From contig CAVUSO010000001.1 of NCBI GenBank assembly GCA_963744145.1, forward strand, positions 32,001-96,000: DNA of 64,000 nt, written 5' to 3'. Source of the DNA: an uncultured cyanobacterium. Lineage in GTDB: Bacteria > Cyanobacteriota > Cyanobacteriia > Cyanobacteriales > CAWUOF01. The position numbers and the translations under genes were made by a program. The notes below the pieces were generated by a model, which worked only from the letters and a program-made list of their open reading frames with translations, was not told where the DNA came from and did no database searches. Shown here in pieces: positions 1 through 64,000 of the stretch; within the stretch, counting starts at the first letter, position 1; every line of letters begins with the position of its first letter.

Positions 1-29
1 ACTAATAAAAGAGAACGGAGAATGGCTAT

Positions 30-2555
30 ATGCTCATCAATTACCGACAAATAATTATAGAAAAAAACCAACCTAGACCGCGATCGCCAAAATTAAAATT
101 AATCAGTACCGCTGTAAATCTGGGGTGCTTCACCGTTTTTTTATTCAACACTTGTCTATCTGCTTCAGCCCAAATTACGATCGATCAGACTTTACCAAAT
201 AATAGTAGTGTGATGATCAATGGTAATCTGATCCAGATTGAGGGAGGTACTAAAGCTGGTAGAAATTTATTCCATAGCTTTAGTGAATTTTCGGTTAATC
301 CTGGAACAGAAGTATATTTTAATAACTCTCTAGATATTCAAAATATTTTTACTCGGATTACAGGTAATACCATTTCAAATATTAACGGATTAATTCAGAC
401 TAATGGTACTGCTAATTTATTTTTCCTTAACCCTAATGGGATTATTTTTGGTCCGAATGCGGCTTTAAATATTGGTGGTTCATTTATTGGTAGTAGTGCC
501 AGTAGTATCAAATTTTCTGATGGTAGTCAGTTTAGCGCAAAACCTACTAATTTACCCTCACCATTATTAACCATAAATACGCCGATCGGGTTACAATTTG
601 GTGCTAATCCAGGTCAGATTATTAATCAATCAACAGTGAGTATTCCCAATGTTAGTCAACCGGTGGGATTAGCAGTACCATCAGATCAAACCTTAGCATT
701 GGTGGGAGGAGATATATTACTCCAAGGAGGAAATTTAACCGCATCGGGAGGAAGAATCGAGTTAAGTGCGGTGGGAGACAATAATTCAGTTAGTCTCACT
801 CCCCTGGGAAATGGAGCAGGTTTTAGCTTGGGGATTCAAGATTTACAAAATTTACGTGATATCCAACTATCAAAGGGTGCATTAGTCAATACCAGTGGTA
901 CAGGAGGGGGAGATATTCAGCTGCAAGGAAAACAAATTACGCTGCAAGATGGAGCAAGTTTGTTAGGATTGACTTTAGGTGATCTACCCGGAGGAACAAT
1001 TACAGTTAATGCTACAGGATCATTAGCAATAGCGGGGATCGGAGATTATGAAAATATAGTCAGAAAATTTGTGACAGGAACAATTGGATTGACTGATTTA
1101 CATAGCGGATTATTTGCTACTACATTAGGTACTGGTAAAGCTGGTAATGTGATTATTAACACACCCCAATTTACAGCAGATAATGGTGGTTATGTATCTG
1201 CGACTACAGTTAGTTCAGGTCAGGGTGGAACGATCATCGTAAATGCAGGATTGGTGCAATTAAATTCCTCATTTATTGCCACAGGAACTTCAGTAAATGG
1301 GGGAAATTCTGGGGATGTAACTGTTAATACTAATAAATTTATAGCTGATAATAATGCCATTATCACTACTTCTAGCTTTAGTACTGGTCAAGGAGGAAAT
1401 TTAAGTATTAACGCCCAGGATTCAGTTGAATTAATTGGAGTTAATCCCTTTACTATTATTCCCAATGTTCAAGGTTTTACTGGATTTTTTAGTAGTGGTT
1501 TAGGAGCTGGAAAAGCTGGTAATTTAGAGATCAATACCAAAACCTTATCTATGCTCAGTGGTTCCGATGTAGCTGCAAGTGTATTTGGTACTGGAGATGG
1601 GGGAAATATTACCATTAGAGCGACAAATTTGGTGGAATTAATTGGCAAATCTCCGAATGGTGAAGCTTTAACTTCGATCAATACTCTCACTCAACCTGGT
1701 TCGACGGGAAAAGGTGGAAATTTAGTGATTCAAACTCCAAATTTAACTCTGCAAGATGGAGCGACTTTAAGTGTGCGATCGCGCGGTTCAGGTAGCACTG
1801 GAAATTTACAAGTAATTGCCAATACCGTAAAAATTATCAATCAAAGTGGAATTGAAGGAACAGCAGTAGCTGGAGAAGGAGCCAACTTAGATTTTAATAC
1901 AAACACCTTACAAATAACTCAAAATAGTTTTATTTCTGCTACTGCTGGGACAGAAGGTGGACCAGGAAATGGTGGGAATATTAACATTAATACTAATACT
2001 TTAGGACTTTTAGAAAATAGTAGTATTGTCGCTAATGCTTTTTCTGGAAAAGGAGGAAATATTACCATTAATACTCAAGGAAATTTTATTTCAGCCGATA
2101 GTAAAATTACCGCTAGTTCAACTCTAGGGGTCAGTGGAGTAATTGCTATTAACACTCCGGAAATTGACCCAACTAAGGGATTAGTTAACTTACCCCAGAA
2201 TTTTACTAATGCGAGATCATTAATTAGTTCTAGTTGCGATCGGGCTCAAAGTAATCAGTTTACCATTACCGGAAAAGGAGGATTACCCCCTGATCCGAAT
2301 CAGACCCTGTTAGGAACAGCAGTTTGGAGAGATTTGCGATCGCTAAATTTAGGACGGGTCAGTCAGACTACTGATCAAACTAATCAATTTGACGTAACCT
2401 TGAGAAAAAAATTTCCACCGAGGATTTTAGAAGCAAATGGATGGATAATAGATCAACAGGGAAAAGTTAAGTTAGTTGTAGATACTACTCAAGGAAGTAT
2501 TCCCCATATTTGGTATTTTCCGGTAGAATGTGGGGGAATTTCCCGAAGCTCTTGA
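30..2555 (+). CDS. Filamentous haemagglutinin family (TPS secretion domain) exoprotein, copy 1
   Basis: Signal-like N-terminus ending ASA-QIT; haemagglutination-activity motifs NLFHSFSEFS and NLFFLNPNGIIFGPNA; Gly/Asn/Thr-rich beta-helix repeats; C-terminal C...F.ITGKGGLP and EANGW..D..GKV motifs. Confidence 0.93.
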   Translation: MLINYRQIIIEKNQPRPRSPKLKLISTAVNLGCFTVFLFNTCLSASAQITIDQTLPNNSSVMINGNLIQIEGGTKAGRNLFHSFSEFSVNPGTEVYFNNSLDIQNIFTRITGNTISNINGLIQTNGTANLFFLNPNGIIFGPNAALNIGGSFIGSSASSIKFSDGSQFSAKPTNLPSPLLTINTPIGLQFGANPGQIINQSTVSIPNVSQPVGLAVPSDQTLALVGGDILLQGGNLTASGGRIELSAVGDNNSVSLTPLGNGAGFSLGIQDLQNLRDIQLSKGALVNTSGTGGGDIQLQGKQITLQDGASLLGLTLGDLPGGTITVNATGSLAIAGIGDYENIVRKFVTGTIGLTDLHSGLFATTLGTGKAGNVIINTPQFTADNGGYVSATTVSSGQGGTIIVNAGLVQLNSSFIATGTSVNGGNSGDVTVNTNKFIADNNAIITTSSFSTGQGGNLSINAQDSVELIGVNPFTIIPNVQGFTGFFSSGLGAGKAGNLEINTKTLSMLSGSDVAASVFGTGDGGNITIRATNLVELIGKSPNGEALTSINTLTQPGSTGKGGNLVIQTPNLTLQDGATLSVRSRGSGSTGNLQVIANTVKIINQSGIEGTAVAGEGANLDFNTNTLQITQNSFISATAGTEGGPGNGGNININTNTLGLLENSSIVANAFSGKGGNITINTQGNFISADSKITASSTLGVSGVIAINTPEIDPTKGLVNLPQNFTNARSLISSSCDRAQSNQFTITGKGGLPPDPNQTLLGTAVWRDLRSLNLGRVSQTTDQTNQFDVTLRKKFPPRILEANGWIIDQQGKVKLVVDTTQGSIPHIWYFPVECGGISRSS

Positions 2556-2599
2556 GCAAAATCATCTCGATTTTGAAACTAACCATTTAGTTTAAGTAT

Positions 2600-5347
2600 A
2601 TGCACCAACTATCAAGACACTTTGTCCTCACAACTCTTTTATCTTTCTATCCTTTGATCGCAGGTGCCCAAATTACACCGGATGCTACATTACCGAGCAA
2701 TAGCACCGTAATTCCTCAAGGTCAAAATTTCCAAATTCAGGGTGGGACAAGAATTGGTAATAATCTTTTCCACAGTTTTCAAGAATTTTCCCTCAGTACA
2801 GGACAGACAGCTAATTTTAATAATGATCTAAATATTCAAAATATTTTCAGTCGTGTTACGGGTGGAAAAATATCTAATATTGATGGATTAATTCAAGCAA
2901 ATGGGAGCGCTAACTTATTTTTCCTCAATCCCGCAGGGATCATATTTGGTCCTAATGCTTCTCTTCATTTAGGTGGTTCTTTGATTATAACTACTGCTAA
3001 CAGCATCAAATTTAGCGATGGTAGTTTTTTCAGTGCAACTAATCCCACTGCACCACCATTATTAACAGTAAATGTACCGATTGGTTTACAGATTGATTCC
3101 AATCCAGGTGCAATTCAAGTTCAAGGAAATGGTAATAATCTGCAATATGATCCTAATACTTTAGCGACAGTGCGAACTCAAAGACCTGTTGGTCTCCAAG
3201 TACCCGATGGTAATACTTTAGCTTTATTAGGTGGAGATATTAATTTAACTGGAGGTAATATTACTGCTGCTGGGGGAAGAATTGAACTAGGTAGTGTTGC
3301 TCAAGGTTTGGTTACTCTTACTCCGCTTAACTCCTCTGTTCCAATCAATCAAGGAGGGATTGTTGGATGGAAGCTTGGATATGAAGGAATTACTAATTTT
3401 CAAGATATCAATCTAACCCAAGGAGCTTCTGCTTCGAGTAGTGGAATCAGTGGAGGTCAAACTCAAGTTCAAGGTAGAAATATTATCATCGCAGATGGTG
3501 CTGCAATTTTAGCAGATACTTTAGGAAAATATAATGGTGGAGGGTTAATTGTCAAAGGGTCAGAATCAGTTCAAGTAACTGGTTCCTCTGATTTATTTTC
3601 GAGTAGTTTATTTGCTTCTGTTGATCCAGGGGTAACGGGAAATGGGGGATTGCTCACGATTGAAACTGGACGTTTAGTGATTACTAATGAGGGGATAGTT
3701 GGTGCTGATACATTTGGGGTTGGTAATGCAGGGGGAATTAATATTAAAGCGAACTCAGTGGAAGTTTCTGGGGGTAGTGTCCTAGAAGCTTCTGTATATA
3801 CGGGAGCTACAGGAAATGGGGGAGTTTTAAATATTAATACTAATAGTTTATCCGTGCTTGGAGGTTCACAGATTTTAAATTTTACTCGAGCTGGTGGTAA
3901 TGCTGGAGATATTAATATTAATGCTAATCAAGTTAATGTCGATGGAACCACCCAGTCAGGTAGTTATCCGAGTTTATTGTCGGTTTCTGTGGAATCAGGA
4001 GCTACAGGTCAGGGTGGGAAGTTAAATGTCACAACTGATAGTTTATTTATTACGAATGGAGCGAGACTAGGAGGTAATACTTCAAGTACTGGTAAAGCTG
4101 GAGAAGTTAATATTTCGGCTAATTTAGTAGAAGTAAGTGGATTTGGGAAGAAAGGTAATTTAAGTATTTTGTCTGCTGATGCAGATCAAAATACTGGAAA
4201 TGGAGGAAGTTTAACGATTAATACGGGGAAATTACTGGTCAACAATGGAGGACAAGTTAGTACCGGCACTTTTGATAGTGGTCAAGGAGGTAATCTCATT
4301 ATTAATGCAACTAATTCGATTGATTTAAGTGGAGAAACTCCTGTATTTCCTCTGCGCGATCGCTCTTACTTTACTGATAGTTCTGGACAATTTTTTCCCA
4401 GTGGTTTATTTGCGGGTTCACAAGGAACAGGAAATGCTGGTAGTTTATCAATCCAAACTCCTCAATTAAGTGTCAGTAATCAAGCTCTAATTTCTGCGAG
4501 TGGTTTTACTGGAAAAGGAGGAAGTTTATTGGTGCAAGCTCCCAATTTAACTTTGGATAATGGAGGAAAATTAAGTGTGCGATCGCAAGGAACGGGAGCA
4601 ACTGGAAATTTACAAGTAATTGCGAATACAGTTAAATTTAACCATCAAAGTGGGATTGAAGGAACTTCGATTACTGGGGAAGGAGCTAACTTAAGCTTAA
4701 GTGCAGATACCATCCAATTAAGAAATAATAGCTTTATTTCCGCTACTGCGGGGACTCAAGGTGGACCGGGAAATGGTGGGAATATTAATATTACGACCAA
4801 TACCTTGGGACTTTTAGAAAAAAGTAATATTGTTGCTAATGCGTTTTCTGGGAAAGGTGGAAATATTACTATTACTACTCAAGGAGATTTTCTTTCCCCA
4901 GATAGTGAAATTACTGCTAGTTCTCAATTAGGATTAAATGGGGTGGTTGATATTCGTACCCCTGGAATTGATCCGAGTAAGGGATTAGTTAACTTACCCC
5001 AGAATTTTACCAACGTGAGTAAATTAATTAGTTCCACCTGCGATCGAACCCAAAGTAATCAATTTACTATAACTGGAAAAGGAGGATTACCTCCTAATCC
5101 AGGTCAGACCATTGTCGGAACTGCTATTTGGCAAGATCTGCGATCGCTTAGGGGGAAACAAAACCATAATTATGCTCAAGTAAATTATCAATTTGATGTC
5201 CCTTTAGCAAAACATTTTGCTCCTCCTATTCTCGAAGCAAATGGATGGATTATCGATCAAGAAGGGAAAGTTAAGTTAGTTACTCATATACCTCAAGAAA
5301 ATAGTCAGAATGGTTGGTATCATTCAGTCCCTTGTCGGGGTAGTTAG
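2600..5347 (+). CDS. Filamentous haemagglutinin family exoprotein, copy 2
   Basis: NLFHSFQEFS, NLFFLNPAGIIFG and the same C-terminal motifs as copy 1. Confidence 0.93.
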   Translation: MHQLSRHFVLTTLLSFYPLIAGAQITPDATLPSNSTVIPQGQNFQIQGGTRIGNNLFHSFQEFSLSTGQTANFNNDLNIQNIFSRVTGGKISNIDGLIQANGSANLFFLNPAGIIFGPNASLHLGGSLIITTANSIKFSDGSFFSATNPTAPPLLTVNVPIGLQIDSNPGAIQVQGNGNNLQYDPNTLATVRTQRPVGLQVPDGNTLALLGGDINLTGGNITAAGGRIELGSVAQGLVTLTPLNSSVPINQGGIVGWKLGYEGITNFQDINLTQGASASSSGISGGQTQVQGRNIIIADGAAILADTLGKYNGGGLIVKGSESVQVTGSSDLFSSSLFASVDPGVTGNGGLLTIETGRLVITNEGIVGADTFGVGNAGGINIKANSVEVSGGSVLEASVYTGATGNGGVLNINTNSLSVLGGSQILNFTRAGGNAGDININANQVNVDGTTQSGSYPSLLSVSVESGATGQGGKLNVTTDSLFITNGARLGGNTSSTGKAGEVNISANLVEVSGFGKKGNLSILSADADQNTGNGGSLTINTGKLLVNNGGQVSTGTFDSGQGGNLIINATNSIDLSGETPVFPLRDRSYFTDSSGQFFPSGLFAGSQGTGNAGSLSIQTPQLSVSNQALISASGFTGKGGSLLVQAPNLTLDNGGKLSVRSQGTGATGNLQVIANTVKFNHQSGIEGTSITGEGANLSLSADTIQLRNNSFISATAGTQGGPGNGGNINITTNTLGLLEKSNIVANAFSGKGGNITITTQGDFLSPDSEITASSQLGLNGVVDIRTPGIDPSKGLVNLPQNFTNVSKLISSTCDRTQSNQFTITGKGGLPPNPGQTIVGTAIWQDLRSLRGKQNHNYAQVNYQFDVPLAKHFAPPILEANGWIIDQEGKVKLVTHIPQENSQNGWYHSVPCRGS

Positions 5348-5433
5348 GGTAACCTTCCTGGAGGAACACATATACCAAGGAAATTTTGCCAAGATTTGGT
5401 ATGATCCAGTAGAGTTTGATCTCTTTAATTCAG

Positions 5434-7911
5434 ATGAATAAAAATCCGCCCAAAATACCACAATTTTTCTTTAATAGAAAAGCATTAATTGGTACTCTAG
5501 CAATCTTATCCTGGCAAACTTGTAGTATAGCTTTAGCACAAATTATTCCTGATTCCAGTTTACCAACTAACAGTCATGTGATGATCAATGGAAATATTAT
5601 TCGCATTGAGGGAGGTAGTAAAGTTGGAGGAAATTTATTCCATAGCTTTAGTGATTTTTCTAACAGTGATGGGACTACAGTATTTTTCAATAATCCGCTC
5701 GATGTGCAAAATATTTTTACTCGGATTACTGGTAATACTAGCTCCAATATTAATGGCGTAATTCAGAGTAATGGGACGGCTAATTTATTTTTAATTAACC
5801 CCAATGGAATCACTTTTGGTCCGAATGCAGCGTTAAATATTGGTGGTTCATTTATTGGTAGTAGTGCTAATAATATTCAATTTACTGATGGAACTCAATT
5901 TAGCGTTAAATCTAATAATTTAGTCACTCATTTATTGACAATTACAGCGCCGATTGGTTTACAATTTAACGCTAATGCTGGTAACATTATTAATCAATCT
6001 ACTGTCAGTATTCCTAATATTACACACCCGATCGGATTAGCAGTACAACCGGGAAAAACTTTAGCATTAATAGGTGGAAATATTCTCTTATCAGGAGGAG
6101 TTTTAACCGCATCGGGAGGAAGAATCGAGTTAAGTGCTGTGGGAGATAATAATAGGGTGAGTCTGACTCCGATCGCGACTGGTTTTATGTTGGGAATTCA
6201 AGACTTGCAAAATTTAAGGGATATTCAATTATCACAAGGTGGGTTAGTCAATACCAGTGGAATTGGAGGAGGAGATATTCAACTTCAAGGAAGACAAATT
6301 AGTCTCCAAGATGGTGCGAGTTTATTAGGGTTAACCTTAGGTAATCTTCCGGGGGGAAAAATTACTGTTAATGCTGCTCAATCTTTAACCATAACAGGAA
6401 TCGGAGATTATGAAAATGTAGCCCGAAAATTGACAACTGGAAATGTTGGTTTAAATGAACTACATAGTGGGATATTTGCAATTACTTTAAATACTGGTAA
6501 AGCTGGTAATATTATGATTAATACTCCCCAATTAATCGCTAATAATGGAGCTTATATCGCTACAAGTACCCTAGCTCCAGGTCAAGGAGGAAATATATTA
6601 TTAAATACATCTCTGCTGCAATTAAATTCATCATTTATCGCGACGGGAACTGCTGGGATAAATTCTGGAGATGCGGGAGATTTAACGATCAATACTAATC
6701 AATTTATCGCTAATAATAACGCCATTTTAGCAACTTCGAGTTTTGGTAATGGTAAAGGAGGAAATTTAACTGTTAATGCAACGGACTTAATTAAATTAAT
6801 TGGGATTGATCCGTTTCAAGTTACTCCTAATACAAATGTAATTGCATTTACAGGTTTTTCTAGTGGTGCTGTGGGAACTGGAAAAGCAGGAAATATCCTC
6901 GTCAATACCAAAAAATTAATTATGTTGAGTGGAGCAGAATTATCTGCTAGTGTATATAATACAGGAGACGGAGGAAATATTACGATTAATGCAACTAAAT
7001 CTCTAGAGGTAGTTGGTATTTCTCCGAATGGCAAAAATTTAACATCCATCAATGCTCTAACTAACCCTGGTTCTACAGGACAAGGAGGAAGTTTACTGAT
7101 CCAAACTCCGAACTTAACTTTGCAAGATGGAGGAAGATTAGGTGTGCGATCGCAAGGAACGGGAAAGACGGGAAATTTACAAATAATTGCTGATCAAGTT
7201 AAATTTATAAATCAAGCTGGAATTGAAGGAACTTCGAGTGCTGGAGCAGGAGCTAATCTTAGTTTAAGTGCGAATACCATCCAATTAAGTAAAAATAGCT
7301 TTATTTCCGCTACTGCTGGTACAGCAGGTGGTGTGGGAGATGGTGGGAATATTAATATTCATACCCATACTTTAGGACTTTTAGAAAATAGTAGTATTGT
7401 CGCAAATACCTTTTTGGGAACAGGTGGAAATATTACTATTAATACTCAAGGAAATTTTATTTCGACCGATAGTAGCATTACCGCTAGTTCCAAATTTGGG
7501 ATCGATGGTACAGTGACCATTAATAATCCTAATCTTAATTCTAATAGTGGTGTGATCCTGTTATCACAAAAGGAGATAGATGCACTTGGTCTGATTGCTC
7601 GCGATCCCTGTAAAAAAATTCACAATAATAGTTTTATTATTACTGGTAAGGGTGGTTTACCTCACACTCCTTTTGATTTATTCACCACCAATGAAATATT
7701 AGCGGATTTAGGAACAGAATTACCTCAGACTCCTCTCTTACCCCATCAAATTATTTCTACTTCCACAAAGAATTTATCTCCTTCTAGCTCAGAACCGATG
7801 ATGGAAGCAACTGGATGGATTATCGATCAACAGGGAAAAGTTAAATTAGTTACCGATGTTCCTCAAGTAAATAATATTTGGTATCATCAAGTACATTGCA
7901 GGGATAGTTAA
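5434..7911 (+). CDS. Filamentous haemagglutinin family exoprotein, copy 3
   Basis: Same motifs; ORF is open from TTG 5416, ATG 5434 taken as the likelier start. Confidence 0.92.
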   Translation: MNKNPPKIPQFFFNRKALIGTLAILSWQTCSIALAQIIPDSSLPTNSHVMINGNIIRIEGGSKVGGNLFHSFSDFSNSDGTTVFFNNPLDVQNIFTRITGNTSSNINGVIQSNGTANLFLINPNGITFGPNAALNIGGSFIGSSANNIQFTDGTQFSVKSNNLVTHLLTITAPIGLQFNANAGNIINQSTVSIPNITHPIGLAVQPGKTLALIGGNILLSGGVLTASGGRIELSAVGDNNRVSLTPIATGFMLGIQDLQNLRDIQLSQGGLVNTSGIGGGDIQLQGRQISLQDGASLLGLTLGNLPGGKITVNAAQSLTITGIGDYENVARKLTTGNVGLNELHSGIFAITLNTGKAGNIMINTPQLIANNGAYIATSTLAPGQGGNILLNTSLLQLNSSFIATGTAGINSGDAGDLTINTNQFIANNNAILATSSFGNGKGGNLTVNATDLIKLIGIDPFQVTPNTNVIAFTGFSSGAVGTGKAGNILVNTKKLIMLSGAELSASVYNTGDGGNITINATKSLEVVGISPNGKNLTSINALTNPGSTGQGGSLLIQTPNLTLQDGGRLGVRSQGTGKTGNLQIIADQVKFINQAGIEGTSSAGAGANLSLSANTIQLSKNSFISATAGTAGGVGDGGNINIHTHTLGLLENSSIVANTFLGTGGNITINTQGNFISTDSSITASSKFGIDGTVTINNPNLNSNSGVILLSQKEIDALGLIARDPCKKIHNNSFIITGKGGLPHTPFDLFTTNEILADLGTELPQTPLLPHQIISTSTKNLSPSSSEPMMEATGWIIDQQGKVKLVTDVPQVNNIWYHQVHCRDS

Positions 7912-7924
7912 ACAAAGTACCGCG

Positions 7925-8083
7925 ATGATGATTAACTTTACTGATGGTACTCAATTTAGTGCTAAACTTAATCTTAGCAATACCCCTAGGGGTGACTTGG
8001 TCGGAGTATTTAAGGAAAATAAAAATTGCCCCAATGCGATCGCTAAACAATCAAACCTAGGAGAAGTTCAAAATGACTACTAA
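7925..8083 (+). pseudogene. Collapsed relic of an FHA gene (52-codon ORF)
   Basis: Translates MMINFTDGTQFSAKLN..., matching IQFTDGTQFSVKSN of copy 3 (DNA similar to 5881-5916). Confidence 0.55.
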
Positions 8084-10637
8084 AATCATTGCTATTTTCA
8101 AATCTATTCACGTTAATATTTGGCTAGGAATAATAACTTTTTTGTTAATTATAACAGTTTTTCCTGTAGCAGCAAAAAATTTGCCTTCCATCGAACCACA
8201 AGTACAAACTACTGGAAATTTATTAGAACAAGGTGTAACTTTAGATGAAAATGGACAATTCGCTGAAGCAATTAAAATTTGGCAACAAGCAGAGCAAAAC
8301 TATCAACAACAAGGTGATTATCTTAATCAAGCATTAAGCTTAAGCTATCTATCCTTAGCATATCAAGAATTAGGACAATGGGTTCAAGCACAGAAAGCGA
8401 TCGCTAGTTCTTTAGATTTACTAAAAAAAACATCTCACTTAGATACTCAGGGGATCGCAATTTTAGCAAGAGTTTTAAATAGTCAAGGTAATTTTGAACT
8501 AGCGATTGGACATGGAGAAGAAGCACTGAATATTTGGCAAGAAGCAGAGCAAAACTATCAGAAAGCTGGGGATAAATTGGGAGTATTAGGTAGTCAAATT
8601 AACCAAGCTCAAGCTCTGCAAAACTTAGGATTATATCGACGGGCAAGAACTAGATTAGAAACAATTAATCAACAGCTCCAAACTCAACCAGATTCAGAAT
8701 TAAAGGTGATTGGATTGCAAAGTTTGGGAGTAGCTTTACAAGTAGTAGGTGATTTAAAACAGTCGGAGAAAATCTTAAACCAAAGTTTATCAATTAGCTC
8801 CAAAAAAAATCAAAGTGCAATTTTATTTAGTTTGGGTAATACCGCACGAGGATTGCAAAAAATTGAAGTAGCAAAGCAATTATACGAACAAGCAGCTCAA
8901 ACAGCAAATACAGCGATTGGCAAATTAGAAGCACAATTGAATCTATTCAGCTTACTCATCGAAACTAAACTGGAAGTAGAGAGCGAAAACTTATTACCAA
9001 AAATCATTGCTGGATTAGAAGAAATATCTCCCAGTCGTGCTGGAATTTATGGAAGGGTGAATTTAGCAGAAAGTTTAATCAAGCTCCAAACATACCACCA
9101 AAATCTGACCAATAGCAATTTTGCTCCTCAGATAGCTAAAATTTTAGCAACGGGAATCGAACAAGCAAAAACCTTACATGATCAACGAGCTGAAGCTTAT
9201 GCAATCGGTGAGTTAGGACATCTGTATGAACAAAACCAACAGTGGTTAGATGCAGAAAAACTAACCGAAAAAGCATTAGGAATTGCCCAGGAAATTAACG
9301 CTTATGATATCACCGCTCGTTGGCAATGGCAACTAGGAAGAATTTTCAAACAAACCGGGAATATCCCAGCTGCGATCGCTGCTTATACTGAAGCAGTAAA
9401 AAACTTACAATCCCTCCGGAGTGATTTAGTTGCAATTAATCCCGATGTGCAATTTTCTTTTCGTGAAAGTGTCGAACCAGTTTATCGACAGCTAGTGGAA
9501 TTATTATTACAATCCAATCCGAGTCAAGCCAATCTCAAACAAGCAAGAGCAGTAATTGAAAGACTACAACTAGCTGAACTAGATAACTTCTTTCGGGAAG
9601 CTTGTTTAGCTGCTAAACCAGAGCAAATTGATAAATTTGATCCCCATGGAGCAATAATTTATCCGATTATCTTACCCGATCGCTTAGAAGTAATCGCATC
9701 TTTATATGGACAACCCCTGAAAAATTACCAAACCAGGTTAACGCAAACTGAAATAGAAACTACCCTCGAACAATTACTAGAATCCTTGAACCCAGCTTAT
9801 TCAAACTCAAAACGTCTCATGCTATCCCAGCAAGTGTATGATTGGTTAATTCGACCGATCGCAGCTGACTTAGAGACCAGTAAAATCAAAACCTTAGTAT
9901 TTGTACTTGATGGTGCTTTACGAAACTTACCAATGTCAGCTTTACATGATGGCAAACAATATTTAATTGAAAAATATAGTGTAGCCCTGAGTCAAGGTTT
10001 GCAATTACCAAAATCCCGATCGTTGGTGAAAGGAGAAATTAAAGCTTTAACCGCAGGATTAACTGAAGCTCGTCAAGGTTTTGCTGCACTACCAGGAGTC
10101 AAGAAAGAAATCAACCAAATTGCAGCCGAAGTGCCATCTCAAATCTTCTTAGATCGAGATTTTACCGCAAGCAAACTCCAAAACCTCCTCAAAACCACTA
10201 ATTTTCCCATCATTCACCTCGCAACCCACGGACAATTTAGCTCCCATGCAGAAAATACCTTTCTCCTGACCTGGGATGGACAAGTTAATGTGAAAGATTT
10301 TGATGAATTAATTCGCGCTCGCGGACAAACCGCTAGTAATCCCTTAGAATTATTAGTCTTAAGTGCTTGTCAAACCGCAACAGGTGATAAAAGAGCTGCT
10401 CTGGGGTTAGCTGGAGTAGCAGTGCGATCGGGAGCAAGGAGTACCATGGCAACATTATGGTCAGTCAAAGATGAATCGACAGCAAAACTGATGACGCACT
10501 TTTATCAACAGATCAATTTCCCCGGAGTCAGTAAAGCCGAAGCTTTGCGTCAAGCCCAACTGAATTTATTGCAACAAAATAAATATCAACATCCCTTTTA
10601 CTGGGCACCTTTTATTTTGGTGGGAAATTGGTTATAG
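8073..10637 (+). CDS. TPR + CHAT (caspase-HetF family) protease with signal peptide
   Basis: Hydrophobic N-terminus; TPR-like helices; IHLATHG (catalytic His), LVLSACQT (catalytic Cys), C-terminal HPFYWAPFILVGNW. Confidence 0.93.
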   Translation: MTTKIIAIFKSIHVNIWLGIITFLLIITVFPVAAKNLPSIEPQVQTTGNLLEQGVTLDENGQFAEAIKIWQQAEQNYQQQGDYLNQALSLSYLSLAYQELGQWVQAQKAIASSLDLLKKTSHLDTQGIAILARVLNSQGNFELAIGHGEEALNIWQEAEQNYQKAGDKLGVLGSQINQAQALQNLGLYRRARTRLETINQQLQTQPDSELKVIGLQSLGVALQVVGDLKQSEKILNQSLSISSKKNQSAILFSLGNTARGLQKIEVAKQLYEQAAQTANTAIGKLEAQLNLFSLLIETKLEVESENLLPKIIAGLEEISPSRAGIYGRVNLAESLIKLQTYHQNLTNSNFAPQIAKILATGIEQAKTLHDQRAEAYAIGELGHLYEQNQQWLDAEKLTEKALGIAQEINAYDITARWQWQLGRIFKQTGNIPAAIAAYTEAVKNLQSLRSDLVAINPDVQFSFRESVEPVYRQLVELLLQSNPSQANLKQARAVIERLQLAELDNFFREACLAAKPEQIDKFDPHGAIIYPIILPDRLEVIASLYGQPLKNYQTRLTQTEIETTLEQLLESLNPAYSNSKRLMLSQQVYDWLIRPIAADLETSKIKTLVFVLDGALRNLPMSALHDGKQYLIEKYSVALSQGLQLPKSRSLVKGEIKALTAGLTEARQGFAALPGVKKEINQIAAEVPSQIFLDRDFTASKLQNLLKTTNFPIIHLATHGQFSSHAENTFLLTWDGQVNVKDFDELIRARGQTASNPLELLVLSACQTATGDKRAALGLAGVAVRSGARSTMATLWSVKDESTAKLMTHFYQQINFPGVSKAEALRQAQLNLLQQNKYQHPFYWAPFILVGNWL

Positions 10638-10756
10638 GAAACTTAATCCCAGATTTACAAAAAATTCATGAAATCTGGAAATGACAGGTTTACAATTGAA
10701 GAAGAAGTAAAGATAATTGTCATAGTAGGACGTTAAAAATAGCTAGGTTAACAATC

Positions 10757-11563
10757 ATGGGTAAAAATAAAAAACTTTCACCTTTCTCGATCTTGTCGAT
10801 TGCCTTATCCTTAGAACTAGCGATCGCCATAGGATTACCAATCCGGACTCTAGCACAGACAGGACCAGGACAAAATCAACCGTTAACTTTGAGTGCTGGG
10901 GTAACTTTTGACCCACCAGGAGATAGTAAACCTGATGATTCTGCGGGTGGAGCATCTCGTGATGGTGGTAGATGTGCAGATGATCCCAAAACTGCTGGAC
11001 CAGCACTTACTTCATTAATCCCCGTGACTAATCGAGGGTTAACCGTCGCGACCCATCCTACATTCTTTGTTTATGTTCCAGCAACTTCAGCAACAGAAGG
11101 ATTTCTCAGCATTGAGGATGAAAATAACCCGCAACAACAGTATCAGACTAATATCCCCCTGACTGGTCAAGCTGGTGTAATCGGTGTACCCTTACCAGAT
11201 AATGCCCCAGTCTTAGAAGTAGGTAAAACTTATAAATGGTCTTTTGTGATCAAATGTGGAGGTGTCCTCAGACCTGATAGTCCTCTGGTGGAAGGAAAAG
11301 TTCAGAGAGTGGAAGTATCTGATCTTCCTCGTGTGGAAGGACAAATTCAGAGAGTAGAAGCAGCAGACCTCAGTAATCAGTCCCCGCTAGAACGAGCATC
11401 AGTCTACGGTAAGAAGGGAATTTGGTACGATACTTTAGCTAATTTAGCGATCGCTCGTCGCGATCGACCTGATGATGCTAGCTTAAAAGACGCTTGGACC
11501 CAACTGCTCCAATCCAAATCCGTTGGACTTGATGCGATCGCCACTCAACCACTCTCTAAATAA
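10757..11563 (+). CDS. DUF928 domain protein (secreted)
   Basis: Signal peptide; GGASR..C, LT...HPTFFVYVP, LEVGKTYKW and GIWYDTL motifs typical of DUF928; located next to CHAT gene. Confidence 0.88.
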   Translation: MGKNKKLSPFSILSIALSLELAIAIGLPIRTLAQTGPGQNQPLTLSAGVTFDPPGDSKPDDSAGGASRDGGRCADDPKTAGPALTSLIPVTNRGLTVATHPTFFVYVPATSATEGFLSIEDENNPQQQYQTNIPLTGQAGVIGVPLPDNAPVLEVGKTYKWSFVIKCGGVLRPDSPLVEGKVQRVEVSDLPRVEGQIQRVEAADLSNQSPLERASVYGKKGIWYDTLANLAIARRDRPDDASLKDAWTQLLQSKSVGLDAIATQPLSK

Positions 11564-11672
11564 TTCTAGTCTTAATAATTGGAAGCATTTTGCTGGTTTA
11601 TGTAGTGCTAGTGAGCAAGATCCTCGCAGTACAATAGCCAGCAATATATTTTTTCTCCTGTGCGAAAATAAT

Positions 11673-12812
11673 TTAGCCTCCCATTCCGGGAATGATGTTT
11701 TTAGTCAGAAATTTAATCGCTTTATTAGCGACATCGCTATAACGCAATTCTCCACATAAAATTTGCCCCATCCGATCAGTAGCGACGGGTCGTTTAATTG
11801 CGACTTTATAAGCAATCCCAGGAATCCGATAAAACACAGCAGCTAAACGTTGAGCCCAAACCATGTCCACACTCCATTCTTGATTCATTACTTCGGTATA
11901 TCTCTCCAAAGCATTTAGATCTCCACTCAGAGCATGGTCAATTGCGTCTGTTGCTTTTAAAGCACTAAAGATCGAGGGACGAATTCCTTCCGCAGTCATC
12001 GGATCGACTACACAAGCAGCTTCTCCTGCTAAAACTGCATTTTGAGTATGCAATTTTTGATTACCATCCCAGAAACATAAGGGATGTCCATATTGCTTGG
12101 TGTGGTTGAGATCAATCCCAAACTGAGTCGCATAATTAGCTAATTGCTGTTTTAAATCTTGGGATTTACCTTCACTACCGCGAAAAACCCCTGCTCCAAT
12201 TGAATAACCATCAGCTTTAGGAAAGTTCCATACATAGCCATTTTTGACTAATCCAAACTCAAAATGAGCTTTATGACCATCTTCTACTGGGTTAGATGAT
12301 TCTGCTTCTAAAGCTCCTCCCAAAAAGCGCTTACGTTCTTTAAAACCTAGCAATTTAGCCATTGGACCTTTAGCCCCATCAGCAGCAATGATATAGCGAC
12401 CGGCAATCGGACCATTATTGGTATTGACTTGCCAATGATTGCTCTTATATTCTACTCCAATAACTTCGGTATTATCTTTTACTTCTGCCCCTAATTTTTG
12501 TCCCTGTTGAATCAGAAAGTAGTCAAAAATATCTCTTCTGACCATCCAGATTGGTTCTTTGGTTTTTAGTTCTACTTCTACTGGATCGCCCATTTTCCAG
12601 GTATAGCGTACTGTATTGACCTTTAAGGAAATTGCTGGTGAGAAATCAAAATCAAACCATTCAGCAATTACAGGTGATACACCACCACCACAGGGTTTAT
12701 ATCGAGGTAGAGATTCTTTTTCTAACACTAAAACCGCACGTCCCCGTTTTGCTAAGTGATAAGCTGCGGTTCCTCCGGCTGGACCAGCACCAACAATAAT
12801 ACAGTCAAACAT
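11673..12812 (-). CDS. Geranylgeranyl reductase family FAD-dependent oxidoreductase
   Basis: GAGPAG dinucleotide fold, PRYKPCGGG, ADGA, GEAA..VDP.TAEGI. Confidence 0.9.
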   Translation of the reverse strand: MFDCIIVGAGPAGGTAAYHLAKRGRAVLVLEKESLPRYKPCGGGVSPVIAEWFDFDFSPAISLKVNTVRYTWKMGDPVEVELKTKEPIWMVRRDIFDYFLIQQGQKLGAEVKDNTEVIGVEYKSNHWQVNTNNGPIAGRYIIAADGAKGPMAKLLGFKERKRFLGGALEAESSNPVEDGHKAHFEFGLVKNGYVWNFPKADGYSIGAGVFRGSEGKSQDLKQQLANYATQFGIDLNHTKQYGHPLCFWDGNQKLHTQNAVLAGEAACVVDPMTAEGIRPSIFSALKATDAIDHALSGDLNALERYTEVMNQEWSVDMVWAQRLAAVFYRIPGIAYKVAIKRPVATDRMGQILCGELRYSDVANKAIKFLTKNIIPGMGG

Positions 12813-12974
12813 AGTCGCTAAATCTTGCTCCTAAATTAGTTGATAAACTGGCATGATTTTAACTGTTTTATTATTCTTTTTCTATTTTTTACTCTGAATT
12901 TATCTAGGATTTAAAATCCTTTCTATTTCCCTGCTCTAATCAGAATTAAGAAACCATCACAATTCCATCTAGCT

Positions 12975-13034
12975 GTTTGTAGTGAAAACTTTAATTTCTA
13001 TGGACAAATTAAAACTAAAATCCTCACTACAAAC
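12975..13034. repeat. REP-like inverted repeat (GTAG-type); related copy at 53183-53226
   Basis: GTTTGTAGTGA ... TCACTACAAAC, 11-bp perfect arms; the 53183 copy is GTTCGTAGTAAGC ... GCTTACTACAAAC. Confidence 0.6.
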
Positions 13035-13130
13035 TGGTTTGCTTGCTGATCTGTCTAACTATTTTCCAAATTATCTCAAAGATAGAGTTACTGGGAAAAC
13101 AAGTTTAGTCTGATTTACTATTTTGGGATT

Positions 13131-13679
13131 TTAGACAGTCATAATGTCTTTTTCTTTTTCAGCTAATAATTCATCAATTTTAGCAGTGTATTTGTTGGTT
13201 AGTTTTTGCAGTTTATCTTGCTGATCCCGTGCTTCATCTTCGGAAATTTCGGCACTTTTTTCCTCTTTGCGGATTGTATCTAAACTGTCACGACGGATAT
13301 TCCGAATGGAAACTTTGCCTTCTTCAGCATATTTGGCCACAATTTTTCCTAACTCTTTGCGCCGATCGCTAGTTAAAGGGGGAATATTTAAACGGATAAT
13401 TGCACCATCGTTACTTGGTGTAAGCCCAACATCGGACAAGGAAATTGCCTTTTCAATTATATTCAAACTTTGGCGATCGTAAGGTTGAATGGTAATCGTG
13501 CTAGCATCTGGGGTACTAATATTTGCTAGAGCTTTGAGAGCAGTTGGAACACCATAGTAGTCTACCAATACCTTATCAAGTAGGGAAGCATTGGCCCGAC
13601 CTGTGCGAACGGTATTGAAAGCCCTTTGGGTAGCCTCAACGGCTTTTTGCATAGTAGATTCAATTTCAGCTAATTTCAC
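13131..13679 (-). CDS. frr: Ribosome recycling factor
   Basis: RTGRAN, VDYYG, IRNIRRD motifs; follows pyrH; GTG start at 13679 likelier than 13694. Confidence 0.97.
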
Positions 13680-14394
13680 AGAAACCTCCCACAAGGGTTC
13701 CTACAGATTCTCCCAACACGGCACGACGGATATTTCCGGATACCGCTAGGTCAAATACAATGATAGGGATGTTGTTATCTTTACAAAGGGCGATCGCCGT
13801 GCTATCCATCACCTGTAATTCTTGGGTCAAAACATGACCATAGGTGAGGGTTTGATAACGACGAGCCTGGGGATTGAGGTGGGGATCGGAGTCATAAACC
13901 CCATCTACTTTAGTTGCTTTAAAAATGATATTGGCATCAATTTCTGCCGCTCTGAGGGCCGCAGTGGTATCAGTGGTAAAGAATGGATTACCAGAACCAG
14001 CTCCAAAAATCACGACTCGACCTTTTTCCAGATGGCGAATCGCCCGACGCCTGATATAGGGTTCGGCCACTTCTTGCATGGCGATCGCGGTTTGGACCCG
14101 AGTGGGGACTCCGATTTGTTCGAGCCGATCTTGCAAGGTGAGGGCATTCATTACGGTGGCAATCATGCCAATATAATCGGCGGTAGCCCGATCCATTCCA
14201 CCAGCGGCACCTTTAACACCACGAAAGATGTTACCACCACCTACTACTATGGCGATCTGGACTCCACTAGCAGCCACTTCCGCTACTTCTTGAGCGATTT
14301 CCTGAACTACTACTGGATCGATGCCGTAGGTCAGTTTGCCCATCAGGGCTTCACCACTCAGTTTTAGCAAAACCCGTTGGTAAACCATACCCAT
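13666..14394 (-). CDS. pyrH: UMP kinase
   Basis: [29 protein letters not shown]. Confidence 0.98.
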
Positions 14395-14459
14395 CGCTTG
14401 ATTATGTTCTGAATAGAAATCGTTTCCAACTTAACATAGCACTTGTCATTGGTGATTAA

Positions 14460-14999
14460 TTATTGTCGCCATTTTAATGAACAGCCAATCGCTGGGGTAT
14501 TTTCATTGGCGATCGCATCTCCTCGGAGGGTTTGGGTGATTGCGTTGCCCAGATAAGGAACTTTGACCAATTCTGGATTTTGACAATTATCATCCACACC
14601 ACCGTTGTAGCGCAGTATGCCCATATGATCTAATAAAAATATTTCTGGGGTGGTGGAAGCGCCAAACGTTCGGGCTACATCTTGAGTAACATCACGTAGA
14701 TAGGGAAAGTTGAGCTGATGGGTTTGAGCAAATATTTTCATGTTCTCAAAGCTGTCATCGGGATAACGGGTAGCGTCATTAGGATTAATCCCAATTAAGG
14801 TAAAGCCTTGATCTTGAAAATCGGTCTGAATTTTTTTCAGCCGTTCTAAATACTTTTGCACGTAAGGACAGTGATTGCACATAAAAACCACGCCCACAGC
14901 CCGATTTTTTTCCAAGTAGCGAGCCAGATGGTGAACTTGATCGTCAACACCGGGCAATTCAAAATCTGGGGCATAACTGCCAAGGAGTATATCTGACAT
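14460..14999 (-). CDS. Thioredoxin-like AhpC/TSA redoxin family protein
   Basis: APDFEL, CNHCPYV, FPYL.D..Q, C-terminal IGCSLKW. Confidence 0.9.
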   Translation of the reverse strand: MSDILLGSYAPDFELPGVDDQVHHLARYLEKNRAVGVVFMCNHCPYVQKYLERLKKIQTDFQDQGFTLIGINPNDATRYPDDSFENMKIFAQTHQLNFPYLRDVTQDVARTFGASTTPEIFLLDHMGILRYNGGVDDNCQNPELVKVPYLGNAITQTLRGDAIANENTPAIGCSLKWRQ

Positions 15000-15066
15000 T
15001 GTGATGATGTTCCTGAATACCTGCTACTAATTATCTTGTAAGCAAAGGATATGTTTTGATCGATCT

Positions 15067-15978
15067 TTACCAACCTTGAGCTTCAGCTTGATAGCCAATT
15101 AATTTATAAGCAAGTTTAGCCGCAGTAAATTCGGAAACTACTGCATCTGTAACTGGTGCTAGTTCCATGATATCGCTACCAATTACTTGATATTCTGTGA
15201 ATAATTTTTTTAAGAACGTCATGAATGAATACCAGTTTAAGCCTCCTGGTTCTGGAGTTCCTACCCCAGGAATGAGCGTTGGATCAAGTCCATCTAGATC
15301 AATGGTCAGAAATACTTTTTTGGTCTTAATTGCGGCGATCGCTTGAGCAATCCAATCTGTGTGCATCGCGATATCTCTGGCTCGAAATACGGTGAGGTTT
15401 TGTGCTTTAATGAGGTCAGCTTCTTCTTTACAGATGCTGCGAATCCCAATTTGGATGGTCGGTAAACCTAAATCTAAAATGCGACGCATGACACAAGCAT
15501 GGTTATGGATTGAACCTTGATACTCCTGACGCAAATCTCCGTGAGCATCAATTTGAATCACGGTAAAAAGTTCGTCTGGAAATGCTTTTTTATATGCTGC
15601 TACTACTCCTTCGGTAATACTGTGTTCTCCTCCTAATGAGATCACAAATTTGCCATCTGCGACAAATTCATAGACTGTCTTAGTGGTAATTTCCAGCATT
15701 GCTTCAGCCGAAACTGGTGTTTGATTACGAGTATCAGCGATCGATGTATGTGTATAAATACCTATATCGTAACATACTTCCCGGTCTAATTCTTCATCAT
15801 AGTATTCCACTTGATGAGAAGCAGTTAAGATGGCATCTGGACCATTTTCGCAACCCCGTCGATAGGTGGTAGTAGCTTCGTAAGGAATCGGTAAAATGAC
15901 CACCTGAGCGCGATCGTAGGTCGAGGTGACCTCTTCTCCGAGGTATGGCAGCAGATTAGTTACGGTTGGTACAGACAT
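15067..15978 (-). CDS. speB: Agmatinase (ureohydrolase)
   Basis: GGEHS, DAHGD, DLDGLDP...PGVGTPEPGG. Confidence 0.92.
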   Translation of the reverse strand: MSVPTVTNLLPYLGEEVTSTYDRAQVVILPIPYEATTTYRRGCENGPDAILTASHQVEYYDEELDREVCYDIGIYTHTSIADTRNQTPVSAEAMLEITTKTVYEFVADGKFVISLGGEHSITEGVVAAYKKAFPDELFTVIQIDAHGDLRQEYQGSIHNHACVMRRILDLGLPTIQIGIRSICKEEADLIKAQNLTVFRARDIAMHTDWIAQAIAAIKTKKVFLTIDLDGLDPTLIPGVGTPEPGGLNWYSFMTFLKKLFTEYQVIGSDIMELAPVTDAVVSEFTAAKLAYKLIGYQAEAQGW

Positions 15979-16094
15979 AGTAAAAAATTAGATAAAGTCA
16001 CCTTATTTATAGTGACATATTTAGCGTTTCTAGCACTAACTAAAAAAACACAAAATTAGCGCCAGTCAGATTGCTCTATGAGAGCTTCTTAGAT

Positions 16095-16121
16095 TTTGGC
16101 GATCGCTAGCAAGACTAATCA
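16095..16121 (+). repeat. 27-bp direct repeat, left copy (right copy 23422-23448)
   Basis: TTTGGCGATCGCTAGCAAGACTAATCA vs TTTGCCGATCGCTACCAAGACTAATCA, 25/27 identical. Confidence 0.7.
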
Positions 16122-16351
16122 TTTGCCAGAAGTCTGAGTTCATTAGGGTGACCAAGAGCGAATTAGATTCCATTGAATTTGAGTTAGCTAATATTGACCA
16201 AAAGCACCAGCGAGATTTGCAGAAATATCAGCAAACCGACGGTGATTTGAGCGAGATTTTTCCACCCAATCCAGGCGCTCACTGCCGTTTTTGCCCATTT
16301 AACTCCATCTGCGAGTTTTCTGTTGTTAGACCTCGTTTAACACCTATTTAG
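16122..16351 (+). pseudogene. C-terminal fragment of a PD-(D/E)XK nuclease-family protein
   Basis: FPPNPGAHCRFCPFNSIC is a typical C-terminal Cys cluster of this family; no N-terminal region, fragment begins right after the 27-bp repeat. Confidence 0.6.
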
Positions 16352-16369
16352 CGACCTGTTCCATGACCT

Positions 16370-17182
16370 TCAAGGTGCGTTCGCCACGGCGCAACTGTGG
16401 TCGAGCAGCTCTTCCCCACTCCCCCTGTCGCCATGCTCCCAGTTGGCCATATCAGCCAGAAGAATAAACCCCTCGCTGCCGTTCTCGAATTTCATTCCTG
16501 TGATGACGAGCGTCTGGGTTCGCATATTATTTTGCGCCTCATGCTCCTGTGCTAGAAGGAGAAACGGATTGACGTTTCTCAGATCCTTCGAGTAGATCCG
16601 CCGTCCTCGGTAGGTATGCCCGTTCAGCTTGATTGGCAGCGCCGCCCAATCTGTGCCGATGGCACTTAAGTGTTCGAGCAGCGCCAAGCGCGTCTCGGGC
16701 GAGATGCAGTCGATATGGATATGCAGTTGGTTCTGGCTGCGCCCGTAAGCTGAATTGACTGCTAGAGCGGTCTCATCGCGCCGCAGCTTGCGCCGCAGAT
16801 GCTGTGACATCAGATCGCGTGCCTCCCAGGCATATCTCCAGTATTCGGGTGCGTTTTTCTCCAGCAGAACTGGGCTCTCGATCCCGGAAATGGCAGCGGT
16901 TGGAAGCAGCAAATATTGGGCCACGCCTACTTTGTCTTTGAGAAGCGCGTAGCCGTCCTTCAGATCAACGCTGACGCAAGGCGCGGGATTACCGCTATGT
17001 TCCTGACCGGAAACACAGCGGTCATGTACGATATGCCACAACACGTCGCTTTTAACTTCCATCCCCATAGAGCCCGCGCAGTCTACGAGTAACACCATAG
17101 ATAAGGCGATGCCAAAGGCGTTGCGCGGAGCGCAGATCGCTAGATTTCTGATCCAATGCTTAACCATTTTTGTTTTTTTCAA
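16370..17182 (-). CDS. cdh: CDP-diacylglycerol pyrophosphatase, horizontally acquired
   Basis: QYLLLPT..ISGIESP, AVNS.YGRSQNQLHIHIDC, GSGEEL.DH.C; visibly higher GC than flanks; start may be ATG 17167. Confidence 0.9.
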   Translation of the reverse strand: MKKTKMVKHWIRNLAICAPRNAFGIALSMVLLVDCAGSMGMEVKSDVLWHIVHDRCVSGQEHSGNPAPCVSVDLKDGYALLKDKVGVAQYLLLPTAAISGIESPVLLEKNAPEYWRYAWEARDLMSQHLRRKLRRDETALAVNSAYGRSQNQLHIHIDCISPETRLALLEHLSAIGTDWAALPIKLNGHTYRGRRIYSKDLRNVNPFLLLAQEHEAQNNMRTQTLVITGMKFENGSEGFILLADMANWEHGDRGSGEELLDHSCAVANAP

Positions 17183-17263
17183 AAGTACAATAAATCAGTA
17201 TGAATCTCTTGATAGGGGATGCTCCCGTTTCCAACGGGTTAAAAGCAAAAACTAAGATTGCTT

Positions 17264-17476
17264 TTATTCCATCAGATTATCTGTGGTCGGTTCACCAGGA
17301 TAAAAGCGATCGCTCAAAATTTCTTCTAACAAATATGGACAATTTTCTGGAAAGGTTTTTCGTGGCAGATTTGTTTCTCCTGAAGCTAAGGCCATTCCTC
17401 TACTGTAAGCTGTTTGGAGAGCTTCTTGTAGGTAAGGTTTGAGACTAGGATTTTCTTTGAGCAACTCTAATATATC
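17264..17476 (-). pseudogene. DUF29 family C-terminal fragment
   Basis: LL.ENPSLKPYL...AY..G..LA..ET.LP...FP..CPY..EEIL; 5' part cut off at the MITE end 17477. Confidence 0.8.
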
Positions 17477-17597
17477 GGTTCTCCCGTACTTATGGTGATT
17501 AGTAAAAATTATTGAATTTCCTTATGCTTACTACATCAGCTTTCCCCCTGCTCCCTATCCCCCTTTCCCTGCCGAAAAACGGGATTTTCCACTACAA

Positions 17598-19842
17598 CCC
17601 ACATTCCGCACCCTGAACTGTCACAATTCGTAATTACTGAAATAAACCTCTATCAAAGCTGAAATTTTGGCCCACTATCGTCAAAAAAGAGGTTTTTAAA
17701 CCTTGATGGTCAGGTCATCAATCTCTAGTTTATTAATAATTATTAGCAATAAGTAGAAAATGAGGATTTCGGCCCGTTTTTTCAATAAATTTTGGTGTTG
17801 ACTAGCTCTCTTAACTCAGTTTTGTTAGTTAATAACTGAACAATCTCTAGTTAAGATAGGTTAATTCTTAGCTCTTAATTAAATTCAAGAACTCATTCAA
17901 GCTAAATATATTTATGCTATATTAGCAAGAGGATTAAGTGATAAATTTATAGTAGCGCCGACAATCTTCTGGTAGCAGGGTCAGGATAAATTCACGTTCA
18001 TTACTCCAATTAGATACTTGTTGTTGTTGTTGAAATGTGACCAGGTGAATTGCTTGAAAGCATTGAAATATCCATTTAGCTGTTGGACGGTCTGTTGCTT
18101 TCCCTAACTGATTTTTTATGGTTGATTTTGCTGCTGATAAAGCGGCTCGTATTTGTCTTTGTGCTAGGGTATAAACCAGTAAACCTAGCCCCATAATTGC
18201 TGCTAATGATTCGATGCGTTCGGGACTTTTCAGATAAACACTATCTGCAAAAAATGTGGGATCTTTAAGAAAACCAAATCCTCTTTCACAGGATTGCTGT
18301 GCCTTATACTCAGTCAGCATTGCCTCATTACTAATTTCGCTTTCTGCTAAAACGTTCGTCGCAATTATGAATCTACCTGCACTGTTAGTTTCTTGTTCAA
18401 TTTGGCTTTTATCCTCGGTAAAACTGCCGAGAATTTGATAACACTTTTTTTGACTTTTATCTAATTTATCTGGTCTGATTTCCCTGACTTCTTTTGGTTC
18501 AATTTGATGATATTTAAAGGATTTCGATAGGTGAGTTAATGCCTTGACTGCATCAGCTTTACAGGCAAATCTATCTTGGGATAATTTTCCTAATTCGCTG
18601 TTCAGTTTGGTGGCGGATTTACTAATTTTCTGTGATAATTTCCGTAAATCTGATTCTCTTCTTTCTTGACTTTCCACAACTAGCCATCTTTGCTTTATCC
18701 CACCATAAGTCTGCTCTTTTGCCGCCCATGAATATCCAACTAATTTGCTTTTAGTAAATTCTGAATCTGGCAAATTTGCTACTAATTCTTGGGCTAATTT
18801 TATCTTTAACGGTACTCGGCTTAACCACTTAATTTCCGACATTAATTTGAGATTATCTTCTGTATATAAGGCACAATCAGCTACGATTAAACTATCTACT
18901 TTTATTTGATTTTTATAATCAATTGCTATCTTCGCAAAGCATGATGAGTCGGCTTGATTTCCTGACGCTGCTTTTAAAAATATTGGGATATCTCCATCCC
19001 CGGTACATACTAATTCTATTAAAAATTGTTTTAAATCAGGTCTATGGTCACGGGAATAACCGTAATTTATTTTGATTGGTTGTCGCGATTTTATTTGGGG
19101 CTCTCCTTGGTCTGACAATTCTGGCTGACTAAATATTATCTCTGGTAATTCTTGATGATATTCCCCATGTACGTGAATTGACGATGAGTCTAGATGGGAT
19201 GTATTTAAAGATATATCAAACTTTTTAACTGCATTTAAAGTAATTGCTAAAAATATTGTATCCAGTCCTTTACTATATAGTTTATCCATCACTCTTCCCA
19301 GTTTATCGTCATTTAAATATTCGGGCTTTACCCCGGCTCCTATTAAATGTTCACAGGGAATTGATTCAAAAAATTTCGGAAACATATATAATGGTTTAGA
19401 AATAAATCCTAACCCATTGATAATCATTGCTTTAACTGCTTGTCCAGCAGTAACTTTTTCTCCCGATTCTATCCCGATTAAATTATTAATTATTTCTACT
19501 ATTCCAATCGTATCTACTATTCCTGCTACTAACCCCAGATGGTCGATATTCTGAATTTTAATATCGTTTATGTCTACCATAGTTACCCAATTTAACGAGC
19601 CAATTTTTGGTTCAATTATCGCATTTTTAGGCTCGATTGCAATTAATTTTTTTACTCTTTCATTTTCCGGACTTCTGCTACGGTTAATCTCTCAATAACC
19701 CAGAGCATTCTTTCTGCTCATAAATCTAGTTTAATAAAATTTATTCTCATTAATCTCATTTATGATCTTTTTGAGCCAACTTTCTTCGTCCCCAATTTTT
19801 ACCCTTTTATTAAGATGTGCCAGTGAGGGTGCGGAATGTGGG
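17598..19842 (-). mobile_element. IS1634-family insertion sequence
   Basis: Perfect 17-bp TIR CCCACATTCCGCACCCT / AGGGTGCGGAATGTGGG; 6-bp target duplication CTACAA at 17592-17597 and 19843-19848. Confidence 0.93.
17934..19580 (-). CDS. IS1634-family DDE transposase
   Basis: DHLGLVAG, LNDDKLGR, HLDSSS, GYSRDHRPDLKQ, VAD.ALY, YK.Q...ERGF.FLK; ORF intact. Confidence 0.93.
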   Translation of the reverse strand: MVDINDIKIQNIDHLGLVAGIVDTIGIVEIINNLIGIESGEKVTAGQAVKAMIINGLGFISKPLYMFPKFFESIPCEHLIGAGVKPEYLNDDKLGRVMDKLYSKGLDTIFLAITLNAVKKFDISLNTSHLDSSSIHVHGEYHQELPEIIFSQPELSDQGEPQIKSRQPIKINYGYSRDHRPDLKQFLIELVCTGDGDIPIFLKAASGNQADSSCFAKIAIDYKNQIKVDSLIVADCALYTEDNLKLMSEIKWLSRVPLKIKLAQELVANLPDSEFTKSKLVGYSWAAKEQTYGGIKQRWLVVESQERRESDLRKLSQKISKSATKLNSELGKLSQDRFACKADAVKALTHLSKSFKYHQIEPKEVREIRPDKLDKSQKKCYQILGSFTEDKSQIEQETNSAGRFIIATNVLAESEISNEAMLTEYKAQQSCERGFGFLKDPTFFADSVYLKSPERIESLAAIMGLGLLVYTLAQRQIRAALSAAKSTIKNQLGKATDRPTAKWIFQCFQAIHLVTFQQQQQVSNWSNEREFILTLLPEDCRRYYKFIT

Positions 19843-19863
19843 CTACAAGTACGGGAGAGCCAC

Positions 19864-22479
19864 CTAAAACAGCACAAAATTAGCAGCAGTGAGATTACCT
19901 GCTGACAATCCATATACCGTAGATAAAAGTTGTCCAGTGCTGGTCACTGTAATATTAGTATTAGAGCCATTACCAGTAATTGTGAGTTGATTGAAAGTTA
20001 ACCCACCCGATAGTCCCAAGAAATCTCGACCAGGTTGAAAGTTGATGATATTAGAAATACCTTTATTAATCGCAAAGGTGTCGTTACCAATTCCACCGAT
20101 TAAGGTATCATTACCCAGGTCACCACTTAAGAAATCACTTCCAGTTCCAGCATAGATAATATCGTTACCTTGACCACCAAAGATCGTGTTATTCCCAGTG
20201 CCACCATAGATGATGTCATTTCCTTGGTTACCGTAGAGTAAACTATTACCAATACCACCATAAATCCTATCTGCTCCCGACCCTCCTAAAATCGTGTCGT
20301 TACCAATTCCACCATAAATCAGGTCGTTTCCTAAGTCTCCTGACAGGTAATCATTACCTTTACCACCATAGAGAATGTCATCCCCTTGACCACCAAACAT
20401 GGTGTTGTTCCCACTACCACCATAGATGACATCATTCCCTTGATTACCGTAAAACAAACCATTCCCAATAGCACCAAACAGAGTATCACTCCCAGAACCT
20501 CCATAGATAATATCGCTCCCAGAACCTCCATAAATTAGGTCGTTTCCTAAATCTCCCGACAGATAATCATTCCCTGTACCACCAAACAGAGTATCATCAC
20601 CTTGACCACCAAACATGGTGTTATTTCCCACTCCTCCGTAGAGGAGGTCATTGTCTTGATTTCCGTAGAGTAAATTATTTCCTGAGTCTGCAAATAGGGT
20701 ATCACTTCCAGAACCACCGAGAATCGTGTCGTCTCCTTGACCACCATAGATCAGATCATTCCCTAAATCTCCCGAGAGATAATCATTCCCTTGATTCCCA
20801 TAGAGAATATCGTTCCCTTGACCACCATAAAGAATGTCATTACCTGGACCACCAAATAAGGTATCGTTACCTTGGTTTCCATAGATGACATCGTTACCAG
20901 TACCACCGTAAATTAAATCATTTCCTGCTAAGGCTAAGGCAATATTATTGCCCGTGCCCGATGGTAAAGTAGCGACATCATCATTAGAGGTGAAATAGAT
21001 GGCATTATCGATCGCGATCAAACCATAACTATAAATAATCCCATTACTAGAATTTGATTTGTTGCCAGAAAAAGTGGTATTAGTAATATTGGCAGAGCCA
21101 ACACCTTGGGATATAAATCCACCTCCTAATCCGGTAGTAATATTATTAGTAAAAGTGCTATTTTGAATAGTAAAGTTAGAGTTGTATCCGCCAATTCCAG
21201 CACCACCAGCAGTATAAGATTTATTATTGCTAATTGTGCTATTTTGAATAGTTACTAATGAAATACCAAAATAAGCTCCACCATAAGTAAATGAAGATTC
21301 ATTACTGTCGATACGACTATTAGTAATTAAAGTAGGAGTTTTTTCAACGGAAATAGCACTATTAGCAGTTTTATTATTAGTAAAAACCGAATTATTTATG
21401 GTTAAACCTGCTTGCTGATTAATATAAACGCAAGTTATACTATTATTAGTAAACGTACTACCAATTATGCTAGTCTGACCACCAGCATTACCATAAACTA
21501 CAAAATCACTACCGAAGTTGTTACTAAATATGCTGTTCGTTATAGTCAAGCTGCTTCCCGAAAGATAAATCCCACCGTTATTGTTAATAAACTGACAGTT
21601 TTGGAGATTTAATGTAATATTATTTCCACTGATAATCCCCGATTCTATCCCAGGAAAGGGAGAGGCATAACCATTAGTAATAGTCAAGTTATTAGCAGCA
21701 AAGTTGATATTCGATTGCACATTAAAAATGTTGTTAGCATTATTACCGCTCAGGGTAACTAATCCTCCCCCATCAATGGCTGTATTTGCTGCGATCGCGA
21801 TGGGACTACTCAGGGTAATCGTGACAGGTGTCCCACCGGTATTAAAGGTAACATTACCACCACCTGCTAATGCAGCTCTTAATGCTGCTTCCGTAATACT
21901 TTGTGGTGTCCCATTACCGACTATACCAGCAGCGACAAATTGATATTGTTTTCGGGTTGCTAATGTAAAAGCTAAGGGGGATTTAATTTTACCAATTCTG
22001 AATCCTAAATCCCAATTACCACCTTGGTCTGCACTACCTGTTAAATTAGTAGAAGCGGCAATATTTGTTTGGGTTATTTCCCTTAACTGTTGAATGAATG
22101 CGACACCTTTTCCCGCCGCAACATTACAACCATAAAGTAAAATATCTGCATCTGGGGTGAGATATTTGTGCCACTGTTGTAGGTAAGGGTAATATGGTGG
22201 TAAAGTGTCTGAATTCAGTTGAATATTGCCCAAATAAATACATCCAGGACTACCATGAGAAAAAATATGAACTGTTGCTAGTTTTCCCGAACAATTAGCA
22301 AATTTTTCGATTTCTGTGGTAATTTGCTCAATGCCATTGCGATCGCGCTCTAGCACAATTACCTTAATATTTGGTAATACTCCTTGAACTAGAAACCCAA
22401 TGTCATCTACTCCTGAATCGATGAATAGAAGCGATCGGGATTGATGGATTTGCTCAGAATACTTGGACTTCAACAGCAT
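19864..22479 (-). CDS. DUF4347 + beta-helix + RTX Ca-binding repeat surface protein, copy 1
   Basis: [24 protein letters not shown] (DUF4347); Asn/Thr-rich beta-helix; many GGxGND nonapeptides. Confidence 0.9.
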   Translation of the reverse strand: MLLKSKYSEQIHQSRSLLFIDSGVDDIGFLVQGVLPNIKVIVLERDRNGIEQITTEIEKFANCSGKLATVHIFSHGSPGCIYLGNIQLNSDTLPPYYPYLQQWHKYLTPDADILLYGCNVAAGKGVAFIQQLREITQTNIAASTNLTGSADQGGNWDLGFRIGKIKSPLAFTLATRKQYQFVAAGIVGNGTPQSITEAALRAALAGGGNVTFNTGGTPVTITLSSPIAIAANTAIDGGGLVTLSGNNANNIFNVQSNINFAANNLTITNGYASPFPGIESGIISGNNITLNLQNCQFINNNGGIYLSGSSLTITNSIFSNNFGSDFVVYGNAGGQTSIIGSTFTNNSITCVYINQQAGLTINNSVFTNNKTANSAISVEKTPTLITNSRIDSNESSFTYGGAYFGISLVTIQNSTISNNKSYTAGGAGIGGYNSNFTIQNSTFTNNITTGLGGGFISQGVGSANITNTTFSGNKSNSSNGIIYSYGLIAIDNAIYFTSNDDVATLPSGTGNNIALALAGNDLIYGGTGNDVIYGNQGNDTLFGGPGNDILYGGQGNDILYGNQGNDYLSGDLGNDLIYGGQGDDTILGGSGSDTLFADSGNNLLYGNQDNDLLYGGVGNNTMFGGQGDDTLFGGTGNDYLSGDLGNDLIYGGSGSDIIYGGSGSDTLFGAIGNGLFYGNQGNDVIYGGSGNNTMFGGQGDDILYGGKGNDYLSGDLGNDLIYGGIGNDTILGGSGADRIYGGIGNSLLYGNQGNDIIYGGTGNNTIFGGQGNDIIYAGTGSDFLSGDLGNDTLIGGIGNDTFAINKGISNIINFQPGRDFLGLSGGLTFNQLTITGNGSNTNITVTSTGQLLSTVYGLSAGNLTAANFVLF

Positions 22480-22685
22480 ACTGGATTACCCCCATTAAAT
22501 CTTGCTATTATTACTTTTTTAAAATTATGGTACCAAAATTTCCAGGAATGAACCCTGATTAGCGAATATCCGGCTTTATGGTCAGAAGTCCACTATTGGC
22601 TAATTGCTGGACTCGCGCGATCGCGCTTCGGGCAAAAGTGCTAAACTAGAAACAATAATTCGAGGAAATCGCTAGGGAGGTTGAG

Positions 22686-22937
22686 TTGATGAGTCCGTTA
22701 CTACAACAGGTGTTGCAAGAAATTAATCAATTGACAATAGAAGAACAATTTGAGGTACTTAATCACACGACAGAACAATTGAAACGTCGGGCTGTTACCC
22801 AAAATAAATCTAAAAGAAGTTGGCGAGAGTTACGTGGGATTACTTCTAATTTATTAGAAAGTCAGGATGCTCAGGAATGGATCAATCAATTACGCAGTGA
22901 ATGGGATAAACGAGAAAAAGGAATTTTTGAGGGGTGA
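22686..22937 (+). CDS. Putative antitoxin upstream of PIN toxin
   Basis: Small ORF (W.ELRG...DAQEWI.QLR.EW) overlapping the PIN gene by 4 nt. Confidence 0.75.
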   Translation: MMSPLLQQVLQEINQLTIEEQFEVLNHTTEQLKRRAVTQNKSKRSWRELRGITSNLLESQDAQEWINQLRSEWDKREKGIFEG

Positions 22938-23383
22938 TGAAACTTGAGGTCGCATTTCAACAAGTGAATCGGCTTTTTATTGATTCTGCCCCAGTAATTT
23001 ATTACGTCGATATGAGCGCGATTTATTTTCCAATTATGGATGGTATCTTTGATTGGATTGAGTCGAGGTTAATTCGTCTAGTAACATCTCCAGTTACCTT
23101 GACTGAATGTTTAGTCTTACCAATCCGTCAAAATCATCGATCTCAACAACAATTGTTTATCGATATTATTACATCTCAAGACACGGCTGATTTTGTTGAG
23201 ATTACTTCAACTATTGCCACAAATGCTGCCGAAATTCGGGCAAGATATAATCTACAATTACCTGATGCTTTCCAAATTGCAACAGCATTAGAAACCAACT
23301 GTGAGGCGTTTTTGACTAATGATGTTCAACTAAAACGAGTTACCGAGTTAAGGGTTTTAGTAGTAGGTGAGTTAGAATTGTGA
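22934..23383 (+). CDS. PIN-domain (VapC-type) toxin
   Basis: LFIDSAPVIYY, TLTECL, LPDAFQIATA, FLTND acidic PIN residues. Confidence 0.9.
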   Translation: MMKLEVAFQQVNRLFIDSAPVIYYVDMSAIYFPIMDGIFDWIESRLIRLVTSPVTLTECLVLPIRQNHRSQQQLFIDIITSQDTADFVEITSTIATNAAEIRARYNLQLPDAFQIATALETNCEAFLTNDVQLKRVTELRVLVVGELEL

Positions 23384-23477
23384 TTAGTCTATCACCTATT
23401 TATGAAATCCGGATATTCAAGTTTGCCGATCGCTACCAAGACTAATCACCAGAATGAATCCCCAAAAAACCTAACTC

Positions 23478-23728
23478 TAATTTTTCTTTCTCAACAGCAA
23501 TTATACAATTTTTTAATTCCCTAGATATTTTTTATAATACCAGTAAAGAAAATATAGAAAATTATATAGCCCACCGGATAAGTTTCTCTCTTGTGAGTGA
23601 ATGAATCTCTCTTGTGAGCATATAATATGATCCGGTGCAGCATGAAAACATTGATATAGCGTTGTTTTAGCGTTTATACGGTGTATACAATATTTTTATC
23701 CAACCGATTGACAGGTATCAAATGAGCG
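23478..23728 (+). repeat. ~250-bp non-coding element, copy A (inverted homolog at 32219-32482)
   Basis: Blocks TAATTTTTCTTTCTCAA, TATAATACCAG.AAAGAAAATATAGAAAATT, TGAAAACATTGATAT, ATTGACA...ATCAAATGAGC shared with the reverse complement of copy B. Confidence 0.8.
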
Positions 23729-23736
23729 GATCAAAC

Positions 23737-25408
23737 CTAAAACAGCACAAAATTAGCAGCAGTGAGATTACTGGCTGACAATCCATAGACCGTAGATAAA
23801 AGTTGTCCAGTAGCCGTGAGGGTAATATTAGTATTAGAGCCATTACCAGTAATTGCGAGTTGATTGAAAGTTAACCCACCCGATAATCCCAAGAAATCTC
23901 GACCGGGTTGAAAATTGATGATATTAGAAATACCTTTATTAATCGCAAAGGTGTCATTACCGATCCCACCGATTAAGGTATCATTACCTAAGTCACCACT
24001 CAAGAAATCACTTCCAGTTCCAGCATAGATAATATCGTTACCTTGACCACCAAAGATAGTGTTATTCCCAGTGCCACCATAGATGATGTCATTCCCTTGA
24101 TTCCCATAGAGTAAACTCTTACCGGAGCCACCATAAATCGTATCAGCTCCAGAACCACCATAAATGATATCGTTACCAATTCCACCATAGATCAGGTCGT
24201 TTCCTAAATCTCCTGACAGATAATCATTACCTGTACCACCAAAGATAGTGTCATCACCTTTCCCACCAAACATGGTGTTATTCCCCACACCACCATAAAG
24301 AATGTCATTTCCTTGGTTACCGTAAAGTAAATTATCGCCTGAATCACCAAACAGTGAATCGTTACCTTGACCTCCTAAAATGGTGTCATTCCCTTGACCT
24401 CCATAAATCAAATCATTGCCTAAATCTCCAGATAAATAATCATTACCCTGATTTCCATAGAGAATGTCATCACCTTGACCACTATAATTATTACTAGTGA
24501 ATCTACTGTTAATTATAGTATTACCAGTAAATGTACTATTAATTATAGTATTATTACCATTAAACCCCAAAGATACGGGACTATTGGATTGGCTATTTGT
24601 GTTGTTGTTAATAAATTGACTGTTGATAATTTGATTATTAGGATATTCACTACAGGAAATTACATTAGTATTGTTATTTAATTGACAATTTTGTAAAGTT
24701 AATGCGCTATTATTTCCAGTTACAATACTATTAATACTATTAGTAATAGTAATGTTACTAGCCTCAAAGTTTACGCTGGGCTGAACGTTAAAAACTCCGT
24801 GAGCATTATTACCACTTAGGGTAACTAATCCTCCCCCATCAATAGTGGTATTTGCCGCGATCGCTAATTCACTCCCAAGGGTAATAGTTACAGGTGTCCC
24901 ACCACTATTAAAAGTTACATTACCACCACCTACTAATGCAGGGTTGTTAATGTAAAAGCTAAGGGGGATTTAATTTTACCGATTCTGAATCCTAAATCCC
25001 AATTACCACCTTGGTCTGCACTACCTGTTAAATTAGTAGATGCGGCAAGATTTGCTTGGGTTAATTCACTTAACTGTTTAACAAATGCTGCACCGTTGAC
25101 CGATGCTACATTGCAACCATAAAGTAAAATATCTGCATCTGGGGTGAGATATTTGTGCCACTGTTGTAGGTAAGGGTAATATTGTGGTAAAGTGTCTGAA
25201 TTCAGTTGAATATTGCCCAAGTAGAGACATCCGGGACTACCATGAGAAAAAATATGAACTGCTGCTAGTTTTCCCGAACCAGTAGTAAATTTTTTAATTT
25301 CTATGGTAATTTGCTCAATGCCATTGCGATCGCGCTCTAGTACAATTACCTTAATATTTGGTAATACTCCCTGAGCAAGAAACTCAATATCATCTACTCC
25401 TGAATCGA
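23737..25408 (-). pseudogene. DUF4347/beta-helix/RTX gene, copy 2 (disrupted)
   Basis: 5' end missing at ~25408; deletion with frameshift near 24941 (DUF4347 frame stops at 24933); beta-helix/RTX frame open ~24940-23737. Confidence 0.85.
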
Positions 25409-25411
25409 TTT

Positions 25412-26648
25412 ATGTTGGATGCAAAATCACTATTTGACGAAAGTTATTATGATACCGCTAATCCAGATGTAGCGAGTGCGATCGCGAAAGGACAAATAAC
25501 AAGTGGATGGCAGCATTTCCAGTTATTTGGAGACAAGGAAGGGCGAAATCCCAGCGCTTTCTTTAATACACAATTTTATCTTTCTGAATATAACGATGTA
25601 GCTAATGCAGTTAAGCAAGGTTATACAACCGCGTTCGATCATTATATTGCCAATGGACAAAAAGAAGGTCGTGACGGTAGTGTTTTATTTGATGATAATT
25701 ATTATTTAAGCCATAACGCCGATGTCCAATCAGCAGTTACCAGCTCGGCTAGTTCGGTAGATCCATTAACAGGAATTCAACATTATATTCAATTTGGTCT
25801 AAAGGAAGGGCGGGCAGGTTCAATTGAATTTGACCCTACTTACTATATAAATAATAATGCTGATTTAAAAGCAGATAACCTTACCAATTATCAAGCAGCG
25901 GAACATTTTGTCCTGAATGGAGAAAACGAAGGACGTTCGAGCGTCTTCAGCTTTTGATGTGCAATATTACTTAAATAACAATGCGGATTTAAAAACGGCT
26001 AGATTAAGCTATCAGCAAGCATTTCAACATTATGTTACTAATGGCTTAAAAGAAGAACGGGTGGCTAGAGCTGGACTGATTAATGCTGGAAGTAACAATG
26101 ATCAAATTAACATGAGTTTACAAATATTCAGTAGTAATAAAACACCCAATGTAGTGATTTATAGTGTTAATTCGCCCCATGCGCTAGTTCCTGGTTCCAA
26201 TTATGTTGGATTTCCTGGTCCCAATTTCAGTTATATAGTAGCACCTGGAGTTGGTATTCCAGCCATACAAGCCACTTGGACTTCTGTTAATACTGATGGT
26301 GTTTATACTGTCACCAATAATACTGACACTCCGATTCATAACTTAAGTTTTTATAATTCTTATTATCCCATAGGAAGATTTGCCAATGGTTTTAGTCTGT
26401 CTGATGCGGGAGGTATTAATGCTTCTGGTCAAAATGATTTTAAACCAACCGATGTAGCTGGTAGTATATCTGATATTTTTGGGATCATACAGTACGATCC
26501 TTATTATGGTAACGGCGAATTAAATTTTATCAGTGGTAATAAAACTGGACTTCTACCCCATCAGTCAATGGACATCGTTTTTCACTTTACTGTTCCTCAA
26601 GATTTATCCATAAATCATCCAGTAATTATACTAACTACACCCAGCTAG
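25412..26648 (+). pseudogene. FD..YY...N.DV-repeat surface protein, split by a frameshift near 25935
   Basis: Repeated FDxxYYxxxNxDV...HY...G.KEGR units continue from the first ORF into the overlapping second ORF; may be a sequencing error. Confidence 0.7.
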
Positions 26649-26761
26649 TATGATTGACTATTAAAACCTTTCTTGATTATTTTCTGAGTGGGGAGGGAGC
26701 GCGATCGCCGGAGTGAAACTATCCAGAGCCTAACATTTAATCACAACATTGCCAAGAGTAC

Positions 26762-29554
26762 CTAAAACAGCACAAAATTAGCAGCAGTGAGATTACTGGC
26801 TGACAATCCATATACCGTAGATAAAAGTTGTCCAGTCGCAGTGATAGTAATGTTAGTATTAGAGCCATTACCAGTAATTGTGAGTTGATTGAAAGTTAAC
26901 CCACCCGATAATCCTAAGAAATCTCGACCGGGTTGAAAATTGATGATATTAGAAATACCTTTATTAATCGCAAAGGTGTCGTTACCGATCCCACCAATTA
27001 AGGTATCATTACCCAGGTCACCACTCAAGAAATCACTCCCAGTACCAGCATAAATAATATCGTTACCTTGACCACCAAACATAGTGTTATTCCCAGTACC
27101 ACCATAGATGATGTCATTTCCTTGATTCCCATAGAATAAACTATTCCCAACACCACCAAACAGAGTATCGCTTCCAGAACCACCATAAATGATATCGTTC
27201 CCAGAACCACCATAAATTAGGTCATTTCCTAAATCTCCGGACAGATAATCATTCCCTGTACCACCAACGATAGTGTCATCACCTTTCCCACCAAACATGG
27301 TATTATTTCCCACTCCTCCATAAAGGAGATCGTTGTCTTGATTTCCGTAGAGTAAATTATTTCCTGAGTCACCAAACAAAGTATCACTTCCAGAACCACC
27401 GAGAATCGTGTCGTTTCCTTGACCACCATAGATCAAATCATTCCCTAAATCTCCCGACAGATAATCATTCCCTTGATTCCCATAGAGAATATCGTTACCT
27501 TGACCACCAAATATAGTGTTATTACCAGTGCCACCATAGATGAGGTCATTCCCTTGATTCCCATAAAGTAAACTTTGACCGAAGCCACCATAAATCGTAT
27601 CTGTTCCAGACCCTCCTAAAATCGTGTCGTTGCCAATTCCACCATAAATCAGGTCGTTTCCTAAGTCTCCTGAGAGGTAATCATTCCCTGTACCACCAAC
27701 GAGAGTGTCATCACCTTGACCACCAAACATGGTGTTATTTCCTACTCCTCCGTAGAGGGTATCATTTCCAGAGCCACCGAGAATTGTGTCGTTTCCTTGA
27801 CCAGCATAAATTAGATCATTCCCTAAGTCTCCCGAGAGATAGTCATTACCTTGATTCCCATAGAGAATATCGTTTCCTTGACCACCATAAAGAATGTCAT
27901 TACCTAGACCACCAAATAAGGTATCGTTACCTTGGTTTCCATAGATGACATCGTTACTACTACCACCGTAAATTAAATCATTTCCTGCTAAAGCTAAGGC
28001 AATATTATTATTCGTGCCCGATGGTAAAGTAGCGACATCATCATTAGAGGTGAAATAGATAGCATTATCGATCGCGATCCAGCCATAAGGAGACATAATA
28101 CTAGAATTTGATTTGTTGCCAGAAAAAGTGGTATTAGTAATATTGGCAGAGCCAAGACCTTGGGATAGAAATCCACCTCCTAATCCGGCGGTAGTAATAT
28201 TATTAGTAAAAGTGCTATTTTGAATAGTAAAATTAGAGTTGTCTCCGCCAATTCCACCACCACCAGCAGTATCAATTCCACCACCACCAGCATAAGATAT
28301 ATTATTGCTAATTGTGCTATTTTGAATAGTTACTAATGGACTACCGGCAAAATTAGCTCCGCCAGGACTAAATGAAGATTGATTACTGTCGATAAGACTA
28401 TTAGTAATTAAAGTAGGAGTTTCATCGACTTCAATAGCACTACCAGCAGTTTTATTATTAGTAAAAACCGAATTATTTATGGTTAAACCTGCTTGCTGCA
28501 CTATATAAACGCAAGGTATACTATTATTATTAAACCTACTACCAATTATGCTAGTCTGACCACCAGCATTACCATAAACTACAAAACTATTACCGAAGTT
28601 GTTACTAAATATGCTGTTCGTTATAGTCAAGCTGCTTCCCGAAAGGTAAATCCCACCGTTATTGTTAATAAACTGACAGTTTTGGAGATTTAATGTAATA
28701 CTATTTCCACTGATAATTCCCGATCCTACCCCAAGAGGGGCATAACCATTAGTAATAGTCAAGTTATTAGCAGCAAAGTTGATATTCGATTGCACATTAA
28801 AAATGTTGTTAGCATTATTACCGCTCAGGGTAACTAATCCTCCCCCATCAATAGTGGTGTTAGCTGCGATCGCGATGGGACTACTCAGGGTAATCGTGAC
28901 AGGTGTCCCACCCGTATTAAAGGTAACATTACCACCACCTGCTAATGCAGCTCTTAATGCTGCTTCTGTAATACTTTGTGGTGTCCCATTACCGACTATA
29001 CCAGCAGCGACAAATTGATATTGTTTTCGGGTTGTTAATGTAAAAGCTAAGGGGGATTTAATTTTACCGATTCTGAATCCTAAATCCCAATTACCACCTT
29101 GGTCTGCACTACCTGTTAAATTAGTAGATGCGGCAATATTTGTTTGGGTTATTTCACTTAACTGTTGAATGAATGCGACACCTTTTCCCGCCGCAACATT
29201 ACAACCATAAAGTAAAATATCTGCATCTGGGGTGAGATATTTGTGCCACTTTTGTAGGTAAGGGTAATATGGTGGTAAAGTGTCTGAATTCAGTTGAATA
29301 TTGCCCAAATAAATACATCCAGGACTACCATGAGAAAAAATATGAACTGTTGCTAGTTTTCCCGAACAATTAGCAAATTTTTCGATTTCTGTGGTAATTT
29401 GCTCAATTCCGTTGCGATCGCGCTCCAGTACAATTACCTTAATATTTGGTAATACTCCTTGAACTAGAAACCCAATGTCATCTACTCCTGAATCGATGAA
29501 TAGGAGCGATCGGGATTGATGGATTTGCTGAGAATATTTGGACTTCAACAGCAT
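26762..29554 (-). CDS. DUF4347 + beta-helix + RTX surface protein, copy 3
   Basis: Near-identical N-terminus and 5' flank to copy 1; more RTX repeats. Confidence 0.9.
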   Translation of the reverse strand: MLLKSKYSQQIHQSRSLLFIDSGVDDIGFLVQGVLPNIKVIVLERDRNGIEQITTEIEKFANCSGKLATVHIFSHGSPGCIYLGNIQLNSDTLPPYYPYLQKWHKYLTPDADILLYGCNVAAGKGVAFIQQLSEITQTNIAASTNLTGSADQGGNWDLGFRIGKIKSPLAFTLTTRKQYQFVAAGIVGNGTPQSITEAALRAALAGGGNVTFNTGGTPVTITLSSPIAIAANTTIDGGGLVTLSGNNANNIFNVQSNINFAANNLTITNGYAPLGVGSGIISGNSITLNLQNCQFINNNGGIYLSGSSLTITNSIFSNNFGNSFVVYGNAGGQTSIIGSRFNNNSIPCVYIVQQAGLTINNSVFTNNKTAGSAIEVDETPTLITNSLIDSNQSSFSPGGANFAGSPLVTIQNSTISNNISYAGGGGIDTAGGGGIGGDNSNFTIQNSTFTNNITTAGLGGGFLSQGLGSANITNTTFSGNKSNSSIMSPYGWIAIDNAIYFTSNDDVATLPSGTNNNIALALAGNDLIYGGSSNDVIYGNQGNDTLFGGLGNDILYGGQGNDILYGNQGNDYLSGDLGNDLIYAGQGNDTILGGSGNDTLYGGVGNNTMFGGQGDDTLVGGTGNDYLSGDLGNDLIYGGIGNDTILGGSGTDTIYGGFGQSLLYGNQGNDLIYGGTGNNTIFGGQGNDILYGNQGNDYLSGDLGNDLIYGGQGNDTILGGSGSDTLFGDSGNNLLYGNQDNDLLYGGVGNNTMFGGKGDDTIVGGTGNDYLSGDLGNDLIYGGSGNDIIYGGSGSDTLFGGVGNSLFYGNQGNDIIYGGTGNNTMFGGQGNDIIYAGTGSDFLSGDLGNDTLIGGIGNDTFAINKGISNIINFQPGRDFLGLSGGLTFNQLTITGNGSNTNITITATGQLLSTVYGLSASNLTAANFVLF

Positions 29555-29750
29555 ACTGGATTACCCCCATTAAATCTTGCTATGATTACTTTTTTAAAAT
29601 TATGGCACCAAAATTTCCAGGAATGAACCCTGATTAGCGAATATCCGGCTTGATGGTCAGAAGTCCACTATGGGCTAATTGCTGGACTCGCGCGATCGCC
29701 GGAGTGAAACGATTGAGCCTAATATTTAATCAGAACATTGCCAACAGTAC

Positions 29751-32030
29751 CTAAAACAGCACAAAATTAGCAGCAGTTAGATTACTGGCTGACAATCCAT
29801 ATATTGTAGATAAAAGTTGTCCAGTCGCGGTGACAGTAATATTAGTATTAGAGCCATTACCAGTAATTGTGAGTTGATTGAAAGTTAACCCACCCGATAG
29901 TCCCAAGAAATCTCGACCGGGTTGAAAATTGATGATATTAGAAACACCTTTATTAATCGCAAAGGTGTCATTACCAATCCCACCGATTAAGGTATCATTA
30001 CCCAGGTCACCACTCAAGAAATCACTTCCAGTTCCAGCATAGATAATATCGTTACCTTGACCACCAAAGATAGTATTATTACCAGTACCACCATAGATGA
30101 CATCATTACCTTGATTACCGTAGAGTAAACTATTACCGGAACCACCATAAATCGTATCTGCTCCCGACCCTCCTAAAATCTTGTCGTTACCAATTCCACC
30201 ATAAATCAAGTCGTTTCCTAAGTCTCCTGACAGGTAATCATTCCCTGTACCACCAACGAGAGTGTCATCACCTTTCCCACCAAACATGGTGTTATTTCCT
30301 ACTCCTCCATAGAGGATGTCATTGTCTTGATTTCCGTAGAGGAAATTATTTCCTGAGTCTGCAAATAGGGTATCGCTTCCAGAACCACCGAGAATGGTGT
30401 CGTTCCCTTGACCACCATAGATCAGGTCATTCCCTAAGTCTCCAGATAGATAGTCATTCCCTTGATTCCCATAGAGAATATCGTTCCCTTGACCACCATA
30501 AAGAATGTCATTACCTAGACCACCAAATAAGGTATCGTTACCTTGATTTCCATAGATGACATCGTTACCATTACCACCGTAAATTAAATCATTTCCTGCT
30601 AAAGGAAAGGCAATATTAATTCCGGATGGTAAGGTGGCTACATCATCATTAGCGGTGAAATAGATGGCATTATCGATCGCCACGGTGTTACCATAAACCC
30701 CATTACTATAAATCCCATTACTAAAAGTTGATTGGTTGCCAGAAAAAGTAGTATTAGTAATATTGAGAGAGGTAGGATTTATCAATTGCAATCCACCTCC
30801 TTGATTAGTAGTAGTATTATTAGTAATAGTGCTATTTTGAATAGTCACGTTATTATTATTGTATCCGTAAATTCCACCACTAGCACTGGAACTTGAATTA
30901 TTAGTAATGGTAGTATTTTGAATAGTTACTGCTCCCTGATTGAAACTCGTTGGACCGACGTAACCGTGATTACTATCGATGCGACTATTAGTAATTAAAG
31001 TATTAGTTTTATAGGTATCTATTATGCTACTATTAAGAGCAAAATTGTTGGTAAATACAGAATTATTAATGGTTAAACTTGATTGCTGGTCAGTAGCAAT
31101 GCAGCAATAATTATTAGTAAATGTACTATTAATAATGCTAGTCTGACCACCACCACTACTAGCAATTAATGGCAGGTTATAGTCAATGCGATTGTTAATA
31201 AGCTGACAGTTTTGAATTGTAAAATTATTGCCACCGATAAAACCACGGGAATTAGTAATAGTCAGATTGTTAGCAGTAAAATTGATGTTTGATTGCACAG
31301 AAAAAATAAAGTCCGCATTATTACTTAAGGTAACTAATCCACCCCCATCAATGGTTGTATTAGCCGCGATCGCGATCTTACTCAGAGTAAGAGTTACAGG
31401 TGCTCCACCACTATTAAAAGTTACATTACCACCACCTACTAATGCAGCTCGTAATGCTGCTTCGGTGATACTTTGTGGTGTCCCATTCCCAACTACACCA
31501 GCAGCGACAAATTGATATTGTTTTCTGGTTGCTAATGTAAAAGCTAAAGGGGATTTAACTTTACCTATTCTTAACCCTAAATCCCAATTACCACCTTGGT
31601 CTGCACTACCTGTTAAATTAGTAGAAGCAGCGATATTTGTTTGGGTTATTTCACTGAGCTTTTTTACAAATGCTCTACCTATTCCTTGTCCTATTTTACA
31701 ACCATAAAGGAATAGCTCTCCATGGTTAACCAGATAATTTTGCCAACTACTTAAGTATAGATAGTATTTAGTTAATGTGTCTAAAGTAAGTTCAGTATTA
31801 CCTAAATAAATACAACCAGGACTACCGTGGGAAAAAATATGGAGTGAGGTGACTTTTCCTTGAGTATGAGCAAAGTTGGCTAATTCCCGAGTAATTTGCT
31901 CGATCCCATCTTGGTGACGATCGAGAATAATCACAGAAGTGTTGGGTAAAATCCCTGTAGCTAGAACGGGAATATCATCGATCGCACCATCAATGAATAA
32001 TAGCGATCGGGAATTAATGAGGTTAATCAT
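29751..32030 (-). CDS. DUF4347 + beta-helix + RTX surface protein, copy 4
   Basis: Same architecture and C-terminal [11 protein letters not shown]; divergent beta-helix. Confidence 0.9.
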
Positions 32031-32218
32031 CTATTAAAAGTCGTTGTAGTAGTGGGGAGGGAGCGCGATCGGGTTGGAGAATTCAAGGATTAGGAGTGAG
32101 TCTATCATTTAATCACAACATTTACAGCAGCAACTAAAAGATCACAAAATCTGTAATAGTCATTATTCTACCATCACAAAAGGAGAAATATCGGTGTAAA
32201 AAGTCGCGATAATTTATA

Positions 32219-32482
32219 CGCTCATTTGATGCTCATTTGATGGGTGTCAATAGGTTTTGGAGAAATATTGTATAAACCATATAAACCCTAGAACAACCTA
32301 ATATCAATGTTTTCACGTCGCACCGTATAATTTTTCTACGCTCATCTATGAAATTTTCTACGCTCACCTATGAAATTTTCTACACTCACCTATGAAATTT
32401 TCTATATTTTCTTTGCTGGTATTATAGAAAATATTCAAGGGTTTAGACATTTTCTATAATTGCTTTTGAGAAAGAAAAATTA
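32219..32482 (-). repeat. ~260-bp non-coding element, copy B, with 3 x 22-bp tandem repeat
   Basis: Inverted homolog of 23478-23728; TTTTCTACGCTCACCTATGAAA-like unit three times at 32332-32397. Confidence 0.8.
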
Positions 32483-32731
32483 AGCTGCTAATGATAGTAA
32501 GTATTTCTGCTGGGTAGTTTTAGTGATTAATTTTAGTAAAAGTCAACTTTCCTGGGGGTGCGATCGCAGGTTAATTTTGTCCGGAGGATTGCAGAAAACC
32601 TAATTGATAACCATAAGCAAAAAAATATACTACCTAGATCAAAAATCTCTAGGTAGTGATATTTAATATTAGTTAGATAGACTGATAACAGCCAGTTCCC
32701 CTCAAGCAACCGAGCTGAACATATCGGAAAT

Positions 32732-35479
32732 TCAAAAGCCAAAGATTAGATCACCTATGGTATTAGTTGGTAATGATGGCAACAATGACGTTAGTGCTGA
32801 TTGGTTAATGGTAAACTGGGTAGAATTGCCGTTTTTAGTGTACTCCACATTGGACATTAGTGCGATATCTTGCTCTTGAGTTAAAGTGATTTGGATATCA
32901 TTGGGAGAAGGTTCCCTAGAAACAGATGCAGGAATACCGACCGAATTATTCAAAGAACCCACAAGCAGATAATTGCTAACCGTATGGTTTAAGCTATCCG
33001 AACTGTGATTTGACTGATCAAAACTGATCCCACTAATAGGTACACCATTAGTGCTACTAGCGATGAGAGTATCCTGATTATTACCATGGAGAATCCCAGA
33101 GATATAAGCGTGGGAATTACTCATACCTGTAAAAGCATCGAATTGCAAATAGGGATCGATCACATCAACGTTAATATCAGTGGGAGAAGAAGATGAGGGT
33201 GTTGATGGAGTTGGTAATGGGGATGGTAATGGGGATGGTAATGGGGATGGGGATGGAGATGGTAATGGGGATGGTAATGGGGATGGAGATGGGGATGGTA
33301 ATGGGGATGGAGATGGTAATGGGGATGGGGATGGAGATGGGGATGGTAATGGGGATGGAGATGGGGATGGTAATGGTAATGGGGATGGAGATGGAGATGG
33401 AGATGGAGATATGATATTATTAAACTCAAAAGCTCCAATATCAATTTTTCCGTCAGTACGTCCTAATCCTCTTTCATCCGTAGTTAGACCACTAACATTT
33501 TGACCAGCATTAATTGCAGGACTACCTGGTAATAATGCTTGAGTCAGAACACCACCACCATTATCTTGTAATGGACCAAGTAGCGGATCAGCAATTAAGA
33601 TAGAAGCGGTGGCATTATTGTCTGTTGGTGTACTAGAAGATGTTAATTTAGCTGGATATTGAATATTACCTCCACCATCAATTAATTCGTTGGTAGTTTC
33701 TTGTTTAATCTGCGAAGGATTACCAGCAGTATTATTATCGAAAATGGTATTTTCGACAGTCACGGGTTGATTATTATTGTTAGCGATCGCTCCTCCAATA
33801 TATCCAGCCTGATTATTGGAAATTGTCGTATTAGTTATATTCGTAGCATTATTACTCTGATTATTTAGAGCAATTGCACCACCGACTCCATTCCCACTAC
33901 CATCATCTGCTTTATTGCCATAAAAAGTAGAATTAGTAATATTTACGGGGGCATTTTCTCCGACTAATAATCCACCACCTTGAGTTAAAGCTGTGTTATT
34001 AGCAATCGTGCTATTTTGGATTGTTAGTTGCGCGTTTCCTTCTCTAATTCCTCCTCCAAGAGCATTTCCATTACTATCTTTAATTACATTATTATTAGTA
34101 ATGGTAGAACCTTGAACCGTAATTTGATCAGCACCATATCCAAATAGAAATGCTCCTCCTCCTTGTCCTCCTCCTTTATTACCATTGATCTGAGTATTAG
34201 TAATAACAATGCTACCTCCCGGTCCATTATTCGGACTGTTCAGACTTGCACCGTCAGTATAGATCGCACCCCCAAATCCTTGACCATAAGCAAGACCTTG
34301 GGTTGAATCGTTATTAGTAAATACAGAACCACTAATATTCAACCCACTTAAAACACTATTAATTGCTCCACCATTGTTACCTTTATTATTAGTAAATGTG
34401 CTATTTGTTATCGTAGTTTGACTACCAGACCAAATGGTAATTGCTCCAGCACCTCGTTCAGTATTTCCTGATGCTTGATTGCCAGTAAATGTACTGTTTG
34501 TAATGGTATTATTAGAGGAATTACCGCAAGTAATAGCACCACCTGATGTCCCCGTATTGTTAATAAATTGACAATTTTGGACAACTAATTTGCCACTACT
34601 TCCTGAATAAATTGCCCCACCATCATTACTATCGCCCTGGTTACTACTATTACCATTAGTAATAGTCATATTGCTAACCGTAAAATTGGTCAGGTCTTGC
34701 ACATTAAAAACGCGGTTAGCATTATTACCATTGAGCGTAACTAATCCACCTCCATCAATAGTAGTGTCATTAGCGATCGTGAGTTGATTACTCAGAGTAA
34801 TAGTAACAGGTGCTCCACCTGTATTAAAGGTAACTGTTCCACCACCTGCTAATGCAGCTCTTAATGCTGCTTCAGTGACACTCGATGCTGTACCATTACC
34901 GACGACACCACCAGCAATAGATTTATACTCTGCTCTAGCTGCTTGAGTAAATGCTAAGGGAGATGTAACTTGACCAATAGTAAATTCTAAATCCCAGTTA
35001 CCACCTTGGTCAGTGCTACCAGTTAAATTAGCAGAAGCAGCGATATTGGTCTGGGTTAATTCACTTAATTTTTGGACAAATGCTGCACCTACTCCTCTGG
35101 CAATTTCACAGCCATATAATAGGATATCGGCACCCTTAACTAGACATTTTTGCCACTGGGTGAAAGCATTGTGGTAAGTAGCTAAAGTATCCCAATTCAG
35201 TTGAGTATTTCCCAGATAGATACATCCAGGACTACCATGGGAAAAAATATGAATAGATGTTAATTTTCCCCACTTAGTAGCAAAGTTTGCCAATTCTTTA
35301 GTAATTTGCTCAATCCCATCTTGGTGACCATCAAGTACAATGACTTCAGTTTCTGGTAAAACTCCTGTAGTAAGAACCTGAATCTCATCGACAGCACCAT
35401 CAATAAAAACTAATCCTCTTGCTTGGGAATTTGGTTGAAAAGATTGAGAATTAGCGTGACTACTATAATAGTTGACCAT
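32732..35479 (-). CDS. DUF4347 + polymorphic beta-helix + choice-of-anchor Q-like domain + Pro/Ser linker protein
   Basis: DUF4347 motifs; GGAI/F..N repeats; LGPLQDNGG...[12 protein letters not shown]...D.RG..R...DIGAFE; (PS/PL)n tract; no RTX. Confidence 0.88.
33203..33410. repeat. Hexamer tandem repeat encoding the Pro/Ser linker
   Basis: Runs of GGGGAT/GGAGAT/GGTAAT on the + strand. Confidence 0.9.
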
Positions 35480-36150
35480 GATCTAAAAACTCCTAAAGGT
35501 AATTTTAGATCCACCCCAATAATGCTTTCTTGACAAATAAAGATAGAGAGAATTGACAGACAAGTTTTAATTTGTATTCTCTATCTGCTCTGGAGATAAA
35601 TTCAGTAAAAAAATCCCAGTCAAAACAAAAATGAGAAGGGTTAACAGATAATGATCTGCACTGAATTTGTCTCAAGTTTTGTCTTTCTACTTCTTTTTAC
35701 AGGTAGAACGGATCTCATCCGGCAACTGATTAATGAGATAATAAATATTGTTATTTATTTTATAAATGAAATAAATTTATTCTACTTAAAGCCTTACTGT
35801 GCAAGACTTAGATGCACTGGCCGCTAAACAAATACACTGGGCAAATTGCGGAATAAAATTACAGCTCAGTTAAAACAATTAAGTGTAATTACGAGCAGAT
35901 AGTGAAATTACGGAAAGACCGTATAATTACGGAAATATCAATCAGTGTAGTAACTAAATACTGAATCCGATCCAGAGTAGATCAGTAAAGCCGGGATGCA
36001 AGAACAGATAAAATCACAGTTGATCTAGTGTTGAGGCAATTTTTAATCCCACTAGCGTCATCAATCTGGTATAATTAGCCAAATCTAGTCTGCTTGCTGT
36101 AGACCCCGATTGCCCAAAGGATTACTCACGCTATAGTAAGGCTATTTTCT

Positions 36151-36483
36151 ATGCACGAGTTGGGAATTACCCATAATATAGTAGCGATCGCGGTTGAACA
36201 TAGTCGAGGAGCTAGGGTCAAACGAGTCTGTCTAGAAATTGGTAAACTGACCGCAATTCTGCCCGATTCGATTCGTTTCTGTTTTGATATCTGTTGTGAG
36301 GGAACTTTACTCGCAGGAGCTAAGTTAGAAATTATCGAAATTCCTGGATTAGCTCGTTGTCGTCATTGTCAAACGGAGATTCCCTTAGAAATACCCTATA
36401 GTATTTGTCCCGCTTGCGATCGGAGTGATTTAGAAATTTTGCAGGGCGAAGAGCTAAAAATTAAGGAACTGGAGATAGAATAA
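36151..36483 (+). CDS. hypA: Hydrogenase nickel metallochaperone HypA
   Basis: MHE start, two CxxC motifs, GEEL.I. Confidence 0.96.
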   Translation: MHELGITHNIVAIAVEHSRGARVKRVCLEIGKLTAILPDSIRFCFDICCEGTLLAGAKLEIIEIPGLARCRHCQTEIPLEIPYSICPACDRSDLEILQGEELKIKELEIE

Positions 36484-36485
36484 TT

Positions 36486-37328
36486 ATGTGCGTAACTTGT
36501 GGCTGTTCAGATGATGCTCATCCTACTATCACTAACTCTCAAACTGGAGAAGTTAGCGAAGTTATGACTCACGAACATACTCATGTTCTCGCTGATGGGA
36601 CAGTGATTTCTCATACCCATCACCCTGAACATAGCGATCGCTCTCATCCCCCAGAACCAGCTCATGTCCACGCCCAAATCCACGGTACAACTATTACCTT
36701 AGAACAAAATATTTTAGCTAAAAATGACTTATTAGCTGCTCAAAATCGCGGTTGGTTTAAAGGACGCAATATTCTAGCACTTAATTTAGTTAGTTCCCCT
36801 GGATCAGGAAAAACTACTTTACTTACCAGGACAATTCAAGATTTACAAAACCAAACCACTATTAGTGTAATTGAAGGAGATCAAGCTACAACTAATGATG
36901 CCGATCGCATTAAAGCAACAGGTTGTCAAGTCATCCAAATTAATACAGGGACAGGTTGTCACCTCGATGCAGAAATGGTAGAAAGAGGATTACAAGCACT
37001 TAATCCTCCCCTCAATTCGATTGTGATGATTGAAAATGTCGGTAACTTAGTCTGTCCAGCTTTATTTGATTTAGGAGAAAGAGCGAAAGTAGTCATTCTC
37101 TCAGTAACCGAAGGAGAAGATAAACCGATTAAATATCCTCAGATGTTTCATGCTAGTCAGGTAATGATTATTAATAAGATTGATCTTTTACCTTATGTAC
37201 AGTTTGATGTTGAGCGTTGTATCGAATATGCACATAAAGTTAACCCTCGGTTACAAATATTTCAGGTATCAGCTACCAAGGGAACTGGGTTAAATAATTG
37301 GTATGATTGGTTATTAAATCCCCATTAA
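36486..37328 (+). CDS. hypB: Hydrogenase nickel incorporation GTPase HypB
   Basis: MCVTCGC, His-rich tract, SSPGSGKT, GCHLDA, ENVGNLVCP, NKID. Confidence 0.97.
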   Translation: MCVTCGCSDDAHPTITNSQTGEVSEVMTHEHTHVLADGTVISHTHHPEHSDRSHPPEPAHVHAQIHGTTITLEQNILAKNDLLAAQNRGWFKGRNILALNLVSSPGSGKTTLLTRTIQDLQNQTTISVIEGDQATTNDADRIKATGCQVIQINTGTGCHLDAEMVERGLQALNPPLNSIVMIENVGNLVCPALFDLGERAKVVILSVTEGEDKPIKYPQMFHASQVMIINKIDLLPYVQFDVERCIEYAHKVNPRLQIFQVSATKGTGLNNWYDWLLNPH

Positions 37329-37384
37329 ATCGCAAATCTATAATTCATGTTCAAATTAATTAATCTCTCAAAGGATGGGTAAAA

Positions 37385-38149
37385 ATGAGCAAGTTAATGT
37401 TTGCATTACTAATAATATTGTCTATGAAGATATTCGGACTTGGTTTAATTAAGCAAGTTGCTCATCCTCTTACCATTGATGACAAGAATAACTATCTAAA
37501 TAGTAAGACAAATCGGAGTAATTATACAGCAGATGATAGAATAGTCGATAACATCATCAATAGTAATTATCAAATAGAATCCAGTACCTACACAGATCGG
37601 GGTATTAAAATAGATTATCCCAAAATAACTAATCTCAACAATGATGAGCTAGAACAAAAAATTAATCAGTTAATAAGTCAAGATGTGTTAAAAGTCTTAG
37701 ATCGGGTCTATGGTAATAACTTAGATGAGCTAGATTTATCATTAAAATATGAAGTTACTTATCAGGGGTCTGATATGATAAGTATAAAGTATTTAGGACT
37801 TGGTTATGTTAAAGGTGCTGCGCATCCTAATAATATCATTTATACCACAACTATAGATTTCAACAAACAAAAGGTATTAGCTTTAAATGAAATAATACCG
37901 ATCGATGATACTTTTGTAATAAAATTTAATAATGGTAAATTCCTCTCCGTTAATTCAGCAGCTTTAGAATATGCGATTAAGGATACTAAGCGGGACTTCA
38001 ATGCTGAACGTATTAAGGAATACTTTAGTAAAGATAGCGCAATTTATTATGTCACAGCAAATTCCCTAGTTGTCAGTAACTATGAACTTTCTCACGCGAT
38101 CGGAGATCATGTGGAAGTTGAGTTAGATTATCAAGTTGTAAATAAGTAA
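37385..38149 (+). CDS. DUF4163/PdaC-like exported protein
   Basis: IDYPKI.N......KIN, YEVTY....ISI...G.....GAAHPN, HAIGD. Confidence 0.7.
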   Translation: MSKLMFALLIILSMKIFGLGLIKQVAHPLTIDDKNNYLNSKTNRSNYTADDRIVDNIINSNYQIESSTYTDRGIKIDYPKITNLNNDELEQKINQLISQDVLKVLDRVYGNNLDELDLSLKYEVTYQGSDMISIKYLGLGYVKGAAHPNNIIYTTTIDFNKQKVLALNEIIPIDDTFVIKFNNGKFLSVNSAALEYAIKDTKRDFNAERIKEYFSKDSAIYYVTANSLVVSNYELSHAIGDHVEVELDYQVVNK

Positions 38150-38279
38150 TTGATCTCAGGAATTGGCGCATTTATTAATAGTGCGATCGCGAAAATTAAC
38201 TTGTAGAATCTCTTGATTTGTTTATGATAATTATAGCGATCGCTTGCTGGCTTTTATCCGACCGATGCTAAGGGCAATT

Positions 38280-38702
38280 TTAGTTAGCCTTGACGTAGAT
38301 CAAAGACCCATCAGGACTATCAATGATCAGTTCTTGATCGGTGATATTATAGGACGTAGCTGATTCTAATGCGCGGAAATATTTTTCCTCCTGCCCCAGA
38401 TCTAGGTTTGAGCAGAACATTTTTGTTGAGGATATACCTGAAAATTTGATTGAGTATATACTAAAACTAAAAGAGGCAAAGTATCGGTTGCAACCTGCGC
38501 TACCCGAAACTGTTGGATCGGAGGAAGTATCAAATTTAGCCGTAATTTGAGTAGATGGCAAAACTGGACTTCCTTCTAAGGATTTAAGCCGCCAACTACC
38601 TTGGAGTTCTGCTGCGTAACTGGGGCTAGTAAGTGCTAAAATCAAGCTACATACTGCGAGGGTCAAAATGATAGCCTTGCGAATAAATTTAAAACTTTTC
38701 AT
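38280..38702 (-). CDS. META domain (HslJ-like) protein with signal peptide
   Basis: W.L..L.G, VSGSAGCNRY, STKMFC. Confidence 0.88.
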   Translation of the reverse strand: MKSFKFIRKAIILTLAVCSLILALTSPSYAAELQGSWRLKSLEGSPVLPSTQITAKFDTSSDPTVSGSAGCNRYFASFSFSIYSIKFSGISSTKMFCSNLDLGQEEKYFRALESATSYNITDQELIIDSPDGSLIYVKAN

Positions 38703-39310
38703 TGTTTGATTTTACCTTTACGGAGTGACCAGAGCGGCAAAAGTTATGCTCTGGAATAATTTGGGGGTTATATGACATAAAATTGGTAGGGGCAGTTTCA
38801 CCAATCAATTCTGTCACCAACAGATAACTATTATAAACCTGCCCTGGCCTAACAGATTAACCTCAGATTAAGTGCAATTTCATGTGATTGGTATTAAATT
38901 TACTAATATAATAGGTCTAGTAAAAGCTCTCGATCGATATCGGGAAGAGTGGTAAACCTATTATAGGAAGATAAAACTCGGGATTCTCCGATTTGAATAC
39001 TGGGCGATCGCGCTTGATTTCCTCTTGCCCATAATAATCCATAAATTACTGGAAAAATGAGATAATACTTGGTTTAAATTAATCAGATTTAGTAATAATT
39101 TATCAGTTTCTGAATTACTTCCTGGGCACAATATTCTGGCGTTAATCGCATTCATTACTGGATGATTAAGGCTAGTTGTGAGCGATCGCTATTCTAACTG
39201 CTAGTTTGGCCTGATGAGTTGGATAGTTACCACGGGATATTTTCCAAAAATTTATTGAGGGAGCAGCATTTATTGTAAAATTAATCTCTATAAATATTTT
39301 AAACATTCCT

Positions 39311-42300
39311 ATGAGTGATTCTCAAGTCCCAAAGACCCAATTTTATGACGCCTTTATTTCCTATGGTCGGGCCGATAGTAAGGCTTTTGCTGCCAAACTG
39401 AAAGAACGACTACAGAGTCAAAATCTTGAAGTTTGGTTGGATCTTGAGGAAATTCCCTTCGGGGTTGATTTTCAAAATCAAATAAATGATGGGATCACCA
39501 AAGCTGATAACTTTTTGTTTCTAATTTCGCCCCATTCCGTCAATTCTGCCTATTGTCGCAAAGAAATTGACCTAGCGATCGAATTAAACAAACGAATATA
39601 TCCCATCTGGCACGTTGCGGAAATTGATCAGGAAACGTGGCAAGAACGTAATCCTGGTAAATCTGAAGCTGAATGGCTGAGGTATAAGGAAACGGGACAA
39701 CATTCTACTGTTCCCGGTAAAAATCCCAATATGCACCCTAAAATCGGCGAAATTAATTGGCTCCCTGGTGAAAAAGATAAACAAAGAGATGGTGAAAAAA
39801 GGGATGATTTTGAGGAGAGATTGTTCACATTATTAGATACCGAATTAATAAATATAGTGCGTCGCCATCAAGACTATGTGCGACAACATACAGTTTTGTT
39901 GAATCAAGCTCTTTACTGGAAAGATCAGCAGAAACAAACTCGTTATTTATTAATTGGAGAAGAACGGCAAAAAGCCGAAAAATGGTTAAAAGAGAGAAAA
40001 GAGAGGTTTAAGGAAAAAAAACTAGCGCCCGGCGAACCTACATTGCTGCATTGTGAGTTTATTTGCGAGAGTATCAAGAATGCGAATAACTTGATGACTC
40101 AGGTGTTTCTCTCCTATGCGGAAGTTGATATTTCTACAATGCTTCAAGTTAGAGAGATCCTGTTACGAGAAAGTATTACAGTTTGGACAAATCAGACAGA
40201 TATTCAAACTGGAGAAGTATTTGAGGAGGCAATAGAGCGGGGAATTGAACAAGCGGATAACATTGTCTATTTGATTTCGATCGACGCACTAACATCTTAT
40301 TACTGTCAGAAAGAAATTGACTATGCTCTCTCGTTGAATAAAAGGATTATTCCTTTGTTAATTAAACCAACAGATTTAGAACAAATTCCATCAGTAATTA
40401 GAGGATTACAATTTATTGACTTTACTGATAATCAGACCGAGGCAGATTTACGTCAAGACTTGGATGATTTGCTTAACGTTTTACGAGAAGAGGAGAGTTA
40501 TTACGAAGAACATAAAATGCTGTTAAGCAAGGCGTTGAAATGGGAAGAACAGAAACGCAACCCGAGTATTTTATTACGGGGTTACAATTTGCGCCATGCA
40601 GAAACTTGGTTGAAGGGAGCGGAACGGAAAACTCAACATCAGCCAACAACCTTACAGAAAGAGTTTATTAATGAAAGTTTGCGCCAACCACCTGCCGCAT
40701 CTCTAGACCTATTTATTTCCTATTCAAGATCAGATTCCGATCTAGCCCGTGCATTAAATGATGAGTTGCAGATCCGAGGGAAGACAACTTGGTTTGACCA
40801 AGAGAGTATCGCTTCAGGAGCAGATTTTCAGAAAGAGATTTATGCGGGAATTGAGAGTGCTGATAATTTTCTATTTATTTTGTCCCCGCGTTCTATTAAT
40901 TCGACCTACTGTGCTGATGAGGTGGAATATGCAGCTAAACTTAACAAACGATTTATTACGATCTTACATCAAGATGTGAATACTATTGAATTACATCCAG
41001 AGTTAGCTAAGGTGCAGTGGATTGATTTTCGGCAAAAAGAAGGGGAATTTTCTGCTAATGTTAATCAATTATTAAGAACCTTAGACACTGACCGAGAATA
41101 TATTCAAAATCATACTAAATGGCTACGTCGGGCGATCGAATGGGAAAACCAAGGTAAGAATAATGATTTGCTGCTCAGAGGTAGTGAGTTGGCGATCGCA
41201 GATGACTGGTTGAAGCAAGCAAATCAAGGCAAAAAGCAACCCCAAGTCACGGAATTGCAAACCAACTTTATTGAATCTAGTCGCAATGCGATCGAAGCGA
41301 TCGCTAAACAGGAAAAACAGCAACAGGCTAAAGCTCAGGCACAATATGCTTTATCTCTATTACATCCAAGGGAAGACAAATTGGATGCTTTAATTACCGC
41401 CATTAAGGCTGCCAAGATTATTCAAAAAGAAAATATATCTGAAATAGCGGTGACAGCAGCTTTGGCAAACTCAGTTTTTGATGTTAAGGAACACAACCGT
41501 TTGGTAAACCATCGTGATGGGGTCTTGAGCGTAAGTTTCAGCCCTGATCGTCAAACCTTGGTCTCCAGTAGTTTTGACAAGACGATTAAACTATGGGATG
41601 TCAAGACAGGGCAGGCACTTCGCACTTTTTCTGGCCATAGTAATGCGGTCCATAGCGTAGGTTTCAGCCCCGATGGTCAAACCTTGGCCTCCGGTAGTGC
41701 AGACAAGACGATCAAACTATGGGATGTCAAAACAGGGCAGGCACTTCTCACTCTTTCTGGTCATAGTGATTGTGTCTATAGCGTAGGTTTCAGCCCCGAT
41801 GGTCAAACTTTGGCCTCCGGTAGTGCAGACAAGACGATCAAACTATGGGATGTCAAGACAGGACAGGAACTTCGCACTCTCTCTGGCCATAGTAATTCGG
41901 TCTTTAGCGTAAGTTTCAGTCCCGATGGTCAAACCTTGGCCTCCGGTAGTAGAGACAAGACGATCAAACTATGGGATGTTAAGACAGTTCAGACACTTCG
42001 CCCTCTGATGTTGCTGATTCAAAATATGAATCGATGGCTAAAACCCTCAATGGCTACAAAATTAGGCCAAATCATCCGATCATTCAGCAACACCCGCACT
42101 CTCTCTGGCCATAGTAATTCGGTCTTTAGCGTAAGTTTCAGTCCCGATGGTCATACCTTGGCCTCCGGTAGTGCAGACAAGACGATCAAACTATGGGAGG
42201 TAAAGACAGGTCAGGCACTTCACACTCTCTCTGGTCATAGTGAACAGGTCTTGAGCGTAAGTTTCAGCCCCGATGGTCAAACCTTGGTCTCTGGTAGTTG

Positions 42301-44341
42301 GGACAAGACGATCAAACTATGGGAGGTAAAGACAGGTCAGGCACTTCACACTCTCTCTGGTCATAGTGAACAGGTCTTGAGCGTAAGTTTCAGCCCCGAT
42401 GGTCAAACCTTGGCCTCCGGTAGTAGGGACAAGATGATCAAACTATGGGAGGTAAAGATAGGGAAGGAATTTCGCCCTCTTTCTGGTCATAGTAATACGG
42501 TCTTGAGCGTAAGTTTCAGCCCCGATGGTCAAACCTTGGCCTCCGGTAGTGCAGACAAGACGATCAAACTATGGGATGTCAAGACAGGAAAGAAACTTCG
42601 CACTCTTTCTGGCCATAGTAATTTTGTCAGGAGCGTAAGTTTCAGCCCCGATGGTCAAACCTTGGCCTCTGGTAGTGATGACAAGACAATCAAACTATGG
42701 GAGGTAAAGACAGGAAAGGAACTTCGCACTCTCTCTGGCCATAGTAAGGAGGTCTATAGTATAAGTTTCAGCCCCGATGGTCAAACCTTGGCCTCCGGGA
42801 GTAGGGACAAGACGATCAAACTATGGGATGTCAAGACAGGAAAGAAACTTCGCACTCTCTCTGGCCATAGTAATACGGTCATGAGCGTAAGTTTCAGCCC
42901 CGATGGTCAAACCTTGGTCTCCGGTAGTGCAGACAAGACGATCAAACTATGGGATGTCAAGACAGGAAAGAAACTTCGCACTCTCTCTGGTCATAGTGGA
43001 TGGGTCATGAGCGTAAGTTTCAGCCCCGACGGTCAAACCTTGGCCTCCGCTAGTAGAGACAAGACGCTCAAACTATGGGATGCCAAGACAGGAAAGGAAC
43101 TTCGCACTCTCTCTGGCCATAGTAATCACATCTGGAGCGTAAATTTCAGTCCCGATGGTCAAACTTTGGCCTCCGCTAGTAGAGACAAGACGCTCAAACT
43201 ATGGGATGTCAAGACAGGAAAGGAACTTCGCACTCTCTCTGGCCATAATGATTGGGTCATAAGCGTAAGTTTCAGCTCCGATGGTCAAACTTTGGCCTCC
43301 GGGAGTAGGGACAAGACGCTCAAACGATGGGATGTCAAGACAGGGCAGGAACTTCGCCCTCTCTCTGGTCATAGTAATCACGTCTGGAGCGTAAGTTTCA
43401 GCCCCGATGGTCAAACCTTGGCCTCCGGGAGTAGGGACTATACCATCAAACGATGGGATGTCAAGACAGGGCAGGAACTTCGCCCTCTCTCTGGTCATAG
43501 TAATCACGTTAGGAGCGTAAGTTTCAGCCCCGATGGTCAAGCCTTGGCCTCTGGTAGTTATGACAAGACGATCAAACTATGGGATGTCAAGACCGGGCAG
43601 GCACTTCTCACTCTCTCTGACCATAATGATTGGGTCATAAGCGTAAGTTTCAGCTCCGATGGTCAAACTTTGGCCTCCGGGAGTAGGGACTATACCATCA
43701 AACTATGGGATGTCAAGACAGGAAAGAAACTTCGCACTCTCTCTGGCCATAGTAATACGGTCAATAGCGTAAGTTTCAGTCCCGATGGTCAAACCTTGGC
43801 CTCCGGTAGTTATGACAAGACGATCAAACTATGGGATGTCAAGACCGGGCAGGCACTTCTCACTCTTTCTGGTCATAGTGATTGTGTCTATAGCGTAGGT
43901 TTCAGCCCCGATGGTCAAACCTTGGCCTCTGGTAGTGAGGACAATCGGATCAAACTATGGGATGTCAAGACCGGGCAGGAACTTCGCGCTCTCTCTGGCC
44001 ATAGTTATGGGGTCAGGAGCGTAGGTTTCAGCCCCGATGGTCAAACCTTGGCCTCTGGTAGTGAGGACAATCGGATCAAACTATGGGATGTCAAGACCGG
44101 GCAGGAACTTCGCACTCTCTCTGGCCATAGTTATGGGGTCAATAGCGTAAGTTTCAGCCCCGATGGTCAAATCTTGGCCTCCAGTAGTGAGGACAAAACG
44201 ATCAAACTATGGAAGTTAGTAGAGTTTGATTTAAACCATCTCTTAGAAAGGGGCTGCCATTGGGTACACGCTTATTTACACAATCCTGATTCTGGTTTAG
44301 ACGAGAGTGACAGACATATTTGCGACGATATCAGGTACTGA
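39311..44341 (+). CDS. Triple-TIR protein with 21 WD40 repeats
   Basis: Three (A/V/L)F(I/L)SY...C..E TIR units, each followed by a W....LL.G..L..A..WL helical linker; 21 GH...V.SV.FSPDG..LAS...D..IKLW repeats; no Walker A motif seen. Confidence 0.93.
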   Translation: MSDSQVPKTQFYDAFISYGRADSKAFAAKLKERLQSQNLEVWLDLEEIPFGVDFQNQINDGITKADNFLFLISPHSVNSAYCRKEIDLAIELNKRIYPIWHVAEIDQETWQERNPGKSEAEWLRYKETGQHSTVPGKNPNMHPKIGEINWLPGEKDKQRDGEKRDDFEERLFTLLDTELINIVRRHQDYVRQHTVLLNQALYWKDQQKQTRYLLIGEERQKAEKWLKERKERFKEKKLAPGEPTLLHCEFICESIKNANNLMTQVFLSYAEVDISTMLQVREILLRESITVWTNQTDIQTGEVFEEAIERGIEQADNIVYLISIDALTSYYCQKEIDYALSLNKRIIPLLIKPTDLEQIPSVIRGLQFIDFTDNQTEADLRQDLDDLLNVLREEESYYEEHKMLLSKALKWEEQKRNPSILLRGYNLRHAETWLKGAERKTQHQPTTLQKEFINESLRQPPAASLDLFISYSRSDSDLARALNDELQIRGKTTWFDQESIASGADFQKEIYAGIESADNFLFILSPRSINSTYCADEVEYAAKLNKRFITILHQDVNTIELHPELAKVQWIDFRQKEGEFSANVNQLLRTLDTDREYIQNHTKWLRRAIEWENQGKNNDLLLRGSELAIADDWLKQANQGKKQPQVTELQTNFIESSRNAIEAIAKQEKQQQAKAQAQYALSLLHPREDKLDALITAIKAAKIIQKENISEIAVTAALANSVFDVKEHNRLVNHRDGVLSVSFSPDRQTLVSSSFDKTIKLWDVKTGQALRTFSGHSNAVHSVGFSPDGQTLASGSADKTIKLWDVKTGQALLTLSGHSDCVYSVGFSPDGQTLASGSADKTIKLWDVKTGQELRTLSGHSNSVFSVSFSPDGQTLASGSRDKTIKLWDVKTVQTLRPLMLLIQNMNRWLKPSMATKLGQIIRSFSNTRTLSGHSNSVFSVSFSPDGHTLASGSADKTIKLWEVKTGQALHTLSGHSEQVLSVSFSPDGQTLVSGSWDKTIKLWEVKTGQALHTLSGHSEQVLSVSFSPDGQTLASGSRDKMIKLWEVKIGKEFRPLSGHSNTVLSVSFSPDGQTLASGSADKTIKLWDVKTGKKLRTLSGHSNFVRSVSFSPDGQTLASGSDDKTIKLWEVKTGKELRTLSGHSKEVYSISFSPDGQTLASGSRDKTIKLWDVKTGKKLRTLSGHSNTVMSVSFSPDGQTLVSGSADKTIKLWDVKTGKKLRTLSGHSGWVMSVSFSPDGQTLASASRDKTLKLWDAKTGKELRTLSGHSNHIWSVNFSPDGQTLASASRDKTLKLWDVKTGKELRTLSGHNDWVISVSFSSDGQTLASGSRDKTLKRWDVKTGQELRPLSGHSNHVWSVSFSPDGQTLASGSRDYTIKRWDVKTGQELRPLSGHSNHVRSVSFSPDGQALASGSYDKTIKLWDVKTGQALLTLSDHNDWVISVSFSSDGQTLASGSRDYTIKLWDVKTGKKLRTLSGHSNTVNSVSFSPDGQTLASGSYDKTIKLWDVKTGQALLTLSGHSDCVYSVGFSPDGQTLASGSEDNRIKLWDVKTGQELRALSGHSYGVRSVGFSPDGQTLASGSEDNRIKLWDVKTGQELRTLSGHSYGVNSVSFSPDGQILASSSEDKTIKLWKLVEFDLNHLLERGCHWVHAYLHNPDSGLDESDRHICDDIRY
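41500..44215 (+). repeat. 126-bp tandem repeat array (WD40 units)
   Basis: 21 units near-identical at DNA level apart from a few codons. Confidence 0.95.
42007..42094. mobile_element. 88-bp MITE inserted in-frame in the WD40 array
   Basis: TIR GATGTTGCTGATT / ATTCAGCAACACC (11/13); 8-bp target duplication CGCCCTCT (41999-42006) / CGCACTCT (42095-42102); 96 nt added in total. Confidence 0.85.
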
Positions 44342-44360
44342 CGATATCGGTACTGTTCCT

Positions 44361-46634
44361 ATGAGTGATTCTCTACTCCCAAGTACCCTACTTTACCATG
44401 CGTTTATTTCCTATGGTCGAGCCGATAGTAAGGCTTTTGCTGCCAAACTACAAGAACGACTACAGAGTAATGGTTTTCAAGTTTGGTTTGATTTCAATGA
44501 TATTCCCTTGGGGATTGATTATCAAAATCAGATTGATGATGGGGGGATAACCAAAGCTGATAACTTTCTGTTTCTAATTTCGCCCGATTCCGTTAATTCT
44601 CCCTATTGTCGCCAAGAAATTGAACGAGCCATCGAATTAAAAAAACGCATTATTCCCATCCTGTACGTTAAACAAATTAGTCAGGAAACTTGGCAACAAC
44701 AGAATCCTGGTAAATCTGAAGCTGACTGGCAAATCTATCAGGAAAAGGGATTACATTCTACTGATCCCAAGACCAATCCCAATATGCACTCTGTCATCAG
44801 CAAAATCAATTGGATCTTTGTTCAAGAAGGGATTGATGATTTTGAGAAGGGATTGAGCGCATTAATAGATATATTTCGTCGCCATCAAGACTATGTGCGA
44901 CAACATACAGTTTTGTTGAATCAAGCAATTGACTGGGAACAGCAGCAGAAACAAACTCGTTATTTATTAATTGGGAAAGAACTGCAAACAGCAGAAATAT
45001 GGTTAAAAAAGAGGTTTAAGGAAGAACAAGCACCCTGCGAACCTACATTGCTGCATTGTGAGTTAATTTGCGAGAGTATCAAGAATGCCAATAACTTGAT
45101 GACTCAGGTGTTTCTTTCATATTCGGAAGTAGATCGTTCTACAATGCTTCAAATTCGGGAGAGATTATTACGAGAAGGGATTACGGTTTGGACAAATCAG
45201 ACAGATATCCAAACTGTTGAGGAGGTAATAAATCGGGGAATTACTCAAGCGGATAATGTGGTCTATTTGATTTCGACCGATGCACTGACATCTCATGACT
45301 GTCAGAAAGAAATTGACTATGCTCTCTCGTTGAATAAAAGAATTATTCCTTTGTTAATTAAACCAATAGATTTAGAACAAATTCCACCAACAATAAAAGG
45401 ATTACAACGGATTAACTTTACTGACAATCAGACTGAGGTGGATTTACGTCAGGATTTAGTGGATGATTTGCTCAAGGTTTTACGGGAAGATGCCAGCTAT
45501 TACGAAGAGCATAAAAAGCTGTTATGCAAGGCGTTGAAGTGGGAAAAACAGAACCGCAAACCCAGTATTTTATTGCGGGGTTACAATTTGGGTTACAATT
45601 TGCGCCATGCAGAAATTTGGTTGAAGGGAGGGGAACGGAAAACCCAACATCAGCCGACAAACTTACAAAAAGAGTTTATTAATGAAAGTTTGCTCCAGCC
45701 TCTTGAAGAATCTCTAGATGTATTTATTTCCTACTCTAGGTCTGATTCTGATCTAGCCCGTGCATTAAATGATAAGTTGCAAGTACAAGGAAAGACTACT
45801 TGGTTTGACCAAGAAAGTATTACATCAAAGACGGATTTTCAGCAAGAGATTTATCGGGTAATAGAGAGTGCGGACAATTTTTTGTTTATTTTGTCGCCAC
45901 GTTCTATTAATTCTCCTCACTGTGCTGATGAGTTTGAATATGCAGCTAAACTTAACAAACGATTTATTACTGTATTGCATCAAGATGTGAATACTACTGA
46001 ATTACATCCAGAGTTAGCTAAGATGGAGCGGATTGATTTTACGCAAGGAGCATTTGATGCGAATGTTAATGAATTGTTGAGGATTTTAGACACAGACAGG
46101 GAATATATCAAAAGTCATACTAAATTGCTGCGTCGGGCGATTGAATGGGAAAACCAAGATCAAAATAATTATTTACGGCTAAAAGGTAGTGAGCTTAGGA
46201 GCGCGTATAAATGGTTCCAAAAAACAACTCAAAGTAAAAAGCAACCTCCTGTCACAGAACTACAAACTAAGTTTATTGAGTCTAGTCATAATGCGATCAA
46301 GGAGATTGCTAAAATGGAATACGCACAACGATTCTATACGGCGAAGAAATATTCAAAAAAGATGGTATTCATGATGGTATTCATGATGGTATTATATTAC
46401 GGATTTGTCGGCTTGAACCGTATATTAATGTGGGAAAAAAGTCTCCAAAATCGAATCACACAGCTCAAAAATCAAATCACACAGGATAAAGCTGATAATG
46501 AAAATATGAACAATAACATCAAAAAGATGAACCAAAACATAAACCAACTATGCTCTACATCCGATAATTCTGATTCTGGTTTAGATGAGAAGCAAAGACA
46601 TATTTGCGATGATTACCGTACTGGGAAAAATTAA
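44361..46634 (+). CDS. Triple-TIR paralog with C-terminal hydrophobic helix and coiled coil
   Basis: Colinear with the N-terminal half of the upstream gene; WD40 replaced by MVFMMVFMMVLYYGFVGL plus coiled coil; ATG 44361 matches the paralog start TTCCTATGAGTGATTCTC. Confidence 0.9.
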   Translation: MSDSLLPSTLLYHAFISYGRADSKAFAAKLQERLQSNGFQVWFDFNDIPLGIDYQNQIDDGGITKADNFLFLISPDSVNSPYCRQEIERAIELKKRIIPILYVKQISQETWQQQNPGKSEADWQIYQEKGLHSTDPKTNPNMHSVISKINWIFVQEGIDDFEKGLSALIDIFRRHQDYVRQHTVLLNQAIDWEQQQKQTRYLLIGKELQTAEIWLKKRFKEEQAPCEPTLLHCELICESIKNANNLMTQVFLSYSEVDRSTMLQIRERLLREGITVWTNQTDIQTVEEVINRGITQADNVVYLISTDALTSHDCQKEIDYALSLNKRIIPLLIKPIDLEQIPPTIKGLQRINFTDNQTEVDLRQDLVDDLLKVLREDASYYEEHKKLLCKALKWEKQNRKPSILLRGYNLGYNLRHAEIWLKGGERKTQHQPTNLQKEFINESLLQPLEESLDVFISYSRSDSDLARALNDKLQVQGKTTWFDQESITSKTDFQQEIYRVIESADNFLFILSPRSINSPHCADEFEYAAKLNKRFITVLHQDVNTTELHPELAKMERIDFTQGAFDANVNELLRILDTDREYIKSHTKLLRRAIEWENQDQNNYLRLKGSELRSAYKWFQKTTQSKKQPPVTELQTKFIESSHNAIKEIAKMEYAQRFYTAKKYSKKMVFMMVFMMVLYYGFVGLNRILMWEKSLQNRITQLKNQITQDKADNENMNNNIKKMNQNINQLCSTSDNSDSGLDEKQRHICDDYRTGKN

Positions 46635-47103
46635 TCTAAATTACTTGGAAATATCCCTTATTTGTCAACAGTAATTCTGAGTTAAAGTGATTAATCTGGA
46701 GCAGAGCGATCGCATTTCCCCAACCAGCATAAGCAGTCTTAATTCTGATCACGATCGCCTTCTCCTCAAGATAGCATTTAGCAGCGATCGCGCCTGACTT
46801 CGCGAGAAATTGATTTAGTACGCAAATTCTAGGTTTGAGGATTGCATTACCTGTTAAAGGGTGGAACAGACATAGTTGAATAGAAACACTATTTTCAATG
46901 GTCCATGCTACGCCCTAATTTTTGATCGACAAGTTTGCTCAATATCCTTGATCGCTTTGACCTGAAAGCGATCGCCAAAATGAGATATATAAAATTTATT
47001 TTCTAATTCCTGACACCATTGCGCTAAAAGATATTATGGTACTAATACTAATGCAGATGCCTGAAAATGATCCAGTAAATATTGACGCAGAATTGCACCA
47101 GCT

Positions 47104-48009
47104 TCAATAAACACTATAACTTATTTCCTGAGTCTGGGTCAATTCGTGAGAATTGTTGACAGTTAAATAAAAATATCGTTTAGTTGTTTCTGGTAAAATC
47201 GCTCCAGTTAAGTTAACACCATCAACAGTAGCACCGATTAAAGTAGCTTCACTCAAATCTGCTTCGCTCAGATCTGCCTGACATAATCTCGCCCAATTGA
47301 GATTAGCTCTCATTAAAAAAGCTCCACTCAAATTTGCTCCCGCTAAATCTGCTCCGGTTAGTTGAGCACCTCGCATTTGTGCTTGAGTGAGATTAGCAGA
47401 GATCATATTTGCTCCTTCTAAGTTAGCCCCACTCAGTCTTGCTTCACTCATATTCACTCCATTTAAGTCAACCCCACCCAAATCAATCCCATTCATAAAA
47501 GCTTTACTGAGGTTAACTCCATTTAAAAATGCTCCTAAGAGCATTGCTCCACTGAGTTTAGCGGCACCAAGATTAGACCAATTTAAGTTAGCACCATTCA
47601 AATTGGCTCCCCGCAGATTTGCCGATTGTAAATTAGCACTACATATATTGGTACTCCACAAATTAGCACCTCTGAGGTTAGCTCCACTCAGATTGGCTCC
47701 ACTTAATTTTGCCCTTGGTAATTTAGTTTTTACCATAAAAGTTCCATTCATGACTGCTTTAGTTAAGTCGGTATCAATCAGTTTTGCTTCACCTAATTTC
47801 GCAAAACTTAGGTTTGCCCAATTGAGTGATGCTTCACTGAAATCTGTTTTTGTTAAAAATGCACGACTAAGATTTGCCCCGATTAACTTAGCTTTAGTTA
47901 AATTAACACCAATTAATATCGCTCCACTCAGATCCGCTCCCGTCAGATCCACACCAGTAAAATTTCTTTCTCCCTGTTCGTAATATCTCAGCAAACAACT
48001 AGCTTTCAT
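47104..48009 (-). CDS. Pentapeptide repeat protein
   Basis: Y..GERNF start followed by A(N/D)LxG repeats. Confidence 0.95.
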   Translation of the reverse strand: MKASCLLRYYEQGERNFTGVDLTGADLSGAILIGVNLTKAKLIGANLSRAFLTKTDFSEASLNWANLSFAKLGEAKLIDTDLTKAVMNGTFMVKTKLPRAKLSGANLSGANLRGANLWSTNICSANLQSANLRGANLNGANLNWSNLGAAKLSGAMLLGAFLNGVNLSKAFMNGIDLGGVDLNGVNMSEARLSGANLEGANMISANLTQAQMRGAQLTGADLAGANLSGAFLMRANLNWARLCQADLSEADLSEATLIGATVDGVNLTGAILPETTKRYFYLTVNNSHELTQTQEISYSVY

Positions 48010-48220
48010 GGCGATATCTCTCCAGTAACTACTTATTGAATCTAACCCAATAGCTAAGATATTAGCATTTTAAGATTGATCCCTGTTGCCAAAACGTCCA
48101 ATCTCTTTTAATCTACTAGCTAGCTAAGATGAAATTTGATCCAGTCGTTTGGCAGCCCTACTTCTAACTTTATATTATTCCCAGCTTGAATAAATAATTA
48201 ACTTTTTTTTAAAAAATTAA

Positions 48221-48241
48221 AATAAATATTTATTAAGTAGG
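48221..48241 (+). repeat. 21-bp exact direct repeat (second copy 50375-50395) within a ~45-bp imperfect repeat
   Basis: AATAAATATTTATTAAGTAGG at both sites; contains the palindrome AATAAATATTTATT. Confidence 0.65.
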
Positions 48242-48721
48242 CTGAGAAAATTAAAGGTGAAATTATGGACGTAAGTATTCGGACATAAATTCGGTTCGCT
48301 GGATCAACAATTACCAAACTTTTATTTATGAGGGGTAGTCAGCGATCGCTATTCCAAATTTCAGCACTCACGCGATCGCCCTAGAAACGGAGTGATTGCA
48401 TTTTCTTGACCACAATGTTAATCAAAATATCCCAGAAGTTAACCTGAATAATAGAAGTATCGCGTTAAGATTTTGATTTTATTAGTGCGATCGTCAGAAA
48501 GCTAGCAACTGTTGAAATATTTCAGTGAAGCCAAATGGAAAAATTTACCGCTTACCTTTGCTCTTCGAGCTTTTTTCATAAGTGAGATGCACTGGTTTAA
48601 TCCTGAGATTAGCTGGTATAATTCTTGACATTAGCATGGTTGGTGAGCTGTACGCCCCTATCAGCGAGACTCATTAGCTGTCTTTTCCGGTAACTGGGTA
48701 AGTCCGATCAGATTCAAAATT

Positions 48722-49801
48722 GTGAATAACCCTGCAAAAAAGTATCTGGTAGTAGGTGCGGGGAATATCGGTTTGGCTACGGCTGCTTTCTTAGCTGATC
48801 AAGGAGCTGATATATACTTATATACTCGACGTAAGACTACTATTGCCAAAACGAAAACACTCTACTCAACAGGACTGATCTCGTCAGGGACTCAGACGAT
48901 CGCTGAATGTTCAACAAATTTAGCCACCCTAGTAAAAAAAAGCGGAAGATTAATCCGCAGAGTAATTATCGGCTGTTGGGGAAACGATGTAGAAAACTTA
49001 GCTGTCCGATTCGCTCCCTATGTCAGTCAAGATCTGAGCATACTGCTAATCTGTTCCGGTCGCTTTGCTGGGTTGCTGTTCCTAAAGACTTTAAGTAGGT
49101 TAGGCGTTCCGCCCGATCAACTCCCCGCAGTTGCTGATGTTCATGTCAGCCCTTTCGTTAGTCGTAGCAATGCTGATGATCAGGTCAATATTATTGCCTT
49201 AAAAAATGATGTCAGCGTCGCGGCATAAACTCCAGCCATGACCGAGCAGATCCTGCAAGATTTTCAAGGGATTTTTAGCAATATTTCTCCTGTTGAATCT
49301 TTTCTAGAAGTGAATTGGCAGAAATGTGACGAGATAGTTCATATTCCCCTACTCTTGACCAGCTGGATCAACATAGAAAACCAAGAAGGGCATAATATTT
49401 ATAAAACCGCAACCCATAACACTGCTCAACTGGTTATTCAATTGGATCGAGAACGTCTGGCTGTGGGTAAGGCTCTTGGTTTTGAGTTGATGAATGTGTG
49501 CGCTGATTATGAGAGAATCTATGGGACTTCAGGCCCGTCTCTGCTGGAACATTTTCGCCAAGTTCCTGCCTATAAACAAGCAACTATCCAAAATCCTCAG
49601 CACAGATTTTTAGTTGAAGATGTGCCTTTCAGCGCTGAACCCCTGCAATCCTTGGCTGATTTCCTACAGGTAAAAACGCCTCTCCTTGATGCTTGTATTA
49701 TGTTTTCTCGTTCTTTGCTTGAGATCCCACCAACATGGACTCTGGAAGCTGAGGATTTAGAGATGCTGAAGGCAACTGCTAATTCAAGAAAAAGAACCTA
49801 A
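48722..49801 (+). pseudogene. Opine (octopine/nopaline) dehydrogenase family, interrupted by in-frame TAA at 49226-49228
   Basis: GAGNIG Rossmann motif; the second ORF is in the same frame with LDRERLAVGKALG and HRFLVEDVPF. Confidence 0.8.
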
Positions 49802-49806
49802 TTCTT

Positions 49807-50091
49807 ATGAAAGAACCTAGTTTTTATGGTCGCTTTTTCCGACTAGCTTTCTTCAATATTCTCTCTAATTTGATCGTGCCTTTAGCTGGTTTAGTTGATC
49901 TAGCATTCCTGGGGCACTTGAGCGATATTCATCACCTGGCTGGAGTCAGTTTAGCAACTGTCTTATTTGACTACATATACTGGACTTTCGGCTTTTTACG
50001 CATGGGTACAACTGGAACAACGGCTCAAGCGGTGGGATGCTCGGATTCTGAGGGCTGTGAGCAGGTTGGCAAAAAGAAGGAGAATGGTTGA
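49807..50091 (+). pseudogene. MATE (DinF-like) transporter, N-terminal fragment
   Basis: NILSNL.VPLAGLVD.AFLGHL, FLRMGTTG.TAQA.G, then similarity ends; only 94 aa. Confidence 0.85.
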
Positions 50092-50534
50092 CTAACGTTG
50101 CCCTAATATTTGATATTGATAAAGCACCTATAGGTCACTTTCCAGGTCGCATAAGTTTAATAATGGTCAATAGCAGTCTTTATGGTTGGGTCTGTTCAAT
50201 TTCGTTGAACATAACAGAGCTTTTTGCTCGTCTAGATAATTGTAACCTGTAAGATTCTAAAAACTCTAATTTATTACTAATTGCGATCGCGCTTCTCAAC
50301 CCCAACCAAAAACGCAATATTGCGCGATCGCCAAGTCTAAAAAATCCTACCAACTTTTTTTGTTAAACAATTAGAATAAATATTTATTAAGTAGGTTGAC
50401 TTTTTTTCTAATCTATGCAAAGATGAAATTTGTGAAACCCCGGTAAGCCGCTAGACTTATCGGGGTTTAAAATCAAGTAAGTGATCTGGTTCGTTCTGAA
50501 CGCTAGACAGTTATTTAAGTGTTTGTGCTTTAAT

Positions 50535-50550
50535 TAGATAGATTGTTCTA
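50535..50550. promoter_or_regulatory. Putative TetR/NemR-type operator
   Basis: TAGATAGATTGTTCTA, imperfect palindrome resembling the NemR box TAGACCnnnnGGTCTA, 10 nt upstream of the osmC-like ATG; a NemR-like regulator ends the operon. Confidence 0.5.
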
Positions 50551-50560
50551 TTTACAAATT

Positions 50561-51097
50561 ATGACTGAAGTAACCATCTCAACCCAAACCCCTCTTCGCC
50601 CAGTCAGTAAGACAGGGTTAGAAAATCTGGCAGCAACAGCGAAAGCCAACCCCAATGTGGTCAAATCTCTAAAGATTAAAACGGTCTGTGAGGGACAGTT
50701 TCGCAACTTAAACTATGCACGAAATTTACCAGAGCAAGTAATTGATGAACCCCCAAGCTTACTGGGTCAAGATACCGCACCTAACCCCTCGGAAGCTGTA
50801 TTAGCGGCACTTGGTTCTTGTTTATCCGTGGGGATTCATGCTAATGCGATTATGCGGGGTATTACCCTAACCAAGCTGGAATTGGAGCTAGAAGGCGATC
50901 TTAATATCACTGGGGTTTGGGGAATCGGCGATCTATCGGAAAAGCGACTTGGCTTTACTGATATTCGTGTGAAGGTCGATTTAGAGGGTGATGCTAGTCG
51001 CGAAGCTTTAGATGATCTAGTTGCTCACTCCAATACTTGGTCACCTGTCGCTAATACCCTCCGTAACCCGGTTAATCTGGCGGTTTCCCTCGCCTAA
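50561..51097 (+). CDS. OsmC family protein
   Basis: DEP..LLGQDTAPNPSE..LAALGSCL; SPV in place of the usual CPV. Confidence 0.88.
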   Translation: MTEVTISTQTPLRPVSKTGLENLAATAKANPNVVKSLKIKTVCEGQFRNLNYARNLPEQVIDEPPSLLGQDTAPNPSEAVLAALGSCLSVGIHANAIMRGITLTKLELELEGDLNITGVWGIGDLSEKRLGFTDIRVKVDLEGDASREALDDLVAHSNTWSPVANTLRNPVNLAVSLA

Positions 51098-51121
51098 ACG
51101 CGGTTTGGCTTTCCATCTTCA

Positions 51122-51152
51122 GCCAGACTCTATTTGCTCACAAGAGTCTGGC
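51122..51152 (+). other. Intercistronic stem-loop
   Basis: GCCAGACTCT / AGAGTCTGGC 10-bp stem, no U-tract. Confidence 0.5.
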
Positions 51153-51191
51153 ATCTAGAAAGTGTTTCACCATTTTTGTAGAGATTAACCT

Positions 51192-52367
51192 ATGCAGGTT
51201 GCTTCAACACTGATTCCCAGCAAGGATTTAGAAGAGCCAATTATCCCTTTAATTGCGACATTAAAAGCTGCGATCGCCGATCATCTGACACCGAATGTTC
51301 AAGCTATTGATCAAGAGGGTTTCTATCCTCGCGAGTTTATGCAGCAGATCGGAAGATTGGGAGGTTTCGCTCAAGCGGTTGCTCCAGAATTTGGTGGAGC
51401 GGGTAAAGGCTTAAAATCCGCCATTCAAGTGATTGAGACAGTTTCCGAAGAATGTTTGTGTACAGGGTTTATGGCTTGGTGCCAAATTGCCTGCGCCTGG
51501 TATATGCAAAATAGCGATAACGCTGATCTCAAGAGAAATATTTTACCCCAGGTTGCATCAGGACAACTGCTCGGCGGCACAGGTTTATCAAACCCAATGA
51601 AGCATTTTGCCAATATTGAAAAGATTGCACTCACAGCGGAACGACGACCAGGGGGCTATGTCCTGAATGGTTTACTACCGTGGGTTTCTAATATTGGTGC
51701 AGGACATCCCTTTGGGATCGCAGCCAAACTTACCGAAGGAGATGATTATCTCATGGCGATCGCCTCCGATCAGTTTCCTGGGTTATCGCTCCGACAAAAT
51801 GCTCACTTTATCGCATTAGAAGGTAGTGGCACTTTTAGCTGTGTCTTCAAAGATGTTTTTATTTCCGATGATTGGGTTTTAGCCGTACCTTGTGAAGACT
51901 ATGTACAGCGAATTCGTCCAGGTTTTATTCTTACCCAAATTGGGATGGGTTTAGGGTTAATCGCTGATTGTATCAATATTATTGAGCGCTATCGTCCTCA
52001 TTTGGGTCATGTAAATTGCTTTCTAGATGATCAAGCCGAAGAACTTAGTGCTGAACTCGCGATCGCTCGTCTTAAAACCTACACCCTAGCAGATCAGTTA
52101 AGTCAACCAGAACTAACTATTACTTCTGATTTACTCAAAGAAGTAATTCAACTGCGGATTGCTGGATCTGAGCTTTCTTTACGGGCTGCTAATGCTGCCA
52201 TGCTTCATGCCGGGGCTCGCGCTTATTTGCAGGGTTCCAAACCTGCTAGACGCTTACGGGAAGCTTACTTTATCGCGATCGTCACCCCTGCGATTAAACA
52301 ACTTAAAAAGATGTTACATCAAATGGAGCAAAATGAACAAGCCTTTGATTGCCTTTCCCACCAATAA
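51192..52367 (+). CDS. Acyl-CoA dehydrogenase-like flavoprotein
   Basis: GGTGLSN, LNG.LPWVSN, HAGA..Y, RRLREAYF.A.VTP. Confidence 0.88.
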   Translation: MQVASTLIPSKDLEEPIIPLIATLKAAIADHLTPNVQAIDQEGFYPREFMQQIGRLGGFAQAVAPEFGGAGKGLKSAIQVIETVSEECLCTGFMAWCQIACAWYMQNSDNADLKRNILPQVASGQLLGGTGLSNPMKHFANIEKIALTAERRPGGYVLNGLLPWVSNIGAGHPFGIAAKLTEGDDYLMAIASDQFPGLSLRQNAHFIALEGSGTFSCVFKDVFISDDWVLAVPCEDYVQRIRPGFILTQIGMGLGLIADCINIIERYRPHLGHVNCFLDDQAEELSAELAIARLKTYTLADQLSQPELTITSDLLKEVIQLRIAGSELSLRAANAAMLHAGARAYLQGSKPARRLREAYFIAIVTPAIKQLKKMLHQMEQNEQAFDCLSHQ

Positions 52368-53154
52368 ACTCTTATCAGATCAGACTATTCCCCTGCTTTC
52401 AGTAGTGAACTTGCAAAAACAGTATAAAACTCGCCAGGGAGATCTGACTGCATTTGATGGGATTAACTTACAGGTGCAATTTAGTGAGGTAGTTTGTTTA
52501 CTTGGTGGGAGTGGATGTGGGAAATCATCCCTGTTAGCAACGATCGCAGGATTACAGAATGCGGATCAGGGTGAAATCTACTTACAAGGTAAAGCAGTCC
52601 GAAAAAGCCATCCCCAGGTTGGTGTAGTATTTCAAGATCCTTGCCTATTACCCTGGTTAAATTTAAGACAAAATATTGCCTTTGGGTTAAAGCTGAAACG
52701 GATGCCACAGCTAACTAAACCAGAACTGCGATCGCGAATTGGAGAAGCGATCGCCCAGGTGGGATTACAAGGTTTTGAACAGAGCTATCCTCATCAGCTT
52801 TCGGGAGGAATGGCGCAACGGGTAGCACTAGCGAGAACTCTAGCACGTCGCCCCCAACTATTGCTATTGGATGAACCCTTCAGTGCCCTCGATGCCATCA
52901 CTCGCTTGGATATGCAAAATCTATTATTACAGATCATCTCCCAGCAACAAACAACCGTCTTAATGGTAACTCACGATATTGACGAAGCCTTACTACTTGG
53001 CGATCGCGTGGTATTAATGGCACGTCATCCAGGACGAATTGATCAGGAATGGGTGATCACTCAACCCAAACCTCGCTTTCAGCAAGCCCATGAACTGACC
53101 CAAACTCGATTTACCATCCTGGAAGCATTATCCAGAGTCATGGAAACCGCTTAG
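52333..53154 (+). CDS. ABC transporter ATPase (nitrate/sulfonate/bicarbonate type)
   Basis: GGSGCGKS, LSGGMAQR, LLLDEPFSALD, VTHD; ATG 52333 likelier than 52159. Confidence 0.95.
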   Translation: MNKPLIAFPTNKLLSDQTIPLLSVVNLQKQYKTRQGDLTAFDGINLQVQFSEVVCLLGGSGCGKSSLLATIAGLQNADQGEIYLQGKAVRKSHPQVGVVFQDPCLLPWLNLRQNIAFGLKLKRMPQLTKPELRSRIGEAIAQVGLQGFEQSYPHQLSGGMAQRVALARTLARRPQLLLLDEPFSALDAITRLDMQNLLLQIISQQQTTVLMVTHDIDEALLLGDRVVLMARHPGRIDQEWVITQPKPRFQQAHELTQTRFTILEALSRVMETA

Positions 53155-53284
53155 GAATGAAAAATAAATAAGTGATGATTTGGTTCGTAGTAAGCGCTGC
53201 CTTCGCTATCATGGCTTACTACAAACGAGCTAGTTATTTAATTTCTATTCCTTAAATCTTGCCATTATTTTAGGAGTCTAAATT

Positions 53285-54514
53285 ATGACTTTGCCTAATA
53301 CCTGCACCTGCTGCGGGATGAGTCGGCGTGACTTTCTGAAGCTCACCAGTTTATTTTCCACATCATTAGGTTTAACTTTAGCTGCGGGTGGTTGTCAAAC
53401 GATCGCACCTCAAGCCAACAATAGCCCTAATTCTCATGCAGATCAACCTGTAAAAATTGGTTATCTACCAATTACCGATGCAGCACCCCTACTAATAGCT
53501 CATGCTAGAAAATTTTATCAAGCAGAAGGGTTAACTGCTGAACCACCGCGCCTATTTCGTTCCTGGGCACAGGTAGTAGAGGCATTTCTAGCCCGTCAGG
53601 TAAATGTCATTCATGTGTTGTCTCCAATTACCATATCCCTACGCTATGGGCGCAAATTTCCTGCCAAAATTGTCGCATGGAACCATATCAATGGGTCTGC
53701 ACTGACAGTTTTGCCCGAAATCGAAACACCGAAAAATCTGGGGGGAAAAACTATCGCTGTTCCCTTTTGGTATTCAATCCATAATGTTGTGCTGCAACAG
53801 GTACTCAAGCGAGAAGGATTGAAAGTAATCCGCAAGCCAAAAGATGCCGCGATTAACCCTGATGAAGTAAATTTGGTAGTGTTACCACCGAGCGATATGG
53901 TGTCAGCATTAGCAAATAAGGCGATCGCTGGTTATATTGTGGCAGAACCATTTAATGCCGCAGCAGAAAACCTGAAAACGGGCAAAATTCTTCGCTTCAC
54001 AGGGGATGTGTGGAAAGATCATGCTTGCTGTGTCGTCTTTCTCCATGAAGATGATATCACCCAACACAAAAAGTGGACTCAAAGCGTAGTTAATGCCATA
54101 GTCAAAGCTCAAGTATGGATTCGAGACAATCGCGAAGAAACAGCCCAGATTTTGTCTAAGGATGGTAGCGGTAAATATACACCCCATCCTCTACCTGTCC
54201 TCCAACGCACTCTCACCTATTACGAAAAAGACTTTTATGGTAAACAGGGAGCGATTCAGCATCCTGATTGGGGGATTAACCGAATTGATTTCCAACCCTA
54301 TCCTTTTCCCTCCTATACGGAAGAATTGATCCGTTTACTAAAGGAGACTCAGGTTGAGGGAGATACGGCTTTCTTGCAAACCCTAGATCCCAAAAATGTT
54401 GCTCAGGATCTCGTGGATGATTCCTTTGTTAAGCAAGCATTGCAGCAAGTCGGCGGATTAAAGACTTTTGGCTTACAGGATAACTTTTCTCGGTCTGAGA
54501 CGATCGCTGTCTAA
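53285..54514 (+). CDS. ABC transporter substrate-binding protein (NrtA/CmpA-like), Tat lipoprotein
   Basis: SRRDFLK twin-arginine motif, lipobox-like AGGC, IGYLPITDA.PL, HACCV. Confidence 0.92.
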   Translation: MTLPNTCTCCGMSRRDFLKLTSLFSTSLGLTLAAGGCQTIAPQANNSPNSHADQPVKIGYLPITDAAPLLIAHARKFYQAEGLTAEPPRLFRSWAQVVEAFLARQVNVIHVLSPITISLRYGRKFPAKIVAWNHINGSALTVLPEIETPKNLGGKTIAVPFWYSIHNVVLQQVLKREGLKVIRKPKDAAINPDEVNLVVLPPSDMVSALANKAIAGYIVAEPFNAAAENLKTGKILRFTGDVWKDHACCVVFLHEDDITQHKKWTQSVVNAIVKAQVWIRDNREETAQILSKDGSGKYTPHPLPVLQRTLTYYEKDFYGKQGAIQHPDWGINRIDFQPYPFPSYTEELIRLLKETQVEGDTAFLQTLDPKNVAQDLVDDSFVKQALQQVGGLKTFGLQDNFSRSETIAV

Positions 54515-54544
54515 ATTGATATCATCTTGTCAGGATTACTCGCC

Positions 54545-55327
54545 ATGACATCAACTTTTAACTCTTCAACACCTTCTTTCCGATTTAAGTTTTCCCTACC
54601 CCTAGCAGGTTTAATTGGTGGTTTAATCATCTGGTGGATTTTGACAACACCGCTCTGGCATAACGATCCAATTGTAGCCGATTTTTCCCCAGAAAGAACA
54701 CTCGCTTCCTTGGTGCAACTTTTTAGTACGGGCACGATTATTCCCCATATCCAAACCAGTTTACGACGGATGTTGGTGGGATTATCGGTAGCGATCGTGA
54801 TCGGGGTTCCCTTGGGAATAGTGCTGGGGTTATCTCGACCCTTAGAACAAACCACCTCTGCATTATTCCAGTTTATTCGGATGATTTCGCCCCTATCCTG
54901 GATGCCCCTCGCTGTGATGGTTTTAGGTATTGGCGACCTACCTGTTTATTTCCTATTGACGATCGCCGCAATTTGGCCCGTGGTCTTAAATACATCCGCA
55001 GGAGTTTTAGCGGTCAATCAAAAATGGTTATTACTTTCTCGTAGTCTTTGTGCAACCCAGTGGGAAACAATTAGTCAAGTGATTATTCCTGCTATTGTAC
55101 CGCACTTACTCACAGGTGTGCGTTTAGCAATTGGGATGATTTGGATTATTCTAGTACCCGCCGAAATGTTAGGTGTTAGTGCAGGATTAGGGTATTATAT
55201 TCTTGATACTCGCGATCGCCTATCCTATTCAGAACTGATGGCAGTGATTTTAATTATTGGTATGATTGGCTATGGTCTAGATAGTATGCTGCGATTTGCC
55301 CATCAGCAATGGACGCATCAACATTAA
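54545..55327 (+). CDS. ABC transporter permease
   Basis: SLRR...G, ISPLSWMP, LVPAEMLG...GLGY. Confidence 0.93.
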   Translation: MTSTFNSSTPSFRFKFSLPLAGLIGGLIIWWILTTPLWHNDPIVADFSPERTLASLVQLFSTGTIIPHIQTSLRRMLVGLSVAIVIGVPLGIVLGLSRPLEQTTSALFQFIRMISPLSWMPLAVMVLGIGDLPVYFLLTIAAIWPVVLNTSAGVLAVNQKWLLLSRSLCATQWETISQVIIPAIVPHLLTGVRLAIGMIWIILVPAEMLGVSAGLGYYILDTRDRLSYSELMAVILIIGMIGYGLDSMLRFAHQQWTHQH

Positions 55328-55348
55328 ACCAGAAGGAGGCACTGATTC

Positions 55349-55927
55349 ATGGGCAATCTCAAACGTACTCGTGAAGATGTGCTATCCGCTGTTTTAGATC
55401 TGATTCACCGACAAGGGTTTCACTCAACGGGTTTAAAAGAATTACTAACCAGTAGTGGCGTTTCTTCAGGTAGTTTCTACAACTATTTTGCCTCGAAGGA
55501 TGAACTAGCTCATGCTTTGATTGACTTTAAGTGGAGCAAACTTAAATCGGTGTTATTTAGTGTGACTCAGCCCGATGCGATCGCCCAGCTTTTTCAGATG
55601 ATTGACATATTAGCAACCATTCATCAAGCTGAAGAACCCTGTGTTGGCTGCTTTCTCGGTAATTTAATTGTAGAATTGTCTGAGCATAATCCGACATTTC
55701 GCCAGCATTTAACTCAAGTTTTTGATGAATGGCAACAAGAAATTGCCAATTTACTCCAAATTGGACGCGCTCAACTTAAACCAGAAATAGATCCAGACAA
55801 GTTAGCACAGCAGCTTTTAAGTGCGATCGAAGGAGCATTACTTTTAGGACGCTTATACAATAACCCAGAGCGTTTACAATATTGTCTAGATGGGAGTCGT
55901 TATTTGTTGCAATCAGCCCTACTGTGA
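55349..55927 (+). CDS. TetR/AcrR family regulator (NemR-like)
   Basis: GF..TGL.ELL...GV..GSFYNYF.SKDEL helix-turn-helix; GCFLGNL..E. Confidence 0.92.
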   Translation: MGNLKRTREDVLSAVLDLIHRQGFHSTGLKELLTSSGVSSGSFYNYFASKDELAHALIDFKWSKLKSVLFSVTQPDAIAQLFQMIDILATIHQAEEPCVGCFLGNLIVELSEHNPTFRQHLTQVFDEWQQEIANLLQIGRAQLKPEIDPDKLAQQLLSAIEGALLLGRLYNNPERLQYCLDGSRYLLQSALL

Positions 55928-56067
55928 TTTACCTTTAAGAGAATTTGCCATCTAAACACTCTCTTCGGAATAACGGACTTAATGCCATGTCTGCTAGACA
56001 ATGGGCGTGACCTGTGGTCATTAACGCATCCATTAGTTCAAAAGTGGCATCTTTGGCTGGACCTAGC

Positions 56068-56093
56068 TAGGGGCGTATGGCCATACGCCCCTA
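56068..56093. repeat. REP-like perfect palindrome
   Basis: TAGGGGCGTATGGCCATACGCCCCTA (26 bp); related copy inside tnpB at 62396-62423. Confidence 0.8.
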
Positions 56094-56387
56094 CATATGC
56101 TTGTTGATGGAATTTGCTCAAGATTATCATAATTCATGGTAGGCAGATTTGAGGTTTTACTAATTCTCAATTTTCTGCCCCCAGGGAACTCTTTGACAAT
56201 CACTTCCCTTTTTCTCTCTTATTAGTCTAAACTCCAGTTAGTGCTTTTATCACTGACTTTCCACAAACCCAAAATTTGAGTTTCGGAACCAGCAATTACC
56301 AAAGCACAACGTCACCCATAGACCAATACGGTTTCATAGATACTTAGAATTTAATTCCACTAATCCGGACTTTAAAGGGACTTAAGA

Positions 56388-57545
56388 ATGTCTAAACAAC
56401 TTACACAAGCATATCTTGACGAATTGAAACAAGTTTTTGATTCCTTTGATACTGATGGTAATGGCTCATTATCACGTTCAGAAGTCACTAATGTCCTGCG
56501 TTCTTTGAGAATGAACCCAAATACTGAAGATATAGAGTCCATTTTCATTAGTGTTGATCAAGATGTAAGCAATACGATAGAGTTTGATGAATTGTCTCAG
56601 TGGATTGCCAATCAAGTTGGGATAACTTCTCAAGACGATTTGTTGGAGCTTTTTCACCTAATTGATTTAGATAACAACGGCACTATCTCAACGGATGAAC
56701 TACGAGAGTTGCTTGATGCCTTGAATATTAACGTCAGTGATCATGACATCGAAACCTTGATACAACAAGCCGATGCCGATAGAAATGACCTCATTGAGTT
56801 CGATGAATTTGTCAAAAGTGCGGGTTTGTGGACTCGGATTAAATTAGCAGTTGGTGTGGTACGTTCCTTTTACGTACAAGCAGAATTTGACTCACTCGCA
56901 CGAGAATATAATCAAATCATCCGTTTGTGGGTTCCTTGGTACGATGAGAGTCTTAGGGCAACGCTGAAATACCTACCAAATCAGTCCGCTGCGCCGCATA
57001 TCCTTGAACTCGGCGGAGGTACTGGCAACCTTACCGCTGCTGTCCTACAACGCTACCAAGAAGCCGATGTTCATGTTGTAGATAGTTCCAGTAAGATGAT
57101 CAATTTTTGTCAGCATCGCTTTGCCAAGAATGGGCAAATCCACCTCTACGAGCAGGACTTCATAACACTGGATTTCAAAGAAGCCTCCTTTGACTACGTT
57201 ATCTCACAACTCACTCTGCATCATTTAAATGATGCCAATAAAAAACAAGTGTTCAAAAATGTACATCGGTGGTTAAAGTCTGATGGCGTATTCTCTTACT
57301 CCGACTGCTTTCGCGGGATTAATAATCAGATAGATGAATTCTATAATGCAGAATGGAAAAGTGCTGCTTATGAGCTAGGAGCAACGGATGAACAATGGAA
57401 TCATTTTTGGGATCACCAGCAACGCTATGACCAACATATCCCTATTACAATAGTCATAGATTGGTTGAGAGAAATTGGCTTTGTGGATATTGATATCACC
57501 TGGCGTTTTTCCAAAGTGGCAAACATTATTGCTCGAAAAGCTTGA
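56388..57545 (+). CDS. Calmodulin-like four EF-hand domain fused to a class I SAM-dependent methyltransferase
   Basis: EF loops DTDGNGSLSRSE, DQDVSNTIEFDE, DLDNNGTISTDE, DADRNDLIEFDE; ILELGGGTG, FDYVIS.L.LHHL, LKSDG. Confidence 0.9.
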   Translation: MSKQLTQAYLDELKQVFDSFDTDGNGSLSRSEVTNVLRSLRMNPNTEDIESIFISVDQDVSNTIEFDELSQWIANQVGITSQDDLLELFHLIDLDNNGTISTDELRELLDALNINVSDHDIETLIQQADADRNDLIEFDEFVKSAGLWTRIKLAVGVVRSFYVQAEFDSLAREYNQIIRLWVPWYDESLRATLKYLPNQSAAPHILELGGGTGNLTAAVLQRYQEADVHVVDSSSKMINFCQHRFAKNGQIHLYEQDFITLDFKEASFDYVISQLTLHHLNDANKKQVFKNVHRWLKSDGVFSYSDCFRGINNQIDEFYNAEWKSAAYELGATDEQWNHFWDHQQRYDQHIPITIVIDWLREIGFVDIDITWRFSKVANIIARKA

Positions 57546-57798
57546 TAATTTCGTCACTGCTTATCGCGGCTTGTCGCATTCATCCTACACCACCTATGAA
57601 GGTTAAGGGTATTCTAGATATTAGAGCACCCTCAACCTTGTGGGCTTTTTGCTTTGATACTGTAGTGAAAAAAGGCTCATGTCAGTTTCAAAATCATCGA
57701 ATAGAATTTGTCCAGCTTCCTCCTGGAATAAAGTTTCAAAGATCAGAGCGGTGTGGACTAAATGCGATCGCCCGTCAAATTCTAAACCCTAATTTTTA

Positions 57799-58500
57799 CT
57801 ATGAAAGTGAGGAGCGATCGCTTGACAACTTCTCGACAAATTCTTGATGTTCTATAGTTGATAACCCTTGTTGGACAACAGTTAAGACTTTTGCCAAATC
57901 ACCTCTTAATAAAGCCGCTCTATCTAACCACAGACCCGGAAAAATTTGAGAGCAAATAACCCCTTCAGGGTTCGATTCAAGTTGAATATATTCCCCATTA
58001 TTTAACCGAAACCAATCGAATTGCTGATCATCAACTCGCCATACTAAATATTCTTGTACCTCGTTGCGACGATAAACGTTTAATTTTTGGTGTAAATCAT
58101 AAGAAGCACTAGAAGCTGCAATTTCCACAATTAATTCTGGCGCACCTTCCACATAGTCATCCTCACTAATGTGCGACTGTCCTCCGATTTCAATTCTTAG
58201 CAGTGCATCTGGTTGTGGTTCATTATCCAGATCAAGACGCACTGTAGTATTATCCAATACTTCCACACCTGGTGTAACCGCTTTGTAAGTACCTAGCCAA
58301 GCCATAATATCAGCATGGGGTTGACCGTGGTGTTTGGCTCTGACAGGAGATGCCATATAAACAATTCCTTCGATTAATTCAGCTTTTTTGAAATCGGGCA
58401 TAGCCTGATAACGACGCTCAAATTCAACCCGGGTGAGGCGATCGCCGTTTTCTAAGGTCGGAATTGTTAATGTCCCAGAAATGGCCTGAGTAGATCTCAT
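57799..58500 (-). CDS. Uma2 family endonuclease
   Basis: AELIEG.V, H, QPDA, PEL.VEIA, K...Y....VQEY. Confidence 0.93.
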   Translation of the reverse strand: MRSTQAISGTLTIPTLENGDRLTRVEFERRYQAMPDFKKAELIEGIVYMASPVRAKHHGQPHADIMAWLGTYKAVTPGVEVLDNTTVRLDLDNEPQPDALLRIEIGGQSHISEDDYVEGAPELIVEIAASSASYDLHQKLNVYRRNEVQEYLVWRVDDQQFDWFRLNNGEYIQLESNPEGVICSQIFPGLWLDRAALLRGDLAKVLTVVQQGLSTIEHQEFVEKLSSDRSSLS

Positions 58501-58762
58501 CAGCTTTCTCTCTTAACTCATTTAACAATTATATAATTTTTGCTAGGTTTAATTTGGAGCTACATAATTGCCTGATCAGCAGGTGATGTTCATCAACCAA
58601 AGGACAAATCAAACAAAATGGAAGCCGCACCAGCTAGAGTTATTTAGTATTTCAACCTCTTCGGAGCAGAAAAATACGATCGCTATGGTTATTTCAAGAT
58701 GCGATCGCCTGCAAATCGGAAAATATGATATAATCTAGCCAATAACTAGAGGTTTGGCCAAG

Positions 58763-59134
58763 ATGAGTACCCAAGTTTCTCTGAACTTACCTGATGAAGT
58801 CTATCGACAAGTGGAACTGCTTGCACATCAAAGCTGCCGTCCGATCGCAGATATTTTAATAGAAACCTTGGAAGTTATCCTCTTACCCAATCCAAAACCC
58901 AGATCAAGCTGATCTGATTCCGAGATAATTGCCCTGAGCCAACTTCGACTACAACCTATCCAAGAAAAACGATTAAGTGAATTACTCGATCGCCAACAAT
59001 CGGGAACAATTACCGAAATTGAAAAAACTGAATTACCAGCGATTATTCATATTTATGAAGATAGATTATTGCGACAATCTCAAGCATTAAATGAAGCTGT
59101 ACGGCGGGGATTGATTGCATCTTTACAGGGATAG
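58763..59134 (+). pseudogene. Small hypothetical (RHH-like N-terminus), in-frame TGA at 58910-58912
   Basis: Reads MSTQVSLNLPDEVYRQVE...RSS*SDSEIIAL...RLSELLDRQQSG...ALNEAVRRGL; absent from the ORF track because of the stop. Confidence 0.65.
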
Positions 59135-59143
59135 TTTTTATTG

Positions 59144-59848
59144 TTAATCTGAAAGTGAGGAGCGATCGCCGGACAACTTCTCGACAAATTCTTGATGTTC
59201 TCTAGTTGATAAACCCTGTTGGACAACCGTTAATACTTTCGCCAAATCACCTCTTAATAAAGCCGCTTTATCTAACCATAAACCGGGAAAGATTTGAGAG
59301 CAAATAACACCTTCCGAGTTCGGTTCAAGTTGAATATATTCCCCATTATTTAGCCTAAACCAATCGAATTCCTGATCATCAACTCGCCAAATTAAATATT
59401 CTTGGACTTGATGACGACGATAAACTGTTAATTTTTTATGTAAATCAATAGAAACTGTACTAGCGGCAATTTCAGCGATCAATTCTGGGGCACCTGCTAC
59501 ATAGCCATCCTGACTAACAGTTGATTGTCCACCAACTTCAATTCTCAGTAGTGCATCTGGTTGAGGTTCGTTATCAAGATCAAGTCTAACTGTACAATTA
59601 TCTCCCAATTGCAGATTAGATGTAAATGCTTTGTAGAAACTTAACCACCCGATAATATCAGCATGAGGTTCACCATGTTGGGTAATTCTCAAGGGAGACG
59701 ACATATAAACAATTCCTTCAATTAATTCAGCTTTTTTGAGATCGGGCATAGCATGATAGCGACGTTCAAATTCAACTCGGGTGAGGCGATCGCCGTTTTC
59801 TAATGTCGGAATTGTTAAAGTTCCAAAAATTGCCTTAGTAGATATCAT
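59144..59848 (-). CDS. Uma2 family endonuclease (paralog)
   Basis: Same motifs; termini near-identical to 57799-58500. Confidence 0.93.
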   Translation of the reverse strand: MISTKAIFGTLTIPTLENGDRLTRVEFERRYHAMPDLKKAELIEGIVYMSSPLRITQHGEPHADIIGWLSFYKAFTSNLQLGDNCTVRLDLDNEPQPDALLRIEVGGQSTVSQDGYVAGAPELIAEIAASTVSIDLHKKLTVYRRHQVQEYLIWRVDDQEFDWFRLNNGEYIQLEPNSEGVICSQIFPGLWLDKAALLRGDLAKVLTVVQQGLSTREHQEFVEKLSGDRSSLSD

Positions 59849-60000
59849 CAGCTTTCTCTCTTAGCTTATGTTGGTTCTGCGACTGGTAAAACAGAAATAT
59901 TTCACACCACCCGAAACACCACCGGACTACCACCACTTTGATAATCAAGTCCAGTCACAATATGTTCTACTTGAATACCTGCGGTAATAAGTGCAGAGGT

Positions 60001-60090
60001 TGGCCAAATAGAATTAATCAGTCAAGCTCAAGCCTTCCCCCAATTTAACGTCCAACAGTTTCCATGTCACTAACAACTCACCCAGCCGAT
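60001..60090 (+). repeat. 90-bp direct repeat, left copy (right copy 61296-61385), flanking the Rpn gene
   Basis: GAATTAATCAGTCA...CAATTTAACGTC(C/T)AACAGTTTCCATGTCACTAACAACTCACCCA in both copies. Confidence 0.85.
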
Positions 60091-60199
60091 CGCGATCGAC
60101 CAAAGTGGGGAAAACTCGGAGCGCGATCGGCTGAAATAGTTGCGTAAAGCGGTAGCGATCGACTAAAATACCTGCTCCTGAAACAGAGCCTCGTCAATC

Positions 60200-61210
60200 A
60201 TGTCCTTTGATAACCTATGTAAACTCATCGCGGAAAAATATCCAACTTCTTTTGCCACTTGGATTTTAGGTGAACCGCAGCCCAGCGTGGAAGTTTTAAA
60301 AACCGAACTGAGTATCGAACCCATTCGAGCTGATTCAGTAATATTTCTGCAAACCCGAGACCGCATCTTACATCTAGAATTCCAGGTCAGACTAGAATCA
60401 GAGCCCCCCTTACCTTTAAGAATGCTAGACTATTGGGTCAGGCTATATCGGTTATACCGCAAGCCAATCATCCAAGTCATAATTTTATTGCTACCACCCA
60501 GCGAAGGAACAGTAATTGAAACTGCATTTGTGTTCGGAACAACTTACCATGAGTATCGGGTAATTCGACTGTGGGAAGAAGACCCGAAGATATTTCTATC
60601 TGATCTAGCGTTACTACCCTTAGCAGCTTTAACCGCCACATCTCAACCAGAACAGTTGCTAGCACAAGTGGCACAACAAGTGGATAGAATAGAATCAGTT
60701 ACAGAGCAGCGAGAAGTATCCGCATACATCCAAATCTTGGCGGGATTAAAGTTTAATCAACAAATTTTGCATCGATTATTTCAGGAGAATGCCATGCGAG
60801 AATCAGTAATTTATCAGGAGATTTTGCAGGTCGGTCGAGCGGAAGGACGCCGGGAAGGACTATTGGAAGGACAACGGTCAGGACGACTGGAAGGACGACT
60901 GGAAGGACAACTGGAAGGACGACTGGAAGGACAACTTGAAGGACGACGGTCAGGACGACAAGAAGGACGACTGGAAGGACGACAAGAAGGACGACAAGAA
61001 GGACGACAAGAAGGACGACTGGAAGGACGTTTGCAGGAACGACGCTTATTGGTAGAGAATTTGCTGCGGATTCGGTTTGGCTCTTTAGAACCAGAACTGG
61101 ATCAGCTCATTGAACCAATGATTGAGTTATCAACCGATGAGTTAGTTCCCTTACTCTATCAATTATCTCAGACTGAACTTTTGGCGAGATTCACTCCCCA
61201 TAATAATTAA
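60200..61210 (+). CDS. Rpn/YhgA-like PD-(D/E)XK nuclease with EGRx tandem repeats
   Basis: D.LCK, IRADS, HLEFQ, RMLDY..RL, MRESVIYQEI; 12-bp repeats at ~60842-61040. Confidence 0.88.
   Translation: MSFDNLCKLIAEKYPTSFATWILGEPQPSVEVLKTELSIEPIRADSVIFLQTRDRILHLEFQVRLESEPPLPLRMLDYWVRLYRLYRKPIIQVIILLLPPSEGTVIETAFVFGTTYHEYRVIRLWEEDPKIFLSDLALLPLAALTATSQPEQLLAQVAQQVDRIESVTEQREVSAYIQILAGLKFNQQILHRLFQENAMRESVIYQEILQVGRAEGRREGLLEGQRSGRLEGRLEGQLEGRLEGQLEGRRSGRQEGRLEGRQEGRQEGRQEGRLEGRLQERRLLVENLLRIRFGSLEPELDQLIEPMIELSTDELVPLLYQLSQTELLARFTPHNN

Positions 61211-64000: not shown

Follow-up and report, generated by a model that had tools for sequence, protein, structure and literature searches.

NLR/STAND receptors whose WD40 repeats are highly conserved internally include the fungal NWD/HNWD proteins and the bacterial TIR-NACHT-WD40 proteins. 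Receptors of this type combine an N-terminal death or signaling domain with near-identical 42-aa repeats that vary at few surface positions. Thoeris systems consist of a ThsB-type TIR sensor and a signal-activated effector; a 2025 preprint describes TIR-SLATT operons as type VII Thoeris, with the effector ThsH and cADPR signaling, and type III as several TIR proteins together with a SLOG effector (10.64898/2025.12.03.692087).

We analyzed a stretch of 64,000 nucleotides (hereafter, the window) from an uncultured cyanobacterium (assembly GCA_963744145.1, contig CAVUSO010000001.1, positions 32,001 to 96,000 of the forward strand). Two same-strand ORFs within it, gene 1 and gene 2 (Table 1), lie among genes coding for PdaC-like, META and pentapeptide-repeat proteins. 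A first-pass annotation, made from the letters of the window, had interpreted them as a WD40 receptor and its dedicated, membrane-anchored partner. By directly comparing architectures, distribution, gene neighborhoods and substitution rates, we arrived at a different reading, to which we assign a probability of roughly 60%: the locus represents an atypical copy, rearranged recently, within a large family of triple-TIR membrane receptors in cyanobacteria. With similar confidence, we regard the two genes as derived tandem family members produced by lineage-specific birth-and-death turnover, and not as a conserved two-gene system.

The basic description of the two genes as tandem paralogs with three TIR domains each was borne out. 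The proteins share 72% identity across 686 aa, and Pfam TIR_2 matches three stretches both in residues 1-730 of gene 1 (E 3.6e-76) and in gene 2 (E 2.7e-75). The catalytic-type C..E motifs claimed for all six TIR domains are readable in the translations, and the TIR3 glutamate aligns with that of the W-C-x-x-E motif in the best PDB sequence match, the Cat1 TIR. The proposed lack of an NTPase also holds: a motif scan of both proteins found no Walker A motif, and no Pfam NTPase family matches residues 1-730 of gene 1 or any part of gene 2.

Table 1. Features of the gene 1/gene 2 locus, in coordinates of the window.
Feature	Position	Strand	Basis
Gene 1 upstream region, presumed promoter and 5' leader of the subfamily	39166..39310	+	Similarity to paralogs
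Gene 1, triple-TIR with 21 WD40 repeats, without membrane helix, 1676 aa	39311..44341	+	ORF, translation, Pfam
Gene 1, three modules, each TIR_2 plus helical linker of ~70-90 aa	39311..41305	+	Pfam, C..E motifs
Gene 1 linker, ~33 aa deletion at the site of the paralogs' membrane helix	41306..41500	+	Comparison with paralogs and P0004
Gene 1 WD40 array, 21 units of 42 aa	41501..44242	+	Pfam WD40, 21 stretches; TRF
Gene 1, in-frame 96-nt (32-aa) non-WD insertion, blades 4/5	42005..42100	+	Sole interruption of the array
Gene 1, tail typical of the family at the C terminus, two Cys	44243..44338	+	Translation
Imperfect tandem duplication, 16 nt + 15 nt	44324..44354	+	TRF
Gene 2, triple-TIR without WD40, 757 aa	44361..46634	+	Start by paralog alignment; Pfam
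Gene 2-specific segment, 33% GC: hydrophobic helix (~46362-46430), then heptad-like low-complexity helix	46320..46566	+	
Gene 2 family tail, stop and downstream DNA	46567..46700	+	Common to a paralog

The three modules of gene 1 occupy approximately residues 1-255, 256-460 and 461-665, with approximate borders. Pfam likewise agrees with the 21 WD40 repeats of the first-pass annotation, which are predicted to form three 7-blade propellers. In TRF analysis, the array has a period of 126 with 87-88% matches, and the mean pairwise nucleotide identity of its units is 84%. Four positions of the unit, 6, 7, 9 and 25, carry most of the variation (entropy 2.0-3.2 bits), and most other positions are near 0. 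The insertion within the array cannot be read as a WD repeat in any frame, and it occurs only once in the genome. The ~145 nt preceding the gene 1 ATG have 93-94% identity to DNA upstream of two paralogs in the same genome (C1:6.77 Mb and C1:5.31 Mb), a similarity from which we infer promoter function.

Both genes depart from the usual layout of their family. Of 401 genomes sampled from the cyanobacterial class, 61 have a match to the family, representing 34 of 170 genera. A search of 5.8 billion proteins also gave matches: of 8000 proteins scored, 1061 reached E<=1e-3. The source genome has 10 matches at nine loci, and family members account for 27 of its 28 TIR_2 matches. Typically, three modules of TIR domain and helical linker precede one membrane helix, 14 WD40 repeats (two 7-blade propellers, hypervariable at top-face positions) and a tail with two Cys; among 58 relatives that are complete and carry WD repeats, 49 have the tail Cys pair (C-x14-30-C). 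The helical-linker profile occurs in one to seven copies per protein among relatives, and CHASE2, Cache or hemopexin replaces the WD40 array in some members. In 72 of 74 relatives, module 3 is followed by a hydrophobic 19-mer with a Kyte-Doolittle (KD) value of at least 1.6, and a membrane helix is found in 135 of 146 representative clusters and in six of the seven full-length copies of the source genome. Because nearly all relatives have this helix, it is an ancestral feature of the family that gene 1 lost, just as gene 2 lost the WD40 array. The sister paralog of gene 1 (C1:1.63 Mb) retains the helix; a Kyte-Doolittle scan of gene 1 found no hydrophobic 19-mer above KD 0.82. With its helix gone and its array grown to 21 repeats, gene 1 would be expected to encode a soluble, cytoplasmic sensor-TIR protein.

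Lysine and arginine are more frequent before the helix than after it in 68 of 73 relatives (means of 5.4 versus 2.7 in 15 aa). Hydropathy, this positive-inside count and domain analogy are the whole basis for assigning helix and topology, and they suggest that normal members hold their C-terminal sensor outside the cytoplasm and their TIR modules inside it.

The gene 1 stop codon, TGA (44339-44341), straddles the border between the two units of the tandem duplication, the second of which matches normal family tail DNA. When the first unit was omitted by script, a single open frame of 2435 codons ran from 39311 to 46634, so the stop codon is, as judged from the DNA, a product of the 16-nt duplication. 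That the two genes are in frame with each other on either side of the duplication may point to a functional link between them, although chance alone would produce this one time in three. The gene 2 ORF opens at a GTG (44307-46634), and alignment to paralogs sets the start at the ATG at 44361, 19 nt past gene 1. The DNA upstream of this start has only ~6 nt in common with the upstream region of paralogs; gene 2 thus lacks an upstream region of its own and would be expressed only by read-through from gene 1.

As had been noted, gene 2 has a hydrophobic helix and the same tail as gene 1; the tail motif, however, is family-wide and does not mark the pair. In gene 2, a 135-nt stretch of tail, stop codon and downstream DNA is 87% identical to the 3' end of a split copy and the DNA that follows it (C1:5315107-5315241). 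The single hydrophobic 19-mer of gene 2 lies at residue 668 (KD 1.86); after it come a long helix, as predicted, and the common tail. What had been called a coiled coil consists of low-complexity sequence, in part made up of 21-nt tandem repeats; TRF also detects 12-nt repeats in the gene 2-specific segment. This segment has no similarity to paralogs in DNA or in protein, in any frame. An AF2 model of gene 2 (72-sequence alignment; mean pLDDT 86.4, pTM 0.78) has a pLDDT of 45-75 across the segment. Foldseek matches this model to NADase-type TIR domains, the best single-domain matches being the TIRs of SARM1, TRR-2, AbTir and SPARTA (target TM 0.7-0.85).

Substitution rates set gene 2 apart. 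By the NG86 method, dN/dS is 0.36 between gene 2 and gene 1 and 0.61 between gene 2 and the C1:1.63 Mb copy, versus 0.12-0.23 for other paralog pairs. Three-taxon arithmetic on these values yields branch dN/dS of ~0.14 for gene 1 and ~0.57 for gene 2, which indicates relaxed constraint on the gene 2 branch. At columns that are at least 95% conserved, gene 2 differs at 15 of 223, the third highest count among 82 sequences (median 3), and gene 1 differs at 10 of 222. Conserved loop glycines are gone from TIR2 and TIR3 of gene 2.

These data raise the possibility that gene 2 is a remnant in decay, on its way to becoming a pseudogene, which would leave gene 1 as the sole functional gene, if there is one at all. 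A recombination event in a tandem array might then have removed both the WD40 array and the promoter of gene 2. This scenario accords with the raised dN/dS, the departures from conserved positions, the AT-rich, nonhomologous filler where a sensor would be, and the missing upstream region; other broken members also exist, including the split copy at C1:5.31 Mb and frameshifted or truncated members at L032, L056 and L072. However, given a branch dS of ~0.2 over 2.3 kb, neutral evolution should have left stop codons or frameshifts, and none is present: the frame is intact across 757 codons, and all indels are multiples of three. Moreover, dN/dS is below 1, and AF2 folds all three modules with high confidence. 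We therefore consider decay unlikely, although it is the best placed of the alternatives. Because the frame is intact, the indels are in frame, and matching contigs occur in a metatranscriptome library of a second study, gene 2 may have a maintained function that the rearrangement reading underrates. What remains of gene 2 under that reading is a protein that would have lost its WD40 array and kept three intact-looking TIRs on a hydrophobic anchor, under relaxed constraint.

The library contigs, which are 95-99% identical to gene 2 and include its unique tail, also bear on the dedicated pair proposed by the first-pass annotation. In that proposal, soluble gene 1 protein would bind a ligand through its propellers and hetero-oligomerize, through TIR-TIR contacts, with membrane-tethered gene 2 protein, which would amplify, localize or restrain the TIR output. 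The losses are complementary, the helix being all that gene 1 lacks and the sensor all that gene 2 lacks; the frames merge once the 16-nt duplication is omitted; gene 2 retains its ORF and three catalytic-type glutamates; and co-expression would be built in, given the 19-nt gap and the lack of a separate upstream region for gene 2. Short triple-TIR-plus-helix forms also recur elsewhere (L027, L055, L064, and the second genes of L073 and L067). However, the gene 2-specific tail was found in none of 40 related genomes, and no protein in the large search covers it. The anchor and adjoining helix are AT-rich, built from repeats, and not homologous to the family helix. The other tandem arrays, found at 10 of 78 family loci, consist mostly of members with the normal layout. 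Of the short forms, L064 is not followed by a further family gene in the next 10 kb; the downstream side of L055 ends at a contig end. Finally, the two genes do not form a pair of closest paralogs. With the helix ancestral and gene 2 under relaxed constraint, a dedicated pair is improbable, and an amplifying, localizing or restraining role for gene 2 equally so. The annotation had named a pairing unique to this genome, with gene 2 evolving neutrally, as evidence against itself: the pairing is indeed unique as far as these searches reach, and constraint on gene 2 is relaxed with its frame intact. Its sensor/partner interpretation is thus partly supported.

The broader proposal of immune-type, NTPase-less TIR proteins with a diversifying WD40 sensor fared better. 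An ORF for LSDAT-SLOG, DUF4231/SLATT or patatin lies within 5 kb at 27 of 84 family loci, which come from related genomes and are not independent samples. The order SLOG-patatin-TIR on one strand is frequent, and SLATT_1+TPR-S and TPR-S+cyclase neighbors are also found. In the source genome, one LSDAT+DUF4231 ORF lies ~290 nt from the paralog at C1:2.85 Mb and is divergent from it. By analogy with Thoeris, such neighbors would fit signal production by the TIR domains. In this scheme, a ligand on the sensor would draw the TIR modules together, and the assembled TIRs would convert NAD+ to a diffusible ADP-ribose-derived signal that a SLOG, SLATT, TPR-S or patatin effector would read. The nine family loci of the source genome would then feed, in trans, its one SLOG-SLATT protein, whose gene adjoins a different paralog.

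Alternatively, the TIR modules might themselves be the effector and arrest growth by depleting NAD+, as SARM1-like and abortive-infection NADases do, with no signal to a separate effector. This is doubtful. SLOG, SLATT and patatin are absent within 5 kb at 57 of the 84 loci, including the gene 1/gene 2 locus, where none occurs within 6 kb; the NAD+-consuming SARM1 TIR is among the closest structures; and several TIRs per chain could form an active NADase without other partners. Against this, signal-reader domains (SLOG, SLATT, TPR-S) repeatedly adjoin the family in many clades, and the only SLOG-SLATT gene of the source genome adjoins a family member.

A role outside phage defense, such as sensing envelope or neighbor-cell cues for kin recognition, filament integrity or programmed cell death in multicellular cyanobacteria, seems less probable still. 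The putative sensor location outside the cytoplasm, where no internal phage proteins occur, would suit it; the source-genome paralogs lie mostly among housekeeping genes and not in defense islands; and named records with the family are mostly from filamentous or mat-forming cyanobacteria. However, SLATT, patatin and SLOG effectors and hypervariable repeats are typical of known conflict systems. Neither role is favored by direct evidence.

The triple-TIR family resembles Thoeris in the catalytic-type glutamate of its TIR domains and in the SLATT (DUF4231, SLATT_1/3), LSDAT-SLOG, TPR-S and phospholipase genes adjoining its loci. The NCBIfam model of Thoeris type III ThcB4 matches its TIR parts, but at 98-102 bits versus a cut-off of 220, so membership in that family was rejected. 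Unlike Thoeris, the family packs three modules of TIR and helical linker (one to seven in relatives) into one chain of 1400-1700 aa, adds a membrane helix as well as a large sensor built of repeats, and has paralogs far outnumbering the single SLOG-SLATT gene; the gene 1/gene 2 locus also has no adjacent effector. Individual TIR domains are closest in fold to SARM1, AbTir and SPARTA, and in sequence to Cat1. Only the TIR fold is in common, because the partners there are ARM/SAM, Argonaute or CARF domains, in contrast to the helical linkers, membrane helix and WD40 repeats of the family. As in CHASE2 and Cache membrane sensors, CHASE2 follows the helix in place of WD40 in some relatives (for example, P0017/L043, L040, L054, L084 and L090), as does Cache in P0120, although the output is an N-terminal triple TIR and not a C-terminal cyclase or kinase; neither domain occurs in gene 1 or gene 2. 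Animal Toll-like receptors share the repeat-built sensor, the single membrane helix, the TIR on the cytoplasmic side (according to the predicted topology) and large paralog families. In the cyanobacterial family, however, the order is reversed, with TIR N-terminal, the sensor consists of WD40 propellers instead of LRR, and three TIRs with NADase-type glutamates replace one scaffold TIR; moreover, the helix is missing from gene 1 and the sensor from gene 2. Gene 1 resembles the WD40-bearing NLR/STAND receptors in its N-terminal signaling domains and its near-identical 42-aa repeats with variation at few surface positions, but gene 1 and gene 2 have no NTPase, and in the family the membrane helix occupies its place.

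The two tandem TIR genes of this stretch belong to a widespread class of putative membrane receptors with multiple TIRs, whose sensors diversify and probably lie outside the cytoplasm and which come with Thoeris-type effectors. The class is apparently undescribed, and this family-level result is more interesting than the pair itself. Open reading frames were called on the same strand at 39311-44341 (gene 1, 1676 aa) and 44307-46634 (gene 2), and alignment with gene 1 and the paralogs places the start of gene 2 at the ATG at 44361, 19 nt past the gene 1 stop, for a product of 757 aa. The gene 1 and gene 2 products share 72% identity over 686 aa. As the first-pass annotation had claimed, each carries three TIR domains (Pfam TIR_2, E = 3.6e-76 in the first 730 residues of gene 1 and 2.7e-75 in gene 2), and the translations keep the C..E motif in all six. 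Its further readings were also confirmed: gene 1 ends with 21 WD40 units, each of exactly 42 aa, and gene 2 with a single hydrophobic segment (KD 1.86), a long helix predicted at low confidence and the shared tail. Neither gene has a Walker A motif or a Pfam NTPase family, and the pair therefore lacks the central P-loop NTPase of STAND/NLR proteins.

The three modules of gene 2 were predicted (AF2, 72-sequence alignment) with a mean pLDDT of 86.4 and a pTM of 0.78, and structure comparison matches the TIR folds to the NADase-type SARM1, TRR-2, AbTir and SPARTA (target TM 0.7-0.85). In the best PDB sequence match, the glutamate of TIR3 aligns with that of the W-C-x-x-E motif in Cat1; a TIR with a catalytic-type glutamate, as in Thoeris-like systems, is present in both window genes. 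Pfam finds no SAVED or STING domain in either, which separates them from TIR-SAVED and TIR-STING. The NCBIfam model for Thoeris type III ThcB4 (NF058526) scores 97.6 and 102.2 bits, below its curated cut-off of 220. PADLOC matches were rejected as system assignments, because those to SAVED-TIR align to the TIR part only (profile positions 15-95 of 404) and those to Aga_TIR, PDC-S66, retron-TIR and ThsB likewise cover the TIR portion alone.

With the triple-TIR part of gene 2 as query, the window's own 7.7-Mb genome yields 10 matches at 9 loci, namely seven full-length WD40 copies (gene 1 included), gene 2, and one copy split into two ORFs; 27 of the 28 TIR_2 matches of this genome belong to family loci. 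A protein search gave 1061 matches at E ≤ 1e-3 among 8000 scored candidates from many cyanobacterial genera, with C-terminal parts that are mostly WD40 and otherwise CHASE2, Cache, TPR or nothing. At E ≤ 1e-60, a family match occurs in 61 of 401 genomes sampled in the class and in 34 of 170 genera. In a search of 1.84 billion proteins, a profile built on the helical linker behind each TIR matches 6100 representative clusters (E ≤ 1e-3), and the best-scoring 148 of these clusters have 2 to 7 linker copies per chain. TIR_2 is present in all 20 clusters scanned with Pfam, in one to seven stretches; most also have WD40, and one has hemopexin repeats. Some relatives (representative proteins P0123-P0126) carry six or seven TIR-plus-helical modules in chains of 1426-2208 aa. 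We did not find the combination of multiple TIRs, membrane helix and WD40 described in the literature; the supplementary tables of one study (10.64898/2025.12.03.692087) may list such proteins. In the record of Dapis sp. BLCC M126 (family locus L073, 3585-13252), a tandem trio consists of a form with 14 WD40 units, a helix-only form (691 aa) and a CHASE2 form (1087 aa).

The usual architecture was established from 78 loci in named genome records, where each ORF was typed with profiles built in this analysis. In the normal form, modules 1-2-3 precede a hydrophobic helix (near residue 650-700), which is followed by 14 WD40 units and a tail, and a Cys pair is kept in the tail of 49 of 58 complete WD forms. 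A helix in that position (19-mer, KD ≥ 1.6) is shared by 72 of 74 relatives and 135 of 146 representative clusters, and six of the seven full-length copies of the window's genome have it too (KD 2.2-2.9). Four relatives that a threshold of KD 1.8 had called helix-less were reassigned after a weaker helix was seen by eye and the count was repeated by position; the long forms of Dapis and Okeania are among those first scored in this way. The exception in the window's genome is gene 1 (maximum KD 0.82), in which about 33 aa are deleted at precisely the place where relatives bear the membrane helix and where its sister paralog retains it. Judged from this distribution, the helix is an ancestral feature of the family and no innovation of gene 2. 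The Toll-like arrangement of one helix between sensor repeats and TIR is accordingly common among relatives and full-length paralogs, and is seen in neither window gene, as gene 1 has no helix and gene 2 no sensor.

The 15 residues before the helix contain on average 5.4 Lys+Arg, versus 2.7 in the 15 after it, and the excess lies before the helix in 68 of 73 relatives. In some family members, the position of the WD40 array is taken by CHASE2, Cache or hemopexin, which are extracytoplasmic domains. Given the charge bias and the absence of an N-terminal signal sequence, together with hydropathy and domain analogy, we infer a cytoplasmic location for the TIRs of the family and a probable extracytoplasmic one for the C-terminal sensor.

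Gene 1 has a WD40 array of high internal conservation that nonetheless diversifies at a few places. The mean nucleotide identity across its 21 units is 84%, and variation is confined to unit positions 6, 7, 9 and 25 (entropy 2.0-3.2 bits), which are the most variable in most paralogs too. We take positions 7, 9 and 25 to be the known top-face hotspots of WD40 blades. The 96-nt insertion within the array (see table) was considered as a dispersed repeat and rejected, because it is itself the sole full-length copy in the genome.

Coordinates of features of the gene pair and of the split paralog in the same genome
Feature	Coordinates	Strand	Context
In-frame 96-nt insertion (32 aa), gene 1	42005-42100	+	Between WD40 units 4 and 5; not WD-like in any frame
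Imperfect 16+15-nt tandem duplication	44324-44354		Gene 1 / gene 2 border
In-frame tandem repeat, 12 nt x2.8	46361-46393		Gene 2 unique tail
In-frame tandem repeat, 21 nt x2.0	46443-46484		Gene 2 unique tail
In-frame tandem repeat, 21 nt x1.9	46501-46540		Gene 2 unique tail
Split family copy	G000:C1:5312466-5315175		Two ORFs, 389 + 537 aa; break around TIR2/linker region

Parts of the window pair have parallels elsewhere in the family. Tandem arrays of family genes are present at 10 of the 78 loci, with members mostly of normal layout and frames about 90-700 nt apart, and short triple-TIR-plus-helix forms recur (family loci L027, L055 and L064, and the second genes of L067 and L073). At none of the 78 loci does an anchored short form follow a long form that lacks the helix, and the C-terminal part specific to gene 2 occurs in none of 40 related genomes and is covered by no database protein in the protein search. 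Adjacency was judged on the 78 loci, as the class-wide search scored two candidates per genome only. The first-pass annotation had proposed that the genes form a pair of WD40 sensor and membrane partner. The features on which it drew are real; the conserved two-gene unit is unsupported, given that the family had the helix ancestrally, that among the genomes searched (78 loci; 40 relatives) the pairing is confined to this lineage, and that the constraint on gene 2 is relaxed.

This last point comes from several comparisons. In the tree, the copy at C1:1.63 Mb is the sister of gene 1; gene 2 sits on a long branch next to the other paralogs. The NG86 dN/dS is 0.36 for gene 2 versus gene 1 and 0.61 for gene 2 versus the 1.63-Mb copy, with 0.12-0.23 for other pairs; three-taxon arithmetic on the NG86 distances gives branch values of about 0.14 for gene 1 and about 0.57 for gene 2. 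At columns conserved in at least 95% of 81 other sequences, gene 2 departs at 15 of 223 (third highest; median 3) and gene 1 at 10 of 222. The departures of gene 2 include a loop glycine lost from TIR2, and the alignment also reveals that its near-invariant loop glycine of TIR3 is missing. By these sequence measures, gene 2 is under relaxed constraint. Relaxation of this kind might be read as simple decay of the gene; however, the frame is open over 757 codons, all indels are in frame, and the three glutamates are retained.

The DNA of gene 2 resembles the family as far as about 46320; the resemblance resumes at 46566 and continues past the gene, where the 3' end and the sequence beyond it are closest to the split copy (87% identity). 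For the segment between, neither blastn against the genome nor tblastn with the post-module regions of the paralogs gave a match in any frame. These 245 unmatched nucleotides have 33% GC and include tandem repeats of 12 nt and 21 nt, from which the hydrophobic run and the heptad-like helix in gene 2 are made. The repeats suggest that the unique tail is new sequence grown by slippage. In an RNA library from another study (a metatranscriptome, X2), contigs 95-99% identical to gene 2 include 46428-46609 of the unique part, although such contigs cannot prove transcription. They do reveal the existence of sister strains. A joint of 44333 to 46625 in the DNA run X1 was examined as a form lacking gene 2 and rejected as an artefact, since its six bridging letters and flanks equal the tail of the paralog at 2.6 Mb. 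X1, possibly the source sample itself, gives no independent support, and stretches left uncovered by the reads are uninformative.

The junction of the two genes indicates how the pair might have arisen. The 145 nt upstream of gene 1 have 93-94% identity with the corresponding DNA of two paralogs, and in gene 2 the shared sequence ahead of the ATG amounts to only about 6 nt; having no copy of the family upstream region, gene 2 would be expressible only together with gene 1. A promoter and terminator scan of 38600-47200 was uninformative (20 promoter-like sites versus 18.5 expected; 6 terminator-like sites versus 6.8 expected). The gene 1 TGA is a product of the junction duplication and spans the border of its two units, and the second unit matches normal family tail DNA. 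When the first unit is left out by script, genes 1 and 2 become a single open frame of 2435 codons, whereas leaving out the second unit gives no fusion. In the simplest history, a deletion between two tandem family copies would have fused the tail of one to the start of the next, and a 16-nt duplication would then have split the joined genes again.

Other genes of the window were noted by eye. Two short ORFs at 36151-37328, whose motifs presumably are those of the hydrogenase maturation genes hypA and hypB, are found just upstream of the PdaC-like and META-domain genes flanking gene 1. On the minus strand at 26762-35479, three large paralogous ORFs (930, 759 and 915 aa) share an N-terminal domain and carry beta-helix-like Asn/Thr-rich and GGxGxD-type repeats, one with a long Pro-Ser-Leu repeat.

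Neighbors of the family were surveyed by simple ORF calls within 5 kb of family genes at 84 loci, clustered and then typed. An LSDAT-type SLOG, DUF4231/SLATT or patatin gene is present at 27 of these 84 loci, which are related and not independent. Effector-bearing loci are spread over many separate clades of the family tree; eight loci have the order SLOG-patatin-TIR on one strand, and SLATT_1+TPR-S and TPR-S+cyclase proteins are further neighbors. According to a 2025 preprint (10.64898/2025.12.03.692087), operons of TIR and SLATT constitute type VII Thoeris with a cADPR signal, type III Thoeris combines several TIR proteins with a SLOG effector, and the TPR-S domain is mentioned as a predicted signal reader. 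Because SLOG, SLATT and patatin neighbors recur, the family looks, from gene content, like the part of Thoeris-like systems that senses and produces the signal. The immune-type TIR context that had been proposed for the pair is upheld.

The window's genome has a single LSDAT-SLOG + DUF4231/SLATT fusion ORF (449 aa; G000:C1:2853400-2854770, which is L096:10402-11748 on the plus strand of that family locus), divergent from a normal triple-TIR paralog at 2.85 Mb and about 290 nt from it. Its product is a candidate shared effector of the family paralogs, many of which may feed this one effector. Another paralog (L095, G000:C1:628150-644631) has as neighbors a CHAT (caspase-like)-TPR protein (862 aa), a DUF5691 protein and one with a SWIM zinc finger; such domains are characteristic of other conflict systems. 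The paralog at 6.77 Mb is adjoined by two WD40-only ORFs of 364 and 494 aa (L092:2618-5234).

A joint reading of these results, to which we assign a probability of roughly one in eight, would make the family a bacterial counterpart of Toll-like receptors and the window pair a split receptor with a slippage switch. Family members would be single-pass membrane proteins whose hypervariable WD40 propellers sense ligands outside the cytoplasm, and several cytoplasmic TIR enzymes per receptor would answer the ligand. A diffusible signal derived from NAD+ would link many paralogous receptors to one SLOG-SLATT pore that they share. In the pair, gene 1 would be a soluble 21-blade sensor-TIR, recruited to the membrane by the sensor-less TIR anchor of gene 2, and the 16-nt junction duplication, prone to slippage, would switch the pair between its split state and a fusion of 2435 aa. 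The pair is in any case of interest as a natural dissection of a receptor into a sensor without an anchor and an anchor without a sensor, and as an example of a short duplication that splits a gene.

To our knowledge, known bacterial TIR defense sensors are described as cytoplasmic and detect phage components inside the cell. If the topology is true, the family would extend Thoeris-type signaling to sensing outside the cytoplasm and provide a prokaryotic parallel to the topology of Toll-like receptors; the many receptor paralogs versus one effector gene in a genome suggest a hub-and-spoke immune network. With Thoeris, the family shares an adjacent effector gene at the 27 loci, whereas the window pair has no SLOG, Macro, SLATT, patatin or TPR-S ORF within 6 kb. 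The WD40 arrays of fungal NLRs vary in the same pattern, and this variability is what the array of gene 1 has in common with them.
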